From IMG/VR virus record IMGVR_UViG_3300037400_003220, positions 26,893 through 90,892 of that record: a DNA stretch of 64,000 bases; one strand, 5' to 3'. Positions 1-64,000 of the stretch are shown here, piece by piece (the first letter of the stretch is position 1; every line of letters begins with the position of its first letter). The stretch comes from a virus. Lineage: Duplodnaviria > Caudoviricetes. Under the pieces are notes generated by a model. The model saw only the letters and a list, made by a program, of their open reading frames with translations, had not been told where the DNA came from and searched no databases. A program made the translations under genes and the position numbers.

Positions 1-287
1 GTCTCGCCTTCTCCTTCAGCGTCTTCTGCTGGGGTCTCTTCCTCGGCTGGTGTCTCTGGATCCTCCTCGGTTTCAACATCCTCTACTTCAAAACTATCGT
101 CCTCGATAGGTTCTTCCTCTTTTTCGAGTTTTTCGTCATCTACTGGCTCATCTTCATCCTTGATGAAGTCACTAATAGCCTCATTAACGATACTCTTAAG
201 AGTCTTCTCTGTGCTTTCTTTTAATGCTTTAGAGATTTGTTCTGCATTAAGTAAAGCCTTTTCTGCCGTATTATTTTTCTTTGCCAT
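1..287 (-). CDS. Acidic prohead core/scaffold-like protein, N-terminal 95 aa (runs off the window edge; not in the ORF track)
   Basis: Read manually from ATG at 287: MAKKNNTAEKALLNAEQISKALKESTEKTLKSIVNEAISDFIKDEDEPVDDEKLEKEEEPIEDDSFEVEDVETEEDPETPAEEE... It is very acidic, has LKE/VNE motifs, and has a TATTTAT box upstream (330-336). Position downstream of a gp21-like protease suggests a gp22-type scaffold (inference). Confidence 0.6.
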   Translation of the reverse strand, partial: MAKKNNTAEKALLNAEQISKALKESTEKTLKSIVNEAISDFIKDEDEPVDDEKLEKEEEPIEDDSFEVEDVETEEDPETPAEEETPAEDAEGEGE

Positions 288-423
288 AATTAATTAATTT
301 GCTATTTAAAAAGTGCTTATTTTTTATATATAAATATATTTGAATTTTAAAAAGTTGTTTTTTTTGGAAAAAAATTCACAAAAAGTATTATTTTTTTTAT
401 GTTTCTACTATTTTAAATCAAAA

Positions 424-1386
424 TTATTTGATATACATAGCCTTATTACCAAAATCTCCCGCTCTTTCACCACATTCTTGTCGAATTAAATTTGCTAAAA
501 TAACCGCAGCCTTTCTATCAGCAAAACGTGGCTGATAGCCTTCCCATTCGCATTTTTCAATATTAAAAATAAAGTTTTCCGAAGTAAAAGATGGATCTGA
601 TACATTAATACCCCAAACATTGGTAAATATTGTTAAATTATCAATATTGGAGTGATAAATCTTTTTCCAACTTTTTGCACCTAAATCACTAGCCCTGTTA
701 CTTTGCCCATATCTTAACATCTTATCATATGCATTTTGCATAGTACTAATGCTTAATTCGTCAAACTCATTTTCATTCAATTTCATATTACTTGAATTAG
801 CCAAGTCCATAATTGCCTTGTTTGCTTCTTTAGATGTGGCCTTACCTTCAGTGTAACGTTTCATAACATCAACAAGATGCTCCTGTATACTTTCGCGAAT
901 TAATCTAACGAGAGTATTTTCGTCAACATGTTTAGGTAAACCCTTTTCTTTTGTTCCAGCGAAGTCTTTTAAATCTTTTTTTGACATGCTATTGGCTATT
1001 TTCTTAATTTTAGGACTAACATTTTTTGTTTCACCTTTTTTATAAGCGTATGCGGCGCCCATTAATCCTCTCTGTGCTTTAGACACGGCCTTCTCTTTTA
1101 AGGATTCATCCGTTCTTTGTCTAAATCGACCTACTTCAAACCCGTCCTTAAACTCAATTATTATACCAGTTTCTCCGCGGTTTACAATTTTTTTACCAGT
1201 TTCTGTTGTTAAATAATTTGGCTTTCCGCTTTTATCCCAACATGAACGAACGTGCTCAAATGGGCCTTCTGGTAGAATTAATGCACACAATAAACCATGA
1301 TCTTCCGTACATTCGTATCCATTAGAACCGTTTATAAATGCTGCATCACCTGTATATGGCTGCCCCTTAAAAAATACTTGTTCCAT
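424..1386 (-). CDS. Putative internal head protein with a DUF3008-like domain
   Basis: Segment KAVSKAQRGLMGAAYAYKKGE...SMSKKDLKDFAGTKEKGLPKHV resembles DUF3008 and is followed by the head-protein motif DENTLVRLIRESIQE. TATTTAT box at 1432-1438. Confidence 0.55.
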   Translation of the reverse strand: MEQVFFKGQPYTGDAAFINGSNGYECTEDHGLLCALILPEGPFEHVRSCWDKSGKPNYLTTETGKKIVNRGETGIIIEFKDGFEVGRFRQRTDESLKEKAVSKAQRGLMGAAYAYKKGETKNVSPKIKKIANSMSKKDLKDFAGTKEKGLPKHVDENTLVRLIRESIQEHLVDVMKRYTEGKATSKEANKAIMDLANSSNMKLNENEFDELSISTMQNAYDKMLRYGQSNRASDLGAKSWKKIYHSNIDNLTIFTNVWGINVSDPSFTSENFIFNIEKCEWEGYQPRFADRKAAVILANLIRQECGERAGDFGNKAMYIK

Positions 1387-1486
1387 TACAATATTATAGT
1401 TTATATTCTTATTTTATTTGTGTATGTATATATAAATAGTTTTTTAAAAAGAAAAAAGCCACATAAATGTGACTTTTATTCAATTG

Positions 1487-3121
1487 TTAATATAAGTAAT
1501 CATTTAGATATATTTGTTTGTTTTTTATTGGCGGATATAGAACCCGTTTTTGCCCAGTCTTTAACGGTGTTTCTATCTCATCGGAAACGTAAAGTTCCTT
1601 TAAACTATTCTCTAATTCTTTACTCCACCCTTCTACACTATTGCACATAAATTTAATTTTTGGGTCTACAAGTGCTTTTTGAAATTCATTTTTGTAAATA
1701 TCATGACTCCATATTCCTAACCGTATCTCGGAATCAAACACAGGTTTATCGTGTTCGTAGTAGTTAAAATAAACATCTTCTAACACATAACTTTCATTTA
1801 TTAAATTGAATTTATCAATGATGACCCGTAATTTGTTAATGTCATACCAATATGGATAATGCGTCGTATAATTAACGTGCGGTAACCCATCTTTATTAAA
1901 TAATTGTCTTGTTTTCCACTTATCATGTCTCCAAAAACTTGTAGGGGCTAATTTATTACCTACAAACGATGAACTATGATAATGTGTTTGTAGTATATCA
2001 AATAAGGTAAACGGTTTAATTGCGTACTCGTCATCACATATTGCTACAAAACCAGAATATTTACCCTCATATTTGTCCATCACAGTCACAAATTTATTGA
2101 GAATATCAAGATGTGCATTATATTGCCCATCAACTTTTTTTCTTGATTTACATTTAATAAACTCTACCCACGAGAATTTTTTCTCAAATGTTTCATCATA
2201 CTCACCAATGACAACAAAATGATATTTGAATGTGCAATTCTTTCTCCATAGTGATAACGTCATCTCTAATTCAGTACCTTGCGCGCCACTTTGTTTATAT
2301 GGTAACACAACTAATATTTCGTCTTTCAACGCTTCCATAAGTTCGGTTTTCATACATTTTAATTCTGGGTTGAGTTTAAAAAAGAAATCATCTGTTCTTG
2401 AGATTCCAATAAAAAAGCCTCTTTTATATTTTTTGTCGACGTATTCTTCCCATGATTTAGTTATGTAATGCCTAACATATATTTTATCAAACACTTCACT
2501 TTCTCTGTCATTTGTGAAATCTGTTCTGCACCATTTACATTGGTCTGAAGGTTGGTGGTTTGTAAAATAATTATTAGGTTTAAATGTGTTCAAATTATAA
2601 CACGTTTTTGTATGGAAAATAGGGTTATTATTAACAACACCATTACTTTTATAAGGATATGCCTCAACAACACCGCTATTACGGTAGTTTGGGCGATTGA
2701 TGTGACCGCACGCACCATAATTCTCCCATGACATTACAAATGCATCATATCCAGAAAATAATTCAATTGTTTCATTTAAATTATCACACGAAATAAACTC
2801 ATCCGCATCTATAATAAAACACCAATCATATAAATGTTCTTTTTGTATTGAAAGCATTGCGTTTCTGAAATATAATGTTTGAACATTTACTCTGTTTTGT
2901 TGTTTTAACCTTATCGCTTCACGTTGCTGTATTTCATTCAAAACAGTGTTAATGCTACTCAGAGAAACGCAGTCATACTTATCACATATTTTTTTATGTG
3001 ATTCGCTATCAATATCTTCAAATATGAAAATACGATCAATACCTAGATTAAGGTGATATTGAATCCACTCATCTAGGTATTGATGCTCATTTTTTATTAC
3101 CGTGCAAATACAAATTTTCAT
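1487..3121 (-). CDS. Two-domain glycosyltransferase (N-terminal GT2/GT92-like GT-A fold; C-terminal second GT-like domain)
   Basis: KICICTVIKNEHQYLDEWIQYHLNLGIDRIFIFED and WCFIIDADEFI (DxD) are typical of Glyco_tranf_2_4/GT92. The second half has its own acidic motif, FVAICDDEY. Confidence 0.75.
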   Translation of the reverse strand: MKICICTVIKNEHQYLDEWIQYHLNLGIDRIFIFEDIDSESHKKICDKYDCVSLSSINTVLNEIQQREAIRLKQQNRVNVQTLYFRNAMLSIQKEHLYDWCFIIDADEFISCDNLNETIELFSGYDAFVMSWENYGACGHINRPNYRNSGVVEAYPYKSNGVVNNNPIFHTKTCYNLNTFKPNNYFTNHQPSDQCKWCRTDFTNDRESEVFDKIYVRHYITKSWEEYVDKKYKRGFFIGISRTDDFFFKLNPELKCMKTELMEALKDEILVVLPYKQSGAQGTELEMTLSLWRKNCTFKYHFVVIGEYDETFEKKFSWVEFIKCKSRKKVDGQYNAHLDILNKFVTVMDKYEGKYSGFVAICDDEYAIKPFTLFDILQTHYHSSSFVGNKLAPTSFWRHDKWKTRQLFNKDGLPHVNYTTHYPYWYDINKLRVIIDKFNLINESYVLEDVYFNYYEHDKPVFDSEIRLGIWSHDIYKNEFQKALVDPKIKFMCNSVEGWSKELENSLKELYVSDEIETPLKTGQKRVLYPPIKNKQIYLNDYLY

Positions 3122-3124
3122 ACA

Positions 3125-3984
3125 TTATTCAGACTCAGAAAGACATCCTGCATTATAATAATACGCCCATTGTTCTTCAGCCACATATGCGCCCAAACTA
3201 CCTTGAGGTACATAAATATTTAAAACAGCGTCTCCAGGTCCACTTTGATCTCCTGGTACTGCACCAAATGGGTTGTTGCCTACTTCTATTGGCGTTGATG
3301 AATGAATTACTGCGGTTAATTCATTGCCACCATATTGTGAAAATACTTTAAACGCGTCGTATCCAATATATGTAACACTTTCAGGAATTTCTACATAAGT
3401 AAGGCTATGACAGTCTAGGAATGCACAATCTCCTATATTGGTTATAGTATCACTTAATTGTACTGTTGTTAATTGTGTTTCATTAATGAATGTTTGATAT
3501 TCTATTGAATTGGCAGTATTACCAAAAACAATAGAAACCAATGGGCTGTCATGTTCATATGATTCATTATTTATTATTGAGTCTTCAGATTCACTTGTTG
3601 TTCCATCAGCATATGTGAATATTGTTTTTGTGAACCGCTACCTGAACCACTTCCACTTCCTGAGCCGCTACCTGAACCACTTCCACTTCCTGAGCCGCTA
3701 CCTGAACCACTTCCACTTCCTGAGCCGCTACCTGAGCCGCCGCCTGCTACATTGATTACTAAATCAACAGAACTCAAACCATCTACGCCGTAGTCAGATG
3801 CATTTATAGTAAAGTTACCATTTTTATCAATTGTGATACTAACAGGTTCATCTTTAATGGTTTTTCCACCCACCATTTTATCAATATCCTCTTGTCTTAA
3901 TGGGAAAATTGATACATTACCAATCGGGGCCTCTTGAATTCCGCCAAAATAGTAATTTTCGTCATTATAATCTATTCTATTCAT
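3125..3984 (-). CDS. Surface/decoration-like protein with (GS)18 linker and BspA-type LRR, split by a -1 frameshift near 3625-3630
   Basis: ORF 3984-3574 runs out of frame just after the GS tract. The -1 frame continues KTIFTYADGTTSESED...LVSIVFG... into ORF 3541-3125, which has BspA-like repeats (LSDTITNIGDCAFLDCHSLTYVEIPESVTYIGYDAF). The fused product would be about 286 aa. Confidence 0.65.
3643..3732. repeat. Three perfect tandem copies of a 30-bp unit encoding (GS)5
   Basis: TGAACCACTTCCACTTCCTGAGCCGCTACC at 3643-3672, 3673-3702 and 3703-3732, with partial copies on both sides; 18 GS dipeptides in total. Confidence 0.97.
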
Positions 3985-4143
3985 AATTATTTTGTTTATT
4001 TAATCATTCAACCAAGCATCAAACTTAGAATATTTATCATTTGACTCTTTTATCACTAGTTTGTTATTGTTTTTTTTAGTTAATATTTTTCAATGTATAT
4101 ATAAATAGTTTTTAATAATAAAAAAATCGCCGTTAAGCGACTT

Positions 4144-5490
4144 TTATTTACTATGATTTCTTATTATATTCTCCAACTCGTTTATTTCATACAGATTATT
4201 ATTGTATATTCCATTGTATATCGGTTTCAAGTAATCTATAGTATCTTTGTTGCTGGCAACATATAATATCTTAACACCATTCTCTTCGCATTCAACATTT
4301 TTTGATATATCATATCTAACTTGCTTTATAAATTTATCATCCCCACCAAAATATTTTAGTGGAGCAAAATGTTGCTCACCCTGGCATTCTATTGCTAATT
4401 TATATCTTGGTATGTAGAAATCAAAACTTTTCATCCCTAGCCAATCAAACCTCTTCTGTCTTATAAATAACAATCCTAATTTTTTTAATAACATGTTTAC
4501 ATCTCTTTCTAAATGGGATTCATTACAATATGGACAAGCATCTCCTCTTGTTATCACATGATTTGGCGTTACGTTAAACTCACCATGCTTTGGGCATATT
4601 ATAGTGACTTTAGTGTTGGAATTTACATATTTCACTTTAGAAAAATCATAATTCAAACCCCTGTAAATATCTTTTAGTTCTTCAATAAAAGTTTCATTAC
4701 TTTTTCTTATTGTATTACCTCTCCTTTCGTCATAACATTTTTGACACCCATGCCCTTGCAGGTGATATAACGGCGTCATAAAAAATGAACCGTGTTTTTG
4801 ACATATAATTTCAACTTTTTTCTTGTTTCCTTGATAATTAACTTTTGAGTAATCATATTTATCACCATGTATTGCGCGTGCTTCAGTAATAAATTGTTCG
4901 GTAGTTTTCTTTTTGCTTTTAAAACACATTGGGCATCTATCCCCACATAAATGACGACTAGGTGTTTGCAAAAATTCACCATGTTCAGGGCAAACTATAC
5001 ATACTTTTGTTTTGTTATTAATATACTTAACTTTCGAATAATCATATATGCTACCATGCACTTCTCTTGCTCTCTCAATAAAACTTTCAGTTGTTAATTT
5101 TTTAACACCGCCACAGGCTTGGCATCCATGACCATTTAAAAAATCATTAGCCTTTATTTTGAAATCTCCGTGTATCGGACATGTTATTACAACAGGCTTT
5201 GTTATTCCGTTATATATAGTGTTATTATACGAATATCTATCACCCCATTTCTCTTTACACTTCTTTATAAAAGTCTCTGTTGTGTATTTCAACCTTCTTT
5301 TTTCTTTTGCACAAATAGGGCATCCTCCACCATTAATGTGTGTGTACTGATCTTGCCAAAATTCGCCATGTTCTGGGCATATTATGCACAATTTATCATG
5401 GGCCTTTTTAAATACAACCTTAGAATAATCGTATTTATCTCCATGAATAAATTTTGCTTTTTTAATAAAAATTTCTCGCTTGTCTATCAT
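4144..5490 (-). mobile_element. Free-standing putative homing endonuclease: five DUF723-like Zn-binding repeats plus a C-terminal PD-(D/E)XK (Vsr/EDxHD-like) nuclease
   Basis: Five repeats of FIxxAxxxHGxxYDYSKVxY...I.CPxHGxF...GCxxC, then SFDFYIPRYKLAIECQGEQHF. Has its own TATTTAT box (5510-5516). Confidence 0.75.
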
Positions 5491-5570
5491 ATTTATTTTT
5501 CCCTTATTAATAAATATAATAAAAGCGAGAAAAAGTCAAGACTAATTATGATTTTTTTTGCGGGGATATC

Positions 5571-6296
5571 TTACGAATTTAATAACCACTTATCAAATTT
5601 TGAATATTTATCGTGGTTTTCCAAGACAGTTTCTTTGCCCGTACATTCTTTTGATTCTATAAACGGCTCTAATTCAGAGTCTTCTAACCTTATAATAGCA
5701 CCAGGTGTACTATTTTGTGTAACAACGTCCCAACATACCAGTTCCAGATCATCCCCAACAATTAATTTACCTAATTGTTGTGTAACACTTCCAAGTGCTC
5801 TACTTGATACTCCGATTCTTAAACCAGAAATAATCCATTGTGCAACGGTATCAGCAAGGTTAGAACAAATTCCATATCTTCTGAAACCCTCTGTTATAGG
5901 TAATTCCATTTTGCCAACTAATGTTCTACCCACCCAGTGCAATTCTATAATATTCATACATATTCTTTCGCCATCAATTGCACTTTCTTCTGGGTGATTT
6001 AGTTGGCCATATGCTCGTCTTTCTTTAATGGCCTGTTGATATTTTTCAACCTCTCTTTTTAATACTGTTTCTGGATATATTCTTCCATTTGCATTCTCAA
6101 TCCCATATTTCTGGAATACTGCAGATACGACGAATGGGCGAGGTAGATCGTGCGCCACCCCACTATTAAAATCGTCGATAGATTCTTTAATTAACTTGTT
6201 CTCTTTTGAGTTAATATCTATAAAACCATCACTTTCAATTAATAGGCCAGTTCCTGTTTGTCCTTTTTTTATTTCAACTAATTGCTCTCTTTTCAT
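5571..6296 (-). CDS. gp21: T4 gp21-like prohead core protease (start moved to ATG 6296)
   Basis: ENANGRIYP, LNHP (His), GVSSRALGS (Ser) and WDVV..STPGA motifs. The TATTTAT box at 6331-6337 lies inside the longer ORF call, which favours MKREQ at 6296 as the start. Confidence 0.88.
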   Translation of the reverse strand: MKREQLVEIKKGQTGTGLLIESDGFIDINSKENKLIKESIDDFNSGVAHDLPRPFVVSAVFQKYGIENANGRIYPETVLKREVEKYQQAIKERRAYGQLNHPEESAIDGERICMNIIELHWVGRTLVGKMELPITEGFRRYGICSNLADTVAQWIISGLRIGVSSRALGSVTQQLGKLIVGDDLELVCWDVVTQNSTPGAIIRLEDSELEPFIESKECTGKETVLENHDKYSKFDKWLLNS

Positions 6297-6362
6297 ATTA
6301 TACTTCCGTAAATATTGTTCTACTTTATATATAAATAGTCTTTTGTTCACAAAAACAACAAA

Positions 6363-7994
6363 TTATTTCCTAATATTTCTCCTCACTACACATCTCTTCC
6401 TATTTTTAAATCTTAGATATGTATTATTAAGTGTACTGCTGTTATAAATTTGTGAGTATGGGGTTTCGTTAAGGCTTATTTTTGTTTTTTGTTCTTTATT
6501 TGTTTCTATTTTTACTTTTGGATCTTGTTTTATCTCTGTTTTTATTATTTTACTTTTATTATTCTTATCGTGAGATAGAGCAACATTGTATAAATCTCTA
6601 TAGTAAAAATCTTCTGTAACCCCAATATCTTTCACACTGATATAAGTTACATTATTATTTGTTTCTTTATTTATTAAAACATGTGTCGTTTGTGACAATC
6701 CGTCAAGATTATAGTCTATGTCATTTTTTACATATCTACTATATATGCTTTGATTGAATTTTAATTGTTCTCTATTTAAAAAAGTCCTTCTTGGATGTGT
6801 TATATGGCATAGAGTATTTTCGAGCCTGCGCATTTTTAATTTCAACCCTAAAATATTATCCTCGCATCCCCAACCAATACATAAATTTGAGAAGCCATTT
6901 ATCTTTGTAAAATCAGAAGACTTCATAAAATTAAACGCACCAAATCCTTCTAACCTCTTTTCTGTTCTGTCAATTACATATTTTTTACCTTCCGTAAAAT
7001 GCACTTGTGCTATTCTATCAAACATTAACAATGGAGAGTTAGTCTTGTTGTATTCATCAATCAAATTTATTTTTTTAGTATTGAAAATATCATTATCTAT
7101 TAGGCCAATCCATTTGGTATCAGAATAGTTAAACGCTATATTAAACAATTGTCCCCTTTTAAAATCAGTTTCATCATCTTGAGTAATAACAATGAATTTT
7201 ATACCTTCAAAGTATTCATTGAAGGTTTCATTGAAATTATTTATTACATAATCTATGTTTTTACCGCCTCTATTTGGTATAATAAAAGTAACTTCACTTA
7301 TGTTGCTATGTTGCTCATTTAATGCTTTGTTTAATATGTTATTTATTCTATTTTTTACTTCTTTAATGCCATATTTTCTTGAATACCAACAATGTATACA
7401 AAGTTTATTTTTGTCATAAAAAATTGTTGTGGCATACATTGTATCACCGTTTAAAACCTGACAATAATCGTCACTAATATCATTTAATTCCATAAAATTC
7501 ATTTTTAACTCATATCTTAAAAAACATAACATTTTGTAATATGGTTCAAATGCGTCACATGACACTGTTTTATTGCTTTCATATAGATCACAAGGAACGG
7601 TATATTTATTATATTCGGATTCAGATATTTCCCTCATTTTTTTGCACTTAAATACTGTGAAAAATAGATTTGGAACATCATTTCTATGATGGCGCATTAA
7701 AGATACACCACCATCTGGCATTCCACAAATATCCATGTCATTTTCTTCCATATCATTTATTATGTCAAAAACAGCATTTTCATCATAAATGAAGCAATCT
7801 TCATCCACAAATACTATATAATCAAATTTATCTTGTAACCTATCATGCAAAAAACATTTCTCCAATAATTTTTTACCATATAAATAATTTCCGCCAAATA
7901 TATCAATTGATGGTAATTTTGTTAATTTTGTTTTTTCTAAAACCTCGCGATTAATATAGTTTCTTATAGCGATTATACTTGATTTATCTATCAT
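6363..7994 (-). CDS. Two-domain glycosyltransferase; C-terminal domain GT7 (beta-1,4-galactosyltransferase-like)
   Basis: N-domain has DYIVFVDEDC. C-domain has DFKRGQLFNIAF, DND and DFTKINGFSNLCIGWGCEDN, matching the GT7 F-N-R..L-N and INGF.N..WGWGGEDD motifs. Confidence 0.78.
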   Translation of the reverse strand: MIDKSSIIAIRNYINREVLEKTKLTKLPSIDIFGGNYLYGKKLLEKCFLHDRLQDKFDYIVFVDEDCFIYDENAVFDIINDMEENDMDICGMPDGGVSLMRHHRNDVPNLFFTVFKCKKMREISESEYNKYTVPCDLYESNKTVSCDAFEPYYKMLCFLRYELKMNFMELNDISDDYCQVLNGDTMYATTIFYDKNKLCIHCWYSRKYGIKEVKNRINNILNKALNEQHSNISEVTFIIPNRGGKNIDYVINNFNETFNEYFEGIKFIVITQDDETDFKRGQLFNIAFNYSDTKWIGLIDNDIFNTKKINLIDEYNKTNSPLLMFDRIAQVHFTEGKKYVIDRTEKRLEGFGAFNFMKSSDFTKINGFSNLCIGWGCEDNILGLKLKMRRLENTLCHITHPRRTFLNREQLKFNQSIYSRYVKNDIDYNLDGLSQTTHVLINKETNNNVTYISVKDIGVTEDFYYRDLYNVALSHDKNNKSKIIKTEIKQDPKVKIETNKEQKTKISLNETPYSQIYNSSTLNNTYLRFKNRKRCVVRRNIRK

Positions 7995-8917
7995 TTCCGA
8001 ACTCTCTTTTTTACCACTCTTCTGTTAAATTTATTACTTTTTATCTCAGATATTCCCAAATATATTGACGATAAAACTTGCAAACCATCTTTTGTATTAT
8101 TTGAACTTGAGGTGTGTTTTATTCGTCCAGACGCATCACATCCGCTTATTTTGCTGCTGACATAATCAGTAATTTTTATTAGATTTATTTTCATTGCATC
8201 CCACTTTCTTTTAAACTCGGCGTCTGATATCATATATTGTATACCATAGCCATTTTTAATATCGTTTACCCCACGCCTTTTTCGCGCCAGATTTTTCTTA
8301 AATAAACAGAACTCACGATCAATCCATTTTAAATGAAACGATTTTATTACGCCTTCATTCAACGATTTCAATTCTTTTCCGTCATTAAGTACAACATTTG
8401 CCATATGTGCGCCAGGAGTATAAGTTATTGATTTAAAAGTGTCTAATTTAAATAGTGTCATTTTACAGCCGTTAAGTCCCCAAAACACTCCGCCATCACA
8501 TGACTCGTGCACGAACTTATTTTTATCTGGAAAATGTTCGCAAATAGTCTCAAACATTTCTTGATTCAAGTAGTTATAACCATCTTTTGCTTTTTCCTCC
8601 AGATACTCTTTTAGCCTACCAGGATAATATATTACTTCATCAAAATCAGAAACAAACATCCATGCATCTTTTTCGTCCTTAAATTCTTTCCATACACGAT
8701 TTTTAATATCTATTATTATTTGGTTGCTTTTAGAACCTCCAGTGTCAAATGTTCTTACTTCAATAAATGGATATTTCTTTAGTAACTCAACGGTATTATC
8801 GTTAGATTGATTATCATATACTATCAATTTGTCAAACCCCATATGTTCAAGATATTTCATAACATATGGAACCATAAGCGACTCATTGTATGTAAAAGTA
8901 ACTCCGTATAATTTCAT
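7991..8917 (-). CDS. GT2-like glycosyltransferase (Glyco_tranf_2_4 type)
   Basis: TFTYNESLMVPYVMKYLEHMGFDKLIVYDNQSNDNTVELL and WMFVSDFDEVIY (DxD). Overlaps the next gene by ATGA. Confidence 0.78.
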   Translation of the reverse strand: MKLYGVTFTYNESLMVPYVMKYLEHMGFDKLIVYDNQSNDNTVELLKKYPFIEVRTFDTGGSKSNQIIIDIKNRVWKEFKDEKDAWMFVSDFDEVIYYPGRLKEYLEEKAKDGYNYLNQEMFETICEHFPDKNKFVHESCDGGVFWGLNGCKMTLFKLDTFKSITYTPGAHMANVVLNDGKELKSLNEGVIKSFHLKWIDREFCLFKKNLARKRRGVNDIKNGYGIQYMISDAEFKRKWDAMKINLIKITDYVSSKISGCDASGRIKHTSSSNNTKDGLQVLSSIYLGISEIKSNKFNRRVVKKRVRK

Positions 8918-8918
8918 A

Positions 8919-9800
8919 TTAATGTTTTTTTACCACCCTTCTTTTAACTGCCTTAAATTTCATTAATTTATAATTGTTCGTATCAATGCCGTATATTGGA
9001 CCATACATTAATTCCATTGTTGCTTTATTTATTTTTCTCTCTTCTTCCTTGTAGTCAATATTATCATATGCAGTTATGTATTGTTTCCAGAAACCTTCAT
9101 TAAATTTTCTAAATGCGTGGCACCCCATTGGTAATTTATTTCCATTTCTTTGATATTGGATGTGTGGAATTTCCTGGAAACTAAACTCTCTACACAGTTC
9201 AATCGGTGCTAGTTTAAAATTAGACTTCAACTGTTGTGTAAAGGCACAATCTTCAAGATTTTTAAACCTAGAAAAATCAGTTTTTTTACACACCTCAATG
9301 AAAGGTTTTATTCTTCTTAAACAGAATCCTCCGTTTCCATTTTCACCATATTTCTCATGCCAAGCAAAGCCAATTAAATGCGGAGCACCAATGTAGTCGT
9401 AACCCTTTTGCGTGAAGTAGTCAAGCCTATCCTCAAATACCCACGCGTCAAGTTGATAAATTACCATGAATTCATACTCAGAAAAGGCATCGTAGAATTG
9501 CCATGCCTCACACATATCTGAATAACTTCTTTGGGATTTGAAAAAAGCATTGTTACAACGAAGTACTGAAAACTCGTAATCAGCAATACTATTGTATTTA
9601 TTAACATCCAATGTCATTGGGCAAACTAGTACCAATTCATATTTATCACCAAGAATCTTAACTACTTGTTTTAAAGATTCTGTTTCAAAAAAATTTGGTT
9701 CTTGTTTGTATACTGGAATAGCAATTACACATTTTTTATTGCCTATATTGTTTCCGTGATGTTCTATTTTTGTGTCTATCCATTCAATTCTTGGCCACAT
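8919..9800 (-). CDS. DUF5672-family protein (putative glycosyltransferase)
   Basis: VIAIPVYK, IYQLDAWVF, YDYIGAP, NGGFCLRRI, ED..F, FSFQE and PMGCHA motifs, characteristic of the DUF5672 proteins found in Bacteroidota glycan loci. Confidence 0.72.
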   Translation of the reverse strand: MWPRIEWIDTKIEHHGNNIGNKKCVIAIPVYKQEPNFFETESLKQVVKILGDKYELVLVCPMTLDVNKYNSIADYEFSVLRCNNAFFKSQRSYSDMCEAWQFYDAFSEYEFMVIYQLDAWVFEDRLDYFTQKGYDYIGAPHLIGFAWHEKYGENGNGGFCLRRIKPFIEVCKKTDFSRFKNLEDCAFTQQLKSNFKLAPIELCREFSFQEIPHIQYQRNGNKLPMGCHAFRKFNEGFWKQYITAYDNIDYKEEERKINKATMELMYGPIYGIDTNNYKLMKFKAVKRRVVKKH

Positions 9801-9804
9801 AATC

Positions 9805-10965
9805 TTACTCCCCGCCTAATTCACTTTCGGTAAAATAACCATCAACTATTATTTCTTTTTCCTTTCTCTTATCTGCTAAATCCTTTTCAAACGATTGATA
9901 GTCTGAATCATATTTGATTTTACTCATGATTTTATCCATACCATCTCTACCCAATTTAGTTCCAACCAATACCTCATCCATTAATGTGTTAAATTTCTCA
10001 TTATCTAATGACATTAACTTTTGAAGCAGTTTTTCGGTATAGGTGTCATCAAATTCTTCGCCACATATACTATTCCAAAACACTCGGCCTAAAATCATAT
10101 AGTATGGTTCATCCTGTAATGTATCACAGCGATTAACTATATAATCTGCTCGTTTTTCTGGTAACGTGTTAAAAGTTAAAGCCTCAATACATCCGCGAAT
10201 GGCTTCTGTTAATAAGAATGGAAATATTATACCTTCAGCAAGAATCTTGATATAATTTGATGAATCATCAACGGAAGTTTCAACATAAGCATCCTGCTGA
10301 TTGTTATCATCTGTTATCTCGTCGTGTTTGATTAATAACAAGTAATTATTAATTTTGATGATCTTTGTATATAAGTAAGGTAACTCCTCGTCTAACTCAA
10401 AAATCTCTTTAACACATTTTGTTAATAAATTGTCTGTTAATTCCAATGCCGCGCCAATTGTAATTGCGTTTGTATAACGTCTTCTAACTTCATCACTATC
10501 TTCATCATTTATTTCATCAATACTATCATACTCAACTGGTACTTTCGTATCTGGTTTTACATGAAAGTCTTTTGATTGAGGAATAGAAGTTACAAGATTA
10601 CATTCAAGTTCCAATTCTTTTCCATTTAATTCAAATAATGACAACACAATATCAGCACAAAGTTTTTCCAACTCTGCCTTAATCTTATTCTCTTTTTTTT
10701 GACAAATAAGGATTAACTTATTAAGTTTGTTCTCAATCTTATCGACTGGAAAATTTGTTATATCGTCTGAAAAAGAACTTACCGCGTTTTCATAAGCCGC
10801 CTCTAACATGCGCATGATTGCTTCATCTATAAAAGACTTGTCACTTGATAACGGAAATTGCTTATTATGAACAGCATTTATCAGCCAAGAAGGTAATTCT
10901 CGGTTGTTTTCTAATGATTCTTTAATAAGTCTATATTGTTCTTTATTTATGAATATGTTTTTCAT
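9805..10965 (-). CDS. Hypothetical virion-associated protein with N-terminal leader motif
   Basis: 386-aa ORF starting MKNIFINKEQYRLIKESLE; helical and acidic; cotranscribed with the GT trio. Confidence 0.55.
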   Translation of the reverse strand: MKNIFINKEQYRLIKESLENNRELPSWLINAVHNKQFPLSSDKSFIDEAIMRMLEAAYENAVSSFSDDITNFPVDKIENKLNKLILICQKKENKIKAELEKLCADIVLSLFELNGKELELECNLVTSIPQSKDFHVKPDTKVPVEYDSIDEINDEDSDEVRRRYTNAITIGAALELTDNLLTKCVKEIFELDEELPYLYTKIIKINNYLLLIKHDEITDDNNQQDAYVETSVDDSSNYIKILAEGIIFPFLLTEAIRGCIEALTFNTLPEKRADYIVNRCDTLQDEPYYMILGRVFWNSICGEEFDDTYTEKLLQKLMSLDNEKFNTLMDEVLVGTKLGRDGMDKIMSKIKYDSDYQSFEKDLADKRKEKEIIVDGYFTESELGGE

Positions 10966-11264
10966 TTCAAATCTTTCTTTCTAACAGAATAAGAACTCTC
11001 TTTTAGATATTTTAACTTTGCTTCTTTTAGTTGCTTCTTGGTAACCGCTTCGCTTATACCAGCATTTTGCCTTAATGAATCAGCCGAAAATCCAACACTC
11101 ACGCCTTTTTGTGTGTCAACACCTTGACTTTGTGCCGAGTCAATAGTGTTTTGTGCGGCACTTTTTAATTCTTTTGTCTGTGCAAGTTGCTCATCGCCAC
11201 TTAATTGTATTTCACTTAGCATACACTCTGCTAATTGTTCTTCAGTAAATAAAACTCTTTTCAT
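10962..11264 (-). CDS. Small hypothetical head-associated protein (start moved to ATG 11264)
   Basis: MKRVLFTEEQLAECMLSE...ISEAVTKKQLKEAKLKYLKES; TATTTAT boxes at 11288-11300. Confidence 0.55.
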   Translation of the reverse strand: MKRVLFTEEQLAECMLSEIQLSGDEQLAQTKELKSAAQNTIDSAQSQGVDTQKGVSVGFSADSLRQNAGISEAVTKKQLKEAKLKYLKESSYSVRKKDLK

Positions 11265-11339
11265 AATTAAAACATAATTTTCTTTATATAAATATAAATA
11301 AATAAACAAAAAAGCCTCACTAATGTGAGACTTTTTCTA

Positions 11340-11918
11340 TTATTTAAGACACTTACTAATTGATTCGGCAATCTTTTTTAACTTTTTCTTTGTTACTACA
11401 TTCTCCTGCATTGGCATTGTATTTTGTGGTGCTTCTTCTGCTGGTTGTTCAACCTGTTGCTCATCACTTTCTGACTCGTCATCTGCAGGCTCCTCGTTTG
11501 ATGCCGTATTAATTGCCTTAATCACTTCCTTTTTTGTTGCTTCGCTAGCATTTTTTAATGCTGCTTTGACAATCATTTTTGCTGCATACTTGTTAAGACC
11601 TTCATCTTCATTTTCGTTATTGTAGTTGTTTAACGTCGTCGATAATTTGCCAGTTAACTGTTGTATGTATTTTTTTGGGTCTGTATCTTCGTCGGCTTCA
11701 ACACCAGCATCAAAATTTGTATCAAATTGGCTTTGGCCGTTGTCTTGAGACATATCTTCCATTGGTGGCATTCCTCCCTGGTCTTGCATCATTGGGTCTC
11801 CGCCCATCGCCTGAGGGTCCATCGGTGGCATACCGTCCATTGGCATGTCTTGAGGTTGTTGTCCCATACTAGGATCGGTTGGAGGCATCTGTCCTTGGTC
11901 TCCGCCAACCTTTAGCAT
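11340..11918 (-). CDS. Pro/Met/Gln/Asp-rich protein, probably the C-terminal extension of the upstream ORF via -1 frameshift
   Basis: Open frame begins before the upstream stop codon (KKSLSEGRT-MLKVGG). The sequence before ATG 11918 is not the A/T-rich leader seen before the other genes. Confidence 0.55.
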   Translation of the reverse strand: MLKVGGDQGQMPPTDPSMGQQPQDMPMDGMPPMDPQAMGGDPMMQDQGGMPPMEDMSQDNGQSQFDTNFDAGVEADEDTDPKKYIQQLTGKLSTTLNNYNNENEDEGLNKYAAKMIVKAALKNASEATKKEVIKAINTASNEEPADDESESDEQQVEQPAEEAPQNTMPMQENVVTKKKLKKIAESISKCLK

Positions 11919-11932
11919 GGTTCTACCCTCAC

Positions 11933-13426
11933 TTAGGCTTTTTTTGACTTTTTGCCCTCTTGAAGTCTACTTTTAATACCATCAAGTACTAAATCAACTA
12001 CTTTCTCGAAAGGATCGCTGCTACCAATTTTTTGACCGTAAGGTTGTTCACCCTTAGCAGAATCGTCGTTCCAATCTTTCTCAGCAGTACCTGCTAATAC
12101 TTCTTTGTTTGCTGGTGTTGACATTGGTTGTTTGCGATAACGTGGATGTTTGCCCCATGCGTCCAATTTTGTAATTTCTTCAGCCACAATTCTATCAATA
12201 GCCTCTTTTAATGTTTCTGGCTTTTTGCATTCGCATTTTTCTTTACCGCATTTTGGACAAACTTCTGCTTTTTCTTCCTTACTTTCGCATTTTCCTTCAC
12301 AAAGTTTATTAACAACAGCATTTGTGATTCTATCTACAGCCTCATTAACCTTTTCGTCGTTCCAACCCTGAACATCTAAACCACCATGAGGGCCATCCAT
12401 AACTTTATCTGGGCCTTCGATTTTAGATTCGATATTCTTTTCCTCACCGTGCATAGCCTTCTCAGTTTCCTCAAACTCTCTAATTAAAGTGTCCAACTCG
12501 TCGTTTAAGAAATCACCATCGCCTAACGGTCCATTATCTGGCTCTACATCTACAATTGGTTCTTCTTCAGTGTTAGCAAAATCCTCTAAATCTTCGTCGG
12601 ATAATTCATCATCACCAACTAATGTATCGGCATTAGCGTCGATATCGTCTGCATGGAAATCATCTGGGTTAAACTCAATCCCTTCATTCATTTTAACAGC
12701 CTTTGCCCCAGTTGGATGTTGGTCAGCAACCCCTTCTCCTTCTAAGTCATCATGAGCATCCTTTGGTTCCTCTGCTGTATCAACTTTCTTTGTTTTCATG
12801 GCATCAGATTCGAGGTCTTTTTCAACGCCGTCAACTTTAGTGTTGTCATCGGCGCTTTCAACTGTAGCAGTTGCCTTAAGATCTTTGTCAAGTTCAGCCT
12901 TTGCTGGTTCCTCGAATGGGTCGCCTTGCTTAGCAGGATCAGTCGCTTTGCCTTTGCTTTCTGGGTCGCCAGTGTTATCTTTTCCGATGGTTTGTGAATT
13001 CTCGAATATCTGGTGCATTCTATTCAACTCTTTACGGGCCTCTTCGGTCAAAACAGCCAAATTTTTCTTTCCGCGATTAAAATCAACAACAGAAACATCT
13101 TCGTGTTTACCATAGGCCTCATTCAAACTAATCATCTTAAGTTCGAGTTGTTTAGTTGCCTCATTGTAACTCTTGTAACCGTTTTCGTTACGATAGTTAA
13201 ATCCGCCAATATACTCGTAAGATTCCGCAAGTTTTTCCTTGCCTTGTTCGGTAGTCATGATATAGTACATGTTACCTTCTTTAAGAATACCGTAAACTTT
13301 ATTATCAGCGCCAAGTGTATGATATTCTACTTTGTTACTTCTTTTTGACTCATTTACAGGAACTCTGTACCCCATCAAGTACTGCATTCTATCTAATTGA
13401 GAGTCGAATTTACTGTTATTTGCCAT
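11933..13426 (-). CDS. Acidic head core/scaffold-like protein
   Basis: 497 aa with many L/V-x-E sites (VNES, LAES, LNEA, MNEG, VNEA, LKEA) and a long acidic low-complexity middle. TATTTAT box at 13471-13477. Confidence 0.55.
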   Translation of the reverse strand: MANNSKFDSQLDRMQYLMGYRVPVNESKRSNKVEYHTLGADNKVYGILKEGNMYYIMTTEQGKEKLAESYEYIGGFNYRNENGYKSYNEATKQLELKMISLNEAYGKHEDVSVVDFNRGKKNLAVLTEEARKELNRMHQIFENSQTIGKDNTGDPESKGKATDPAKQGDPFEEPAKAELDKDLKATATVESADDNTKVDGVEKDLESDAMKTKKVDTAEEPKDAHDDLEGEGVADQHPTGAKAVKMNEGIEFNPDDFHADDIDANADTLVGDDELSDEDLEDFANTEEEPIVDVEPDNGPLGDGDFLNDELDTLIREFEETEKAMHGEEKNIESKIEGPDKVMDGPHGGLDVQGWNDEKVNEAVDRITNAVVNKLCEGKCESKEEKAEVCPKCGKEKCECKKPETLKEAIDRIVAEEITKLDAWGKHPRYRKQPMSTPANKEVLAGTAEKDWNDDSAKGEQPYGQKIGSSDPFEKVVDLVLDGIKSRLQEGKKSKKA

Positions 13427-13498
13427 AATTATTATAATAATTTATTTTAGTTATTTGCATTATTTTTACTATAAATACTTTCTAAAATCTAAAAAATA

Positions 13499-16054
13499 CT
13501 ACTTTATTGTATTAATTTTATCAAAAGTTATTCTTTTTAAGTCTACTAACTTACCAATATACCCCAAACGCCTAAGTGTTTTGAATATAATATTACCATT
13601 TCCTAGTTCAGATCCATTCTTTAGTGAATCCTTCCTCATTCCTTTTATTTTATCGAATAAACACTTAACTTTTTTGGATAAAATGTCTAATTTCGCCTCA
13701 TCTTTTTCTCCATTACACTCATCTTCTAAAGAGTCAATTTTATCGATAATATTTTTAGTTTTATGTGTTATACATTCTTTATCTAATTTTACTGCGGTGA
13801 GATTATCTCTCTCTGGCTCTCTTAACCATTTGTCTTTCTCTAATGAATATACTCCAGAGGCTGTATGTTCTTCACTCTCATCTTGTACATATAATTCAAC
13901 TGGATAACCGTATATTTTTAAATCTTCGTGTTGGTTATTCCAAATTGTCTTCTTTGAATCGAAATAATCTTTTACAAATTCAACCCTGTCATCAACTTCT
14001 TTAAAATCAACTACAATATGTAGATCGATATCTGAAAATTTACTCCAGTTATAATTTGCTAGACTACCAGTCATAATAATATCTTTTGGCTTGACCCAAT
14101 TTACTTCCATTGAATCAAAGAATGTGTCGGCAATATCTAGCAAACGCAATCTAACTCTTGAGTTTAATTTTCCGTTAATCCAGAATTTTGGATTTAATTG
14201 TTTTTGGACATCGAATGATTGCAAAACATCGCCCAACTCATTATCATCGACAAACTCATCAATGCTTTCCCTAGTTAAAAATGGTATCGTATTTTTATCC
14301 TCGTATTCCGATACGACGTCATCAAAAGTTTCGTCAATTACATGAATATAGTCGCCATCGTCTCCGAGTAATAATTTTTTCTTATTGTAAAAATCAACCA
14401 TTTCGTTTAGTTTCTTTTTCTTTATTTCATTATATTCTGAGAATGGTTTCCTCTGTTTATACCCATCATAAAGCCACTCCCTGAAATCATCTATAGAAAC
14501 CTCTGTTACCTTACCAAGTCCTTTCCATCCTTTATTGTAGTTTGATAGATAAGCCTTTTTTGCTTCTTCTTCTGTTTTAAAGCCAAACATAATTTTAGTT
14601 TCATCGAATTTACCATTAATTACCTGGTCAATAGCAAATATTGTCTTGCAATCTAAATCCTTACCTAAAAATACATCAACGGCATCGCCATCAACCGCCT
14701 TTGTATGTGTGAAATAACCATAGTCGTTATGCATTAGACATTTCCACGCTTTTCCGTTTTTATCTTTACCTTTTCTATAACTACCCTTTGGGTTTTCTAT
14801 TGCGATTTCGAAACCATATATATTAACTCTACCCATCTTATAATTACCTGCCTCTTTCTGTCCTTCTGTTGGGGTTGTATTGGTTTCTTTTCTTGCTTTT
14901 TCTAATTCTTTTTTAATATAAGACAATTGAGATTCTGTTAAATATACCTTTTTAGTGGTCATCATTGAATATTCTTCTTTTATTATTTTATCTAACCATT
15001 TTTTTACGCTTTCTAAATGATTTTTACAATCATCCATATCATAATGCCCGCCATTCTTTTTGAACTCGTCGTCTATAACGGCACAACAAATGTCATCATC
15101 CTCCATGCTTTGAGTATGATATATTTCATAGTCGTCTCCGAAAACTTTTTTTAGAATATGCACATAATGCTCGGCCATTTCAAGCGGTTCCTTGTCCTCA
15201 CCATAATATTTAGGTAATTTACCATCTTTAATCATGTCACGAACTGCTTTTCTTACTTTTTCTTCAAGATTTTTATCCACCGATTCGTTAATCACACTCT
15301 CATCTACATATCTTAATGCATTGTATTGTGCCATTGGCATTTCTTTCCCATTGCTCATAGTTAATTTCTTTCCTAATAATTTATCCCTTGTAAGTCTAAA
15401 ATCAGCCGTCGCCTTACTCTTATCCTGTGGAGACATCATGTGAAGAATAGCCTGCTTTGTATTATCCTCAATTTCGTCATCGCCAGGCATAAAACTATTG
15501 TATTCTATTAGAGGTCTACTTCCGTTAATAATAAAAATTCGTCTATCAAATAAATGACTATCTCGACATACTTGATATACTATTTCATTTGTTAATTCCA
15601 TAGGATATCTGTTCATATACCAAAAACCAAACACCACACAATTTTGATTAATATATGGTACATCAATTATAAAATATCTACCCTTAATAACAAACTCCTC
15701 ATCCGCAAAATCCAAATATTTACCAGTTTTGTAATAGTCTTGATTTATGTACTCATCCTCTCTTTTGTATCCTGTAATATCACTTGGCTTATATCCTCTG
15801 TTTGCTAAATATTCTTGAACCTCTGGCCTTAACTGATCATGGATACTTCCTGGTTCGCCGTAAAACAATTTATTTTCATTTCTAAATCTTAAATAAACAA
15901 AAGGAATCGCGTTATCTTGCATATAGTCTTGTTGCCCACAGAAAAATATTTCATCTGGGGTATTGAAGTTGTTTTTCGAATTCTCTACTGACAACTTAAA
16001 CAAATCAATCATGTTCTTTCTCTTTTGCTTATCGTTTAATTCTAACTTCTTCAT
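13499..16054 (-). CDS. Multidomain protein: unknown domains + InPase (polyvalent-protein pyrophosphatase-like) + Pol-beta-superfamily nucleotidyltransferase
   Basis: PTEGQKEAGNYKMG...IENPKGSYR...YGY...DGDAVDVF...FDETKIMFGF...A..AYLSNY...W.G matches InPase. IMTGSLANYNWSKFSDIDLHI...YPVELYVQD gives the GS, DxD and third acidic residue of Pol-beta NTases. Likely start MKKLEL at 16054; TATTTAT box at 16078-16084. Confidence 0.75.
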   Translation of the reverse strand: MKKLELNDKQKRKNMIDLFKLSVENSKNNFNTPDEIFFCGQQDYMQDNAIPFVYLRFRNENKLFYGEPGSIHDQLRPEVQEYLANRGYKPSDITGYKREDEYINQDYYKTGKYLDFADEEFVIKGRYFIIDVPYINQNCVVFGFWYMNRYPMELTNEIVYQVCRDSHLFDRRIFIINGSRPLIEYNSFMPGDDEIEDNTKQAILHMMSPQDKSKATADFRLTRDKLLGKKLTMSNGKEMPMAQYNALRYVDESVINESVDKNLEEKVRKAVRDMIKDGKLPKYYGEDKEPLEMAEHYVHILKKVFGDDYEIYHTQSMEDDDICCAVIDDEFKKNGGHYDMDDCKNHLESVKKWLDKIIKEEYSMMTTKKVYLTESQLSYIKKELEKARKETNTTPTEGQKEAGNYKMGRVNIYGFEIAIENPKGSYRKGKDKNGKAWKCLMHNDYGYFTHTKAVDGDAVDVFLGKDLDCKTIFAIDQVINGKFDETKIMFGFKTEEEAKKAYLSNYNKGWKGLGKVTEVSIDDFREWLYDGYKQRKPFSEYNEIKKKKLNEMVDFYNKKKLLLGDDGDYIHVIDETFDDVVSEYEDKNTIPFLTRESIDEFVDDNELGDVLQSFDVQKQLNPKFWINGKLNSRVRLRLLDIADTFFDSMEVNWVKPKDIIMTGSLANYNWSKFSDIDLHIVVDFKEVDDRVEFVKDYFDSKKTIWNNQHEDLKIYGYPVELYVQDESEEHTASGVYSLEKDKWLREPERDNLTAVKLDKECITHKTKNIIDKIDSLEDECNGEKDEAKLDILSKKVKCLFDKIKGMRKDSLKNGSELGNGNIIFKTLRRLGYIGKLVDLKRITFDKINTIK

Positions 16055-16150
16055 TGCAAAACACAATATTCTACATAATAAATATAAATCAAAAACAAAA
16101 AAAGGGAAGATAAACTTCCCAATTTTACTGAATTTTAAGATAATAACTTA

Positions 16151-16534
16151 TTAAACCAATGTTCTTAAGTAATTCCATTTATTTATATTTTGCATGTAGT
16201 CGTCCAAGATATTCTGTAATCCAGCACATTCTGCGTCGTCACCTACAAAATTCTTAAACTCTATCAAATCTGTTTTCATTTCTTTTAACAACGCATCTAA
16301 TGTTTTTGAATTAGGAAGCATAGTCTTTAAATCCCCAATACCAAATCTAGTATCTAATATTCCCATCACACATTCGGATATTTCGTCCTCAACTTTCAAT
16401 ACCTCTTCATCAATTTCATCAGTTAATATATGTAAAGCATGATGTGTTGCTGACCAATGAAGCATTTTTAGTTGGGAATGATACCCTTCTAACATGCATA
16501 AAAAATCTATTGTCTTATTTTTAATATCTTTCAT
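16151..16534 (-). CDS. Ferritin-like/Dps-like four-helix protein (DUF5856-like)
   Basis: QLKMLHWSAT...HILTDEIDEEV...DEISE pattern (H-W, H, D, E ligands); 127 aa. Confidence 0.65.
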   Translation of the reverse strand: MKDIKNKTIDFLCMLEGYHSQLKMLHWSATHHALHILTDEIDEEVLKVEDEISECVMGILDTRFGIGDLKTMLPNSKTLDALLKEMKTDLIEFKNFVGDDAECAGLQNILDDYMQNINKWNYLRTLV

Positions 16535-16554
16535 ATGTTACTTCTTTTTTTGTT

Positions 16555-17568
16555 TTAATATTCATCTTCATTATTATCAAAACTAACCCATTCTTCATCC
16601 TCAAACCATTGTAACCACTGATTAATTGTGTCTTCGTCGACCCACTGGAAAATACAGTCTAACATCTGTTGTGCACCAATTCTTTCTTCTACTTGATTCC
16701 ACTTATCAACTATTTCGTTGTCCATTGTCCCTTCATTAAGCGCTCTCATAATACTTTCTTTAATGAGTTGTTTTAATTGGTCTTCTTTAATTGTAGTTTT
16801 CTTTGATTCAACAACATATGATAATGGGTCTTTACCATTAGTGATATATTCCTCTATTCTGTTTGCTATTTTCTGGTAGGTTTGATTCTTGTTGTCTTTT
16901 TTAAACTGTCTCAAAATATCCCTAAATCCAACATTGTGGCCTCCACCTTCTGAACTTCCACCAACCCAGAATGGAATTCTTGCTTGTATTGCTCTTAACA
17001 CAGCTTCATCGTGAATAATTTCATCTGGAGCAATATTTAATGCATCACCTAAGTCTAATAATTTATTCTTGATGAGTTCAAGGTGCTCGTTGTCAAATTT
17101 CTTTGTGTTTTTAAGAATATATTGTATTTCTCTTACTGGGATTCTTATTTTTTGTACGTTATCATAAACATTAGCAAACTCTTCTTTGTTCTTACCAAAT
17201 CTATTAGTATCGGTAAAAATAGCGCCACCAGCAATGTTTTTCTTAGCCAAATACATATCTGTATTTCGTATAAATTGCTGCATTTTCTTAATTGACTCAT
17301 CTCCTGGAACTTCCCTACCGTTAATTAAAAAACGAGTTCTTAAGTCCTCGATGATGTTATTAATAGTATCGACTTGCTTTGGATTTTTATTGTTAGCATC
17401 CATTTGTTTTTGTAAAGCGGTCTTTTTTGCCTTCTTTACTGGTTCTTGCAAGCCTTGTTCAGCGGCTCTCTTCGCCATAATTTCTTTTTTCCTCTGGGCA
17501 TCCTCCCTTCTTTGCTGTGCAAATTCGTATTCGTCCCAGCTTGTAAATCTTTCGTTAACGTTAGCCAT
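16555..17568 (-). CDS. Hypothetical head-associated protein
   Basis: 337-aa ORF containing VVESKKTTIKEDQLKQLIKESIMRALNEG; TATTTAT box at 17605-17611. Confidence 0.55.
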   Translation of the reverse strand: MANVNERFTSWDEYEFAQQRREDAQRKKEIMAKRAAEQGLQEPVKKAKKTALQKQMDANNKNPKQVDTINNIIEDLRTRFLINGREVPGDESIKKMQQFIRNTDMYLAKKNIAGGAIFTDTNRFGKNKEEFANVYDNVQKIRIPVREIQYILKNTKKFDNEHLELIKNKLLDLGDALNIAPDEIIHDEAVLRAIQARIPFWVGGSSEGGGHNVGFRDILRQFKKDNKNQTYQKIANRIEEYITNGKDPLSYVVESKKTTIKEDQLKQLIKESIMRALNEGTMDNEIVDKWNQVEERIGAQQMLDCIFQWVDEDTINQWLQWFEDEEWVSFDNNEDEY

Positions 17569-17661
17569 ATTATATATTTTTCAATTTAAAGCATTATTTT
17601 AATTATAAATATTGATAAATGGATAAAAAAGATGTATTTATTATAAAATAAAAGTAAAAAA

Positions 17662-19191
17662 ATGTATAGTAAAGCAACATATATAAAACCATATCTTAAA
17701 AAGTTCATAAGAGTATTGGGTATAGAAAATGTTGGAACACTTAATAAGCCAAAGATGAATGTAGTCTATGCAATACTCGCTAATAATAACATTAGGCCAA
17801 TTGATAGGAATAAATATGGTGTACCATTATTTCAGTATAGAGACTTGGATGGATTAAACGATTTGAGTATTTCATATGGATTCCGCAAGTGGAAAGATGA
17901 CATGTTGAAAAAAGATATAGAAATGAGCATGAGAGATAATAAAAAAGTACATACACAAAGAAAGCAAAAAAAACCAGATACACAAACAACAATCTCTTTT
18001 GTTGACGAAAGAGATGAACAATTATACGAAAGTTTATTTGGTAGAAAAGTGTATTTCACAGAAAGTCAGATAAAAAATATTGTTGATAAAGAGAAGTACA
18101 TCGAAAACGACTACAATGAAAAGTGGGAGAGACAAGATATAAATTCTGATATATTCAAAACAATTAAATCAAAGTTAGATTTTGATAATAACTCAAATTT
18201 AGGCCTTGCTGATGTAGCAAAAGTTGTTGGAGGAGAGTGTACAGAGCCAGGCGACACACCAAATTATATCGCATTCATTAGAGGAGGTCTTAATGGTAGT
18301 GGTGATTGGAAGGACTATCTGACGGATATGATTACAATTATCAAAAAAATTAATGGTAGTTATATTATTGATTTGGACGTTGATGTACCAGACGACGTAT
18401 GGACTCTTAAATTAGGCTTCTATAAAGAAAAATTAAATGAGGGCGCAAGTGGATACGAACCAGAGGATAGTGACTCATACTTCGATTTATGCTATGAGTT
18501 GTCTGAAAATATATTTGAAGGCTTATTAAAACATATTGACAAAAATCTCAAAGTAAAAAACGACAATGCAATATACACATATCTCGGAATAATCAACCAT
18601 ATGTTAAAGGTAAATGAGTTACACGCTCCTTTACGTTATGAGAACAAAGATTTAGGCAAGGACGAACGTCTCGGAGTAAAGATAATCAAGAAATGCATAG
18701 AAGGATACAATTATTTATTTTCGGATAAAAAAGAAAATAGACAGGGGTGGAAAGACTTCAAAGAATATAAACGCAGTCTAACTATACAGTACAAAATTTT
18801 CAAAGAATTGATGAAAATGTTAAATTATGATTCAGATGTTGATATTGTGTTAACAGAACCATATCATTTAAGGGAATCAAAAAACTTTGTTGAGCCACAA
18901 AAAGTATTGGTTGTTAAAAAATTCTTGGATGATAACTTTGTTAGGGCCGCAATTCCAACAATAGGCGAAGATGGATATTCTAAAACAATATTAATCGTTG
19001 GAATGAAAGGGACTGACGGCCAGGTAAATAGAAATATGTATGCACAGCAACTGTTTGATTTACTACAAGATAAGTTTCAAAATATTTACCTAGATAAAGA
19101 AAAACGAGATAATTTCTTAAAACGAGTTATGAAAGACTGGTACGATAAGAAAATATCAAAAGACGGTTTATTAAGTGTAAACACATTTTAA
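17662..19191 (+). CDS. Hypothetical multidomain head-associated protein
   Basis: 509 aa with internal RKVYFTESQIKNIV, KLNEG and LRES motifs; TATTTAT box at 17635-17641. Confidence 0.55.
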   Translation: MYSKATYIKPYLKKFIRVLGIENVGTLNKPKMNVVYAILANNNIRPIDRNKYGVPLFQYRDLDGLNDLSISYGFRKWKDDMLKKDIEMSMRDNKKVHTQRKQKKPDTQTTISFVDERDEQLYESLFGRKVYFTESQIKNIVDKEKYIENDYNEKWERQDINSDIFKTIKSKLDFDNNSNLGLADVAKVVGGECTEPGDTPNYIAFIRGGLNGSGDWKDYLTDMITIIKKINGSYIIDLDVDVPDDVWTLKLGFYKEKLNEGASGYEPEDSDSYFDLCYELSENIFEGLLKHIDKNLKVKNDNAIYTYLGIINHMLKVNELHAPLRYENKDLGKDERLGVKIIKKCIEGYNYLFSDKKENRQGWKDFKEYKRSLTIQYKIFKELMKMLNYDSDVDIVLTEPYHLRESKNFVEPQKVLVVKKFLDDNFVRAAIPTIGEDGYSKTILIVGMKGTDGQVNRNMYAQQLFDLLQDKFQNIYLDKEKRDNFLKRVMKDWYDKKISKDGLLSVNTF

Positions 19192-19219
19192 TGGAATTCG
19201 AATGAGTTCCATTTTTTTT
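19192..19219 (+). terminator. Intrinsic terminator
   Basis: ATGGAATTC-gaat-GAGTTCCAT stem followed by a T8 tract. Confidence 0.7.
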
Positions 19220-19233
19220 GTATATTTGTACGT

Positions 19234-21933
19234 ATGAAAGATAAATATATTGTCAAATCTGGTTATAATGAGTTTCCAGCATCTGAATATCAGATAGAAA
19301 TTTTTAAAACAATTGAGAAAGGCGTTAATAATTTGATCATTAATGCTTCGGCTGGTAGTTCAAAAACGACAACTATCGTTAATGCAATTAGATTTATTCC
19401 AGAAAAAAAGAAGATTTTATTCGTTGCATTTAATAAGGATATTGTCGAAAAAATTAGAAGTGAAGCAGAACATAAAAATGTTAATGTATGTACTTTCCAC
19501 TCTCTCGGATTTTCAATTTTGCTCGAACATTTCTCGCGCGCGTGCGAAAACAAGTATATACAAAACCAAGATTTAATAAATATAGATATATATAAATATA
19601 ATAATTATTTGTATAATAATATAGATCTTATAACCAGGTTTAAAGAAACCAATAGTCTGGGGAAGCGCAAAAATTTATACGTTAATAATATTAAAAAATT
19701 AATTGATTATTGTCGTTATTATTTAGCATTTACTATAAAAGAAATAACTAGAGTAGGAGAATTATACGGAGTTGTACCTATTCGAGACGAATACGAGGTT
19801 GTTTGCCAGATTCTTCTGTGGGGAAAAGAGAATATATCCAGTATTGATTACACCGATATGATTTGGCTTCCAAATGTTCTAAATTTAACCACAAAGTCCA
19901 ATTTATACGATTGGATATTTATCGACGAAGCACAAGATACGTCAATCGCAGAACAGGAATTAGTTGAGCGGTGTTTCAGAAGAGGCACTAAATTTGTGGC
20001 CGTTGGTGATGATGCGCAATGCCAACCATCTGGCACAAAAATATTAATGTGTGACGGAACTGAAAAAAATATAGAAGATATAAAAATCGGTGATGAAATA
20101 GTTACATATGCAGATAAAAGTCGCTCTACTTTTATTGGATATAAATGTAGGTATAATATATATAACAGGCGAGTTACTGCTATATCAAACAGGTGCGTCA
20201 ATAAAACCATTCTACTTAAGACTGAGAACGGATTACAAAGTGAATATTCACTAAATCACTTATGTTATGCAAAATTTAACGGAGAAAAATGTAAAAATAA
20301 ATTTATTCTTTATTTAATGTGTGATAGTAATAAGTCAAGATTTAGAATAGGGACTACAAGACTATTTAATCCAATATCTATAAATACATTTGGCCTTAAA
20401 GCAAGAATGAGAAGCGAAAACTGCACCTATGGTTGGATTTTAAATATATATGATGATTTACATAAATGCCACATGGATGAAATATTATATTCTCTAAAGT
20501 ATGGTATACCACAAATAATATTTGAACCAGAAAGAGCGGGAACAAAATCACTAACAAAAGATGATGTTTCTTGGCTTTATAGTAATCTAGGTTATTCAAT
20601 AAGAGAAAGAGCAGAGGAATTGCTTACTTTTTTTAATAAAGACATAAATTTTCCGTTTGCAAATCAGTCTTCTTATGAGAAAGACTCAAGGGATTATATG
20701 AGAACATTTGCAGCATGTAACCTCTTTAAAGATATAATGGATGTTAAATATTTTGATAAAGACAAATTAGAGATTAGAACACATGGTAAAAACGGAAAAA
20801 AAGATTTAGTTAGAAAGGGATACTATACAAATATAATAGATTTAAATGTTCTTAATGAACCAAAAAAAGTTTATTCAATCAATGTAGAAAAAGAACATAA
20901 TTATGTAGCCGATGGCATATTAACACACAATTGTATCAATATTTGGGCTGGCTCAACTGAAGAAGCAATAGAAAGATTTCAAAAACACCCAAACACAATA
21001 ACCTGTAAATTACCAATATCATACCGCTGTCCAAAGAAAGTTATTGAATTGGCTAAACAATATTCAGATAATATCGTGGCTTATGAAAATGCAATAGAAG
21101 GTGAAGTAAATTATGATGTTTCTATATATGAGCCGAAAAACAATGATATGGTTTTATGCAGAACGACAGCACCGCTTATTGAGTTGCACTTAAACTATTT
21201 AAGATGTAATAAGAAATCATTTATCAGAGGAAATGAAAACATAAAAGAACGATTTACCGACTTAATAAATTCAACTCAATGTACACTTATTGATAAAAAC
21301 TGTATAACTTCAGATGGTTTAATCCCGAAACTTTATACATTACTATTTGACGAGATTGAAAAATTAAAATTCAATGGGCTAAACGAGGACGATGCTATTA
21401 CACATCCATCTGTTTTACAACTATATGACGATATTGAAGCAATATGTGTTTTGTCCGAAGGATTAACAAGCGTTGATGATTTACTATCAAAAATAAACAC
21501 AGTATTCATGGGTGAGGAAGATGACGCAATAGTTTTGTCAACGGTACATAAGGCGAAGGGTCTTGAGGCTGATAATATCTTCATCTACTATCCATCTCTA
21601 ATGCCACTAAAACTCGCAACGAAAGACTGGGAAATTAAAACCGAGGACAATCTAATCTATGTTGCATATACCAGAGCAAAGAAAACACTTAACTTTATGA
21701 AAGAAGATAAGTATAATCATAGAATGAATGGTTATTTTAATATAGACAAAATGAAAGCCCAATTAAAAACCATTAAAGAGAAAATAGATTACAACAAAGA
21801 ACTAGGCGTAACAGAGAAAAATTACGAACAAACACATGAAAAACCAAGAATTAAACTAGGGGAAGAGAACAAAATGCAGGTAAAATTGAACAAAAAAGTT
21901 AAGGCTGGTATAAAAATGCGTGATTTATTATAA
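19234..21933 (+). CDS. SF1 (UvrD/Rep-like) DNA helicase containing an intein
   Basis: ASAGSSKT (Walker A variant), FVAFNK, TFHSLG, FIDEAQD, VGDDAQ|C, SYRCP, STVHKAKGLEAD, YVAYTRAK. Spliced product would be 595 aa. Confidence 0.9.
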   Translation: MKDKYIVKSGYNEFPASEYQIEIFKTIEKGVNNLIINASAGSSKTTTIVNAIRFIPEKKKILFVAFNKDIVEKIRSEAEHKNVNVCTFHSLGFSILLEHFSRACENKYIQNQDLINIDIYKYNNYLYNNIDLITRFKETNSLGKRKNLYVNNIKKLIDYCRYYLAFTIKEITRVGELYGVVPIRDEYEVVCQILLWGKENISSIDYTDMIWLPNVLNLTTKSNLYDWIFIDEAQDTSIAEQELVERCFRRGTKFVAVGDDAQCQPSGTKILMCDGTEKNIEDIKIGDEIVTYADKSRSTFIGYKCRYNIYNRRVTAISNRCVNKTILLKTENGLQSEYSLNHLCYAKFNGEKCKNKFILYLMCDSNKSRFRIGTTRLFNPISINTFGLKARMRSENCTYGWILNIYDDLHKCHMDEILYSLKYGIPQIIFEPERAGTKSLTKDDVSWLYSNLGYSIRERAEELLTFFNKDINFPFANQSSYEKDSRDYMRTFAACNLFKDIMDVKYFDKDKLEIRTHGKNGKKDLVRKGYYTNIIDLNVLNEPKKVYSINVEKEHNYVADGILTHNCINIWAGSTEEAIERFQKHPNTITCKLPISYRCPKKVIELAKQYSDNIVAYENAIEGEVNYDVSIYEPKNNDMVLCRTTAPLIELHLNYLRCNKKSFIRGNENIKERFTDLINSTQCTLIDKNCITSDGLIPKLYTLLFDEIEKLKFNGLNEDDAITHPSVLQLYDDIEAICVLSEGLTSVDDLLSKINTVFMGEEDDAIVLSTVHKAKGLEADNIFIYYPSLMPLKLATKDWEIKTEDNLIYVAYTRAKKTLNFMKEDKYNHRMNGYFNIDKMKAQLKTIKEKIDYNKELGVTEKNYEQTHEKPRIKLGEENKMQVKLNKKVKAGIKMRDLL
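20020..20931 (+). mobile_element. Intein (304 aa) in helicase motif III
   Basis: Starts CQPSGTKILMCDG (block A) directly after GDDAQ and ends VYSINVEKEHNYVADGILTHN followed by Cys+1 (CINIWAG). Removing it restores GDDAQ-CINIWAG. Confidence 0.92.
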
Positions 21934-21980
21934 AATTTTGTATATTTGAAATGATAGATACAAATAAAAGGGAAAGTATA

Positions 21981-23078
21981 ATGGCAACGAAAAACAACAG
22001 AAAAAAACATTTGCCTACTCCAAAGGAGATCAAGGCATATCTTGATCAATATGTGATCGGACAAGAGGAAACAAAGAAAATTCTTTCAGTAGCAGTTTAC
22101 AATCACTACAAGAAACTCATATATAATTCACAGTATAGTGATATTACGGAACTGGAGAAATCAAACATTATTATAACAGGGCCGACTGGTAGCGGTAAAA
22201 CATTGTTAGTCAGGACAATAGCAAAATTACTTGATGTACCGTATTACATTCAGGACTGTACAAAACTTACAGCCAGTGGATATGTTGGAAGTGATGTAGA
22301 GGACTGTCTTGCTGGTCTACTTCGTTCATGTAACTATGATATTCAGCGCGCACAGATGGGAATTGTAATGCTTGACGAGATTGACAAAACAGCAACAAAG
22401 GCTGCTGGCCCATCGATTACCAGAGACGTTTCTGGAGAATGTGTTCAACAATCTCTCCTTAAAATTGTTGAAGGAGATTTAGTCGGTGTGCAACCTCAGG
22501 GAGGAAGAAAACACCCAGAGCAACCACTTACTTATATTGATACGACAAATATTCTATTCATTGCATCTGGCGCATTTGTCGGCATAGAGGATATCGCAAG
22601 GAGGAGACTTGGCCAAAACAGAATTGGATTTAATCAATCACAAGTTGAGCGCGTTGATAAGGAAAATTTGAAGGATTATATTAACTCTGAAGATATTCGT
22701 GAGTTTGGATTTATACCTGAGTTTGTTGGACGCTTCCCAATTATTACTACGGTCTCTAAATTGGATAAAGAAAGCCTGAAAACAATTCTTGTAGAGCCAA
22801 AGAACTCCATAGTGAAACAATATATTGAACTTCTAAGGATGGACAACACAAACCTAGTGTTCGATGATAAGGCAATAGATAAAATTGCAGAGATAGCATT
22901 TAACATTGGCACTGGTGCTCGTGCCTTGAGAAATATCGTAGAAACTGTTATGACCGATATTATGTACGAGGCTCCGTCAAACAGAGAAAAGAAAAAGCCA
23001 GAAAAGGTCGTCGTAACCGAAGAAATTGTCACAGAAAAGACAAATAACAAGTATAGGGCAGTGAAAAATGCTTGCTAA
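21981..23078 (+). CDS. clpX: ClpX ATPase lacking the N-terminal zinc-binding domain
   Basis: LDQYVIGQE..K..LSVAVYNHYK, GPTGSGKT, GYVG.DVE, DEIDK, ITRDVSGE.VQQ.LLKI.EG, GGRKHP and IGF loop. Likely start MATKNN at 21981. Confidence 0.93.
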   Translation: MATKNNRKKHLPTPKEIKAYLDQYVIGQEETKKILSVAVYNHYKKLIYNSQYSDITELEKSNIIITGPTGSGKTLLVRTIAKLLDVPYYIQDCTKLTASGYVGSDVEDCLAGLLRSCNYDIQRAQMGIVMLDEIDKTATKAAGPSITRDVSGECVQQSLLKIVEGDLVGVQPQGGRKHPEQPLTYIDTTNILFIASGAFVGIEDIARRRLGQNRIGFNQSQVERVDKENLKDYINSEDIREFGFIPEFVGRFPIITTVSKLDKESLKTILVEPKNSIVKQYIELLRMDNTNLVFDDKAIDKIAEIAFNIGTGARALRNIVETVMTDIMYEAPSNREKKKPEKVVVTEEIVTEKTNNKYRAVKNAC

Positions 23079-23109
23079 TACTATTTATGTATTAAAAACA
23101 AGCAAAACA

Positions 23110-24111
23110 ATGAAAAAATTATTAAGATATTTAAAAATAGCATTCTACTCATTCTTCTATAGTATGAGAAGTGCTGACAAATTACTCGCAACAAGTAACA
23201 AGAATGACGATTTAGATACTACTGGTGTTGGCGGAGTTGAACAACAGCAAGAACAGGATAGCGTTTGGCAAGACCTTTTGAAGGGTGAAGTAACGGAGAG
23301 GGTTAGAGAGTTGCGCCATGAGATGTATTATGCCGAACGAAAGTCACATGAATACGAATACGCTGGTGGAGGAAACGGCAGAAAGAATACAATGTTTTCA
23401 TATAAAGGTAAAGTAGACCAGTCGGACGGTTATAGAGTAAAGATTGTTCAGGCAAACGGTGTTATTCCAACATGTTTAACTGACGCTGGTGTAGTTGTTT
23501 ATGGAACAAACTCTGATATCTACAGCGAAAACGTTGATAATATAATCAGAAATAGGCCTAACTCAGAGAAGGAATACAGAATTAAGATTGATAGAGTAGA
23601 TTACATACCAAAATTCAAAATAGAAAATTACATCACAAAGTTAGTTGTTAAAGAGGTTCAAGACGATGTTGTGATGATTGATCTATATGTCAACAAGTAT
23701 TATAACAAATTAGAGGCAACAAGTAAATTATTCCACGCAGAAATGGAGAGAATATATCAAGGAATTGATACAAATACTAATCCTGGAGGAATTTTATACT
23801 TCAAACGAATACACTTCATTGCTAAAAGTGCATTTGGCGTACCAGACTTAACAGAAGTGTCTTATGTTGATTTCAAATTTGATAATATTCTCGAATATGA
23901 TGGACACTACGTTCTTAAATTCTTTGCCAAGGAGGAAAAACAGGAGGATATGATTGATGAGTTCTATAATGAAGCAACTGCAAAGAAAATTGAGAACAAT
24001 GAGATGCGAGAAGGTGCTACTATAAACCTTGCAGATGTAATGGCTACAAGCGATAAAAACAATTACGATGCAAAAGGTGCGCTTGATTTAATTAATAATA
24101 TGAAGAAATAA
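23110..24111 (+). CDS. Hypothetical protein
   Basis: Long ORF with phage-like codon use; likely start MKKLLRY at 23110. No motif recognised. Confidence 0.6.
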   Translation: MKKLLRYLKIAFYSFFYSMRSADKLLATSNKNDDLDTTGVGGVEQQQEQDSVWQDLLKGEVTERVRELRHEMYYAERKSHEYEYAGGGNGRKNTMFSYKGKVDQSDGYRVKIVQANGVIPTCLTDAGVVVYGTNSDIYSENVDNIIRNRPNSEKEYRIKIDRVDYIPKFKIENYITKLVVKEVQDDVVMIDLYVNKYYNKLEATSKLFHAEMERIYQGIDTNTNPGGILYFKRIHFIAKSAFGVPDLTEVSYVDFKFDNILEYDGHYVLKFFAKEEKQEDMIDEFYNEATAKKIENNEMREGATINLADVMATSDKNNYDAKGALDLINNMKK

Positions 24112-24191
24112 ATTTTGCTTTATATCCTATCAAAAGCAATTGGTGTCAAAACCAAACCGAAAGATTTAAATTCTTTCAAAAAGATGGTGAG

Positions 24192-24587
24192 TTAATCCTC
24201 ACCATTTTCTTTTTCATCAGACTCGTTAGTTTCTTGTTTTTCCTGTTCCTCAAGTAATTTCTTTTGTTTCTTTTCTTCTAAAAGTCTGTTAAGTTCTTCA
24301 GTTAACTTTTCTTTACCAAGGTCTTCGATTCTTTCACACTCACACTTCGGTTTAATGTATTTATTTAGTGCTCGGCCGTTAGAACCATCAAGGCCACCTC
24401 TTACGAACATAACATAATCATTTACGTCTACATTTTTATATTCGTATGTCGCCCCGTTATTAAAAACTACCCTAAGTATTTTGTAATCATCTACAACATC
24501 TTCACATTCAGAATAGAATACATTACTTGAGTTGTACCAAACCCTATCCAAGCGTTTTTCTTGGTCATAATCTCTGTGTATTATCAT
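24192..24587 (-). CDS. KTSC-domain protein
   Basis: WYNSSNV...ILRVVFNNGATYEYKNV...F...S.GR..NKYIK pattern followed by a charged tail. Confidence 0.7.
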   Translation of the reverse strand: MIIHRDYDQEKRLDRVWYNSSNVFYSECEDVVDDYKILRVVFNNGATYEYKNVDVNDYVMFVRGGLDGSNGRALNKYIKPKCECERIEDLGKEKLTEELNRLLEEKKQKKLLEEQEKQETNESDEKENGED

Positions 24588-24661
24588 ATTTTTTTGTATA
24601 TTTAACTTGATTTATTTAGTATTAAATATATATTTTAAGAATGAAAAGGAAATAGAAAAAA

Positions 24662-27373
24662 ATGGGAAAATCAGAAGTACTTGACAAATATTTTTCAAAA
24701 GAACTAACTTACGTTTTAGACTATATTATTGATAATGTTCACGAGGATATGCAATTTAATGAGATATCTCCGTACATTTTCTTATATAGTGCCCTAGAGA
24801 AACAGGAATCAATGCTGTATACGGTGTTGAGTAGTTATTTAATCACTGAGATGATTGATAACATACACGACGAGTTAGTTTCTATGGAACATAAACATAG
24901 TCTAAGTAAAGAAATCGCTGATGTAAATAGGGGCAAGATAAAGCCAGAATTATCAAGAAGTTTAAGGGCATATCTAAATGACTCTTTAATAGATGTTCGC
25001 GAAACTGGTGCCGAGTTAATAAATACAGACCATGTTTTATTATCAATACTACGAGATAACGAAGATCCAGCATATGATAACGATATAATAACCCTATTCA
25101 GAGAGTATGGGGTCACATATAAAGTATTATTTGGTATTTCTAAAAATTTAAGAGACACATTAAAGACTAACGATAAAAGCCAAAAGACTCCAGACGTGGA
25201 ACCAGGAGAAGTAACCAGCAAATCTGATCAAGAAAAGAATAAGACAAAGGAGTTTATCGACGAGTTGGTTAAAAACATAAAGATTATTGATAAGGCGACA
25301 AACGGAAATGCCAAAACACTTATAATTGGAGGCCCAAGCATTCCACAGGACGAAATAATTAATATGTTAGGCATTGGCGGGCAGACAAAAACAAATACAC
25401 AAAAGGGTAATGGAAAGTCAATTCCTTATTGCACCAATATAAATGATCAAGTCAAGAAGAATAAATTTGACGCAATTGTAGGCAGAGAAAAGGAACTAAA
25501 TGAGATTTTTAGAGTTCTAGGACGAAGAAAGACTAATAATGCTATATTAGTTGGTGATAGTGGCGTTGGAAAGACACAAATCGTTGTTGGCGTTGCACAA
25601 AAGATTCTCTCTGGAGAAGCGCCGATAATGTTTAAAGATAAGGAAGTTTGGAAATTCAACCCAACAGAGATGCTTGCTGGAACAACACTTAGAGGTATGT
25701 TTGAGGAGCGAATGGTAGCAATGACAAAAGCACTAAAAGACAACAAAAATGCCATTCTGTTTATAGACGACATTGATAATCTATTTGCCGAGAAGACAAA
25801 AGGTGATTATGATGCTGGCGGCGTAATATCAGAACTGTTTTCAAATGGTGATGTACAGGTAATTGCCACAACAGACTTTAAGGGTTATAAAACATTATGT
25901 GACACAAATCCTGGTATTTCTAAAAAATTGCAAAAGGTTTCTGTTGATGCATTAAATGAAGATGATACTTATAATATTTTGAAAGATAATAGAAAATATT
26001 ATGAGGATTTCCATAATGTAACTTATTCTGACAGCATACTTAAACTGTGTATTGATCTTTCTAAAAGATATATAACAGAGAAAACACTTCCGTCATCAGC
26101 AATTGATGTAATGGATGAACTCGGCTCATATAAGAAGATGAATAACGACCTAATTAACTCTATTAGATTCAGATATAAGGTACTTGAAGAAATAAAGGAA
26201 GCAATTGAAACCGCATCAAAGAAAGACGATTTTGATAAAGTAAGAGAGTATGGTCAACACGAAAGAGATATTAGATGTGACCTAGCACAATTAGAAGAAG
26301 AACAAAGATCAAAGAAAAAACTAGAGGTTACAGAAGAAGATTTGTATACCACTATATCACAACACACAAATATCCCGATTGGTAAGTTAAAGAGTTCTGA
26401 AAAGACGGAACTAAGGCATATTGACGAAAAACTAAAAGAGATTATTATAGGTCAAGATGAAGCAATTGATATTGTTTCTAGGGCAATAAAGAGAAATAAG
26501 ATTGGTTTACACCAGAATAATAGGCCGATGGGTTGCTTTATGTTTGTAGGCCAGACTGGTACTGGTAAAACGCTATTGGCAAAGACATTAGCAAAAGAAA
26601 TATTTGGTGATGAAAAATATCTAATCAGATTTGATATGTCAGAGTACAATGATAAAACTTCTGTTAATAAACTCATTGGTGCATCTGCTGGATATGTTGG
26701 CTATAACGAAGGTGGATTATTAACCGAGTCTGTGAAGAGAAACAAATACGCCGTTTTGCTTATTGACGAGATTGAGAAGGCGACAGAAGAAATATACAAC
26801 CTATTCTTGCAAGTCTTTGATGAAGGGTTTTTGACTGATAATACTGGACAGAAGGTAGATTTTAAAAATACAATTATTATCCTAACATCAAATGTGGGAA
26901 CAAAGAAGGCTGGACAGCACAAAGCACTTGGTTTTGCAGCAACAGAAGACGATTCGGTAAAGCACGGAATTATTGAAAAGGAAATTAAAGATAAATTTCC
27001 TCCAGAATTTATTAACCGCTTGGATGAAATTGTATATTTCAACAACTTAGATGAAGATAACCTAAAAGAGATTATTAAGTTGGAAATGAAAAAACTTGAA
27101 GATAGGGTTAAGAATGTTGGATATTCTATTTCCTATAAAGATGATGTAGTTGATTTTCTACTTAAAAAAATTAAAGATGAGAAAGAATATGGTGCAAGGC
27201 CAATTATTCGAACAATTAGAGATAATATCGAAAATAAAATAACAGACTTAATTATTGATAATTTTAATCCAAATGTTATATTTTCTATAACAGTTAATGG
27301 AGACGAAGTCAAAGTAGAAGAAACTGTTAATATTGTATTTGACAAAGAAAATAATGTATATAAAATAGTTTAA
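24662..27373 (+). CDS. clpC: ClpC/ClpB-family Hsp100 chaperone (Clp_N plus two AAA+ domains)
   Basis: IVGREKEL...LGRRKTNNAILVGDSGVGKT, GMFEERM, short M-domain, IIGQDEAI, GQTGTGKT, RFDMSEY, LIGASAGYVGYNEGGLLTE, DEIEKA, LTSNVG, LGF loop, PEFINRLD, YGARP. Confidence 0.9.
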   Translation: MGKSEVLDKYFSKELTYVLDYIIDNVHEDMQFNEISPYIFLYSALEKQESMLYTVLSSYLITEMIDNIHDELVSMEHKHSLSKEIADVNRGKIKPELSRSLRAYLNDSLIDVRETGAELINTDHVLLSILRDNEDPAYDNDIITLFREYGVTYKVLFGISKNLRDTLKTNDKSQKTPDVEPGEVTSKSDQEKNKTKEFIDELVKNIKIIDKATNGNAKTLIIGGPSIPQDEIINMLGIGGQTKTNTQKGNGKSIPYCTNINDQVKKNKFDAIVGREKELNEIFRVLGRRKTNNAILVGDSGVGKTQIVVGVAQKILSGEAPIMFKDKEVWKFNPTEMLAGTTLRGMFEERMVAMTKALKDNKNAILFIDDIDNLFAEKTKGDYDAGGVISELFSNGDVQVIATTDFKGYKTLCDTNPGISKKLQKVSVDALNEDDTYNILKDNRKYYEDFHNVTYSDSILKLCIDLSKRYITEKTLPSSAIDVMDELGSYKKMNNDLINSIRFRYKVLEEIKEAIETASKKDDFDKVREYGQHERDIRCDLAQLEEEQRSKKKLEVTEEDLYTTISQHTNIPIGKLKSSEKTELRHIDEKLKEIIIGQDEAIDIVSRAIKRNKIGLHQNNRPMGCFMFVGQTGTGKTLLAKTLAKEIFGDEKYLIRFDMSEYNDKTSVNKLIGASAGYVGYNEGGLLTESVKRNKYAVLLIDEIEKATEEIYNLFLQVFDEGFLTDNTGQKVDFKNTIIILTSNVGTKKAGQHKALGFAATEDDSVKHGIIEKEIKDKFPPEFINRLDEIVYFNNLDEDNLKEIIKLEMKKLEDRVKNVGYSISYKDDVVDFLLKKIKDEKEYGARPIIRTIRDNIENKITDLIIDNFNPNVIFSITVNGDEVKVEETVNIVFDKENNVYKIV

Positions 27374-27377
27374 TATT

Positions 27378-27923
27378 ATGAGACAATTAACCGAAAAAGA
27401 AGTAGAAGAGGCAAAGAAGTTTGTGTCAGAAGGCCAATCAGATGAGGTGAAGGATTATCACTACACTGAGCAGGCTAGACAAAGTTATGTATCTGCAGTA
27501 AGAAAAGTTTATGATGGTAAAAATGAAGACATTATCAATCTAATGAATGGCCTCGCAGAAGAGGAAAGAAAGGATAAAGAACGCATCCTTGACGATGCTA
27601 TTTCCAGCCTATCACTAATTCCTTACGGATTTGCCAGAATTATAAACGTCATTTTGAATACAACATATACGAACGAAGACTTTAAGGAAGTTGTAAAACA
27701 GGACGTATTGTCAGCAGCACAGCATCTTAAGTGGTATATTGAAGAAACTCGCGAAGAAAAGAGAAAATTAACGAAGGCAGAAGAAGTTCGCAAGGAAATT
27801 GACGAAGCAAAAGCAATCTTCGAGAAATTAGCGCAAAAGAAAGAAGAACCAAAAGAGGAACCAAAGTTAACAATTTGGCAGAAAATAAAGAGATTTTTCT
27901 CTTGCAAAAAGTGTAATAAGTAA
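27378..27923 (+). CDS. Hypothetical helical protein
   Basis: 181-aa ORF in an operon with the next genes. Confidence 0.55.
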   Translation: MRQLTEKEVEEAKKFVSEGQSDEVKDYHYTEQARQSYVSAVRKVYDGKNEDIINLMNGLAEEERKDKERILDDAISSLSLIPYGFARIINVILNTTYTNEDFKEVVKQDVLSAAQHLKWYIEETREEKRKLTKAEEVRKEIDEAKAIFEKLAQKKEEPKEEPKLTIWQKIKRFFSCKKCNK

Positions 27924-28210
27924 TGCAATACGACCCAAAAGACGTTCCAGCATTTAAGGAGGAGGTATGTAAGGTAACATGCCGAATGAAAGGTAAGTGT
28001 ATCAATGATAATAAAAACGATCATTGGTTCCTTATGTGCCCACACTACCATAGTTGGAAGTTAGGGTATACAAGTTTCGTCTGGGAATTATTAAAATGGC
28101 AAGAAGAACACCCAGAAGAGATGGAGGAAAAACGCAAGAAAAATTTAGAGTTAGCAAAAAAATTAAAAGAACAAAAGAAAAAAGCAAAGAAAGATGAAGA
28201 AAAAGTTTAA
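27923..28210 (+). CDS. Hypothetical protein with possible Cys/His metal site
   Basis: CxxxCxxxxxC...CxH pattern and a basic coiled tail; TAATG overlap with the previous gene. Confidence 0.5.
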   Translation: MQYDPKDVPAFKEEVCKVTCRMKGKCINDNKNDHWFLMCPHYHSWKLGYTSFVWELLKWQEEHPEEMEEKRKKNLELAKKLKEQKKKAKKDEEKV

Positions 28211-29117
28211 GAAGTATAGAGTTATTGGTGATATTCATGGGCGAAAAAATTGGATAGATTTAGTAACACCATTTGACGATGATACTTTGTATATCTTCAT
28301 TGGAGACTATACCGACCCATATTATTACGAAGGTGTTACTCACAAACAAATGATTGAGCAAATTTTACTAATGCTTCAATTCAAGAAAGAACATCCAGAT
28401 AATGTTATTTTACTAGTAGGGAATCACGATCTTCAATATATCGCAGATATTAGAGAAACTAATCGTTATGATTGGTTAAATGCAGCGCAAATATCTAAAA
28501 TTTTTAAAGAGAATGAAGAGTTGTTTTATGGCGTTGCTTATCAAATAGGAGAAAAATATCTGGTAACCCATGCAGGTGTAACACTAGATTGGTATCAAAA
28601 GTGGATTGATTATAAAAAAGATGATTTAACACTAGAAAGATTATGCGAACAAGTTAATGATTTGTGGCACAAGAATAAAGAGGCCTTCGCTTTTAGCAAG
28701 TCGGCTAAAATGAGCGACTATTATGGTTCAAGTTCAACGCATGGCCCATTATGGATACGCCCAACCTCATTGTGGGAGTATAATATTTTTGGTTTTGGAA
28801 GCGGTAAAATTCAAATTGTCGGCCATACTCGTTTCGAGCATTACAGAGACGAATTTAAGGATTTAGATGGAACTATTGTACCAACTGGAACTCAAAAAGA
28901 CGAGCCGACAGAGGAAATGATTGACCGAGGTTTAGATTACTGGATTAATGATGGCGTGCACGTATGCAAACCAGTATATAACGACAACAATAACGTTGAC
29001 ATCATTCAGATTGACTGTCTAGAAGCAGAAACAGCATGTGTTGAAATTAATGGAGAGACATTAGAGTGGAAAAAGGTTTTAGTAGAGAATGACAAAACTG
29101 CAAAAGATAATGGATAA
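28194..29117 (+). CDS. Calcineurin-like metallophosphoesterase
   Basis: VIGDIHG, IGDYTD, GNHD, THAG and VGHT motifs. Confidence 0.88.
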   Translation: MKKKFKKYRVIGDIHGRKNWIDLVTPFDDDTLYIFIGDYTDPYYYEGVTHKQMIEQILLMLQFKKEHPDNVILLVGNHDLQYIADIRETNRYDWLNAAQISKIFKENEELFYGVAYQIGEKYLVTHAGVTLDWYQKWIDYKKDDLTLERLCEQVNDLWHKNKEAFAFSKSAKMSDYYGSSSTHGPLWIRPTSLWEYNIFGFGSGKIQIVGHTRFEHYRDEFKDLDGTIVPTGTQKDEPTEEMIDRGLDYWINDGVHVCKPVYNDNNNVDIIQIDCLEAETACVEINGETLEWKKVLVENDKTAKDNG

Positions 29118-29484
29118 TTACTATGATGCACTTACTGCACATAGAATAAAACTAGATATAGTATATAATGAATTAGCCGATATATGGGGCAAAAACAAGA
29201 GGCCTAAAGTAATAAGACTGGCGGATGAAAACGATTACACAACTGGTTACCCAGTGATTTACAACAGAGAAAAATATTACGTAATTGCTCTTGAATTAAA
29301 GAAAGACGAAGTTCTTATTCACTTACAGAATCACAACACGGATATGTTTATTGCAGATGAGATTTGTTGGTATGGAAATCATGACTTAAAAACATTAGTT
29401 ATTAATGAGGTGTCAAAGCATTTGGGGTATTTAATTGGTGAAGTAGAGAATGATAATACTAATAATAAAAAAAAAGAAAAGTAA
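29089..29484 (+). CDS. Hypothetical protein
   Basis: ORF; start may be the ATG at 29110. Confidence 0.5.
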   Translation: MTKLQKIMDNYYDALTAHRIKLDIVYNELADIWGKNKRPKVIRLADENDYTTGYPVIYNREKYYVIALELKKDEVLIHLQNHNTDMFIADEICWYGNHDLKTLVINEVSKHLGYLIGEVENDNTNNKKKEK

Positions 29485-29505
29485 TAGAATATAGGAGATT
29501 TTTAA

Positions 29506-30867
29506 ATGTTGAAAATAGAACATGTAAAAGTATATGACTTGGAAGAGTCAATAGTTGCATCAGGATATGCAATGGGTATATCTTTAGATGATTTTAAAGG
29601 TAGAATTGAAAATTTGAAATATTGGTTATCATTTGATAATTTTTTGCCCGATTTTTTAGATTTTTTTGAAAAACAAAACACTAATATTGGTGAAAATACT
29701 CGGCACTCATGTATTAAATGCGGTGTAATGAATGGTAATTCTAAATTTAGTGATGGTAATTATTATTGCCGTAGGCATAAAAAACAAATGAAAAATTTAG
29801 GGCACACGATAGACGACGTTGTTTACACAATCAACGGCTTAACGACTGATATTGATGTTCTAGGTAGAGATAGTGAAGTTAGACGTGTTACTGTAAGCAC
29901 AATTGATTTACCTCTTATATTCGGAAATAATTTATCAATAAGTAAATCACAAGGCTATTTGATTGTGAATAATAAAACATTTCAATCGATATTGAAAGAA
30001 ACAATTACGGATGATGATAATATGGTGTTGGATCATATAGACAAAAATGGTTCAAATAATACAAGAGAAAATTTACGCCTTTGTTTATTTAGGGAAAACA
30101 TGAGAAATCAAGGACGAATTAAAGTCAATGACAATATTACTGGCGTTAATTATAAATCAGATATTAAAAGATGGGTTGCTAATATTACATTAAACTATCG
30201 TAGTGTTTATATTGGCAAATATCGCACTAAAGAAGAGGCTATAAAAGCAAGGTTACAAAAAGAATCAGAAATTTATGGTGAGTTCTCTCCAAATATTGAA
30301 TTATTTGATAAATACAACATACAAAAACCAGAAATATCACATTTACCAGTAGAAAACTATGATTTGATGCTAGCAATAAAAGATTTTAAAAGAATTCTGA
30401 AATTAAATAAAGCATCGAAAACAAGTGATGTTAAATGCCATGATAATTGGTTAACTGGCGTAAGGGTATCATTTGACTTAATATATCCGCAATATATTAG
30501 TCCTGAATTGCAAAGGTATCATTGGATTGATATTGTTACGAGTAGTTCAAAAATGCATAGATTAACTAAAATGTCATTAAAAAATTCATGCAATGAATAT
30601 GTTACTAGTGAAATAATAGAGAAAGTACAAGGTTATATTGATGAATATAATGCTAATCCAACATATGAATCATTCATGAAAGTACTAAGTAACACACCAC
30701 TAGGGTTACAACTTTTTGAACATATTGACACGAATTACAAACAACTACAAACGATATACTTCCAAAGGAAACACCATAAATTACGCGAGGATTGGGGTGC
30801 ATTTATCGAATTTATTGAAAAACTACCATACGCAAAAGAATTAATTATTGGAGAAATAACTGACTAA
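29506..30867 (+). CDS. Phage ThyX-like protein with an in-frame HNH-AP2 endonuclease insertion
   Basis: Flanks KIEHVKVYDLEESIVASGYAM and HDNWLTGVRVSFD...ELQRYHWIDIVTSSSKMHRL...TNYKQL.TIY.QRKHHKL..W..F...IEKLP resemble phage ThyX-like proteins. The middle has CxxC...CxxH, LDHIDKNGSNNTRENLR (HNH) and GV...RWVANI...YIGKY.T.EEA..AR...E...YGEF (AP2). Confidence 0.7.
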   Translation: MLKIEHVKVYDLEESIVASGYAMGISLDDFKGRIENLKYWLSFDNFLPDFLDFFEKQNTNIGENTRHSCIKCGVMNGNSKFSDGNYYCRRHKKQMKNLGHTIDDVVYTINGLTTDIDVLGRDSEVRRVTVSTIDLPLIFGNNLSISKSQGYLIVNNKTFQSILKETITDDDNMVLDHIDKNGSNNTRENLRLCLFRENMRNQGRIKVNDNITGVNYKSDIKRWVANITLNYRSVYIGKYRTKEEAIKARLQKESEIYGEFSPNIELFDKYNIQKPEISHLPVENYDLMLAIKDFKRILKLNKASKTSDVKCHDNWLTGVRVSFDLIYPQYISPELQRYHWIDIVTSSSKMHRLTKMSLKNSCNEYVTSEIIEKVQGYIDEYNANPTYESFMKVLSNTPLGLQLFEHIDTNYKQLQTIYFQRKHHKLREDWGAFIEFIEKLPYAKELIIGEITD

Positions 30868-30904
30868 ATGTCGGCTGTTTTTCTATTTATAAAAAAATGA
30901 ACTT

Positions 30905-31795
30905 ATGACAATTAACGAAGTATATAAAAAACGAGTGAACAAGATGATATGTGAGGAGTATGGTATTTCTGACAAACTTCACTATGACATTATACCAAGA
31001 TTCGTAAAACAATTAAAATCAAGTATAAAAAATACTGGTTTTGCAACAAGCACACATTTTAAAGAAGGCGAATTCGAGTTTAATTGTTGTGATGATAAGA
31101 ATACCATATTTAAAGTAAGGTGGCTTGCTTATTTTTTTAATAACATAGACGAGTATAACAACCATGTTAAAAAATACAGTACTGGTCTTAACTATGTTAT
31201 GTATGACTTCAAAATGTTTAGACTTACATTATTTTATATAGACGGAAAACCCGTAAATAACGAAATGTATGACACTATTGGCCACGAATTTGAACATGTG
31301 TACCAGAACATCCTAATGGGAAAACAATTTGGTAATAAAAAAATATATGCCATTGCCATTTCCAATGTATTTTCCAAAAATCGATATGACAGAAATCTTG
31401 CCCGTATAATATATGCATCAACTAAATCAGAACAAGAAGGATTTATTAATGGTTTTTATAGTCAATTTGTTAATGGTGATTTAAACACATTAGATATAGA
31501 CAAAGAAATCGAAAATTCGGAATGTGGTGTGTGGCTTAAAAATTTATACGATGACTATATGTTCTTAAAAGAACACAACGATGAAAATATGCAGGAGGCA
31601 ATTAAGAAATATAAAAACATTAAAGACTACTACAACTACAAGTATTTCTTATATATGGCAAGAAATGGTATTAAAAATCTTGAGAGAAGAATTGCCAGGT
31701 TGACATATAAAATTAAAAAAGATATATATATCCATTCAGAGCCAAAACTAAACGAGGATTTCAATCCGCTAAATAATTTTTTTCTAATACAATAA
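30905..31795 (+). CDS. Putative zincin-like metallopeptidase
   Basis: TIGHEFEHVYQ (HExxH) with a downstream EQEGF glutamate; CTATTTAT box at 30883-30890. Confidence 0.5.
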   Translation: MTINEVYKKRVNKMICEEYGISDKLHYDIIPRFVKQLKSSIKNTGFATSTHFKEGEFEFNCCDDKNTIFKVRWLAYFFNNIDEYNNHVKKYSTGLNYVMYDFKMFRLTLFYIDGKPVNNEMYDTIGHEFEHVYQNILMGKQFGNKKIYAIAISNVFSKNRYDRNLARIIYASTKSEQEGFINGFYSQFVNGDLNTLDIDKEIENSECGVWLKNLYDDYMFLKEHNDENMQEAIKKYKNIKDYYNYKYFLYMARNGIKNLERRIARLTYKIKKDIYIHSEPKLNEDFNPLNNFFLIQ

Positions 31796-31801
31796 AAGCA
31801 T

Positions 31802-32563
31802 ATGACGATAGAAAAAACTAAATTATTTTTTAGAGACAATTGGAAAAACATACTACTTGTGGTGTTTTTCTTTATAATTATTATACTAGTTATGTCAACA
31901 ACCTGTACAAACCAGAAACTAGGTAAGGCAGAAACAAATATAAAGGCATTGACAGACACACTACACACATATGAATTAAAAAATGGTAAATTATTGTACG
32001 AGAAACAGGGATTTATTGCTGAGAAAAAAGAATTAGAAGAATACATCGGCGTAAAAGAGAAAGAGGTTAAGGAAATCGAAATAAGATTAAAATCAGCCTT
32101 AGCAACAATTGCAAAACTACAAGGTTTGATTCATGTAGATACCATTCATACAGTAGATAGTGTAGAAGTATTACCAGATAGCACATATAATTGTCATTTT
32201 AACTATAATGACAGATGGTTAGGGTTAGATGGTGTTACAAGTATACAACTTGACCCGTTCCAATCACATACAATTATAAATAATATTAATATGGAAGTTC
32301 CTCTCAAAGTTGGTACAACGAAAGACGATAAATGGTTTGTTACCTCAGAAAATCCGTATGTCCGATTTACGAGTGTAGAAGGAGCCAACTTAGAGAAAGT
32401 AAAAGCAAAACGTTGGTCTCTTGGTGTTCAGGCTGGTGTAGGCGCAATATTTGGCTACGGTATATCTGGATGTCATGCAGACGGAATTGTTAGAACTGGA
32501 TGGATTGTAGGTGCTGGCGGATATGTAGGAATCGGATTAACATACAAATTAATTGAATTTTAA
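31802..32563 (+). CDS. Membrane-anchored coiled-coil protein (spanin/DUF6549-like, probably lysis)
   Basis: N-terminal TM helix then Cys (MSTTC), a coiled coil, and a C-terminal amphipathic beta segment (RWSLGVQAGVG...YVGIGLTYKLIEF). Confidence 0.5.
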   Translation: MTIEKTKLFFRDNWKNILLVVFFFIIIILVMSTTCTNQKLGKAETNIKALTDTLHTYELKNGKLLYEKQGFIAEKKELEEYIGVKEKEVKEIEIRLKSALATIAKLQGLIHVDTIHTVDSVEVLPDSTYNCHFNYNDRWLGLDGVTSIQLDPFQSHTIINNINMEVPLKVGTTKDDKWFVTSENPYVRFTSVEGANLEKVKAKRWSLGVQAGVGAIFGYGISGCHADGIVRTGWIVGAGGYVGIGLTYKLIEF

Positions 32564-32620
32564 TAAAAAAAAAATTGTATATTTATCGTAAAATAATAAA
32601 AATAAAAAAAATTAAATAAA

Positions 32621-32971
32621 ATGGATATTACAGGAATTTTTAGTGAAGCATTTTGGTACATTGCGCCAATTTTGGTTACAATTACAACCTTTTTGGCTGG
32701 TTTATTTAACCAGGGTATCGTAGATAAGTTTGTACCAGAACAACATCATGGATGGTTAAAACAAATCGTAGCATGGACAATCGGTGCTGGTGTATCCGTG
32801 GGTGCTTGGGGGTTAAAAGTAATTACTTTTGGTGAGCCAGTCTGGATTGGCGTTATCGCGCTATGCGTAGTAGTTGGTCTTTCATCCAATGGTGTTTACG
32901 ATGTTCAATTTATTAGAAAGTGGATTGAAACTTGGTTTAAGCCAAAACAAAAAATCTCAAATCTAGACTAA
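32621..32971 (+). CDS. Holin-like membrane protein (3 TM)
   Basis: Three hydrophobic segments, GLSSNGVYD motif and a basic C-terminus. Confidence 0.55.
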   Translation: MDITGIFSEAFWYIAPILVTITTFLAGLFNQGIVDKFVPEQHHGWLKQIVAWTIGAGVSVGAWGLKVITFGEPVWIGVIALCVVVGLSSNGVYDVQFIRKWIETWFKPKQKISNLD

Positions 32972-33005
32972 ATAATAACTATTTTTAAAAATAATAATTA
33001 ACAAT

Positions 33006-33221
33006 ATGAAAAATTGGACTTGGAAACAATGGACGGCACTTGGCCTTATAGTTGCCGTTGTTATAGCAGCAGTTGTATGCCATCTCGTGCAACCTAATGT
33101 AACTTACGCTTGGCTTGAAATAGTATCTGCAGGTACTTTTGTGCTTGGAGGCGTAGCGGGCTTTTTGTTAGGAAAGAGTAATGTTATTAAGGAAAACGAA
33201 AAACAATTATTAACGGACTAA
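33006..33221 (+). CDS. Small 2-TM membrane protein
   Basis: Two hydrophobic segments in 71 aa. Confidence 0.55.
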   Translation: MKNWTWKQWTALGLIVAVVIAAVVCHLVQPNVTYAWLEIVSAGTFVLGGVAGFLLGKSNVIKENEKQLLTD

Positions 33222-33901
33222 TGATTAAAATTTGTGCATTATCTGACTTACACGGAGCACTCCCCAAAATTGAGGAGTGCAACGTGGTTTTTATTTGTGG
33301 CGACATTTTCCCACTTGAGATACAAAGGATAAATACAGAGTGTGAAGCGTGGATGAATGGCGAGTTTGCTGATTGGATAGATTCGTTACCATGCGAAAAA
33401 GTAATTATTATCCCAGGCAACCACGATTTCTTTTACGAAAGAATGGGCTTGACGAAGATATTGAATCTAATAAAAGATAACCCTAAATTAAAAGATAAAT
33501 TAATATACCTTGAGAATTCATCATATGAGTACGAAGGATTAAAAATATTCGGCTGCCCTTGGTGTGACGGACCATGGGGATGGGCTTTTGTAGATAGTAC
33601 TGGGGAAAAATATAATCCTATACCAAATTGTGATATATTACTAACGCACCAGCCACCAAGGGTTGAGAAATTGGGATGTTCATATCCAGGCATGATTTAC
33701 GAGGAGAACTGGGGAAGTGAAAAACTAAAACAAAAGATAATCAGTAAAGAAATAAAATACAACTTCTGCGGGCACATACATACTGGCACACACGGAGGAG
33801 TTACAATTCCAGAATGTAAGACGAAATTTTACAATGTATCAATTAAGGACGAGGATTACAAAGTAACTTTTAAGCCCACATATATAGAAATCACTGCATA
33901 A
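33221..33901 (+). CDS. Calcineurin-like metallophosphoesterase
   Basis: LSDLHG, ICGDI, PGNHD, THQPP and GHIH motifs. Confidence 0.88.
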   Translation: MIKICALSDLHGALPKIEECNVVFICGDIFPLEIQRINTECEAWMNGEFADWIDSLPCEKVIIIPGNHDFFYERMGLTKILNLIKDNPKLKDKLIYLENSSYEYEGLKIFGCPWCDGPWGWAFVDSTGEKYNPIPNCDILLTHQPPRVEKLGCSYPGMIYEENWGSEKLKQKIISKEIKYNFCGHIHTGTHGGVTIPECKTKFYNVSIKDEDYKVTFKPTYIEITA

Positions 33902-33916
33902 GCGGTGATTTTTTTG
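33890..33916 (+). terminator. Intrinsic terminator
   Basis: AAATCACTGC-ataa-GCGGTGATTT followed by T run. Confidence 0.7.
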
Positions 33917-34005
33917 ATCAATTTTTTGTATATTTATGACGTATTATTAATTCTGCAGTTTGAAACTGTAGTTTTTATACAATTATTGCAATAAGGTTTT
34001 GATAT

Positions 34006-34458
34006 ATGGAACTGAATAAAGAATATAAACAGATTTTTTTGAACGAAGGTATTTCATACGATACACTAAAAGGTAAGGTAGCCGACAAAGTTGGCTTCAC
34101 CAATTGGGGAGATTATGGGCAAAACATGTGTATTGTTACGTTTACAGACAAGACGTTTATCGCACTTGGTGTAACTTATAACAGCGATAGTAAGTGGGAG
34201 TCTAGACAGGATGAACCATTGTTGATAAACGAGCATATTATTCAACCACAGAATTGGAACAGTGGTAATTTTAAATGCCATATGACTGTTATAAATGGCG
34301 AAGTCAGATACGACCCATATATTAGAATTTTGAGAGATTTTGGAATCTGGAAATTTACCGATGAAGAAGAACTTGCAATTATTGAAAAACAGAAAAAAGA
34401 CAAGGAAGATTATGAATATAAAGAATATCTTCGTCTAAGAGAAAAATTTGAAAAATGA
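34006..34458 (+). CDS. Hypothetical protein
   Basis: 150-aa ORF; ATGA overlap with the next gene. Confidence 0.55.
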   Translation: MELNKEYKQIFLNEGISYDTLKGKVADKVGFTNWGDYGQNMCIVTFTDKTFIALGVTYNSDSKWESRQDEPLLINEHIIQPQNWNSGNFKCHMTVINGEVRYDPYIRILRDFGIWKFTDEEELAIIEKQKKDKEDYEYKEYLRLREKFEK

Positions 34459-34985
34459 AAAAAACTGAAAAAATAGTTTTATTTGACCTTGATGATACCC
34501 TCATTAAGAGCAAAGCCAAAATTTATGTATTAAATGATCAAAACGAGGTAATTAAAAAATTAACTCCAGCACAGTATAACCATTACAAATGTAAGAATGG
34601 AGAGCATTTTGACTATAATGAATTTTGCAATGAAGAAATACTCAATAATTCAAAATTTATGAAGTTATGGGAAACACTGAAAGATTTTTATAATGCTGGA
34701 ATTAACGTAGGCATCGTAACCGCAAGAGAAGATAAGGAAATGCTTATTCGTTTCTTCTTGAGAAACGGTATGGATATTAATCGATATTTAGTATTTGCAA
34801 TTGGTGGTTCAGAGTGCAAATTCAAAGGCCGCATACGAGATAGGAAAAGGCAGGTTATTGAGCACCTGTCAGCAAGAGGATATAAAAATTTCCTATTCTA
34901 TGATGATAATAAAGACAACTTAGACGAGGTTGCTCAAATGCGAGACAGAATAGGTGTTAAAATAAAAACAGTCCAAGTAGTATGA
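34455..34985 (+). CDS. HAD-superfamily phosphatase
   Basis: LFDLDDTL (DxDxT), IVTAR, K, and FYDDN motifs. Confidence 0.8.
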   Translation: MKKTEKIVLFDLDDTLIKSKAKIYVLNDQNEVIKKLTPAQYNHYKCKNGEHFDYNEFCNEEILNNSKFMKLWETLKDFYNAGINVGIVTAREDKEMLIRFFLRNGMDINRYLVFAIGGSECKFKGRIRDRKRQVIEHLSARGYKNFLFYDDNKDNLDEVAQMRDRIGVKIKTVQVV

Positions 34986-35257
34986 AAAAAAATAAAATAG
35001 AAGAAATAGTAGTCTTTGCCATTAATTCTGAGTTAAAAGAATATAAACGTGCACTTAACCAAGACAAAGAAGGTAAATGGAAGGAAGCCGAATTTAGGGC
35101 TGATTTAGGAATGGACTCGTTAAAAACGGTTGAAGCATTTATGATTTGCGAAAAAGAATGCGGAATAACGTTCACAGATGATGAGATCGTAAAAACAAAA
35201 ACAGTTGGAGATTTAATAAATAAAATAGATGAAAAATTAGCAACACATAATGCTTAA
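34982..35257 (+). CDS. acpP: Acyl carrier protein
   Basis: FRADLGMDSLKTVE...EKECGITFTDDE...TVGDL; Ser of DSL is the phosphopantetheine site. Confidence 0.85.
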   Translation: MKKNKIEEIVVFAINSELKEYKRALNQDKEGKWKEAEFRADLGMDSLKTVEAFMICEKECGITFTDDEIVKTKTVGDLINKIDEKLATHNA

Positions 35258-36170
35258 AGTATTGTTTCTTATAATGGTATATGATAATCCAATTATCATG
35301 AAAGAGTATGATATTTTGATGAAGCATTACCAAAAAATAAAAGAGAAGAACCATCTAGATAATTTTGAATTTTATGGTTATACATCTGGGCCAGAAGATG
35401 GATATGACGAAGAAAAACGGCTATTTTATTTTAATATAGGAATTCCAGAATCATTTTACGCCACATACATTAAAACCCAAAAGATGTTTGAATATGCGGA
35501 TAAAATGATGGATTTTGATGTTGTGTATAGGGCCAACACTTCTACATTTTGTAACATCGTTTTACTAAATGAAGTTATTAAAAATGTTTGGATAGGCAAT
35601 AATAACATATTAGGCGGCGAGTTGTACTGTAAAAACACACTATTAGGGGATAGGGTTGATATACACTACAAATATGTCAGAGGAAATTCGGTTATTATAC
35701 CGAGAAATCTATTAAAACAAATCTATAGTTTTGACAATAATAAGATTGAAGAAGCAAGAAAAAAAATAATACTAACTGCTGACGACGATATAATTGGATT
35801 TATATTTAAAGATAATAATATTATACGCAAGACTTATTTTCAAGAATGGTTAGACTGTGTAAACATACCAAAACATATATTTGGAAACACAAATAGAGAT
35901 CCCAATTATCTTTATAATTTTATTGCAATTCAGATTAAATCATACACTAATAGAGAAGACGAAATAAACACCCTAAATTACCTGTGCAAGATATTTTATA
36001 AATATAAATTTAAAAAACAGTATTTAAGTAATGTACTACAATACTACAACGGTAGAAATGTAATATGGATACACCCAAATGTTGGGTATTTTGGAGAGGA
36101 AGATAATAATGAATATATTCAACTTGGAGTAAACAAGGAAATAATAACACATTTTATAAAAAATAAATAG
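35250..36170 (+). CDS. Glycosyltransferase-like protein (GT-A fold, GT31-like family uncertain)
   Basis: KTQKMFEY...FDVVYRANTSTF...GNSVII...DDDIIG pattern resembles viral GT-A-fold proteins. Confidence 0.45.
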   Translation: MLKVLFLIMVYDNPIIMKEYDILMKHYQKIKEKNHLDNFEFYGYTSGPEDGYDEEKRLFYFNIGIPESFYATYIKTQKMFEYADKMMDFDVVYRANTSTFCNIVLLNEVIKNVWIGNNNILGGELYCKNTLLGDRVDIHYKYVRGNSVIIPRNLLKQIYSFDNNKIEEARKKIILTADDDIIGFIFKDNNIIRKTYFQEWLDCVNIPKHIFGNTNRDPNYLYNFIAIQIKSYTNREDEINTLNYLCKIFYKYKFKKQYLSNVLQYYNGRNVIWIHPNVGYFGEEDNNEYIQLGVNKEIITHFIKNK

Positions 36171-36174
36171 TAAT

Positions 36175-36510
36175 ATGAGTGAAGTAAAAACAATTGGTTC
36201 GAAGGAAATTAAGACCGATGAACAAAAACAAGAGGAATTGAAGCAACAAAAGATTGCAGAAGCACAAGAGAAGGTCAAGAAAATTGCAGAGAATGAAGTA
36301 AAAAGGCGTTTCAGGACACCATTCTTGCAGGTTTACGATGAAGTGGTTAACAAAAATAAGACTATCGAAGGTTTGATTGAAGAGGTAAATCAAAAGAAAA
36401 GCCGAATGACGAAATTTGGGCGAGATTACGTAACAGAATTTGAGCCAGATAGGATTAGACAATGGATTGAGGACGAGAAAAAAGGTGAATATTATTATAG
36501 AGTAAAATAA
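36175..36510 (+). CDS. Hypothetical protein
   Basis: 111-aa charged ORF. Confidence 0.55.
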   Translation: MSEVKTIGSKEIKTDEQKQEELKQQKIAEAQEKVKKIAENEVKRRFRTPFLQVYDEVVNKNKTIEGLIEEVNQKKSRMTKFGRDYVTEFEPDRIRQWIEDEKKGEYYYRVK

Positions 36511-36887
36511 TGAAAATACTAGATTTATCACTAACATATCACTGGTATGACATGATAGCCTCTGGTGAAAAGAAAGAGGAGTACCGTCAGATAAAGGAAT
36601 TTTATTGGAAGCGACTCGTGGATTTAGATTCAATAGGCGGATGTTACAAAGGATGTGTTGATTATTATCAATGGTACAAACCGTGTTTCGAGTGCCATTA
36701 TATCAAATGGAAGCATTATGACGCCGTTCGTTTTCATAGAGGACAAGGAGGAAAAGTATCTATGTTAGTGGAATGTAATGGTATACACATTGGAACAGGC
36801 AAACAAGAGTGGGGCGCTGTACCAGGAGAAATGTATTTTGTAATTAGTTTAGGAAATATATTAGAAGAGAATGGAAGTAAAAATTAA
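36510..36887 (+). CDS. ASCH-domain protein
   Basis: L.L...WYDMIASGEKKEEYR.IK..W..RL ... WGA.PG..YFVI.LG. Confidence 0.78.
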   Translation: MKILDLSLTYHWYDMIASGEKKEEYRQIKEFYWKRLVDLDSIGGCYKGCVDYYQWYKPCFECHYIKWKHYDAVRFHRGQGGKVSMLVECNGIHIGTGKQEWGAVPGEMYFVISLGNILEENGSKN

Positions 36888-37326
36888 AAAATTAGTAGAA
36901 AATGCGGTAGTTCCGCAATATGCACACGACACTGATGCGGGCCTTGATTTAACCGCCGTGTCAAAAGAAGTTGACGAATATGGGAACATCGTATATCATA
37001 CTGGGCTTGCAATAGAAATACCAGAAGGCTATGCTGGATTCCTATTTCCAAGAAGTTCGGTGAGTAAATATAATTTGTCACTTTGCAACTGTGTTGGGGT
37101 TATTGACAGCGCGTATCGCGGCGAAATTATTTTGAAATTTAATGAAGTTATAGATTACTATGCTACTGGAAGAAAAGTAAACTGCAAATACAAAGAAGAA
37201 TATAACGTAGGTGATCGTGTAGCACAATTAATAATTTTGCCATACCCAAAAATTAAACTAGTGGAAACAGACGAATTGTCCGATTCTGATAGGGGAGAAG
37301 GAGGATTTGGAAGTACAGGTGTTTGA
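36871..37326 (+). CDS. dut: Trimeric dUTPase
   Basis: All five motifs: AGLDL, RSS, GVIDSAYRG, GDRVAQL, RGEGGFGSTG. Confidence 0.95.
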   Translation: MEVKIKKLVENAVVPQYAHDTDAGLDLTAVSKEVDEYGNIVYHTGLAIEIPEGYAGFLFPRSSVSKYNLSLCNCVGVIDSAYRGEIILKFNEVIDYYATGRKVNCKYKEEYNVGDRVAQLIILPYPKIKLVETDELSDSDRGEGGFGSTGV

Positions 37327-37362
37327 TTTTTTCATATTTTATTATCTTTTTTAGCACTTATC

Positions 37363-37377
37363 TTTTTGATAAGTGCA
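37363..37377 (+). terminator. Hairpin/terminator after dut
   Basis: GCACTTATC-ttttt-GATAAGTGC (stem starts 37354) followed by T-rich sequence. Confidence 0.55.
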
Positions 37378-37429
37378 TTTTCTTTATTGTATATCTATAT
37401 TTATAATATAGATAAAAACCGTAAATAAT

Positions 37430-40400
37430 ATGAAAAAAATTCTTCTCTTCTTATCATTCCTCTTAATGAGTATTGGAGTGTTTGGCGCCACCGCAACATT
37501 TCTTCCATCGAACTTTACTGATCAAGGAACTAGCGGGACTGGTTCCGAAATAAGTGCGACTGTCAATACGGTAACATTCTCATGTAATAAGGGTTATGGG
37601 ACAACTCAATTCAGATGCTATAAAAATGGAACTATTACAATTTTATCAACAAATACTATAACTGATATTAGTTTCTCATTCAGTGGTTCATATAATGGTG
37701 GCATGAGTACATCATACACAAATCTCAATACCACTTCATGGTCTTTCAAATGTACGTCACAAGCCCGTATAACGCAATGTGTCGTAACATATTCTGGCGG
37801 GCAATCTTACACAATCGCAGAACAATCAAATAACAATTCTTATGGTACAGTATCAAAGGATGGTAATGTAATTACTGCTTCACCAAATACGTGTTATACA
37901 TATGCTTCTCCAGCATACACAGTTTCCCCAGCAAACTCGGCGACGGTATCACAAAGTGGTAATAATTTTACTGTAACTCCTAGTGCAAACACAACTATAA
38001 CAATTAACTTTGAAGCAATTCCTACATATACTGTAACGTATAATGCAAATGGTGGTAATGTAAGCCCACAAAGTAATGCTCAGCAATCATGTAATGAATC
38101 AGTAACTCTGCCAACACCAACGCAAGACGGATATACATTTACTGGATGGTTCGATGCTCAGTCAGGTGGTAATAGAATTGGCGGTGGAGGAAACTCATAC
38201 AAGCCGACTTCAAATATAACCTTATATGCACAATGGTTGGAAAATATTAACTGCGATGGTGATTCCTATGATTTTAGTCTAATTGACGATTTCAGTAGTT
38301 GGGGTACTGGATATGGAGAAAAGATATTAATATACACAAATGATAGTATAATATTATCATCAGCAAATAGACAGACACAAACCATTACCGATATACCTGT
38401 TACAAAGGGTTCTGATATTGAAGTTCTTGCAAGAAATGGCGGGAAAATATCTTCAATAAACTTAATATGTAGGCAATGGAGTAATAAAGCACAAACTATT
38501 ACATTACATTATTCGACAGATGGCGGCTCTACATATACATCAACTAATGTAACATCTGACAATTTTAGATTATCTTATGATAATTTTGATATAAACACAA
38601 ATGCTGTAAAATTTACTTTTAGTTCGGCTAATCAAATTGGTATAGAAAGCTTATGTGTTGGGCACGAGGCTTGTACCAGCGAAGTTACTGTTACAAAAAT
38701 ACCTGGTGAAAATGGTGATTTCAATTTAAGTAAAACAACTGTTTGTGGAGATGGTGACGGTGGAGAAGTAATTGTTTCGGATATTGAACCATCTGATGGA
38801 TACGAAATAGACGGTATTATATGTGTAAATGCATCGTTTCAAACAGTGGGCAGTGTAAATCAAACAACTCATGTTGTAAGTGGTATAACGGAAGATTGTT
38901 TTATTGGCGTTCTATTTAAAGAAAAAATTGTCCCAGACATCCAAGTTGTTGAATGGAACCCAGATTATATTAAGGTAGATATTGAAAATTTCAGCGCAGT
39001 AAGTGCTGTATTAGAAGATCAAAATACACAGGCTGATGTTCAAGAAAATGTGGCCGAAGGCTTATTCTTTAGTAAATATTTTGAGGCTGGCGGTGAAAAT
39101 AAAATGTTGGCTATATATAATGGTACAAAATCAAAAATTGATTTGACTGGTTACTTCATTCAAAGTTGTGCAAATGGAGGAAGGCTGTTTCTTAATGATT
39201 TTGGCCGACATGAAACTGGTTGGATTTATCCTCAAGAAGAATTGATATTTGGCGTATACGATGATACAAATTCAGCGGAAAGTTGTGCAACAGAAATTGA
39301 TGGGCATGAGGATTGGTATACATTTACAAAAGGTGGAGGCGAATCTCCTACTGGTTTTGAATCTGCACTATCTTTCGGAGGAAGAACATCTGTCGCATTA
39401 TATAAGATTCAAGGTGTTGGTGATACGGCAATGATTGATATTATCGGAGCATATTACATAAATCCAGGCCTTTCGGTTTTCGATAGATTGGCAAAAATTC
39501 ACAAAGACTGTGGTGTTAATTCAGGAGCATATTTAAAAATAGATGATATAAAATGGAATGACCAGGCTAGTTTCTGGGTGTTAGATGGTGATAATTTAAA
39601 AACTAAAAACATAGAAAATAATTATCCGTTATCAACCAATAGATGTTTATTAGTTAGAAAAAATACAGTTAAGAGTGGCGCCCATGCCGTTGCAACAAAT
39701 ATAATTAATAGTGATACATTAAACTATACTTCTGACAATAACTGTGCAGTAATGCCTCATGCGTTTAAGACCTTATCAGAAGAGTGGAGTGGATATAGAA
39801 TTGGCGCTGGTGCTTCTGGTGGTCAAGACTTAATTGATAGTACATGTACTGGTTTTGCATATGCTGGCCATTATGATTATTCAGAACATTATATCGAATT
39901 CGATGTAATAAAATCAATCCCAATTTCTGCTAGTATTGTTGACGGGTATTATCAAATTAATATACCACAGTTAGACACATTGTCTTGTACTAATTTAAAA
40001 ATTATTGTTAAAGAAGAAGGTACAAATAATGAATTGGAAGAGACATATAAGATACCAATTATGATTACAGAAAATACGACTACAACTACAGCCAAATTCT
40101 TTAACAAAAGAGATTGCGACGAATGTGACGTTGTGGTTCTTGCAGGTAAAAAACTTACAGTTGACGGAATACTTTCAGAAAACAGGGATTTAAAATTATA
40201 TGAGGGGGCTAGACTTAATGTACCAAGTGGGACTGAATACACATTAAAATCACTTGCATTTAGAAGAAATAATGACTCAGTGTCTTCAATATACATGGGT
40301 GGAGGAGAATTACATTTAAATAAACTATACTTCGATTTATATATTACTCCAGACGATTGGCAATATGTTTCTATACCAAGCATATTTAAAGCAAGTGACG

Positions 40401-41518
40401 TTAAGTTTATAAACGGGAAAACACCAAAATACGGCGAAGATTTCACTATTGGATATTATGATGGAAACGATAGAGCAATAAATAAAAAAGATGGCTGGAA
40501 ATTAGCATCTATAGGCAAAGAGTTTATTCCTGGTCAAGGATTTATTTTAGGCCTAGATGACAAACATAAGAGAAAAGAATTTAGAATTGAAATACCAATA
40601 GATTCCATAGTTGGCGAATCTCATAATAAAAAAATTACCGATCTGCACTCATGGGGAGCACAAAGAGACGTTACTCCAAATCACAAGGGATGGAATTTAA
40701 TCGGAAATCCGTATATGTCATATTATGATACCGATTTTTCAACACCAATAAAAGTCGGTGAATTGGTAAAAGACAGTACTGGAAATCAATGGAATGGTAG
40801 ATGGGTATATAAAGCGGGGTCAGAAATTAAAAATTTAAGATATGCAGTCATTCCAAGTAAGGATGCTATAGACGAAGCGGCTGGAGGATATAAGTCTGTA
40901 TTATTGGATAGTTATGAACTGAGGCCGTTTACAGCATTTTTCGTGCAAATTGGTGGAGAAAATGAAAATACACAAACAATTTGTTTAAATAATGCAAAAA
41001 GAATTAACAAAATGATAGCGAGAAGTTATCAAGAACAAGAGGATGATGAATTATTCCTTCGCGTTAAAGTTGATAATTGGAAAACTGGGTGTTTTATTTC
41101 TAATAAATTTACTGAAGAATACGAACCAGGTGATGATTTAGAATCTAGATACCCGATATATCAGTCAATTGGAGGATATAATTTGTTATATTCGGCAATT
41201 AATGATTCAATCATTGAACACGGTGTGCAAGTAACGTCACCTAATGGTATTTTATATTTAGATGAAAAGGTTAATACGAATAAATTTGAGTATATATACG
41301 CCAATCATAATGGCTCATGGTATGATTTAATTCATGGAGAAACTGTTGATATTGAAACTGGAAATTTCATTTTACAAGCAAAAAGAAAACACAATAATGT
41401 AGCAACTGGCCTATATGTGTTACCAACGAATGGTATATATAAATTTTCTGATGGTAAAGATATTTACATTAACAGAAATAATTGTATATTTAACATATTG
41501 GGTAAAAAAATAAAATAA
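37430..41518 (+). CDS. Large secreted/cell-surface protein (signal peptide, InlB-B/Listeria-Bacteroides repeat, lamin-tail-like domain, T9SS-type C-terminal tail)
   Basis: MKKILLFLSFLLMSIGVFGA signal peptide; YTVTYNANGG...TLPTPTQDGYTFTGWF repeat; GLFFSKYFEAGGENKMLAIYNGT..IDL..Y LTD-like segment; C-terminus ATG...K..DGKDIYI.R....FNILGKKIK resembles Bacteroidales T9SS sorting tails. Confidence 0.7.
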   Translation: MKKILLFLSFLLMSIGVFGATATFLPSNFTDQGTSGTGSEISATVNTVTFSCNKGYGTTQFRCYKNGTITILSTNTITDISFSFSGSYNGGMSTSYTNLNTTSWSFKCTSQARITQCVVTYSGGQSYTIAEQSNNNSYGTVSKDGNVITASPNTCYTYASPAYTVSPANSATVSQSGNNFTVTPSANTTITINFEAIPTYTVTYNANGGNVSPQSNAQQSCNESVTLPTPTQDGYTFTGWFDAQSGGNRIGGGGNSYKPTSNITLYAQWLENINCDGDSYDFSLIDDFSSWGTGYGEKILIYTNDSIILSSANRQTQTITDIPVTKGSDIEVLARNGGKISSINLICRQWSNKAQTITLHYSTDGGSTYTSTNVTSDNFRLSYDNFDINTNAVKFTFSSANQIGIESLCVGHEACTSEVTVTKIPGENGDFNLSKTTVCGDGDGGEVIVSDIEPSDGYEIDGIICVNASFQTVGSVNQTTHVVSGITEDCFIGVLFKEKIVPDIQVVEWNPDYIKVDIENFSAVSAVLEDQNTQADVQENVAEGLFFSKYFEAGGENKMLAIYNGTKSKIDLTGYFIQSCANGGRLFLNDFGRHETGWIYPQEELIFGVYDDTNSAESCATEIDGHEDWYTFTKGGGESPTGFESALSFGGRTSVALYKIQGVGDTAMIDIIGAYYINPGLSVFDRLAKIHKDCGVNSGAYLKIDDIKWNDQASFWVLDGDNLKTKNIENNYPLSTNRCLLVRKNTVKSGAHAVATNIINSDTLNYTSDNNCAVMPHAFKTLSEEWSGYRIGAGASGGQDLIDSTCTGFAYAGHYDYSEHYIEFDVIKSIPISASIVDGYYQINIPQLDTLSCTNLKIIVKEEGTNNELEETYKIPIMITENTTTTTAKFFNKRDCDECDVVVLAGKKLTVDGILSENRDLKLYEGARLNVPSGTEYTLKSLAFRRNNDSVSSIYMGGGELHLNKLYFDLYITPDDWQYVSIPSIFKASDVKFINGKTPKYGEDFTIGYYDGNDRAINKKDGWKLASIGKEFIPGQGFILGLDDKHKRKEFRIEIPIDSIVGESHNKKITDLHSWGAQRDVTPNHKGWNLIGNPYMSYYDTDFSTPIKVGELVKDSTGNQWNGRWVYKAGSEIKNLRYAVIPSKDAIDEAAGGYKSVLLDSYELRPFTAFFVQIGGENENTQTICLNNAKRINKMIARSYQEQEDDELFLRVKVDNWKTGCFISNKFTEEYEPGDDLESRYPIYQSIGGYNLLYSAINDSIIEHGVQVTSPNGILYLDEKVNTNKFEYIYANHNGSWYDLIHGETVDIETGNFILQAKRKHNNVATGLYVLPTNGIYKFSDGKDIYINRNNCIFNILGKKIK

Positions 41519-41520
41519 GT

Positions 41521-41607
41521 ATGGAATTTCAAGAAATATGGATATTACCAATTACCGTTTTGGCTATATCAATGGTTGTTGCATATATATTTGGTGAAAA
41601 AAATTAG
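41521..41607 (+). CDS. 28-aa single-TM microprotein (not in the ORF track)
   Basis: MEFQEIWILPITVLAISMVVAYIFGEKN*, starting 2 nt after the upstream stop codon. Confidence 0.45.
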   Translation: MEFQEIWILPITVLAISMVVAYIFGEKN

Positions 41608-41663
41608 ATATTTTTGTATATTTACTTTTTAATATGTATTTATAAATTGATCAAAAAATTAAG

Positions 41664-42251
41664 ATGAAAAAGATATTAATTTTACATATATTATTATGTG
41701 TTTTTACATTTACGTGTAATGCACAAATTTACGAGACTTCGAGACAGGCGAGGAGAATAGGCTATACTACTAACTATGGTAATTTATTCCAAATGCAGAC
41801 TCCTCAAATCACTACAAACTTTAATCAATCGAACAATCAGTTTAGAAATGTGAATTATTATAGTATTAAAATTCAATATAACACATCGTATATCCCTATT
41901 AGTGAATATACGCCACAGGGTTCAAATTTAACTGGTCCGAGAAGAAGCCCAGAAAGACCATTTAGTGGAAATTGGCTGGAAGATTTAGAGGATTATGCCA
42001 GAATGAATGGTATTTTAGGTTTTGGATATGATCCAGATTGGCCAGGATATGTCGATGAGGATTTTTGGGAACAATTCTTAAGTGTTTATCCAGAATATGA
42101 GCCATATGCAAGACAATGGTTTGAATCGCATGGGCAACACTTTCCATTAGACCCATATGCCGACCCTATATTAGATTTACCAATAGGCTTATTTGTTGTT
42201 TTAATGATTGGGTATTGTTTTTATTTGGAAAGAAAAACCGTGAGTGTTTAG
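41664..42251 (+). CDS. Secreted protein with a C-terminal Pro-motif/TM/basic sorting-like tail
   Basis: Signal peptide ...TCNAQ; internal GPRRSP; ends DPILDLPIGLFVVLMIGYCFYLERK, a CTERM-like layout. Confidence 0.55.
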   Translation: MKKILILHILLCVFTFTCNAQIYETSRQARRIGYTTNYGNLFQMQTPQITTNFNQSNNQFRNVNYYSIKIQYNTSYIPISEYTPQGSNLTGPRRSPERPFSGNWLEDLEDYARMNGILGFGYDPDWPGYVDEDFWEQFLSVYPEYEPYARQWFESHGQHFPLDPYADPILDLPIGLFVVLMIGYCFYLERKTVSV

Positions 42252-42266
42252 CCCACGGTTTTTTTA
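42234..42266. terminator. Bidirectional terminator between convergent genes
   Basis: AAAAACCGTG...CACGGTTTTTT inverted repeat. Confidence 0.7.
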
Positions 42267-42749
42267 TTCCTCATTAACGTCTTTGATCTTTTTTAGGGTA
42301 CTAATCAGATTTTCAACTGCCGTAACATTCTTTTCATCCTTCAATATAGAAGATAATAGTCTCGTTACCTCTTCTATTCTAGCGTTTTCTTTGACGTCTC
42401 GTTTTTCTTTTATACTCTTATATTCTATAATACATATATATATTGTAGCCACGAATGTTACTACTGGGAATGCAAAAAGTTTCCACTCAAGTTGATTTAT
42501 CAGTCCACCAACAAGATACATTTGTAGCACATCTAGAATTGATAGGAATAAAGCCACGCTATAGTATTGGTTAATTTTCTCAAGTGTTTTTCTAAATCCA
42601 AAACTTGTTCTAACCTTTCCGTCTCTCTTTGCTTTACGTAATCCAGCAGACAAGTCAGCACATATTGCGGCAAATATAACGAGGTATTCCAATACAAACG
42701 CAATTAGTTTGTATCTATCCAATGTTAAGATATCTAATAATTCACTCAT
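42264..42749 (-). CDS. Bacteroides-type phage holin (Phage_holin_4_1-like)
   Basis: ICADLSAGLRKAK..G..RTSFGFRKT.EK..QYY, TM segments, and IEYKSI.EK. Confidence 0.7.
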   Translation of the reverse strand: MSELLDILTLDRYKLIAFVLEYLVIFAAICADLSAGLRKAKRDGKVRTSFGFRKTLEKINQYYSVALFLSILDVLQMYLVGGLINQLEWKLFAFPVVTFVATIYICIIEYKSIKEKRDVKENARIEEVTRLLSSILKDEKNVTAVENLISTLKKIKDVNEE

Positions 42750-42837
42750 TTTTTGTCATTATTTCATCTATAAATACATTTAAACGAATAAAAAAGTGTA
42801 TATTTGGAGTGCTATTAATTAAAATCAATTTAAATTT

Positions 42838-43995
42838 ATGAGAGTAGAAAGAAAACAAAAAGTATCATCAAGTGTTTATGATGGGGTGAATAAGTTGATC
42901 AACGTAAATGACATTACCACATATGCAGATGCCGAGGGAATTAACCCTCTCAAACTGTATGTATATATGTTTGGTAGTTTCCCGAACAAACTAAACTTCA
43001 CCTCGTTCTCCGAAAAGTTTGAGAAGAAATATAATGACTATACCGTCAGTCTCAATCTTGACAAGTTCATTAAGTTGGTAAAAGAGAAATATCCAAACGT
43101 ACAGTTAAACCTCAACAAACACTGCGATGAGAGTCTTAATTTATTCAGCATATATCTAACCGTAGTGCTGGAAGAACAAAAAACCATTGGTTATGTGGAC
43201 ACTTCAAGCGATACAGGTCTTATTGTTTACTGTGAAGACGAAGATAACGGTGCTGATTTGTACAAGATGTACATCAAGAGTATTACAAAAACGGCTCCGC
43301 CAGAGCAACGCAAACAAATTTCCCTTATTCTTACAAAACCAGGTGGTGGATATACATTGATGGATTCAGACATCAAGCAAGTCAAGGTTAGTATTGACAA
43401 ACATTACAATGACGACTTCAAAAAGGCCGATAAGACGATTAAGGAGTTTATTGAAGAGGAAGATACAAGCGGTCTTGTAATTCTTAACGGTGTAAAGGGA
43501 ACTGGTAAAACGACATATATTCGTCATTTGATCAATAATACTGGCCGAAGATTCGTTTACCTTACAAAGGAGATGGCATCAGCACTTACAGATCCAGGAT
43601 TTATCGCGTTCTTGACAGAGATTAAGGGATGTGTACTTGTAATTGAAGACTGCGAGAATATTGTAGCCGCACGAAACCAGGGTAACCAATCAACAGGTAT
43701 CTCTAACATTTTGAATATGTGCGATGGACTCTTATCTGATGTATTCAACATTAAGATTATTGCAACATTTAACGAAGACATTAGAAAGGTTGATAGCGCA
43801 TTACTCAGAAAGGGCCGTCTTATCTATCGCTATGAGTTCAAAGAACTCTGTGTTGAGAAGGCAAATGCTCTATTTAAGGCACTGAAGATTGACCACGAAA
43901 CCGACAAGCCAATGACAGTTGCTGATATCTTTAACTTTGAGAAAGATAACGGAAGTGAGGAACAAGAAAAGAAGAAAATTGGTTTCAATGTTTAA
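42838..43995 (+). CDS. AAA+ ATPase
   Basis: GVKGTGKTT, LVIEDCE, SNILNMCDGLL, IIATFN, DSALLRKGRL; ends KIGFNV. Confidence 0.85.
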   Translation: MRVERKQKVSSSVYDGVNKLINVNDITTYADAEGINPLKLYVYMFGSFPNKLNFTSFSEKFEKKYNDYTVSLNLDKFIKLVKEKYPNVQLNLNKHCDESLNLFSIYLTVVLEEQKTIGYVDTSSDTGLIVYCEDEDNGADLYKMYIKSITKTAPPEQRKQISLILTKPGGGYTLMDSDIKQVKVSIDKHYNDDFKKADKTIKEFIEEEDTSGLVILNGVKGTGKTTYIRHLINNTGRRFVYLTKEMASALTDPGFIAFLTEIKGCVLVIEDCENIVAARNQGNQSTGISNILNMCDGLLSDVFNIKIIATFNEDIRKVDSALLRKGRLIYRYEFKELCVEKANALFKALKIDHETDKPMTVADIFNFEKDNGSEEQEKKKIGFNV

Positions 43996-44001
43996 GAAAT
44001 G

Positions 44002-44029
44002 AATAACCACCCAATTGGGTGGTTATTTT
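44002..44029. terminator. Bidirectional terminator
   Basis: Perfect palindrome AATAACCACCC-AATT-GGGTGGTTATT between convergent genes. Confidence 0.8.
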
Positions 44030-44483
44030 AATCAAAATCAGCGCATTCCCGTAGTTGAGATAAAATGTCATCTTGGTTAATTTCAATGAATTTATTTACC
44101 CATTCCTCAAAATTTTCATCTCCATATTGTTCTGGCATTGAGAAATCTTCTATTTCAAAATTTTCACCAGGTTCACCAGGGTCTTTATTTGTATATGGTT
44201 CGCTCCAATAATCTCCAGAATGATATTCACTTTTAGCATTTGGAAAATCGGTAGAGCCTATCGTACAAACACCTAATTCTGGGTGTTTATTCGCATACTC
44301 GCTTTGCCAGCCTTTTTCTAAAGATACTATATAAAAAGTTTTTGGATCAAAGTAGAATGTTACTAAACTTGATACCGATGGAACATCGTCATCATATTCT
44401 ATTTCATCTGGATCATGTTCTAAAAGAAAATTATTTAAACTTTCCCTAATTATACTCCTTAATTGTTTCTCACTTATTTTCAT
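44028..44483 (-). CDS. Hypothetical protein with head-protein leader
   Basis: MKISEKQLRSIIRESLNNFLLEH; TATTTAT box at 44503-44509. Confidence 0.6.
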   Translation of the reverse strand: MKISEKQLRSIIRESLNNFLLEHDPDEIEYDDDVPSVSSLVTFYFDPKTFYIVSLEKGWQSEYANKHPELGVCTIGSTDFPNAKSEYHSGDYWSEPYTNKDPGEPGENFEIEDFSMPEQYGDENFEEWVNKFIEINQDDILSQLRECADFD

Positions 44484-44544
44484 ATTATTCGTAATTTATA
44501 CTATAAATACCTGTAGAATGGCAAAAAAACGTTTTTTATTCCCT

Positions 44545-44590
44545 AAAATTTTTATATATAGAGAAAATATAGTATCTTTGCAGCAGAATT
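44545..44590 (+). promoter_or_regulatory. Repeated early-type promoter, copy 1
   Basis: AAAATTTTTATATA at 44545 and Bacteroidota -7 box TATCTTTG at 44573 (28-nt offset), then CAGCAGAATT. Confidence 0.8.
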
Positions 44591-44608
44591 TAAAAAACAA
44601 GTAACTAT

Positions 44609-45532
44609 ATGAACGAGAAAGTAACACAAGAACGACTGGAAAAGAGTCAAGCAAAACTTGCAAAACTAGAGAACACTTTGGCTAAGTATGATGCTAAACT
44701 GAGAAAGATTTTTAATAAATATGCAAAATCTTACTTGGTTGACATTATGCCAGTGAACATATTTGTAGAATTTGATCTGGAGAATAGATATAACTGGAGT
44801 GATGAACAAAAACTAGAAAGCGAAATACAAAGAGAGTTTAACAAAAGTTATTCCCCGATATTTGTTTATAACAGAGAGGCTACTAGATATATTGCTACCC
44901 TTCCACAAAGGGACAGCCAATTAGAACAAGCAATGCGCGACGCAAATGACGTAGCAGAAGCAATGGCTAATAAGCGCGAGGAAATAAAGGATACTAAATC
45001 CCTTATTAAGAAGTATTCTGACGCCATTGATGGAGAAAACAATAAGAAACGCAGCGTTGAGGAATTATTCGAACAAGTTCCTCAATTAAAGGAGTTTATT
45101 GAACAATGCGGTGAGAGACAATATCAATATATGATTGAATATAATATCAAGTTAAAGAAACGCTGGGATGAGTATTATAAACTTGATAGGGAGTGCTGTA
45201 ACTTGTGGAATACTTGAAAACCTGGAAATCGTGACGAGTACAAGGCAAAACGCAAAGAGGCAGATCGTGTAAAACCAAAAACATATCCGAGAACTGACGA
45301 ACAAATCAAATCTGATGTAGAGCATTGGAAACTCGCCGAGTCCAGTCTTATGGCAGAGAGACTGAAAACAGAGTTTGGCAAAATCATTAGCACAACTTTA
45401 TACCTCGGCGCTGACGGTAATGTAAATGGTATTATTGTTGGCGAGAATAGAACTGCAAGAATTGAAACAATTTTTGCTGGAGGATATAATATTCAATGTT
45501 TACATACAAGATTGTTGATACATGAAAAATAA
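44609..45532 (+). pseudogene. Phage early protein interrupted by one in-frame TGA (45215-45217)
   Basis: ORFs 44609-45217 and 45350-45532 are in the same frame and the 44 codons between them are open: NLWNT*KPGNRDEY...TIFAGGYNIQCLHTRLLIHEK. Confidence 0.65.
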
Positions 45533-45568
45533 TTTTTGTATATTTGTAATGATCAAAGATATATCCAT

Positions 45569-45775
45569 ATGAATTTAATTGAAGTAAGAACATTAAGACT
45601 TAAAGAAGAAAGACACCCAGTCGAAAACGAAGTGTGGGAGGCATGGCAGTACGCAAATGAAAAACATTGTATCGTCGAACTACAATGGTTTATTCCTCAC
45701 TATGGTATGAAACAATGGGTAATTGAGCCAGAAAACAGCATTGAAGATTTGTTAAAAAATTTACACGTTCAATAA
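45569..45775 (+). CDS. Hypothetical protein (start moved to 45569)
   Basis: A TGTATATTTG promoter box at 45538-45546 overlaps the longer ORF start. Confidence 0.55.
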   Translation: MNLIEVRTLRLKEERHPVENEVWEAWQYANEKHCIVELQWFIPHYGMKQWVIEPENSIEDLLKNLHVQ

Positions 45776-45776
45776 C

Positions 45777-46406
45777 ATGTATAAAAATATCACAAAAGAC
45801 GACATATATAATAACGATTATTCCAACTATAAGTTGTGTTATATTGACACGGTTTCAGAAACATATAGCGACTGGGACGATGATACGAAGAAACTAGTTG
45901 AAAGCGAGGAATATAAGAAATGGCACAAGGAGTTTGAGGAATATCGTAAAAAGGAAACAGCGGAAGGGCATAGTCTATCATACAATCCAGTGTATGATAA
46001 TCCATATTGGGATAGGATGATTATGAAAGAGTATCCAAACCCAGAGTTTGAACATGGGCACTATAAGGCATATTTCACTCCGCTACCACTTGATCAACAA
46101 TGGGGTGACGATTGGAATGATGCACCGCTCGATTGTAACGCTGGCATTCCTTATGACGATGTAATTGACGAAGTTAAGGATGTTGATGGTTTGAAAATAG
46201 TATCAAAAAAGCATGAGATTGAAATATTGACAGTTATATTTGATGCCGATTGTCAATTTCCATGGTCGTATGGCTATAATTCACCGTTCTGTGTGGATGA
46301 TGCAAATAGGCACGCAGTTGCATGGATGTACGATGGGAAAAACACTATATTAGCAGGTGTTAATCCAAAAGAATTCATTGAGAAACTGGAAAAGTTTAAT
46401 AAATAA
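45777..46406 (+). CDS. Hypothetical phage protein
   Basis: Contains QWGDDWNDAP.DCNAG.PY motif; no function assigned. Confidence 0.6.
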   Translation: MYKNITKDDIYNNDYSNYKLCYIDTVSETYSDWDDDTKKLVESEEYKKWHKEFEEYRKKETAEGHSLSYNPVYDNPYWDRMIMKEYPNPEFEHGHYKAYFTPLPLDQQWGDDWNDAPLDCNAGIPYDDVIDEVKDVDGLKIVSKKHEIEILTVIFDADCQFPWSYGYNSPFCVDDANRHAVAWMYDGKNTILAGVNPKEFIEKLEKFNK

Positions 46407-46432
46407 TAAATATTTTAAAAATAATTTGAATT

Positions 46433-47059
46433 ATGTTTGAAAGTATGCAAGGAACCCTTAATGGGATGTTTGGTAAGATTCAGCCAGGTATGTGCCGTCT
46501 TACAGTAAATGGCAACATTGCCGTAAAGACTAACAACGGTTTTAAGACCTATGATGTTAAGTCTAAGAAATTGACTAATGTAACTAATTTCTGTTTTAAT
46601 CTCGGCGACGAGTTGTTCTTCGTTATTCCGACAACAAAGGCAGAGGTTGGCGATATTCTTCTCGTTGGTGGTAAGCCAAAATGCGTAACAAATGTTGAGA
46701 AGGACACTATCACAGTTGTTAATTATGATAGCAGCACTGTTGAGACCATCGTTCCTGAGCGTCACGTATTTATGGGCAGCACATACTTCTATGGCAAGAT
46801 TGTTTCCATGTTCGGAAATACTTTCAAGAACGGCAAGGGTCTTGGTAATGTCATGAAGATGATGATGATGTCACAGATGTTTGGCCTCGGTAATGGAACG
46901 AATAATGGTAATCTCGGAGGCTTCGGTCAGATGATGGCTATGTCAATGCTTATGGGTGGCAAGAGCACCAATCCTTTTGAAGGCATGTTTGACGGTATGT
47001 TCGACGTAGCACTTCCAGAGGCAGAAGAAACTGACGCAGAAGAAGGTAAGGAGGCTTAA
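46433..47059 (+). CDS. Met/Gly-rich hypothetical protein, first gene of the vWA/PurA-like triad
   Basis: 208 aa with C-terminal MMKMMMMSQMFG...MMAMSMLMGG; 2 nt gap to the vWA gene. Confidence 0.65.
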   Translation: MFESMQGTLNGMFGKIQPGMCRLTVNGNIAVKTNNGFKTYDVKSKKLTNVTNFCFNLGDELFFVIPTTKAEVGDILLVGGKPKCVTNVEKDTITVVNYDSSTVETIVPERHVFMGSTYFYGKIVSMFGNTFKNGKGLGNVMKMMMMSQMFGLGNGTNNGNLGGFGQMMAMSMLMGGKSTNPFEGMFDGMFDVALPEAEETDAEEGKEA

Positions 47060-47061
47060 TT

Positions 47062-47937
47062 ATGGGAGCAGGTTCATGGTCAACAACTAGTTATTGTTGT
47101 TATAGCAAATCACTCGGTCGGGATTACGACGTAAACACTGGCCGAGTAAGCGGCCACGAATTTACAACCAGGAGACTAGACGAGTCTCTTGACCCAAGTA
47201 AGTTTGAGGTCCGCGAGTGTGTAAACAGTGAAGAGCATCCTAATACTATTCCAGTTATTCTCGCATTAGATGTAACTGGTTCTATGGGGGAGGCTTGTAG
47301 AGAGACGGCCGAAGCACTGAACGTAATCATCACCAGCCTTTACGAGAAGTACAAAGACATTGAATTTTGCGTAATGGGTATCGGTGATTTAGAGTGCGAT
47401 CGTGCCCCAATTCAAATGAGCCAATTCGAGAGTGACGTTCGCATTGCAGAAGCCCTCGATAAGATCTATATGGAGCATGGTGGTGGAGGAAACCGCTATG
47501 AAAGTTATACTGCCGCATGGTATGTAGGGCTTAAGAAAACAAAACTCGACTGTTTTGATAAGCAAGGCCGTAAGGGTATTATTATCACAATGGGTGATGA
47601 GCCTCTTAATCCAGTACTTCGTAGAAGTGAACTTAACGAATTTGCCAACGTTCACGAGCAAGACGATATAAAAACAGATAAGTTGTATGCGGAAGCGCGT
47701 GAAAAGTTTGACATCTTCCATATCGCAGTAGACGATCATGATGACATGTATCGCCACTATAAGAAAGACATTGAGGATAGTTTTGGGCAATTGCTCGGTG
47801 ATAGATACAAAGTATCTACTATAAACCAACTTGCTCCAACTATTGAAAGTTGTATTTCCGAATCAATTCAAGGTAATCCTGGCGAAGCATCGCTAACTGG
47901 TATTATTTTGGACGAAAGCGGAGAAATCTCTTGGTAA
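47062..47937 (+). CDS. von Willebrand factor A (MIDAS) domain protein
   Basis: ILALDVTGSMG (DxTxS), MGIGD, GGGGN..ESY, IITMGDE. Confidence 0.82.
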   Translation: MGAGSWSTTSYCCYSKSLGRDYDVNTGRVSGHEFTTRRLDESLDPSKFEVRECVNSEEHPNTIPVILALDVTGSMGEACRETAEALNVIITSLYEKYKDIEFCVMGIGDLECDRAPIQMSQFESDVRIAEALDKIYMEHGGGGNRYESYTAAWYVGLKKTKLDCFDKQGRKGIIITMGDEPLNPVLRRSELNEFANVHEQDDIKTDKLYAEAREKFDIFHIAVDDHDDMYRHYKKDIEDSFGQLLGDRYKVSTINQLAPTIESCISESIQGNPGEASLTGIILDESGEISW

Positions 47938-49019
47938 TGAGAAATGCAAAGATTGTAATAGGTGCCAACTACGGTGATGAAGGTAAAGGAACCGTAGTTG
48001 CGCACTACACTAAGAACAGCAAAGGAAGTGTCCTTAATGTTCTGACAAATGGGGGTGCTCAAAGAGGGCACTCCATTTTGACCGAGGATGGGAGTATGAC
48101 TTTTCAGCACTTTGGTTCTGGAACATATCATGGCGCTGATAGTTATTACTCTCGTTTCTTCATTCTTAACCCGATGCAATTTGTAAAAGAATATAACGAG
48201 TTGATAATCAAACCAAAACACATATATAGGGACAAGTATTGCAGATGGTCTACACCATATGATTCAATGGCTAATATGATTACAGAGCATCAGCAAGGAA
48301 GACACGCGTCATGCGGTATGGGTATCTGGAACACAATTCAAAGGTGGAGAAATTTTAATGAGTTATTTTTTGATGACTTTATAAACACACCAGATCAAAT
48401 ATCGTATTTAAATCGTGTTAAATCATATTATGAGAAACGCATAAACATACCATCCGATTTTTTAAGTATCTGGGATTCGCCTATGTTGCAAGAGCATTTT
48501 ATCAATGACTGTAAGTTTATGGCCGAGCACACCATTGTCTCCGATTTGTCTGAACTTAATCACGATAATCTAATATTCGAGAATGGCCAAGGATTGTTGT
48601 TGTGTGATACAGGGGAAGACAGGCCAGACACAACCCCATCAGATACTGGCATAAATTACGCATTATACATGTTAAGAAAACTACAGGATGGTTCTGATAA
48701 CCAAATTGACGTAACAGCACATTATGTAACACGGCCATACTTAACTCGCCATGGAGATGGGAATATATCTAAAGCATCAGACAGAAAACTCATATCAACT
48801 GGCGTTCAGGAAGATAGAACTAACCACTACAATGAATTCCAGGGCAATTTTAGATTTGGGTTATTAGATATAGACGAACTGAAAGAAAGAATCATCAACA
48901 ACAGTAGAGCCGTTAAGTTCGAGGTTGAATTAACACACTGCGATGAAATGGATAGAGAAAAAGAGTTTAAAGAGATGTTTAATAAGGTAAATATTTACGA
49001 TTCTCCACTCATAAAGTAA
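47937..49019 (+). CDS. Short, divergent adenylosuccinate-synthetase-like (PurA-fold) enzyme
   Basis: GANYGDEGKG, NGGAQRGH, HFGSG, FENGQGLLL, RPYLTRHGDG, THCD; about 360 aa; TAATG overlap with the vWA gene. Confidence 0.8.
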   Translation: MRNAKIVIGANYGDEGKGTVVAHYTKNSKGSVLNVLTNGGAQRGHSILTEDGSMTFQHFGSGTYHGADSYYSRFFILNPMQFVKEYNELIIKPKHIYRDKYCRWSTPYDSMANMITEHQQGRHASCGMGIWNTIQRWRNFNELFFDDFINTPDQISYLNRVKSYYEKRINIPSDFLSIWDSPMLQEHFINDCKFMAEHTIVSDLSELNHDNLIFENGQGLLLCDTGEDRPDTTPSDTGINYALYMLRKLQDGSDNQIDVTAHYVTRPYLTRHGDGNISKASDRKLISTGVQEDRTNHYNEFQGNFRFGLLDIDELKERIINNSRAVKFEVELTHCDEMDREKEFKEMFNKVNIYDSPLIK

Positions 49020-49031
49020 TTTTTATTCTCC

Positions 49032-49082
49032 AAAATTTTTATATATCAGAAAATTATTGTATCTTTGTAGCGGATTTTAAAA
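49032..49082 (+). promoter_or_regulatory. Repeated early-type promoter, copy 2
   Basis: AAAATTTTTATATA at 49032 and TATCTTTG at 49060 (28-nt offset). Confidence 0.8.
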
Positions 49083-49091
49083 TTTAACAAA

Positions 49092-49499
49092 ATGAAAGTA
49101 AACATTGAAATTGAACTAGACGACGAACTTTGGGGCGAATACAAAGAAGGTATTAACCCAGAATTGTTCTTGGAGGATTTGTTTAGTAACTGGGACAAAG
49201 ACGGGGTTGGAAAAGTAACACTTAAGAGTATTGACAACGAAGAATCTATTAATGTTAATAGACTCGCACGGGTTGTCCTAACTGAAACAGGTGCCAAAGT
49301 AGTAAACGACCATATAAAAAATGACGAGACTATTCGCCTCTTATCAGAAGATCAAATTAAAACATTATTTGGACAAAACAAGTTCAAATCTGGTGACACT
49401 TATAAAAGTTCTTTATGGGATATCATGAACATATTTGGTAAATCCATGTATATGGGCTGTGACGTTCCATTTTATCACAACGAAATAACGTTATTATAA
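49092..49499 (+). CDS. Hypothetical protein
   Basis: 135-aa ORF after promoter copy 2. Confidence 0.55.
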   Translation: MKVNIEIELDDELWGEYKEGINPELFLEDLFSNWDKDGVGKVTLKSIDNEESINVNRLARVVLTETGAKVVNDHIKNDETIRLLSEDQIKTLFGQNKFKSGDTYKSSLWDIMNIFGKSMYMGCDVPFYHNEITLL

Positions 49500-49511
49500 A
49501 GGAATTAATAT

Positions 49512-49922
49512 ATGAAATTAACAGAGAAATACATTAAGAAGTATCTTGCTGATTTTCACTATGAGTTAACTCGTGAGCAATTAGAGCAAGATTGGGAATT
49601 CGACAAGGATCCGTACTACAAGGAAAAGGATTGTTGGAAATTTCATGCAGAAGATGGATGTTGGCTTGAAGTAGCAAATTGCGATATATTCGATGCATTT
49701 GATATTGCTGATCACGAATTGGTTGCTAAACGATTGAAAGCCGAATCTGGTGATTTGAAAGAGATTGGAAAAGAAGACTACAAAGAGAGTGGTTTCTGTG
49801 CTGGTGTAGAGCACGAAAAGAAAGTTGCTATTGAAGCCTGCCAGAAGGTAATAGATAAGTTCTATGATAGTAATTTTGATCCGACTATTGATTATATGAA
49901 AATTTTTAAAGAAAATTTATAA
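49512..49922 (+). CDS. Hypothetical protein
   Basis: 136-aa ORF. Confidence 0.55.
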   Translation: MKLTEKYIKKYLADFHYELTREQLEQDWEFDKDPYYKEKDCWKFHAEDGCWLEVANCDIFDAFDIADHELVAKRLKAESGDLKEIGKEDYKESGFCAGVEHEKKVAIEACQKVIDKFYDSNFDPTIDYMKIFKENL

Positions 49923-49926
49923 TATT

Positions 49927-50376
49927 ATGATTAAAGACATTTTAAATAACTTGATTATGGAGTCCATGAAGGCCCATAATTCTGTACGAACAGAAACATA
50001 TCGTGCAATTAAAACCGCATTTATGAATTGGCAAACAGCAAAAGAGAATGCTGGTAAAGAGATGACAGAGACTGATGAGATTAATGTCCTAAAGAAAATG
50101 GTTAAACAACGCCAGGAATCGATGGAACAGTATTTTGCTGCTAAACGAGATGATTTGGCATATGCAGAAGCAGATCAAATCACAATTATCAAAGAGTTTT
50201 TGCCAGAAGAAGCAACAGAGGAAGATATTTTGAAGTGTTTCAACGATGTAATTGGACAAGATGGAGTTGAACCAGTTAAAAAGAACATGGGAGTAATTAT
50301 CAAGGCTATCAAGGGGGCGCTTCCATCAGCAGATGGTAAATTAGTTGCACAAGTAGTATCTAAATATTTAGCATAA
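49927..50376 (+). CDS. GatB/YqeY-domain protein
   Basis: MKAHN..R....RAIK.A...VLKKMVKQRQES.EQY..A.R.DLA..E..QI.IIKEFLP...KNMG.I.K...ADGK.V...V..YL. Confidence 0.88.
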   Translation: MIKDILNNLIMESMKAHNSVRTETYRAIKTAFMNWQTAKENAGKEMTETDEINVLKKMVKQRQESMEQYFAAKRDDLAYAEADQITIIKEFLPEEATEEDILKCFNDVIGQDGVEPVKKNMGVIIKAIKGALPSADGKLVAQVVSKYLA

Positions 50377-50780
50377 TGAATAAACCATTACCATTTAACT
50401 ATAACGACGGAGGCCGTTCGCAATACTACAAGGCTAAAGATGTTCGAGATTGTGTTGCAAGGGCTATTGCGATTGTAACAGGAAAAGATTACAAGGAAGT
50501 TTATAACTACCTAAAGGAGTTGACTGGAGAAACGCCGCGAAATGGCGTAAAAAAGAAATATTCAAAAGTAGCCCTCAAAAATTTAGGTGGAGAATGGCAT
50601 CCGACAATGGGTATTGGTACTGGATGCACAACACACCTAAGAGAAGGAGAACTTCCATCAAAAGGTAAACTTGTGTGTCAGATGGGGCACCATTTAACTA
50701 CCGTTATTGATGGTGTTGTAAATGACACATTTGATCCAGGTTCTGATAGGTGTGTATATGGGTATTGGGTTTTTAAATAA
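50376..50780 (+). CDS. Hypothetical protein with possible papain-like Cys-His-Asp triad
   Basis: DCVARAIAI...Y..VY, HHLTTVIDG and DTFD. Confidence 0.45.
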   Translation: MNKPLPFNYNDGGRSQYYKAKDVRDCVARAIAIVTGKDYKEVYNYLKELTGETPRNGVKKKYSKVALKNLGGEWHPTMGIGTGCTTHLREGELPSKGKLVCQMGHHLTTVIDGVVNDTFDPGSDRCVYGYWVFK

Positions 50781-50814
50781 TTTAAACACTAAAGAATTAT
50801 TATAGTTTTAATAT

Positions 50815-51243
50815 ATGGCACATTGTAGAATAACAATAATAGGAACCGAAGAACAATACGATAAGGTATATGATTACCTCTTTGAAAAAGAGAATCCAGG
50901 GTATTTTGAAGACGTTAGAAACGGAATGGATGAAATGTCGGCTTTCTATAAATGGGGGAGTTTTACCAGTATTGGAGGCTGCGATTGGGTTAAACTTGAG
51001 AAAACAAACATTACGAAACAAGAATATGTTGATAACGATCTTACAACAAGATATATTAAATGGTATAATCAGTACGGCGATGATGAACGAGGCTATCGAG
51101 GACATTACATTCTAGATGTACGAGAAGCCGATACTAACTTAGAAAACATTGATTTAGATTGCTATCTTCTCAGTGAATATATTGAGAAAATCAAATCACT
51201 ACCAGACGACGTAAATATAATGATTGCAGATTCACATTGGTAA
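50815..51243 (+). CDS. Hypothetical protein
   Basis: 142-aa ORF. Confidence 0.55.
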   Translation: MAHCRITIIGTEEQYDKVYDYLFEKENPGYFEDVRNGMDEMSAFYKWGSFTSIGGCDWVKLEKTNITKQEYVDNDLTTRYIKWYNQYGDDERGYRGHYILDVREADTNLENIDLDCYLLSEYIEKIKSLPDDVNIMIADSHW

Positions 51244-51259
51244 TTAAATAATAAAATAT

Positions 51260-52081
51260 ATGACAAACGAAGAGAAAATTTCATGTTTCGCATTTGAACT
51301 TAGCGAAATAAAAGACGAAAACTTAAAGAAGTTTTTAACAATAATTTTAGAGGGTACTGGAGATTGGTTCTACCACGATCCAGCATCTACAAGCGGTAAA
51401 TACCACCCAAAGTACGCACTCGGCGATGGTGGCCTTATGCGTCACACACGTGCTGTTGCTTACTGGGCAAAAGAACTTTGTCGTACAGAACTATTTGATG
51501 TAAACGAGCGACAAGGAGAATTGCTTTATGTTGCTGCAATTCTCCACGATATTAGAAAGCATACAGCGACTGGTGGTTACATTCAGAAGCACGCAAGGGC
51601 TGGATATGATTTGATATTAGCAACACAGGCTGAACACCCAGAACTTCTCTCAAAAGAAGAAGCCCAATACATGGCCGATGCTGTTTCTACACACATGGGC
51701 ATATGGGGGGTAAAAGATGGAGAGAGAAAGCCAACTAGCGATGCCGAGAAACTTCTTCATATTGCTGATTATAACGCAAGCAGAAAGGAAATCATTATGG
51801 AGTTTGCTAGTGTACCGATAGTATTCCCTAAAATTCCATCAGTAAGTATTGTTGGAAAGCCAGTTGTAGAAGAAGTTACATCACCAGAATCTGAAGTAAT
51901 AGCAGAGAAAAAAGATAAACAAAAAGAACCAATTGTTTTTAACTTCGGTAAATATCGTGGCAAAACAATTGATGAGGTGTATGCTGAAAACGCGGATTAT
52001 CTGAAGTGGATTGCAGAACAGAAAGAATTTTTCAACCAAGAAATTCAAAATCAGGTTAAAGAATATTTGAAAAATAAATAG
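51260..52081 (+). CDS. HD-domain hydrolase with C-terminal FGKY (ExoX-C/QSregVF-like) domain
   Basis: PAS..GKYH...GGLMRHT, AILHDIRK, HMG, LHIADY; C-terminal FNFGKYRGKTIDEVYAENADYLKW. Confidence 0.8.
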   Translation: MTNEEKISCFAFELSEIKDENLKKFLTIILEGTGDWFYHDPASTSGKYHPKYALGDGGLMRHTRAVAYWAKELCRTELFDVNERQGELLYVAAILHDIRKHTATGGYIQKHARAGYDLILATQAEHPELLSKEEAQYMADAVSTHMGIWGVKDGERKPTSDAEKLLHIADYNASRKEIIMEFASVPIVFPKIPSVSIVGKPVVEEVTSPESEVIAEKKDKQKEPIVFNFGKYRGKTIDEVYAENADYLKWIAEQKEFFNQEIQNQVKEYLKNK

Positions 52082-52093
52082 TATATTTGTGTT

Positions 52094-52636
52094 ATGGAAG
52101 AGAAAACAATGATAGCAAACATGTGGGAAACACCAGATGGAACAATCCTATGGTCTCGTTATACTCATGATTCTGTTAACTATATTGATGAAAATGGAAT
52201 AAGATATATGGTAGATGGCGGAAACGACTATTGCCATTTGTCTGATAGTAAAGAACATCCAATGAAAAATCGTTGTGTTTTCAATGATGAGCCTTGGGAA
52301 GTTCAACGTAAATTCATACTTCGCGGTACATTTGATCAAGATGAAAACCGAGTATGGGTTCCGTTATACAAACTATCTAACGGTCACATAAATTCGTTGG
52401 TTGCCGATGCCAATATACCAGAATCAACAAAGATCAACTATCTTACAGAACAAGCATATCGTAAGGAGCATAAGATTAATATTCACACACACAATTATGC
52501 ATTTGAAGGTGTTCAACCCATATCGTCACCAAATCCTTATGTCTGCCCTCATTGCGGATCAAAGAACGTACATTGTCACGCTGGCATGATGACCGATAGA
52601 TATGAGTGTGAAGATTGTCATTTTGATTGGAGGTAA
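52094..52636 (+). CDS. Hypothetical protein with C-terminal Zn ribbon
   Basis: SRYTHD..., MVDGGNDY, WG-type motif RGTFD; ends CPHCGS...CEDC. Confidence 0.6.
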   Translation: MEEKTMIANMWETPDGTILWSRYTHDSVNYIDENGIRYMVDGGNDYCHLSDSKEHPMKNRCVFNDEPWEVQRKFILRGTFDQDENRVWVPLYKLSNGHINSLVADANIPESTKINYLTEQAYRKEHKINIHTHNYAFEGVQPISSPNPYVCPHCGSKNVHCHAGMMTDRYECEDCHFDWR

Positions 52637-52638
52637 TT

Positions 52639-52824
52639 ATGGAAGAAGCAAAGAATTTACATACAGTCAAGAAATTAATTGAATATTTACAACAATTCCC
52701 AGAGAACACAAAAGTTTTCATCTCTGATTGGGATTGTTATAATGACGAGCCGTCAAAGCGCTCAATAGATCATCCATATACTATTGAAACAAAGGGAGGT
52801 AAACTTAAAGAAATAAGATTATAA
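52639..52824 (+). CDS. Small 'TV.ELI..L' family protein
   Basis: HTVKKLIEYLQQFPENTKVFI; resembles ORFs 56023 and 58088. Confidence 0.5.
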   Translation: MEEAKNLHTVKKLIEYLQQFPENTKVFISDWDCYNDEPSKRSIDHPYTIETKGGKLKEIRL

Positions 52825-52907
52825 TATCTTTCTTCGGTACAGAAAAAACAAATAACGACGTGTCAGAGCCAGGCTTTGGCCATAATGATACACACATATG
52901 ACTTGGT

Positions 52908-54270
52908 GTAAACTACGCCTAAACTAAAGATTTAGGTGCTTTAGCAAAGACAGAAAGTTTTTGACAAGGTACGTTTACGAGTACTCTTACATCATCTGTC
53001 GTCAAGACATTTGATTCACGTTCTTTGAAATACTTTTTTAGAATATTGACACTACCGTTAATATCAGCATTGAGCAAACTTCCGACAGAAGATTTGTAAA
53101 GGCCGCGATGTATTCGTTTTCCGCTAAATTCGGTGGATACAGCATCTCCATATGTTGGTATAAAGTCATCATCAAGGCAACTTGCTTTTGATGTATAACT
53201 TTCTTCCTGCGGACAATAGTTAATACCGTGTAATTCACATTGGTATTGTAACTTCTGTCGTAATTTATGTAATGGTATCATAACCATATTCTGATTGTTA
53301 ACTTTACCGATGTTAATCTTTTGTTTTTGACACTTGTTATAACCAATAACCAAAGTTGTAACATTGTTTTCAATACACCTGTTTACTAACAATTTTACTG
53401 TTTTGTTAAAGTAATCATTGATACGGTTTGTTCTACCATTCACCAAACGAAGCATTCGTTTTGTGCTATCTGATTTTATGTCCTTATTCTTGGAATATTC
53501 TGACTTGAGTTGTGCAACTTTCTTATTGTAATAGTGATTGATGTTTTTTAGTCTTCGTCCATCAATAAGAAATTGTTGAACGTCACTATTAGAAAAGATT
53601 GTACACGCAGCAAGGTTGTCTATTCCTAAATCAATAGACATATATCCATCACCAGATGCCTTTTGTGTTTGCTTGTTTGATTCATATATAAACTCAATGC
53701 TGAATTGTTTACCATTGTACTGTGGAATTATTCTTATTTCCTTAAATTCCGTTACATTTCGAATGTTTTTTGGAATTGTAAATAAGATTCTTCTATCTGT
53801 AATACCGTATTTTTCGCGGAATTCTTTGGTAAGCCCAATTGCTACACGGCAATCCTTTTGGATACGGCAACTTCTGCCCTGTATCGCAAATACGGATAGT
53901 TCTTCCGATTTCTTGTATTTTGGAAGTCTGACTGCATTAGAATACTTACCAGACTTTTTAAGAGTTATCATCTTAAAGAAAGACTGCATATCTCTATCAA
54001 CAAGTCGTAGTATCTGCTGAGAAGTGTCTGTTAAAAGGATTGTGTAGTTTTCATTTGTTTTACAATTATTGTAGTTTGAATAATAAGACAAATAAGACTG
54101 TGTATTAAAATAGTGTTGACGAACAGAATATAATCCAACATTATAAAGTCTTGCAGAATGATAACAAAGATTTCTGAGGATTGATAAATCAACCTCATGC
54201 CTTTGCTCTGTCTGTAATATTTTAGTTGTTAGATACATAATATTTCAGTTGTCTGTATATAAATAGTTTA
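52908..54270 (-). mobile_element. Solo IS200/IS605-family (IS1341-like) element carrying tnpB, no tnpA
   Basis: tnpB ORF plus a right-end hairpin on the minus strand, AAGCA-CCTAAA-TCTTTAG-TTTAGG-CG-TAGTTTAC, ending at about 52908. Left boundary is approximate. Confidence 0.7.
52919..54238 (-). CDS. tnpB: TnpB RNA-guided endonuclease (rearranged RuvC-II type)
   Basis: N-terminal HTH (LCYHSARLYN..LY..RQ.YF), RuvC-I SIDLGIDN, LVIGYN where the usual Glu is absent, EESYTS, RuvC-III NADINGSVNI; Zn finger degenerate. Confidence 0.9.
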   Translation of the reverse strand: MYLTTKILQTEQRHEVDLSILRNLCYHSARLYNVGLYSVRQHYFNTQSYLSYYSNYNNCKTNENYTILLTDTSQQILRLVDRDMQSFFKMITLKKSGKYSNAVRLPKYKKSEELSVFAIQGRSCRIQKDCRVAIGLTKEFREKYGITDRRILFTIPKNIRNVTEFKEIRIIPQYNGKQFSIEFIYESNKQTQKASGDGYMSIDLGIDNLAACTIFSNSDVQQFLIDGRRLKNINHYYNKKVAQLKSEYSKNKDIKSDSTKRMLRLVNGRTNRINDYFNKTVKLLVNRCIENNVTTLVIGYNKCQKQKINIGKVNNQNMVMIPLHKLRQKLQYQCELHGINYCPQEESYTSKASCLDDDFIPTYGDAVSTEFSGKRIHRGLYKSSVGSLLNADINGSVNILKKYFKERESNVLTTDDVRVLVNVPCQKLSVFAKAPKSLV

Positions 54271-54344
54271 ATATTCTAAAAAGTTCATAATATATTTATG
54301 CAAAATAAAAAAAAATAATAATTAACAAAAAAAGTAGGTACCGC

Positions 54345-54593
54345 ATGAATATTTCGTGGTATGAAATTTTAATAGCAGTGATTATAGGTCTTCTACTTGG
54401 AGGTCTTGTGTCATATATACTTTTTTATCCATTATACGAAGCTTTTAGAGATTTTGAAGAGGCTTATACGAAAGAATGTAATGCAATCATAGAATGTTGC
54501 AACAAAATAATCAATACCCAAAAGACAATAAGCGAAACACTCAAAATCCAAGAAGAAACAGGCGACAAAATAAAAGAAACACTTAAAAAATAA
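54345..54593 (+). CDS. Hypothetical membrane protein
   Basis: N-terminal TM helix plus coiled coil. Confidence 0.55.
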   Translation: MNISWYEILIAVIIGLLLGGLVSYILFYPLYEAFRDFEEAYTKECNAIIECCNKIINTQKTISETLKIQEETGDKIKETLKK

Positions 54594-54599
54594 AATAAT

Positions 54600-55019
54600 A
54601 TGGTAAACGAAGAATTAAGAAAGAAAATTGCAGATGCTGGATACGAGAACTCAATCGTATATGACGATCCTTCATTTGATAACTCAATCATTGGGGTAGA
54701 TGTAAATGGTAAGACAGTATATCTATATTCACTAATGGCGCTCGAATATGTAGAGGATGACTTCGAGTATGTCAAAAATGAATACGAAGGAAATTTAGAT
54801 GATTATAAAAATGATACCTTGTCGGAGGCTTATGAATTTATTGACTATAATACCGTCCGTGCTACACCATATATGGGTTCATTGGCACCAGTAATTATTG
54901 ATTACAACCCAGAAACTGAAACATGGTATAACTTAATTAATGGCGAGGATTATAATATTGAAGACATTGACCTTGACATCAATATAGCAGAATTGAAGAA
55001 TTATAGCGATCAACTATGA
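54600..55019 (+). CDS. Hypothetical acidic protein
   Basis: FDNSIIGV...Y...EAYEFIDYNT.RA.PYMG..AP motif. Confidence 0.55.
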   Translation: MVNEELRKKIADAGYENSIVYDDPSFDNSIIGVDVNGKTVYLYSLMALEYVEDDFEYVKNEYEGNLDDYKNDTLSEAYEFIDYNTVRATPYMGSLAPVIIDYNPETETWYNLINGEDYNIEDIDLDINIAELKNYSDQL

Positions 55020-55078
55020 TTCATTAATAATAAAAATTAAAAAGTTGTGCCCGACACGAATTAGGGATTTTTAAAATT

Positions 55079-55906
55079 ATGATTGACATTTCAAAAGAAG
55101 GATATGAATTATCCTCAGAACTTTTCTCATTTAAAGACATGAGACGTGGTGTCATTGAACACGGAAAAGTATGCTACATTGAAGGATATAAAAAGCATGC
55201 TGAACTATTCTGCAATTTCTTAATTAAAAATGGTTATTTTGACGATTTCGAACTTAATAATGTTCTTGCTGAATTTGACTCATTTCTAAATGATACTCCA
55301 GCAATATCATGTAACTATGCAGAAAGTTTACTTAGTAAGGTAAGGCCTTGGTTAGGTAAGGACGCCTATTTATATTATCATCAAAAAGACGTTATCGAAT
55401 TGTACAAGGATTTAACTAACGAGAAAAATATTCTTCGTATACAGAAACCAAGACAGGGCGGAGTAACAACGGCTCTTTATCTTATTGCCTATATGGAATG
55501 TTTGAATAAAAAACGAGTTTTATATTACGGATATGATGAAGCGCCATTTGCCTCTCAATACTTCAAATATATTGAATTAAACCATATATCAGGAATCAAT
55601 GAAAAATCTCTCGTAGATAAAAGATATGATTTAGTAATCATTGATGAAATATTTGAATTTGAGAATCCAGATAAAGATTTAAAAAATCTCAAGAAGTGTT
55701 TAACAGAGAACGGCCGAATAATTATTTCTTGCACACCTTCGTCAAAAGAAAGAAATGAAACACAGTATAAAACGATAAGGGACTTCTTTGAAAAAGATTA
55801 TCCAGATGTAGTTTCTTATAAATGGAAATGTACAGACAAAAATATAGCACAGTCAGAAAAATATCCAGAGTTTAAAAACGAAATACTTGGCGAATTTATA
55901 GAATGA
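55079..55906 (+). CDS. Terminase-large-subunit-like ATPase domain without nuclease domain
   Basis: KPRQGGVTT (Walker A-like), LVIIDEIF (Walker B), IIISCTP (coupling motif), FKNEILGEF. Confidence 0.55.
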   Translation: MIDISKEGYELSSELFSFKDMRRGVIEHGKVCYIEGYKKHAELFCNFLIKNGYFDDFELNNVLAEFDSFLNDTPAISCNYAESLLSKVRPWLGKDAYLYYHQKDVIELYKDLTNEKNILRIQKPRQGGVTTALYLIAYMECLNKKRVLYYGYDEAPFASQYFKYIELNHISGINEKSLVDKRYDLVIIDEIFEFENPDKDLKNLKKCLTENGRIIISCTPSSKERNETQYKTIRDFFEKDYPDVVSYKWKCTDKNIAQSEKYPEFKNEILGEFIE

Positions 55907-55955
55907 ATAAGAATGGGTTTGGCAAAAGTGCATGCCAATCTCATTTTTTCTCTCA

Positions 55956-56010
55956 AAAATTTTTATATATCAAAAAATTATTGTACTTTTGCAGCAGATT
56001 TGAAAATTTA
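55956..56010 (+). promoter_or_regulatory. Repeated early-type promoter, copy 3
   Basis: AAAATTTTTATATA at 55956 and TACTTTTG at 55984 (28-nt offset), then CAGCAGATTT. Confidence 0.8.
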
Positions 56011-56022
56011 ACTTATAAAATT

Positions 56023-56184
56023 ATGACAGTAAATGAATTATTTAATGAATTATCTACGATACCAGAAGAATTAAGAGATAGTGAAGTTCAAGTCTCTACT
56101 GGCTATAACGAGTTAGATAAGGTAAATGGAGTTGGAATAACCGCCAATATCTCTTTGAAAGAGGTAAAATTAAGTTTTTATTAA
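56023..56184 (+). CDS. Small 'MTV.EL' family protein (start moved to 56023)
   Basis: MTVNELFNELSTIPEELRDSEV; the longer ORF call would overlap the promoter. Confidence 0.55.
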   Translation: MTVNELFNELSTIPEELRDSEVQVSTGYNELDKVNGVGITANISLKEVKLSFY

Positions 56185-56189
56185 AATTA

Positions 56190-56681
56190 ATGAAAGTGAT
56201 ATTTTTAGACATAGATGGTGTTTTAAACAATGATGCACACTGGAAAAGAATTAGGGGCAAATTGTATACACAGGTCAGTCAGACTTTACTTGATAAATTA
56301 TTAATCATTTTAAAAGAGACGGATGCAAAATTGGTTATCTCATCATCATGGAGAGGATTTCAATTAAAAGAAACTATAGAAGATTTCGAAACGTGCAAGT
56401 CTAAAAACGAGTTAAAACAAATAACAAAATATATTGTCGGAATAACGCCTCATAGTCAGGAAAGGCATAGAGGGAAAGAGATTAAATGGTTCATTGAAAA
56501 ACAAGATGATTGCCTCTATTATAAATTAGTTGATCAAAAATTAGATATTGAAGATTATGTTATTATAGACGACGATGCCGATATGCTTGATGAACAAAAG
56601 CCACATTTTTTTCAAACAAAGTACTGGAGAGGATTAACGATGTGGGAAGTAAAAAAGGTTATTAACTATTTTAACAGATAA
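56190..56681 (+). CDS. HAD phosphatase (Swiss-army-knife RNA-repair-like)
   Basis: VIFLDIDGVLN, LVISSSWR, RG.EI, YVIIDDD..ML, GLT. Confidence 0.82.
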   Translation: MKVIFLDIDGVLNNDAHWKRIRGKLYTQVSQTLLDKLLIILKETDAKLVISSSWRGFQLKETIEDFETCKSKNELKQITKYIVGITPHSQERHRGKEIKWFIEKQDDCLYYKLVDQKLDIEDYVIIDDDADMLDEQKPHFFQTKYWRGLTMWEVKKVINYFNR

Positions 56682-56687
56682 AGAATT

Positions 56688-56981
56688 ATGAAAATAACAA
56701 TTGTCCTTAAAAAAGGACTTGATGAGAGTGTTATAACATTTAACACAAGACAATTGGCAAAGAATTACATCAGAATTCTTAAGTCCGAACAAAAAAACAA
56801 CCCAGGACTTTCTTTGGTTGATTTATATTATCCAGAAGATTTAAATGGTTACATTGAGAGTGTCATAGATAGTGAATGCATTGGTGGTGGTTTTTATTAT
56901 GAATACGGCGAAGACGTAGAAAAACTAATAGAAGAAACTGCTATTGATGTGGATGATTTATTAATTAAATACGATTGTTGA
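56688..56981 (+). CDS. Hypothetical protein
   Basis: 97-aa ORF in operon. Confidence 0.5.
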   Translation: MKITIVLKKGLDESVITFNTRQLAKNYIRILKSEQKNNPGLSLVDLYYPEDLNGYIESVIDSECIGGGFYYEYGEDVEKLIEETAIDVDDLLIKYDC

Positions 56982-56982
56982 T

Positions 56983-57435
56983 ATGGAAACAAAAGATCAT
57001 GAATACTACGTATCACCCGAAGTGGCAAATCTGTTAGAAAAGGCAGGATTTGATTGGAGATGTAGAAAGTGCTATAATAAAGGAGTGTTGTTTGATATGG
57101 AGTCTGATGAGATCAGAGCGCAGTGTCCTCAGCATTCTTCTTACGATGTTTTAGCACCAACTCTCGAAGTAGCACAAAGATGGTTAAGGGAAGTAAAAGG
57201 AATAATTATAAGTCCAGATGTACGAGATATCGATTATATAAAATACAACGCAACAATTCATGCGATATATAAGGAGATGAACCCAGAACTCCATATTGAA
57301 GGTGTTGGGACAATTCATTTTGTACCGTATGGTTTAATTTGTAAAGGTATAACTGGATTTTATGACACTTACGAAGAATCTCTTGAAGATGGTATTAAGA
57401 TTGCACTTGAAACAATTTTAGAGAAAGGAGAATAA
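56983..57435 (+). CDS. Hypothetical Bacteroidales-phage protein
   Basis: YVS.EVA.LL.KAGFDW...APTL..AQRWLREVK.I...YEE.LE.GI..AL. Confidence 0.6.
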   Translation: METKDHEYYVSPEVANLLEKAGFDWRCRKCYNKGVLFDMESDEIRAQCPQHSSYDVLAPTLEVAQRWLREVKGIIISPDVRDIDYIKYNATIHAIYKEMNPELHIEGVGTIHFVPYGLICKGITGFYDTYEESLEDGIKIALETILEKGE

Positions 57436-57440
57436 GTAAT

Positions 57441-57716
57441 ATGAAAGTAAAGTATTTAACACAAACACAAAAGAAAAAAGTAGATAAAATTGACCTTTTA
57501 TTAACACAACTTCGAAAAGAAGGCGTATATCCATATATTTTTGGAGGGGGTGGATCTAATTTGGTATTTATTCGTCATGCCGATGAAGATGCTGACCAGA
57601 TATGTGATATTCTTTTATCGCCAGGGGATAACTATAAGGAATATAAGAAAATAAAGGAAAGAGAATATGAAGCCCAAGAATCATATAAAAATGTAATTGA
57701 AGCATTAGGATTATAA
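57441..57716 (+). CDS. Hypothetical protein
   Basis: 91-aa ORF. Confidence 0.5.
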   Translation: MKVKYLTQTQKKKVDKIDLLLTQLRKEGVYPYIFGGGGSNLVFIRHADEDADQICDILLSPGDNYKEYKKIKEREYEAQESYKNVIEALGL

Positions 57717-57720
57717 AATA

Positions 57721-58020
57721 ATGAGAGAGTATAAAAATGACAGTATTTGTAAAAAATGTGCATGCACCAGAATCGATTTTAGCAAGAAGCCAATCCCTGA
57801 AAATAAAGAGGGCTTCTATAAACAGATAATGGAAATGGCTGAGAAAATTCAGAGAACAATCGACGAGCATAGGAGAAACGAGCAGGATGGTATTTTAGTT
57901 GGTTCAAATGGGCACCAGCCTATTGCTAATGATTCTATCAAAGCATATTTTACAATGGTTAATCCATGTGCAGGAAATAATTTTGGAGTTTCAATTATTG
58001 ATATATTATATAATAAATAA
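57721..58020 (+). CDS. Hypothetical protein
   Basis: 99-aa ORF. Confidence 0.5.
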   Translation: MREYKNDSICKKCACTRIDFSKKPIPENKEGFYKQIMEMAEKIQRTIDEHRRNEQDGILVGSNGHQPIANDSIKAYFTMVNPCAGNNFGVSIIDILYNK

Positions 58021-58087
58021 AGCTTCTATTTTTTAGTTTGAATAAAAAGTATTAATTTTGCATCGTAATTAAAAGAAAGGTAAAATT

Positions 58088-58240
58088 ATGACAGTACAAG
58101 AGCTAATCAATAAGTTAAATTCTATTGATGACAAGTCAAAGGAAGTTTCATTTTCTTATGATTTTGGAACTAATGAAATGGGTGATCCGTTTGATGTAAC
58201 AATTGTAACAGAAGCAATGGATTGTGTAATAATTGGTTAA
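58088..58240 (+). CDS. Small 'MTV.EL' family protein, 50 aa (not in the ORF track)
   Basis: MTVQELINKLNSIDDKSKEVSFSYDFGTNEMGDPFDVTIVTEAMDCVIIG*; TAATTTTG promoter box at 58053-58060. Confidence 0.6.
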   Translation: MTVQELINKLNSIDDKSKEVSFSYDFGTNEMGDPFDVTIVTEAMDCVIIG

Positions 58241-58257
58241 TAAAGGAGAATAAAATT

Positions 58258-58424
58258 ATGACACTTGAAGACATTAAAAATGCAGAATTCGACAAATAAG
58301 AGCGTATGCCGATGACTATGTTAATGATTTAGGAAATATAGCATACAGCGGCTATATGATAAGTATAATTAAAGATGTTATAGAAGATGCGGTAAGATGG
58401 GCAGATTCTCATCCTAAAAAATAA
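58258..58424 (+). pseudogene. Small gene frameshifted at 58294-58296
   Basis: MTLEDIKNAEFDK* continues in the -1 frame as IRAYADDYVNDLG...AVRWADSHPKK*; one added A restores a 55-aa ORF. Confidence 0.5.
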
Positions 58425-58445
58425 AATTGAAAAGGAGGCAGTATT

Positions 58446-58829
58446 ATGACAGAAGAACAAATCAAACAAAACGCCATTGAATACAGACAGTGCACTGATA
58501 ATCCTGATGACACGATAGGCAGATGTATGCAAAGGCAAGAAGATTTTATTGCGGGTGCTCATAGTATGCTTGAGGAGATTGAGTTATTAAAGGATATGTT
58601 TTCCAACTCACAACGTTATGCACATAGTCTTAAAGAGTCCGTTGAAAGTATGGGAAAACAATTAAAAAACGCTGTATCTCTTCTCTATGATATACTTGGA
58701 GACGACGACTTTTTCTGCACAAGACTACTTGATATTGATGAAGAAGCAAAAATATGCGAGGAGTGCTGCGATAATCTCAATGAGAAATGTATACTACGTT
58801 ATTTGAAATATTATAAAAAGGAACAATAA
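58446..58829 (+). CDS. Hypothetical protein
   Basis: EEQIKQ.A.EY...FIAGA motif; C-terminal Cys cluster. Confidence 0.55.
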   Translation: MTEEQIKQNAIEYRQCTDNPDDTIGRCMQRQEDFIAGAHSMLEEIELLKDMFSNSQRYAHSLKESVESMGKQLKNAVSLLYDILGDDDFFCTRLLDIDEEAKICEECCDNLNEKCILRYLKYYKKEQ

Positions 58830-58831
58830 AT

Positions 58832-59029
58832 ATGAAACTATTAGAAAATAATTGGGGCAAAATCAGGTGCCCATACTGTGATTCCGTAATGGAAATTGAA
58901 AAAGATGATATAATGGACAATTGTGATGGCGAAATATTCATTACTTGCCCAGTATGTGATTCATATATCTGGTTAACACATAATCCTGTTGCTCAAAAGA
59001 TAAAAGATGGTATAACCTGGCATAAATAA
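58832..59029 (+). CDS. Zn-ribbon protein
   Basis: CPYC...CPVC. Confidence 0.6.
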   Translation: MKLLENNWGKIRCPYCDSVMEIEKDDIMDNCDGEIFITCPVCDSYIWLTHNPVAQKIKDGITWHK

Positions 59030-59031
59030 TT

Positions 59032-59238
59032 ATGAACAAAAAACATCATGCACATAGAGTAGACACAAACATCTATGAATACAGAGGATTCCAAATTGAA
59101 TGTGTTGGATATTATCCTCCAGAACATAGAGTTGTGTGGGAGGCCGTTGACCATGATGGTTCTGGATTTGCACACGCATTTACATTGAGAGAGTGTAAGA
59201 TATGGGTTGACAAAGAGTTAGATAAAACAGATAAATAA
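59032..59238 (+). CDS. Hypothetical protein
   Basis: 68-aa ORF followed by a terminator. Confidence 0.55.
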   Translation: MNKKHHAHRVDTNIYEYRGFQIECVGYYPPEHRVVWEAVDHDGSGFAHAFTLRECKIWVDKELDKTDK

Positions 59239-59272
59239 AAACCGAAGGATTTACACCCGTCGGTTTATTTTT
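59238..59272 (+). terminator. Intrinsic terminator (ACCGAAGG family)
   Basis: AAAAACCGAAGGATTTACACCCGTCGGTTTATTTT. Confidence 0.65.
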
Positions 59273-59298
59273 CGTTTTTTTTTGAAAATTTTTTCTCC

Positions 59299-59352
59299 AA
59301 AATTTTTATAATTCAAAAAAATGTATTACCTTTGCAGCAGATTTCAAAATTA
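59299..59352 (+). promoter_or_regulatory. Repeated early-type promoter, copy 4
   Basis: AAAATTTTTATA at 59299 and TACCTTTG at 59327 (28-nt offset), then CAGCAGATTT. Confidence 0.8.
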
Positions 59353-59411
59353 ACAACATATTTAAAATTTTTAGAAGTGAAGCGAACACTTTAAAATGCG
59401 CACTAAAATTT

Positions 59412-60665
59412 ATGAATAAAAAACAGTTTGAGAAAATCTTCGGAAATCAAGAAATTAAAGTTGCAAAAAACTATGTTACAAAATCTGTAGCGACTAATTA
59501 CACAAAATTTGATAGTGTGGCCGAAGCGGTAGATAACAGTATTGACGCAAAAGAAGGAGAAGAAGTCAACGTCCATATTGATTGTAATGATGAGAAACAT
59601 ACGTTAACATTTACTGATGACGGAAAGGGTATTGAAGACTTTGAAAATCTATTTACGCTTGGTGGCACAAACAAAGAGAATTTAAGTGGAAAAATTGGCA
59701 AATTTGGCATTGGATTCAAGGGTGCTATTGCTAAAATTGCTATGCAATGCCGTTTCAACAAGAAAGATGGCGTACTAGTAAATGTTGAATCAAAACGATT
59801 AGGTAAAAAAACAAATTTATCTATCTTAATCGATGTTGACGGAAGTACAACAATCGGAAACGTATATACATCAGACTGTGACAAAAGTTTACATGGGACA
59901 CAAATTGTTTTTGAAAATGTAGATTTCAAAGAAATGGCGGAACTGCAAGATTTTCTTGAAGAAACATACGAGTTTACAATGAAAGAACATGGTTTAAATA
60001 TTTATATCAACAACCGTAAACTTGGCCAAACTGGTAATCAAAAACAAACGTTAAGTGGAGAAGAAACGCCAAAATGCTTAAAAGTTGGTAAGCATAATGT
60101 TAAAGTGATGTATCGCATCATCGGAGGGGACCGCAGATCATATGGTAAAAAAGATATCGAAAGAAGTTTTTCGGAAGCAGCACTTAGAATATACGACAAA
60201 ACATCTGGAAGATTGCTAGCAAAAGACAATAAACTTTGGAAATGGTACATAAATAAAGAAGCACAACAAGCAATTTGTGGATTAAGATGCGCTATATTTA
60301 TTGATGGCAATATTGACTCATATAACGAATTTGGTATAAAATCGACAAAAAATGGTGTCAATTTCCGCCAATACCACAAAAAAGAGGAATTTAAAGAGTT
60401 ATGTGATCACCTTACTACCATTTATCAAAAAGTAATGGGGGATAAAGTCGGTCGTAATGCAATTTATAATGTCGAGGCTAAAAATGGTAGTAACAGAATA
60501 TACGAAGTAAGGGACAAAGTAATGGGACAAGATAATTTACCATATATTGTTGTTAATGACGAACAAATTATCATGGCAAAAAAATGGCAGCCAAAAGACA
60601 TTGCAACATTAATCGATATGTATATTAATTTAAAAAATGAAATTGATAAAAGGAAAGCCGCATGA
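59412..60665 (+). CDS. GHKL (MORC/MutL/Hsp90-like) ATPase
   Basis: AEAVDNSIDA (N box), TDDGKGI (G1), TLGGTNK...GKFGIGFK (G2), GTQIVF (G3). Confidence 0.85.
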   Translation: MNKKQFEKIFGNQEIKVAKNYVTKSVATNYTKFDSVAEAVDNSIDAKEGEEVNVHIDCNDEKHTLTFTDDGKGIEDFENLFTLGGTNKENLSGKIGKFGIGFKGAIAKIAMQCRFNKKDGVLVNVESKRLGKKTNLSILIDVDGSTTIGNVYTSDCDKSLHGTQIVFENVDFKEMAELQDFLEETYEFTMKEHGLNIYINNRKLGQTGNQKQTLSGEETPKCLKVGKHNVKVMYRIIGGDRRSYGKKDIERSFSEAALRIYDKTSGRLLAKDNKLWKWYINKEAQQAICGLRCAIFIDGNIDSYNEFGIKSTKNGVNFRQYHKKEEFKELCDHLTTIYQKVMGDKVGRNAIYNVEAKNGSNRIYEVRDKVMGQDNLPYIVVNDEQIIMAKKWQPKDIATLIDMYINLKNEIDKRKAA

Positions 60666-61375
60666 CAAATAAACCAAATATCACAAAATCAAAACCAGAT
60701 GACGATATGTTAACTGGCGTAGTAGAAAAAGTTTATAATGATTTTCGCAATAAGTATCTCTATACGCTACCAAGCACTTGGGATATCTTAATGAAAAAGA
60801 AAAAAATAACTTTTTCGGCAATAAGAGATAAAATGGTAGAAAGCGGATATTCCGTCTCCGAGGCCAATACCTATTATGGCCAGGAAAGTAGTATCGAATG
60901 TGATGCGCCAATTATCTATCTAACAATAAATAATAATGGAAATATAAAATGTTACCCATTATATATTGGAGAAATAAAGAAGCAAGGCACTAACGATAAG
61001 AGACTTGAAGAAGGCGAAAAACGCCAAGGCCAAGGAAATGCCGCTGGTGATAGAGTTGCCAAAAACTATAACATTATCGCAGATTATTGTTACTTGTGCA
61101 ACAGAATATTCTTTCCATATAATGTATATTTGCATGGTTTCGACTTTTCTGAAGACGAAATAACAAAAACAACTAAAGCAAAACTAGAACCATTTTTTGG
61201 TACGCTAAACACATTCCATCCTTATTTTTATGAGGTATGTGGAAATCATAAGGGCGGTAGTTGTTTCTATCAAAAAGATATGTTTACGCCAAACGAAATA
61301 TATGATAATTGTTATGAATGTTGCAAAATCGGTATAGAATACTATCTTAAACACTTTGGTATAAGTAATGCTTGA
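60662..61375 (+). CDS. EcoRI/MunI-like type II restriction endonuclease
   Basis: SSIECD...IGEIKKQG (D...ExK), GNAAGDRVAKN (cf. EcoRI GNAIERSHKN), FFPYNVYLHGFDF (cf. HFPYVLFLEGSNF); ATGA overlap with the ATPase. Confidence 0.72.
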   Translation: MTNKPNITKSKPDDDMLTGVVEKVYNDFRNKYLYTLPSTWDILMKKKKITFSAIRDKMVESGYSVSEANTYYGQESSIECDAPIIYLTINNNGNIKCYPLYIGEIKKQGTNDKRLEEGEKRQGQGNAAGDRVAKNYNIIADYCYLCNRIFFPYNVYLHGFDFSEDEITKTTKAKLEPFFGTLNTFHPYFYEVCGNHKGGSCFYQKDMFTPNEIYDNCYECCKIGIEYYLKHFGISNA

Positions 61376-61423
61376 TTTTTAAATAAATTTCTGTATATTT
61401 ATTCCTGAAAACGGTTTAAATAA

Positions 61424-62509
61424 ATGGAAAATGAAAAATATTTAACAGATCAAATTATTACATATCTCGGTAATAAGAGAAAATTACTAGATAACATTGC
61501 AACAGAGGTAGAATCAGCACTAAAAGACTTAGGAAAAGAAAAAGCAATTATTTGCGATTTGTTTTCTGGTAGTGGTGTAGTCGCTAGACGTTTAAAACAA
61601 TATTCTTCAAGATTATACGCAAATGATCTTGAGGAGTATTGTTACGTTATTAACGATTGCTACTTATCAAACAAAGAAGATTTCAATGAAGACTATTATA
61701 ATGAAATTCTTCCAACAATTCTATCACACCCAAAAGTAGAAGGTGTAATAACAAATAATTACGCTCCTAAGGACGATAACAACATTAAAGAAGGTGAAAG
61801 AGCGTTCTATACACATGATAATGCCGTTATCATTGATACCATCAGAACGGCCATAGACGATGTTACCGAATCTTATAAGAAATACTTCCTTGGCCCATTA
61901 TTGTATGAGGCATCTGTCCATGCTAATACTAGCGGAGTATTCAAAGGATTCTATAAATCTAAAACCGCTAATGTTGGAAAATTTGGCGGAGAAGGTGAGA
62001 ACGCATTAGACAGAATACTCGGAAAGATAGAACTGAAAAAACCTGTGCTATCAAATTATAGTTGCCAGGTTACATTATTTAAGGAAGACGCAAATGTATT
62101 GGTTAAGCATCTCCGTGGATTAGATATCACCTACATCGATCCTCCATATAACCAACATCCATATGGTTCTAACTACTTCATGCTGAATACTATTCTTGAT
62201 AATAAATTAGGTAATAACATAAGTGAAGTTGCTGGAATACCAGATGACTGGAACAAATCTGCATACAATAAGAAAAAGGAGGCACTAACCGCATTTGATC
62301 AATTGGTGAAAGATATAGATTCTAAATACCTCATAATATCATATAACAACGAAGGATTTATATCATTAGATGAAATGCAAGAAATGCTATCTAAGTATGG
62401 CGATTTAAAAACAAAGGAAATTGACTACTTAACCTTTAGAGGCAGCCGAAATCTAAAAAATAGGAACAAGCACACTACGGAATACATTTTCACATTGAAG
62501 AAGAAATAA
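61424..62509 (+). CDS. N6-adenine DNA methyltransferase (D12/alpha class)
   Basis: ITYLGNKRKLL, DLFSGSGVV (motif I), YANDLE, YIDPPYNQHPYGSNY (DPPY), ISYNNEG. Confidence 0.9.
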   Translation: MENEKYLTDQIITYLGNKRKLLDNIATEVESALKDLGKEKAIICDLFSGSGVVARRLKQYSSRLYANDLEEYCYVINDCYLSNKEDFNEDYYNEILPTILSHPKVEGVITNNYAPKDDNNIKEGERAFYTHDNAVIIDTIRTAIDDVTESYKKYFLGPLLYEASVHANTSGVFKGFYKSKTANVGKFGGEGENALDRILGKIELKKPVLSNYSCQVTLFKEDANVLVKHLRGLDITYIDPPYNQHPYGSNYFMLNTILDNKLGNNISEVAGIPDDWNKSAYNKKKEALTAFDQLVKDIDSKYLIISYNNEGFISLDEMQEMLSKYGDLKTKEIDYLTFRGSRNLKNRNKHTTEYIFTLKKK

Positions 62510-62511
62510 CA

Positions 62512-62546
62512 AAAAACCGAAGGATTAAATCCCTCGGTTCTTTTTT
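62512..62546. terminator. Bidirectional terminator (ACCGAAGG family)
   Basis: AAAAAACCGAAGGATTAAATCCCTCGGTTCTTTTT between convergent genes. Confidence 0.72.
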
Positions 62547-62559
62547 ATATAAGTAAGAA

Positions 62560-63138
62560 TTATAAACTACCAATTGTAGGAACTGTGTCGTATACTGTTG
62601 CCGCTTCACGACTTCTTCTTCTGCCAAACTGTTCTTCTTCTTCTCTTCTCGCTTGTTCTTTACGCTCTAATGTTCTCTTAAGCATTTTACCCCAGATCTC
62701 ATCAAATCCAGGCACAAAGTCATTAAGTTTCACTGTTCTTTGTTTAGCAACACCCTTCATACTTCCAGCGTTCATCATTTCATACCAAGCATCTTCATCC
62801 CATGCGTTTCCTAATTCAACGAATTTTGGCCAACTTCCACTATAGAAGAATGCATGAACACCACCGTCTTTATCAATGTAAGCGCGTAATGCTCCATTCG
62901 CTTTCAAGGCATTTTTCATTGCCTCTGGCGTTCTATATTTCTCGTTAACACAGCCTTTTGGATTATAAACATATAACTCAGTTCCTGGAACTTCCCTGTA
63001 ATCAGAAATCTCCCAATAACTAGGCTTTGAATTACCTTTTGGCCTTGCCTCAAGCACTCCTTCACTTAATATCTCGCCAAGACTCTCTCTGATGATGTCT
63101 CTCAATTTACTCTCGTTTAACTTTATTGTCTTTTTCAT
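62560..63138 (-). CDS. Hypothetical protein with head-protein leader
   Basis: MKKTIKLNESKLRDIIRESLGEILSEGVLEA; TATTTAT box at 63161-63167. Confidence 0.62.
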   Translation of the reverse strand: MKKTIKLNESKLRDIIRESLGEILSEGVLEARPKGNSKPSYWEISDYREVPGTELYVYNPKGCVNEKYRTPEAMKNALKANGALRAYIDKDGGVHAFFYSGSWPKFVELGNAWDEDAWYEMMNAGSMKGVAKQRTVKLNDFVPGFDEIWGKMLKRTLERKEQARREEEEQFGRRRSREAATVYDTVPTIGSL

Positions 63139-63280
63139 ACTATAATTCTATTTTTTATCTATAAATACATACAAGTTTCAAAAAAAGAAGCAAAAACAAT
63201 AATATATTGTTGTTTTTATAAATCATTAAACTATTTATTAGTAAAATCGATTAGAAAATAAACAATATAAAAATACAATT

Positions 63281-63406
63281 ATGAAACAAAGCATAAAATC
63301 AATGAATCTCAATTGAGACAAATTATTAGAGAAGCATTAAATGAATATAGGCTTTACCAAACAAGAAGGAAATAAAAAACGTGGATATAACGGCCCAGAA
63401 AAATAA
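63281..63406 (+). pseudogene. Decayed leader-bearing gene
   Basis: MKQSIK / INESQLRQIIREALNE / IGFTKQEGNKKRGYNGPEK* is spread over shifted frames (A4 at 63295-63298 and a second indel after LNE). Confidence 0.5.
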
Positions 63407-63436
63407 CTCAATAACAAAATATGTAACAAACTCAAT

Positions 63437-63847
63437 ATGAAACAGACAATAAAATTAAACGAAACGCAACTACGTAGTTTGATTAAAGAGAGTATCAAGA
63501 TGGTATTGAAAGAAAGTGGTGAAAAAAACCCTGTGTTTACTGTCGATGGATTTGATATAATGCAAGAAGAAGATATTGATGATATGCAAATTACTGGACA
63601 AATATACTATTCAGAAGAAGAAGCAATTGAAGCAGCAAGAAAAGGCGCAAAACAATACGCTAATCGGGATGATTATGGAGTAATTCTATTTACTGTTTAC
63701 GCTGGAGAATATCAATTACCTAGTGGGGATATTTATGGTGAACCATATGATATTTATACTGTATCGAATTCGGATAAACAAACAACAATGGCAGCGAGAA
63801 AACAAACTGGATATGTATCTCTAGAGGTTAATGAATATGTTGGTTAA
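63437..63847 (+). CDS. Hypothetical protein with head-protein leader
   Basis: MKQTIKLNETQLRSLIKESIKMVLKESG. Confidence 0.62.
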   Translation: MKQTIKLNETQLRSLIKESIKMVLKESGEKNPVFTVDGFDIMQEEDIDDMQITGQIYYSEEEAIEAARKGAKQYANRDDYGVILFTVYAGEYQLPSGDIYGEPYDIYTVSNSDKQTTMAARKQTGYVSLEVNEYVG

Positions 63848-64000
63848 CCAACCATCTTAACATTTGAATATTGACATTTCTTACCGAAGGCAACAAAAAG
63901 TCTTCGGTATTTTTTGTTTATATAGGTCCTTTTTGAAAATATTGAAAATTTTTGGCCAAAATTTTTTTGAGAGTAGGTACTACTTTTTGTAATGAGGGGG

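Follow-up and report, generated by a model that had tools for sequence, protein, structure and literature searches.

A candidate protein-glycosylation system with a putative Gly-Ser substrate-enzyme pair among the head genes of an uncultivated T4-like jumbo phage

Introduction

Chloroviruses and giant viruses glycosylate their capsids in the cytoplasm by means of soluble multi-domain GT-A enzymes, and a protist example of serine phosphoglycosylation (GlcNAc-1-P-Ser) is provided by Dictyostelium proteinase I, where the acceptor has Ser-Gly character. Among tailed phages, virion glycosylation has been described for mycobacteriophages, in which glycans are carried on the C-terminal tails of capsid and tail-tube proteins (Freeman et al. 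2023, Cell Host Microbe, as presented in PMC12619734). The CryoSeek glycofibril 'TLP-2', for which no gene is known, is a linear dipeptide repeat in which every repeat bears a glycan on a phosphoserine (bioRxiv 10.1101/2025.09.30.679562).

Here we analyse a locus within a 64,000-nucleotide stretch of a tailed-phage record (the window). Comparison with many other phages suggests that at least one of its four enzymes puts sugars or sugar-phosphates on the Gly-Ser repeat of the phage's own fibre-like protein. As in the mycobacteriophages, to the extent that PMC12619734 describes them, phage-encoded glycosyltransferases adjoin structural genes, and the glycosylated C-terminal tails are mirrored by (GS)n-tailed proteins in five other phage loci (L070, L071, L226, L220 and L236). 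In contrast to those phages, the window phage is known from genes alone and differs in presumed host phylum, in its enzymes, which include a Stealth-like phosphotransferase fold, a GT7-like domain and DUF5672, and in its candidate acceptor, a Gly-Ser dipeptide repeat forming an internal linker of a leucine-rich repeat (LRR) protein rather than a capsid tail. The likeness to Dictyostelium and TLP-2 is one of analogy only, namely a Ser-containing dipeptide repeat combined with chemistry of the sugar-1-phosphate-transferase type, the phosphodiester being a prediction for the phage. With chloroviruses and giant viruses the locus shares virus-encoded, soluble, multi-domain GT-A enzymes and the cytoplasmic building of glycans on virion proteins proposed here, and giant-virus GT92-domain and Stealth proteins are among the structural neighbours of the phage enzymes; however, this is a tailed phage with another type of acceptor, and no direct homology to characterised chlorovirus enzymes was detected.

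Organization of the locus

Every gene of the locus is on the minus strand, and the enzyme genes fall into two units around the prohead protease:

11287..11337, minus: start of unit 1, a terminator-like hairpin (11337-11308) and then two overlapping TATTTATA boxes (11300-11287)
10962..11264, minus: small (115-aa) head-module protein, weak match to phrog_7970 'virion structural protein' (E 2.6e-4)
9805..10965, minus: clade-conserved 386-aa protein, always 5' of the protease (synteny in L006/L009-L011, L014, L016-L018, L021 and L042)
8919..9800, minus: DUF5672 protein, 293 aa (DUF5672 Pfam, E 6.5e-42)
7991..8917, minus: GT308, a GT2_4/GT92-type GT-A enzyme of 308 aa (PF13704, E 6.6e-13; PF01697 GT92, E 3.8e-6)
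6363..7994, minus: GT543, a two-domain enzyme of 543 aa (PF02709 Glyco_transf_7C, E 1e-7; 32 bits, cut-off 23)
5571..6350, minus: gp21-like prohead protease (Peptidase_S77, E 7.8e-18)
4144..5490, minus: HNH homing endonuclease, 448 aa (phrog_559, E 2.5e-93)
4100..4145, minus: start of unit 2, a terminator-like hairpin (4145-4122) and a TATTTATA box (4107-4100)
3125..3984, minus: candidate acceptor protein with an 82-aa N-domain, a (GS)18 tract and a BspA-type LRR_5 domain
1487-3121, minus: GT544, 544 aa (PF13704 Glyco_tranf_2_4, E 2.4e-13)
2366..3121, minus: GT544 N-domain (aa 1-252), GT92/GT2_4-like GT-A with D105-x-D107 (Pfam)
1583..2347, minus: C-domain of GT544 (aa 259-513), with the fold of a divergent Stealth-type sugar-1-phosphate transferase (structure and profile matches)
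1454..1477, minus: end of unit 2, a terminator-like hairpin

The coordinates, overlaps and gaps given in a preliminary description of four enzyme genes around the gp21-like protease were all reproduced: the 115-aa and 386-aa genes overlap by 4 nt, gaps of 4 nt and 1 nt precede the DUF5672 gene and GT308 respectively, GT308 and GT543 overlap by 4 nt, and in unit 2 (3984-1487) GT544 lies 3 nt after the LRR ORF. The same description had placed a shared box ahead of both enzyme operons, and this holds. Within the window there are 25 copies of the TATTTATA box where 14.5 +/- 3.9 would be expected, a count that no shuffle reached, and 14 of these copies stand 14-45 nt 5' of a start codon. The enzyme operons open with this promoter-like box, as do the prohead-core genes, the portal gene and the scaffold-like/capsid operon. 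The protease has a box of its own (6330-6337), and its true start is probably the ATG at 6296, 3' of that box; past the end of unit 2, a DUF3008 gene begins at the next one (1431-1438).

The listed TTG start of the 115-aa gene, at 11309, falls within the terminator, so that the ATG at 11264 (MKRVLFTEEQL...) is the probable start. Pfam and PHROG profile searches gave no family match for the 386-aa protein; it probably belongs to the prohead core or is another internal protein, and an ...LIKES motif in its N-terminus is reminiscent of the sites cut by T4-type proteases. The gp23 capsid gene is found just beyond the window edge (G000 23886-25751). The HNH endonuclease, absent from the preliminary description, is a mobile insert that separates the protease from the GS gene. 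It occupies a slot, bounded by the protease and scaffold-like genes, that holds nothing in L010/L011.

Enzyme domains

Profile and structure searches, called for in the preliminary description, assign families and folds to the enzyme domains. None of the enzymes, nor either of the LRR/GS ORFs, has a transmembrane segment, and the enzymes are soluble. About six glycosyltransferase domains had been proposed; there are indeed six catalytic domains, of which five are GT-A, but the sixth, the C-terminal half of GT544, is of Stealth type.

The N-domain of GT544 matches GalS1 (8d3t, Z 16.0, rmsd 3.3, 200 aa aligned) and next the peptide S-glycosyltransferases ThuS/SunS, and by profile the Listeria flagellin glycosyltransferase GmaR (E 7.8e-4). 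The C-domain has the fold of the Stealth transferases GNPTAB (GlcNAc-1-phosphotransferase; 7s6n, Z 18.0, rmsd 3.0, 237 aa aligned) and Mycobacterium tuberculosis CpsY (8j2n, Z 16.0), with 220-237 residues aligned across the two. GNPTAB and CpsY are also the only PDB matches of its family profile (E 5.7e-6 to 3.8e-3), and together these matches rule out a GT-A assignment for this half. In the alignment with GNPTAB, the invariant DD (363-364) and H-x-P (421-423) columns of the phage family lie within the stretches opposite the ...LNDD... and ...aHMP... segments. The domain goes undetected by the Pfam Stealth CR1-CR4 models and, unlike GNPTAB and CpsY, is far smaller (about 250 aa), fused to a GT92-like domain and mostly viral; a serine in a protein, instead of a glycan, is proposed as its acceptor. 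The family comprises 244 predominantly viral cluster representatives at E <= 1e-3, whereas 185,579 species genomes yielded only 4 matches, every one on contigs of metagenome-assembled genomes.

In unit 1, GT543 combines a GT2-like N-domain (aa 1-228; weak GT2 match at aa 58-90), a GT7-like C-domain (aa 230-475) and a basic, disordered tail (aa 478-543). The GT7 domain reported previously is truly GT7-like: it matches animal B4GalT1 and B4GalT7 at Z 21.7-22.1 (rmsd 2.5-2.8, 209-215 residues, 16-22% identity) and has the Glyco_transf_7C signature, a DxD-like D-N-D at 300-302 and the GWGxED motif (GWGCEDN at 374-380), although, in contrast to the animal enzymes, GT543 is soluble and joins this domain to a GT2-like one and to a basic tail. 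Bacterial GT2 enzymes carry the same signature, among them K4 chondroitin polymerase, which the C-domain also matches; the signature is therefore no evidence for an animal-like glycan. The C-terminal tails of the DUF5672 protein (...KFKAVKRRVVKKH) and GT308 (...KFNRRVVKKRVRK) are likewise basic, the net charge of the last 30 residues being +7 to +9 in all three unit-1 enzymes. In a metagenome homologue (P0011), the DUF5672 family is fused to GT7-like domains.

The candidate acceptor

Both parts of the previously described (GS)18/LRR protein are present, but as two ORFs (3574-3984 and 3125-3541), which in this assembly join only via a -1 shift at CAAAAAC near 3625. The (GS)18 tract is encoded by a 30-bp tandem repeat (3631-3735), and across the available 90 kb no other Ser-rich low-complexity tract falls within a real gene. 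Intact homologues (P0150-P0152) consist of one ORF each; there the tract forms a loop near the C-terminus, whereas in the window protein it is a linker, and this variable position fits an exposed tag. The LRR protein is predicted to be virion-located and fibre-like, with the fibre-like neighbours found in the closest relative bearing on its location and one LRR_5 homologue in a cyanophage being labelled 'putative tail protein'.

Gly-Ser tracts beside Stealth-like genes

The gene directly 5' of a GT544 homologue has a [GS] run of at least 7 in 12 of 23 distinct loci with a readable upstream gene, duplicate contigs having been taken out by eye. With duplicates kept, such runs occur in 21/615 ORFs of these loci compared with 1/606 in control phage loci (Fisher p 9e-6), and their placement directly upstream has a binomial p of 5e-28, both values overstating independence since many loci are kin. 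The carriers include LRR proteins, capsid proteins and small structural proteins. Smaller phages have (GS)n tails on capsid and other structural proteins encoded directly ahead of a Stealth-like gene. In L070, the C-terminus of a phrog-verified major head protein reads ...GSGSGSGEGA; in L071/L225, a 517-aa protein after an S49 prohead protease and the protein next to it have (SG)n ends directly before the Stealth-like gene; and in L226, L220, L218 and L236, 1-3 structural-module proteins with (GS)n-GA ends stand directly 5' of it. About half of the Stealth-like loci have no Gly-Ser protein within 6-10 kb. Conversely, a random sample of 39 viral loci, each with a true (GS)6+ tract, had no Stealth-like gene in the flanks, which were often short; the link is thus one-directional, and Gly-Ser is also a common plain linker.

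Comparison with relatives

The synteny of glycosyltransferase and head genes, which the preliminary description had proposed as a check, fails across the clade, where most relatives with the same head genes lack the cassette. Enzyme genes between the 386-aa gene and the protease are found only in the window phage and its closest relative, with different contents: the relative has a 1117-aa protein with three GT-A domains, a hexapeptide acetyltransferase and a GT2 plus TOD1/MUCI70 protein at the same site. In the other relatives, which include a complete genome of 345 kb, the site is free of such genes and PF13704 is lacking. The cassette is accessory and occupies two insertion-prone gaps of the head-gene cluster, both gaps being marked as insertion hot spots by unrelated inserts, the HNH endonuclease in the window phage and a SprT-like gene in the closest relative. 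Among the window record and four relatives (one a complete genome), a Stealth-like domain and a (GS)5+ tract occur together only in the window record, and a fifth relative also lacks the Stealth-like domain. LRR_5 proteins are confined to the two records with glycosyltransferase cassettes. Neither a Stealth-like domain nor a Gly-Ser tract accompanies the cassette of the closest relative in its 118 kb, so that the unit-1 enzymes need not act on Gly-Ser.

Proposed mechanism and alternatives

We give roughly even odds (about 0.5) to this uncultivated T4-like jumbo phage having, at the locus, an accessory system for protein glycosylation in which unit 2 is a Gly-Ser substrate-enzyme pair. Unit 2 would encode a fibre-like protein made up of an N-domain, (Gly-Ser)18 and LRR and, 3 nt on, a bifunctional enzyme, whose GT92/GmaR-like and Stealth-like domains would attach sugar and sugar-1-phosphate to serines of the tract. 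This would take place in the cytoplasm, either ahead of virion assembly or while it proceeds; both phosphodiester formation and late timing are predictions. The DUF5672, GT92-like and GT2-like plus GT7-like enzymes of unit 1, soluble and apparently co-transcribed with two prohead proteins, would probably lengthen the same glycan or decorate further virion proteins. The Gly-Ser neighbours in 12/23 loci and the (GS)n tails before Stealth-like genes make the (GS)18 tract of the adjoining LRR protein, rather than a capsid protein, the likely acceptor. If correct, this would be a way of coating virus particles without prior description in the literature searched.

The preliminary description had instead named capsid or decoration proteins as the acceptor. 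A glycan built on the major capsid or a decoration protein, with the Gly-Ser/LRR protein incidental, would accord with the translational coupling of unit 1 to the 115-aa and 386-aa head-module proteins, with the relative's tract-free cassette and with the Gly-Ser tails of capsid proteins elsewhere. However, the 621-aa gp23 homologue and other head proteins of the window phage have no Gly-Ser or Ser-rich tract, and both the relatives that keep the head genes without the cassette and the hot-spot nature of the gaps argue against it; we consider it unlikely, and the LRR neighbour's tract is better supported. Soluble enzymes, head-type boxes, the relative's multi-enzyme cassette and the lack of a DNA-hydroxymethylation gene in the 90-kb and 118-kb records speak for the virion-glycosylation part of the earlier reading, while clade-wide synteny and a capsid acceptor are not supported. 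It is also rather improbable that GT544 polymerises a free sugar-phosphate polymer and that Gly-Ser is an ordinary linker of a co-mobilised fibre gene. Known bacterial Stealth enzymes, for example the meningococcal ones, are capsule polymerases, Gly-Ser tracts are common without such enzymes, and the enzyme and LRR genes could move jointly as a cassette; yet the enzyme is soluble, export machinery is absent, and Gly-Ser tails occur on unrelated carriers beside Stealth-like genes in different phage lineages.

The enzymes might otherwise act on the host, either by remodelling surface polysaccharide, the usual reading of multi-glycosyltransferase islands in cyanophages (PMC12801897), or by being loaded into the head via their basic tails, injected and glycosylating host proteins. 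In favour of this, the tails are basic and the neighbouring scaffold-like 466-aa protein is extremely acidic, but the locus has no membrane anchor, flippase, polymerase gene or lipid-carrier enzyme, multi-step cassettes with acetyl- and pyruvyl-transferase partners point to the building of a complex glycan more than to one modification made by an effector, and the Gly-Ser neighbour pattern would be left unexplained, so that we hold this to be of low probability. Glycosylation of hydroxymethylated bases in phage DNA by the unit-1 enzymes, with the basic tails of all three binding DNA, appears very improbable. Phage GT-A enzymes that hypermodify DNA do exist, but DNA-modifying glycosyltransferases usually cluster with genes of the hydroxymethylase, dioxygenase or methyltransferase type (bioRxiv 10.1101/2023.12.21.572611), whereas the neighbours here are head genes. 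The 90-kb and 118-kb records (25-34% of the genomes) yielded no ThyA-type hydroxymethylase, TET/JBP dioxygenase or C5-methyltransferase, the TET/JBP search having been run without a positive control. To our knowledge, neither GT7-like nor Stealth-like domains have a DNA substrate.

Recurrence of the enzyme families

Families of unit 1 and of the relative's cassette (DUF5672, GT308-like, the 1117-aa and 918-aa glycosyltransferases and the acetyltransferase) recur beside GT544 homologues in 11 other loci, compared with 0/36 control loci. In 25 other viral contigs, GT544 homologues lie away from head genes.

Organization of the glycosyltransferase operons

The four putative glycosyltransferase genes lie in two transcription units within a region (1–17568) in which all genes are on the minus strand.

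Gene order around the two enzyme operons, in the direction of transcription
Start of unit 1, minus strand, first in the direction of transcription: terminator-like hairpin, then a double TATTTATA box
Small protein (115 aa), minus strand, 5' of the 386-aa gene: the true start is probably the ATG at 11264
Conserved 386-aa protein, minus strand, following the small protein
DUF5672 protein (293 aa; PF18922), minus strand, following the 386-aa protein
GT2_4/GT92 enzyme (308 aa; PF13704 and PF01697), minus strand, following the DUF5672 protein
Two-domain enzyme with a Glyco_transf_7C signature (543 aa), minus strand, following the 308-aa enzyme
gp21-like protease, minus strand, following the 543-aa enzyme
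4144–5490, minus strand: HNH homing endonuclease, between the protease and the GS gene
Start of unit 2, minus strand, after the HNH gene: terminator and TATTTATA box
Unit 2, minus strand: (GS)18 ORF, then LRR_5 ORF, then the 544-aa enzyme
End of unit 2, minus strand: terminator and TATTTATA box, then the gene of a DUF3008 protein
Scaffold-like protein (466 aa, very acidic), minus strand, following the DUF3008 protein
gp23 capsid protein, just beyond the window edge, following the 466-aa protein

The window forms the final 64 kb of a 90.9-kb IMG/VR record, for which CheckV gives a completeness of 25%, implying a jumbo phage of ~350 kb. The gene overlaps and gaps listed in the preliminary description proved exact on recheck, and gene order and annotation bear out its statement that the glycosyltransferase genes adjoin virion structural genes.

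The box TATTTATA is enriched in the window, where 14 of its 25 copies lie 14–45 nt upstream of start codons, and transcription units are bounded by terminator-like hairpins. It precedes the portal gene, the scaffold-like/capsid operon, the gene of a 497-aa prohead protein and both enzyme operons, and also, according to PHROGs annotation, a transposase gene and genes with no assigned role. We infer that late expression of the enzyme operons is plausible and put it no higher, because PHROGs annotation of the genes behind the other boxes revealed no timing signal.

The transposase gene (52919–54238; phrog_506, E 1.1e-33) shares this type of box with the head genes, its own copy lying 20 nt upstream. 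Mobile elements have entered the head module, namely a LAGLIDADG-bearing intein within the portal gene (9560–12712 of the full record, G000) and two HNH homing endonuclease genes, the second of which (G000 22118–23707) follows gp23 and carries a GNAT-like segment. An 855-aa protein (13499–16066) has an InPase domain (E 2.4e-49) as well as a nucleotidyltransferase domain and resembles phage/plasmid polyvalent proteins.

The glycan cassette is an accessory of the head module

The clade backbone, defined from 37 viral loci fetched via the protease, consists of the 497-aa, 192-aa, small and 386-aa proteins, a first gap, the protease, a second gap, the 466-aa protein and gp23. Elsewhere among the fetched loci, a glycan cassette occupies the first gap only in the closest relative (L006/L009, with 70% identity in the capsid protein), where it encodes a 1117-aa protein (GT92-like, GT7-like and GT2), a hexapeptide acetyltransferase and a 918-aa GT2 and TOD1/MUCI70 protein. 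In L010/L011, with 62% identity in the capsid protein, neither gap has an insert; in six further loci (L014, L042, L016–L018 and L021) the first gap is filled by backbone genes, terminase and portal among them, and is free of glycosyltransferases, and PF13704 is absent from four other relatives, including one complete 345-kb genome. Given the empty or backbone-filled gap in these relatives and the differing content in L006/L009, the cassette is therefore accessory, its position being common to two lineages. The synteny of glycosyltransferase and head genes, which the preliminary description put forward as a check, extends to the same site in the window phage and L006/L009, and not to the other relatives, which have no such cassette. 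Both gaps behave as insertion hot spots, with unrelated inserts comprising the HNH endonuclease in the window phage and an SprT-like gene in the relative.

Families and folds of the unit-1 enzymes

AlphaFold models of the 543-aa and 544-aa proteins were built on homologue alignments. The C-terminal domain of the 543-aa enzyme (residues 230–475) is confidently modelled with a GT-A fold, to which B4GalT1 and B4GalT7 come closest among solved structures (Z 21.7–22.1, rmsd 2.5–2.8, 209–215 aa aligned; Foldseek E 4.3e-12), followed by heparosan synthase as the next family at Z 15.8. It matches PF02709 (Glyco_transf_7C) with E 1e-7 and 32.0 bits against a Pfam cut-off of 23, and reaches only 14.8 bits with PF13733 (7N), under the cut-off of 27. 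A DxD-type metal/nucleotide motif and a GWGxED loop are conserved across the family alignment (n = 13), with D300-N301-D302, G374, W375, G376, E378, D379 and H397/H400 invariant or nearly so; we take the D-N-D, GWGxED and histidine residues to correspond to the catalytic residues of B4GalT. By signature, modelled fold and motifs the domain is GT7-like, and beta-1,4-galactosyl transfer is only predicted. The N-terminal domain appears to be GT2-like, a label based on ESM Atlas clusters named 'glycosyl transferase family 2' (TM 0.76/0.68) and a weak Pfam match, and the third part of the protein is a disordered basic tail.

A locus search with the single 543-aa sequence returned no loci and an alignment-based search only three, and GenBank phage records contained no homologue of the 543-aa enzyme, none of the 544-aa enzyme and one of the DUF5672 protein. 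In metagenome proteins (P0002, P0003, P0019–P0028) the GT7-like domain is fused to polysaccharide pyruvyl transferase (PF04230), DUF5672, extra GT2 or methyltransferase domains, and behaves as a module of glycan-tailoring enzymes.

The 308-aa protein matches PF13704 (49.4 bits) and PF01697 (27.1 bits, cut-off 23), and the 293-aa protein matches PF18922 (E 6.5e-42, 143.4 bits, cut-off 24.4). A single-sequence search of PDB sequences found no relative of the latter, and glycosyltransferase activity of the DUF5672 family is assumed from its fusion partners (metagenome homologue P0011). Transmembrane segments are absent from all four enzymes.

The three unit-1 enzymes, which belong to unrelated families, have the same type of tail (6363–6470, 7991–8098 and 8919–9026), in which ...IY... 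is followed by K-F-[KN]-x-x-[KR]-R-x-V-V-[KR]-[KR] and the last 30 residues have a net charge of +7 to +9. This tail type also occurs in some metagenome homologues (P0002, P0007 and P0008) and is absent from the 544-aa enzyme; its motif had no match in the fetched loci outside this genome. Recent duplication was rejected as its source: the 3' ends align poorly in DNA, and the likeness is in protein. Both large glycosyltransferases of the relative L006 have basic C-terminal tails too, with a different motif.

A GT92-like and Stealth-like enzyme in unit 2

The 544-aa enzyme matches PF13704 with 50.8 bits; PF01697 is present in 7 of its 16 close homologues and not in the window copy. Its N-terminal domain (model residues 1–252) is closest in fold to the GT92 galactan synthase GalS1 (8d3t; Z 16.0, rmsd 3.3, 200 aa), a comparison that covered the 544-aa protein only, followed by the peptide S-glycosyltransferases ThuS and SunS, and the family profile of this domain matches the Listeria flagellin glycosyltransferase GmaR (E 7.8e-4).

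The C-terminal domain (residues 259–513) is closest in fold to the Stealth catalytic domain of the GlcNAc-1-phosphotransferase GNPTAB (7s6n; Z 18.0, rmsd 3.0, 237 aa) and to Mycobacterium tuberculosis CpsY (8j2n; Z 16.0, rmsd 3.5, 220 aa). Across the whole PDB, a profile from 49 diverse family members matches only GNPTAB (E 5.7e-6, 1.4e-5, 5.7e-5 and 5e-4) and CpsY (E 3.8e-3), and the family-invariant DD and H-x-P columns lie in alignment segments opposite LNDD and HMP in GNPTAB. Pfam Stealth_CR1–CR4 searches detected no Stealth family at E ≤ 5 in 16 family members, PF11380 had no match in the genome at E ≤ 10, and a single-sequence PDB search with the 544-aa protein returned nothing; Atlas neighbours of the domain include clusters with PF11380. 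On profile and modelled fold the domain is a divergent Stealth-type domain, for which transfer of hexose-1-phosphate with release of UMP is only predicted. The six glycosyltransferase domains of the preliminary description are therefore better counted, from HMM and structure searches, as six domains in four proteins of which five are GT-A-type and the sixth is this divergent Stealth-type domain, because the latter matches GNPTAB and CpsY by both fold and profile.

Homologues of the 544-aa enzyme are found by the hundreds in metagenomes (50–79% identity) and in 25 IMG/VR loci, and its family has four matches among 185,579 species genomes, all on MAG contigs. The Stealth-like enzyme family comprises 244 cluster representatives.

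Gly-Ser tracts beside Stealth-like genes

In the intact homologues P0150–P0152 the N-domain and the LRR share a single ORF, and comparison with them shows that the (GS)18 and LRR ORFs of the window are one gene, interrupted directly behind the tract by a −1 shift. In P0150–P0152 the Gly-Ser tract is a loop near the C-terminus, unlike that of the window protein, and this difference in place shows that it behaves less like a fixed linker than like an exposed tag that can move. The only connection between the two window ORFs is a −1 shift at TCA-CAA-AAA-C (3620–3635), for which an indel from assembly, a true mutation and ribosomal slippage at a low level are all candidates; the tract is retained in either product.

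The gene directly 5' of 544-aa homologues repeatedly encodes an LRR_5 protein with a GSGSGS... tract between N-domain and repeats, and the upstream gene contains a [GS] run of at least 7 at 12 of the 23 distinct loci where it is readable. Such runs occur in 21/615 ORFs of the 544-aa loci vs 1/606 ORFs of protease-anchored control loci (Fisher p 9e-6). The upstream-gene and ORF counts are both inflated by related and duplicate contigs and are indicative only. No head genes were found within 10 kb in the IMG/VR loci of 544-aa homologues.

Gly-Ser tails are also present on structural proteins of other phages with a Stealth-like gene. A phrog-verified major head protein in L070 has a Gly-Ser C-terminal tail, and in L071 an (SG)n end is present on two successive proteins directly 5' of the Stealth-like gene, the first of which has 517 aa and follows an S49 prohead protease; this 517-aa protein is a capsid candidate by its position after the protease, and PHROGs, Pfam and PDB sequence searches gave no confirmation. 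Searching with the Stealth-like domain alone led to smaller phages (L226, L220, L218 and L236), where the Stealth-like gene is preceded by genes of one to three structural-module proteins with (GS)n-GA at the C-terminus. In L226 (3–3641), L220 (787–1962) and L236 (2800–5133) two to three such proteins each end in (GS)n and then [EA]-G-A; they are consecutive in L226 and L220, and the Stealth-like gene lies just downstream in all three. This common end looks like a C-terminal modification tag. The capsid of the window phage itself, proposed as an acceptor in the preliminary description, is less likely in this role: no Gly-Ser tail was found on its capsid protein or other head proteins. Such tails do occur in other Stealth-bearing phages.

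Loci with only the N-domain of the 544-aa enzyme have no Gly-Ser neighbour, so the Gly-Ser link is to the Stealth-like domain. Compared with four relatives, only the window record has this domain together with a (GS)5+ tract; the domain is missing from a fifth relative too. No Gly-Ser protein is nearby in about half of the Stealth-like loci. In a reverse sample of true (GS)6+ tracts from 39 viral loci, mostly from other environments and giant viruses and with short flanks, no locus contained a Stealth-like gene; therefore Gly-Ser tracts also serve as plain linkers. The LRR protein of the closest relative adjoins fibre-like genes. Directly 5' of the 540-aa LRR_5 protein in L075 (7199–8267; 41198–42266 of G001, the 118-kb record of the relative) are two small fibre-like proteins with repeated ...DKQD-x-LTAG-x-NIEITSGGTIS... 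motifs.

Putative phosphoglycosylation of virion proteins

We tentatively propose, with a probability of about 0.3, that in tailed phages a mini-Stealth enzyme, which in the window phage has a GT92-like fusion partner, phosphoglycosylates the serines of (Gly-Ser)n tracts in the phage's own virion proteins, and that other GT-A enzymes (GT7-like, DUF5672 and GT2-like) extend the chains to give a dense glycan brush or 'glycofibril' segment. The virion-glycosylation interpretation of the preliminary description is partly supported and can be made more precise: the cassette is accessory, and the Gly-Ser tract takes the place of the capsid as the best candidate acceptor. The unit-1 enzymes may have another acceptor than Gly-Ser, because the closest relative has a cassette and neither a Stealth-like domain nor a Gly-Ser tract in its 118-kb record. 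Families of unit 1 or of the relative's cassette adjoin 544-aa homologues in 11 other loci and in none of the control loci, a recurrence that favours one system and is no proof of it.

Hypermodification of phage DNA by GT-A enzymes is real in phages, and the basic C-terminal tails of the three unit-1 enzymes keep this alternative, and the idea of head loading, alive. However, the neighbours of the enzyme genes are head genes, and no hydroxymethylase, dioxygenase or C5-methyltransferase was found in the available fragments, G000 and G001 (25% and 34% complete), with no match to PF00303, PF00145 or PF12851 (the last searched without a positive control). Remodelling of the host surface by the enzymes is opposed by the lack of a membrane or export component.

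To our knowledge, experimental virion glycosylation in tailed phages comes from mycobacteriophages only, where it alters antibody recognition. Serine phosphoglycosylation is described in Dictyostelium, and a glycofibril in the cryo-EM literature was modelled as a dipeptide repeat with phosphoserine-linked glycans, with no gene attached; both are analogies only to the Gly-Ser/Stealth proposal. The mycobacteriophage system, cited in PMC12619734, is the nearest described, and there too glycosyltransferase genes adjoin virion structural genes. Its acceptor tails are C-termini of capsid and tail-tube subunits; none is present on the head proteins of the window, whereas other phages with a Stealth-like gene do have similar C-terminal tails on structural proteins. 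The present system differs in its enzyme set, above all the Stealth-like domain, and in what it probably modifies, the candidate being a dipeptide repeat of Gly-Ser that lies in a fibre-like LRR protein. No relevant paper came from a search of the literature for phage-borne Stealth enzymes, and the pairing of a Stealth-like enzyme with a Gly-Ser candidate acceptor would be a new form of virion glycosylation.

If the phosphoglycosylation reading is true, it would mark the first case of serine phosphoglycosylation beyond the protists and add a new class of virion coat; it might also give a genetic origin to the glycofibrils with phosphoserine dipeptide repeats that cryo-EM has shown in pond water. 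Should Gly-Ser tracts be acceptor tags for glycans or sugar phosphates, a widespread, unannotated phage enzyme family would gain a function, the 'GS linkers' of capsid, tail and fibre proteins in phages would have to be reinterpreted, phages of the gut and rumen would possess a means to shield or retarget their particles, and a compact tag-plus-enzyme pair would be at hand for site-directed glycosylation.

Hints to the donor sugar of the 544-aa enzyme come from a gene that resembles NAD-dependent sugar epimerases/dehydratases (L054 9112–9966) and immediately precedes the gene of a homologue, and from RmlD/epimerase domains fused to enzymes of this type in some metagenome proteins (P0124 and P0126).
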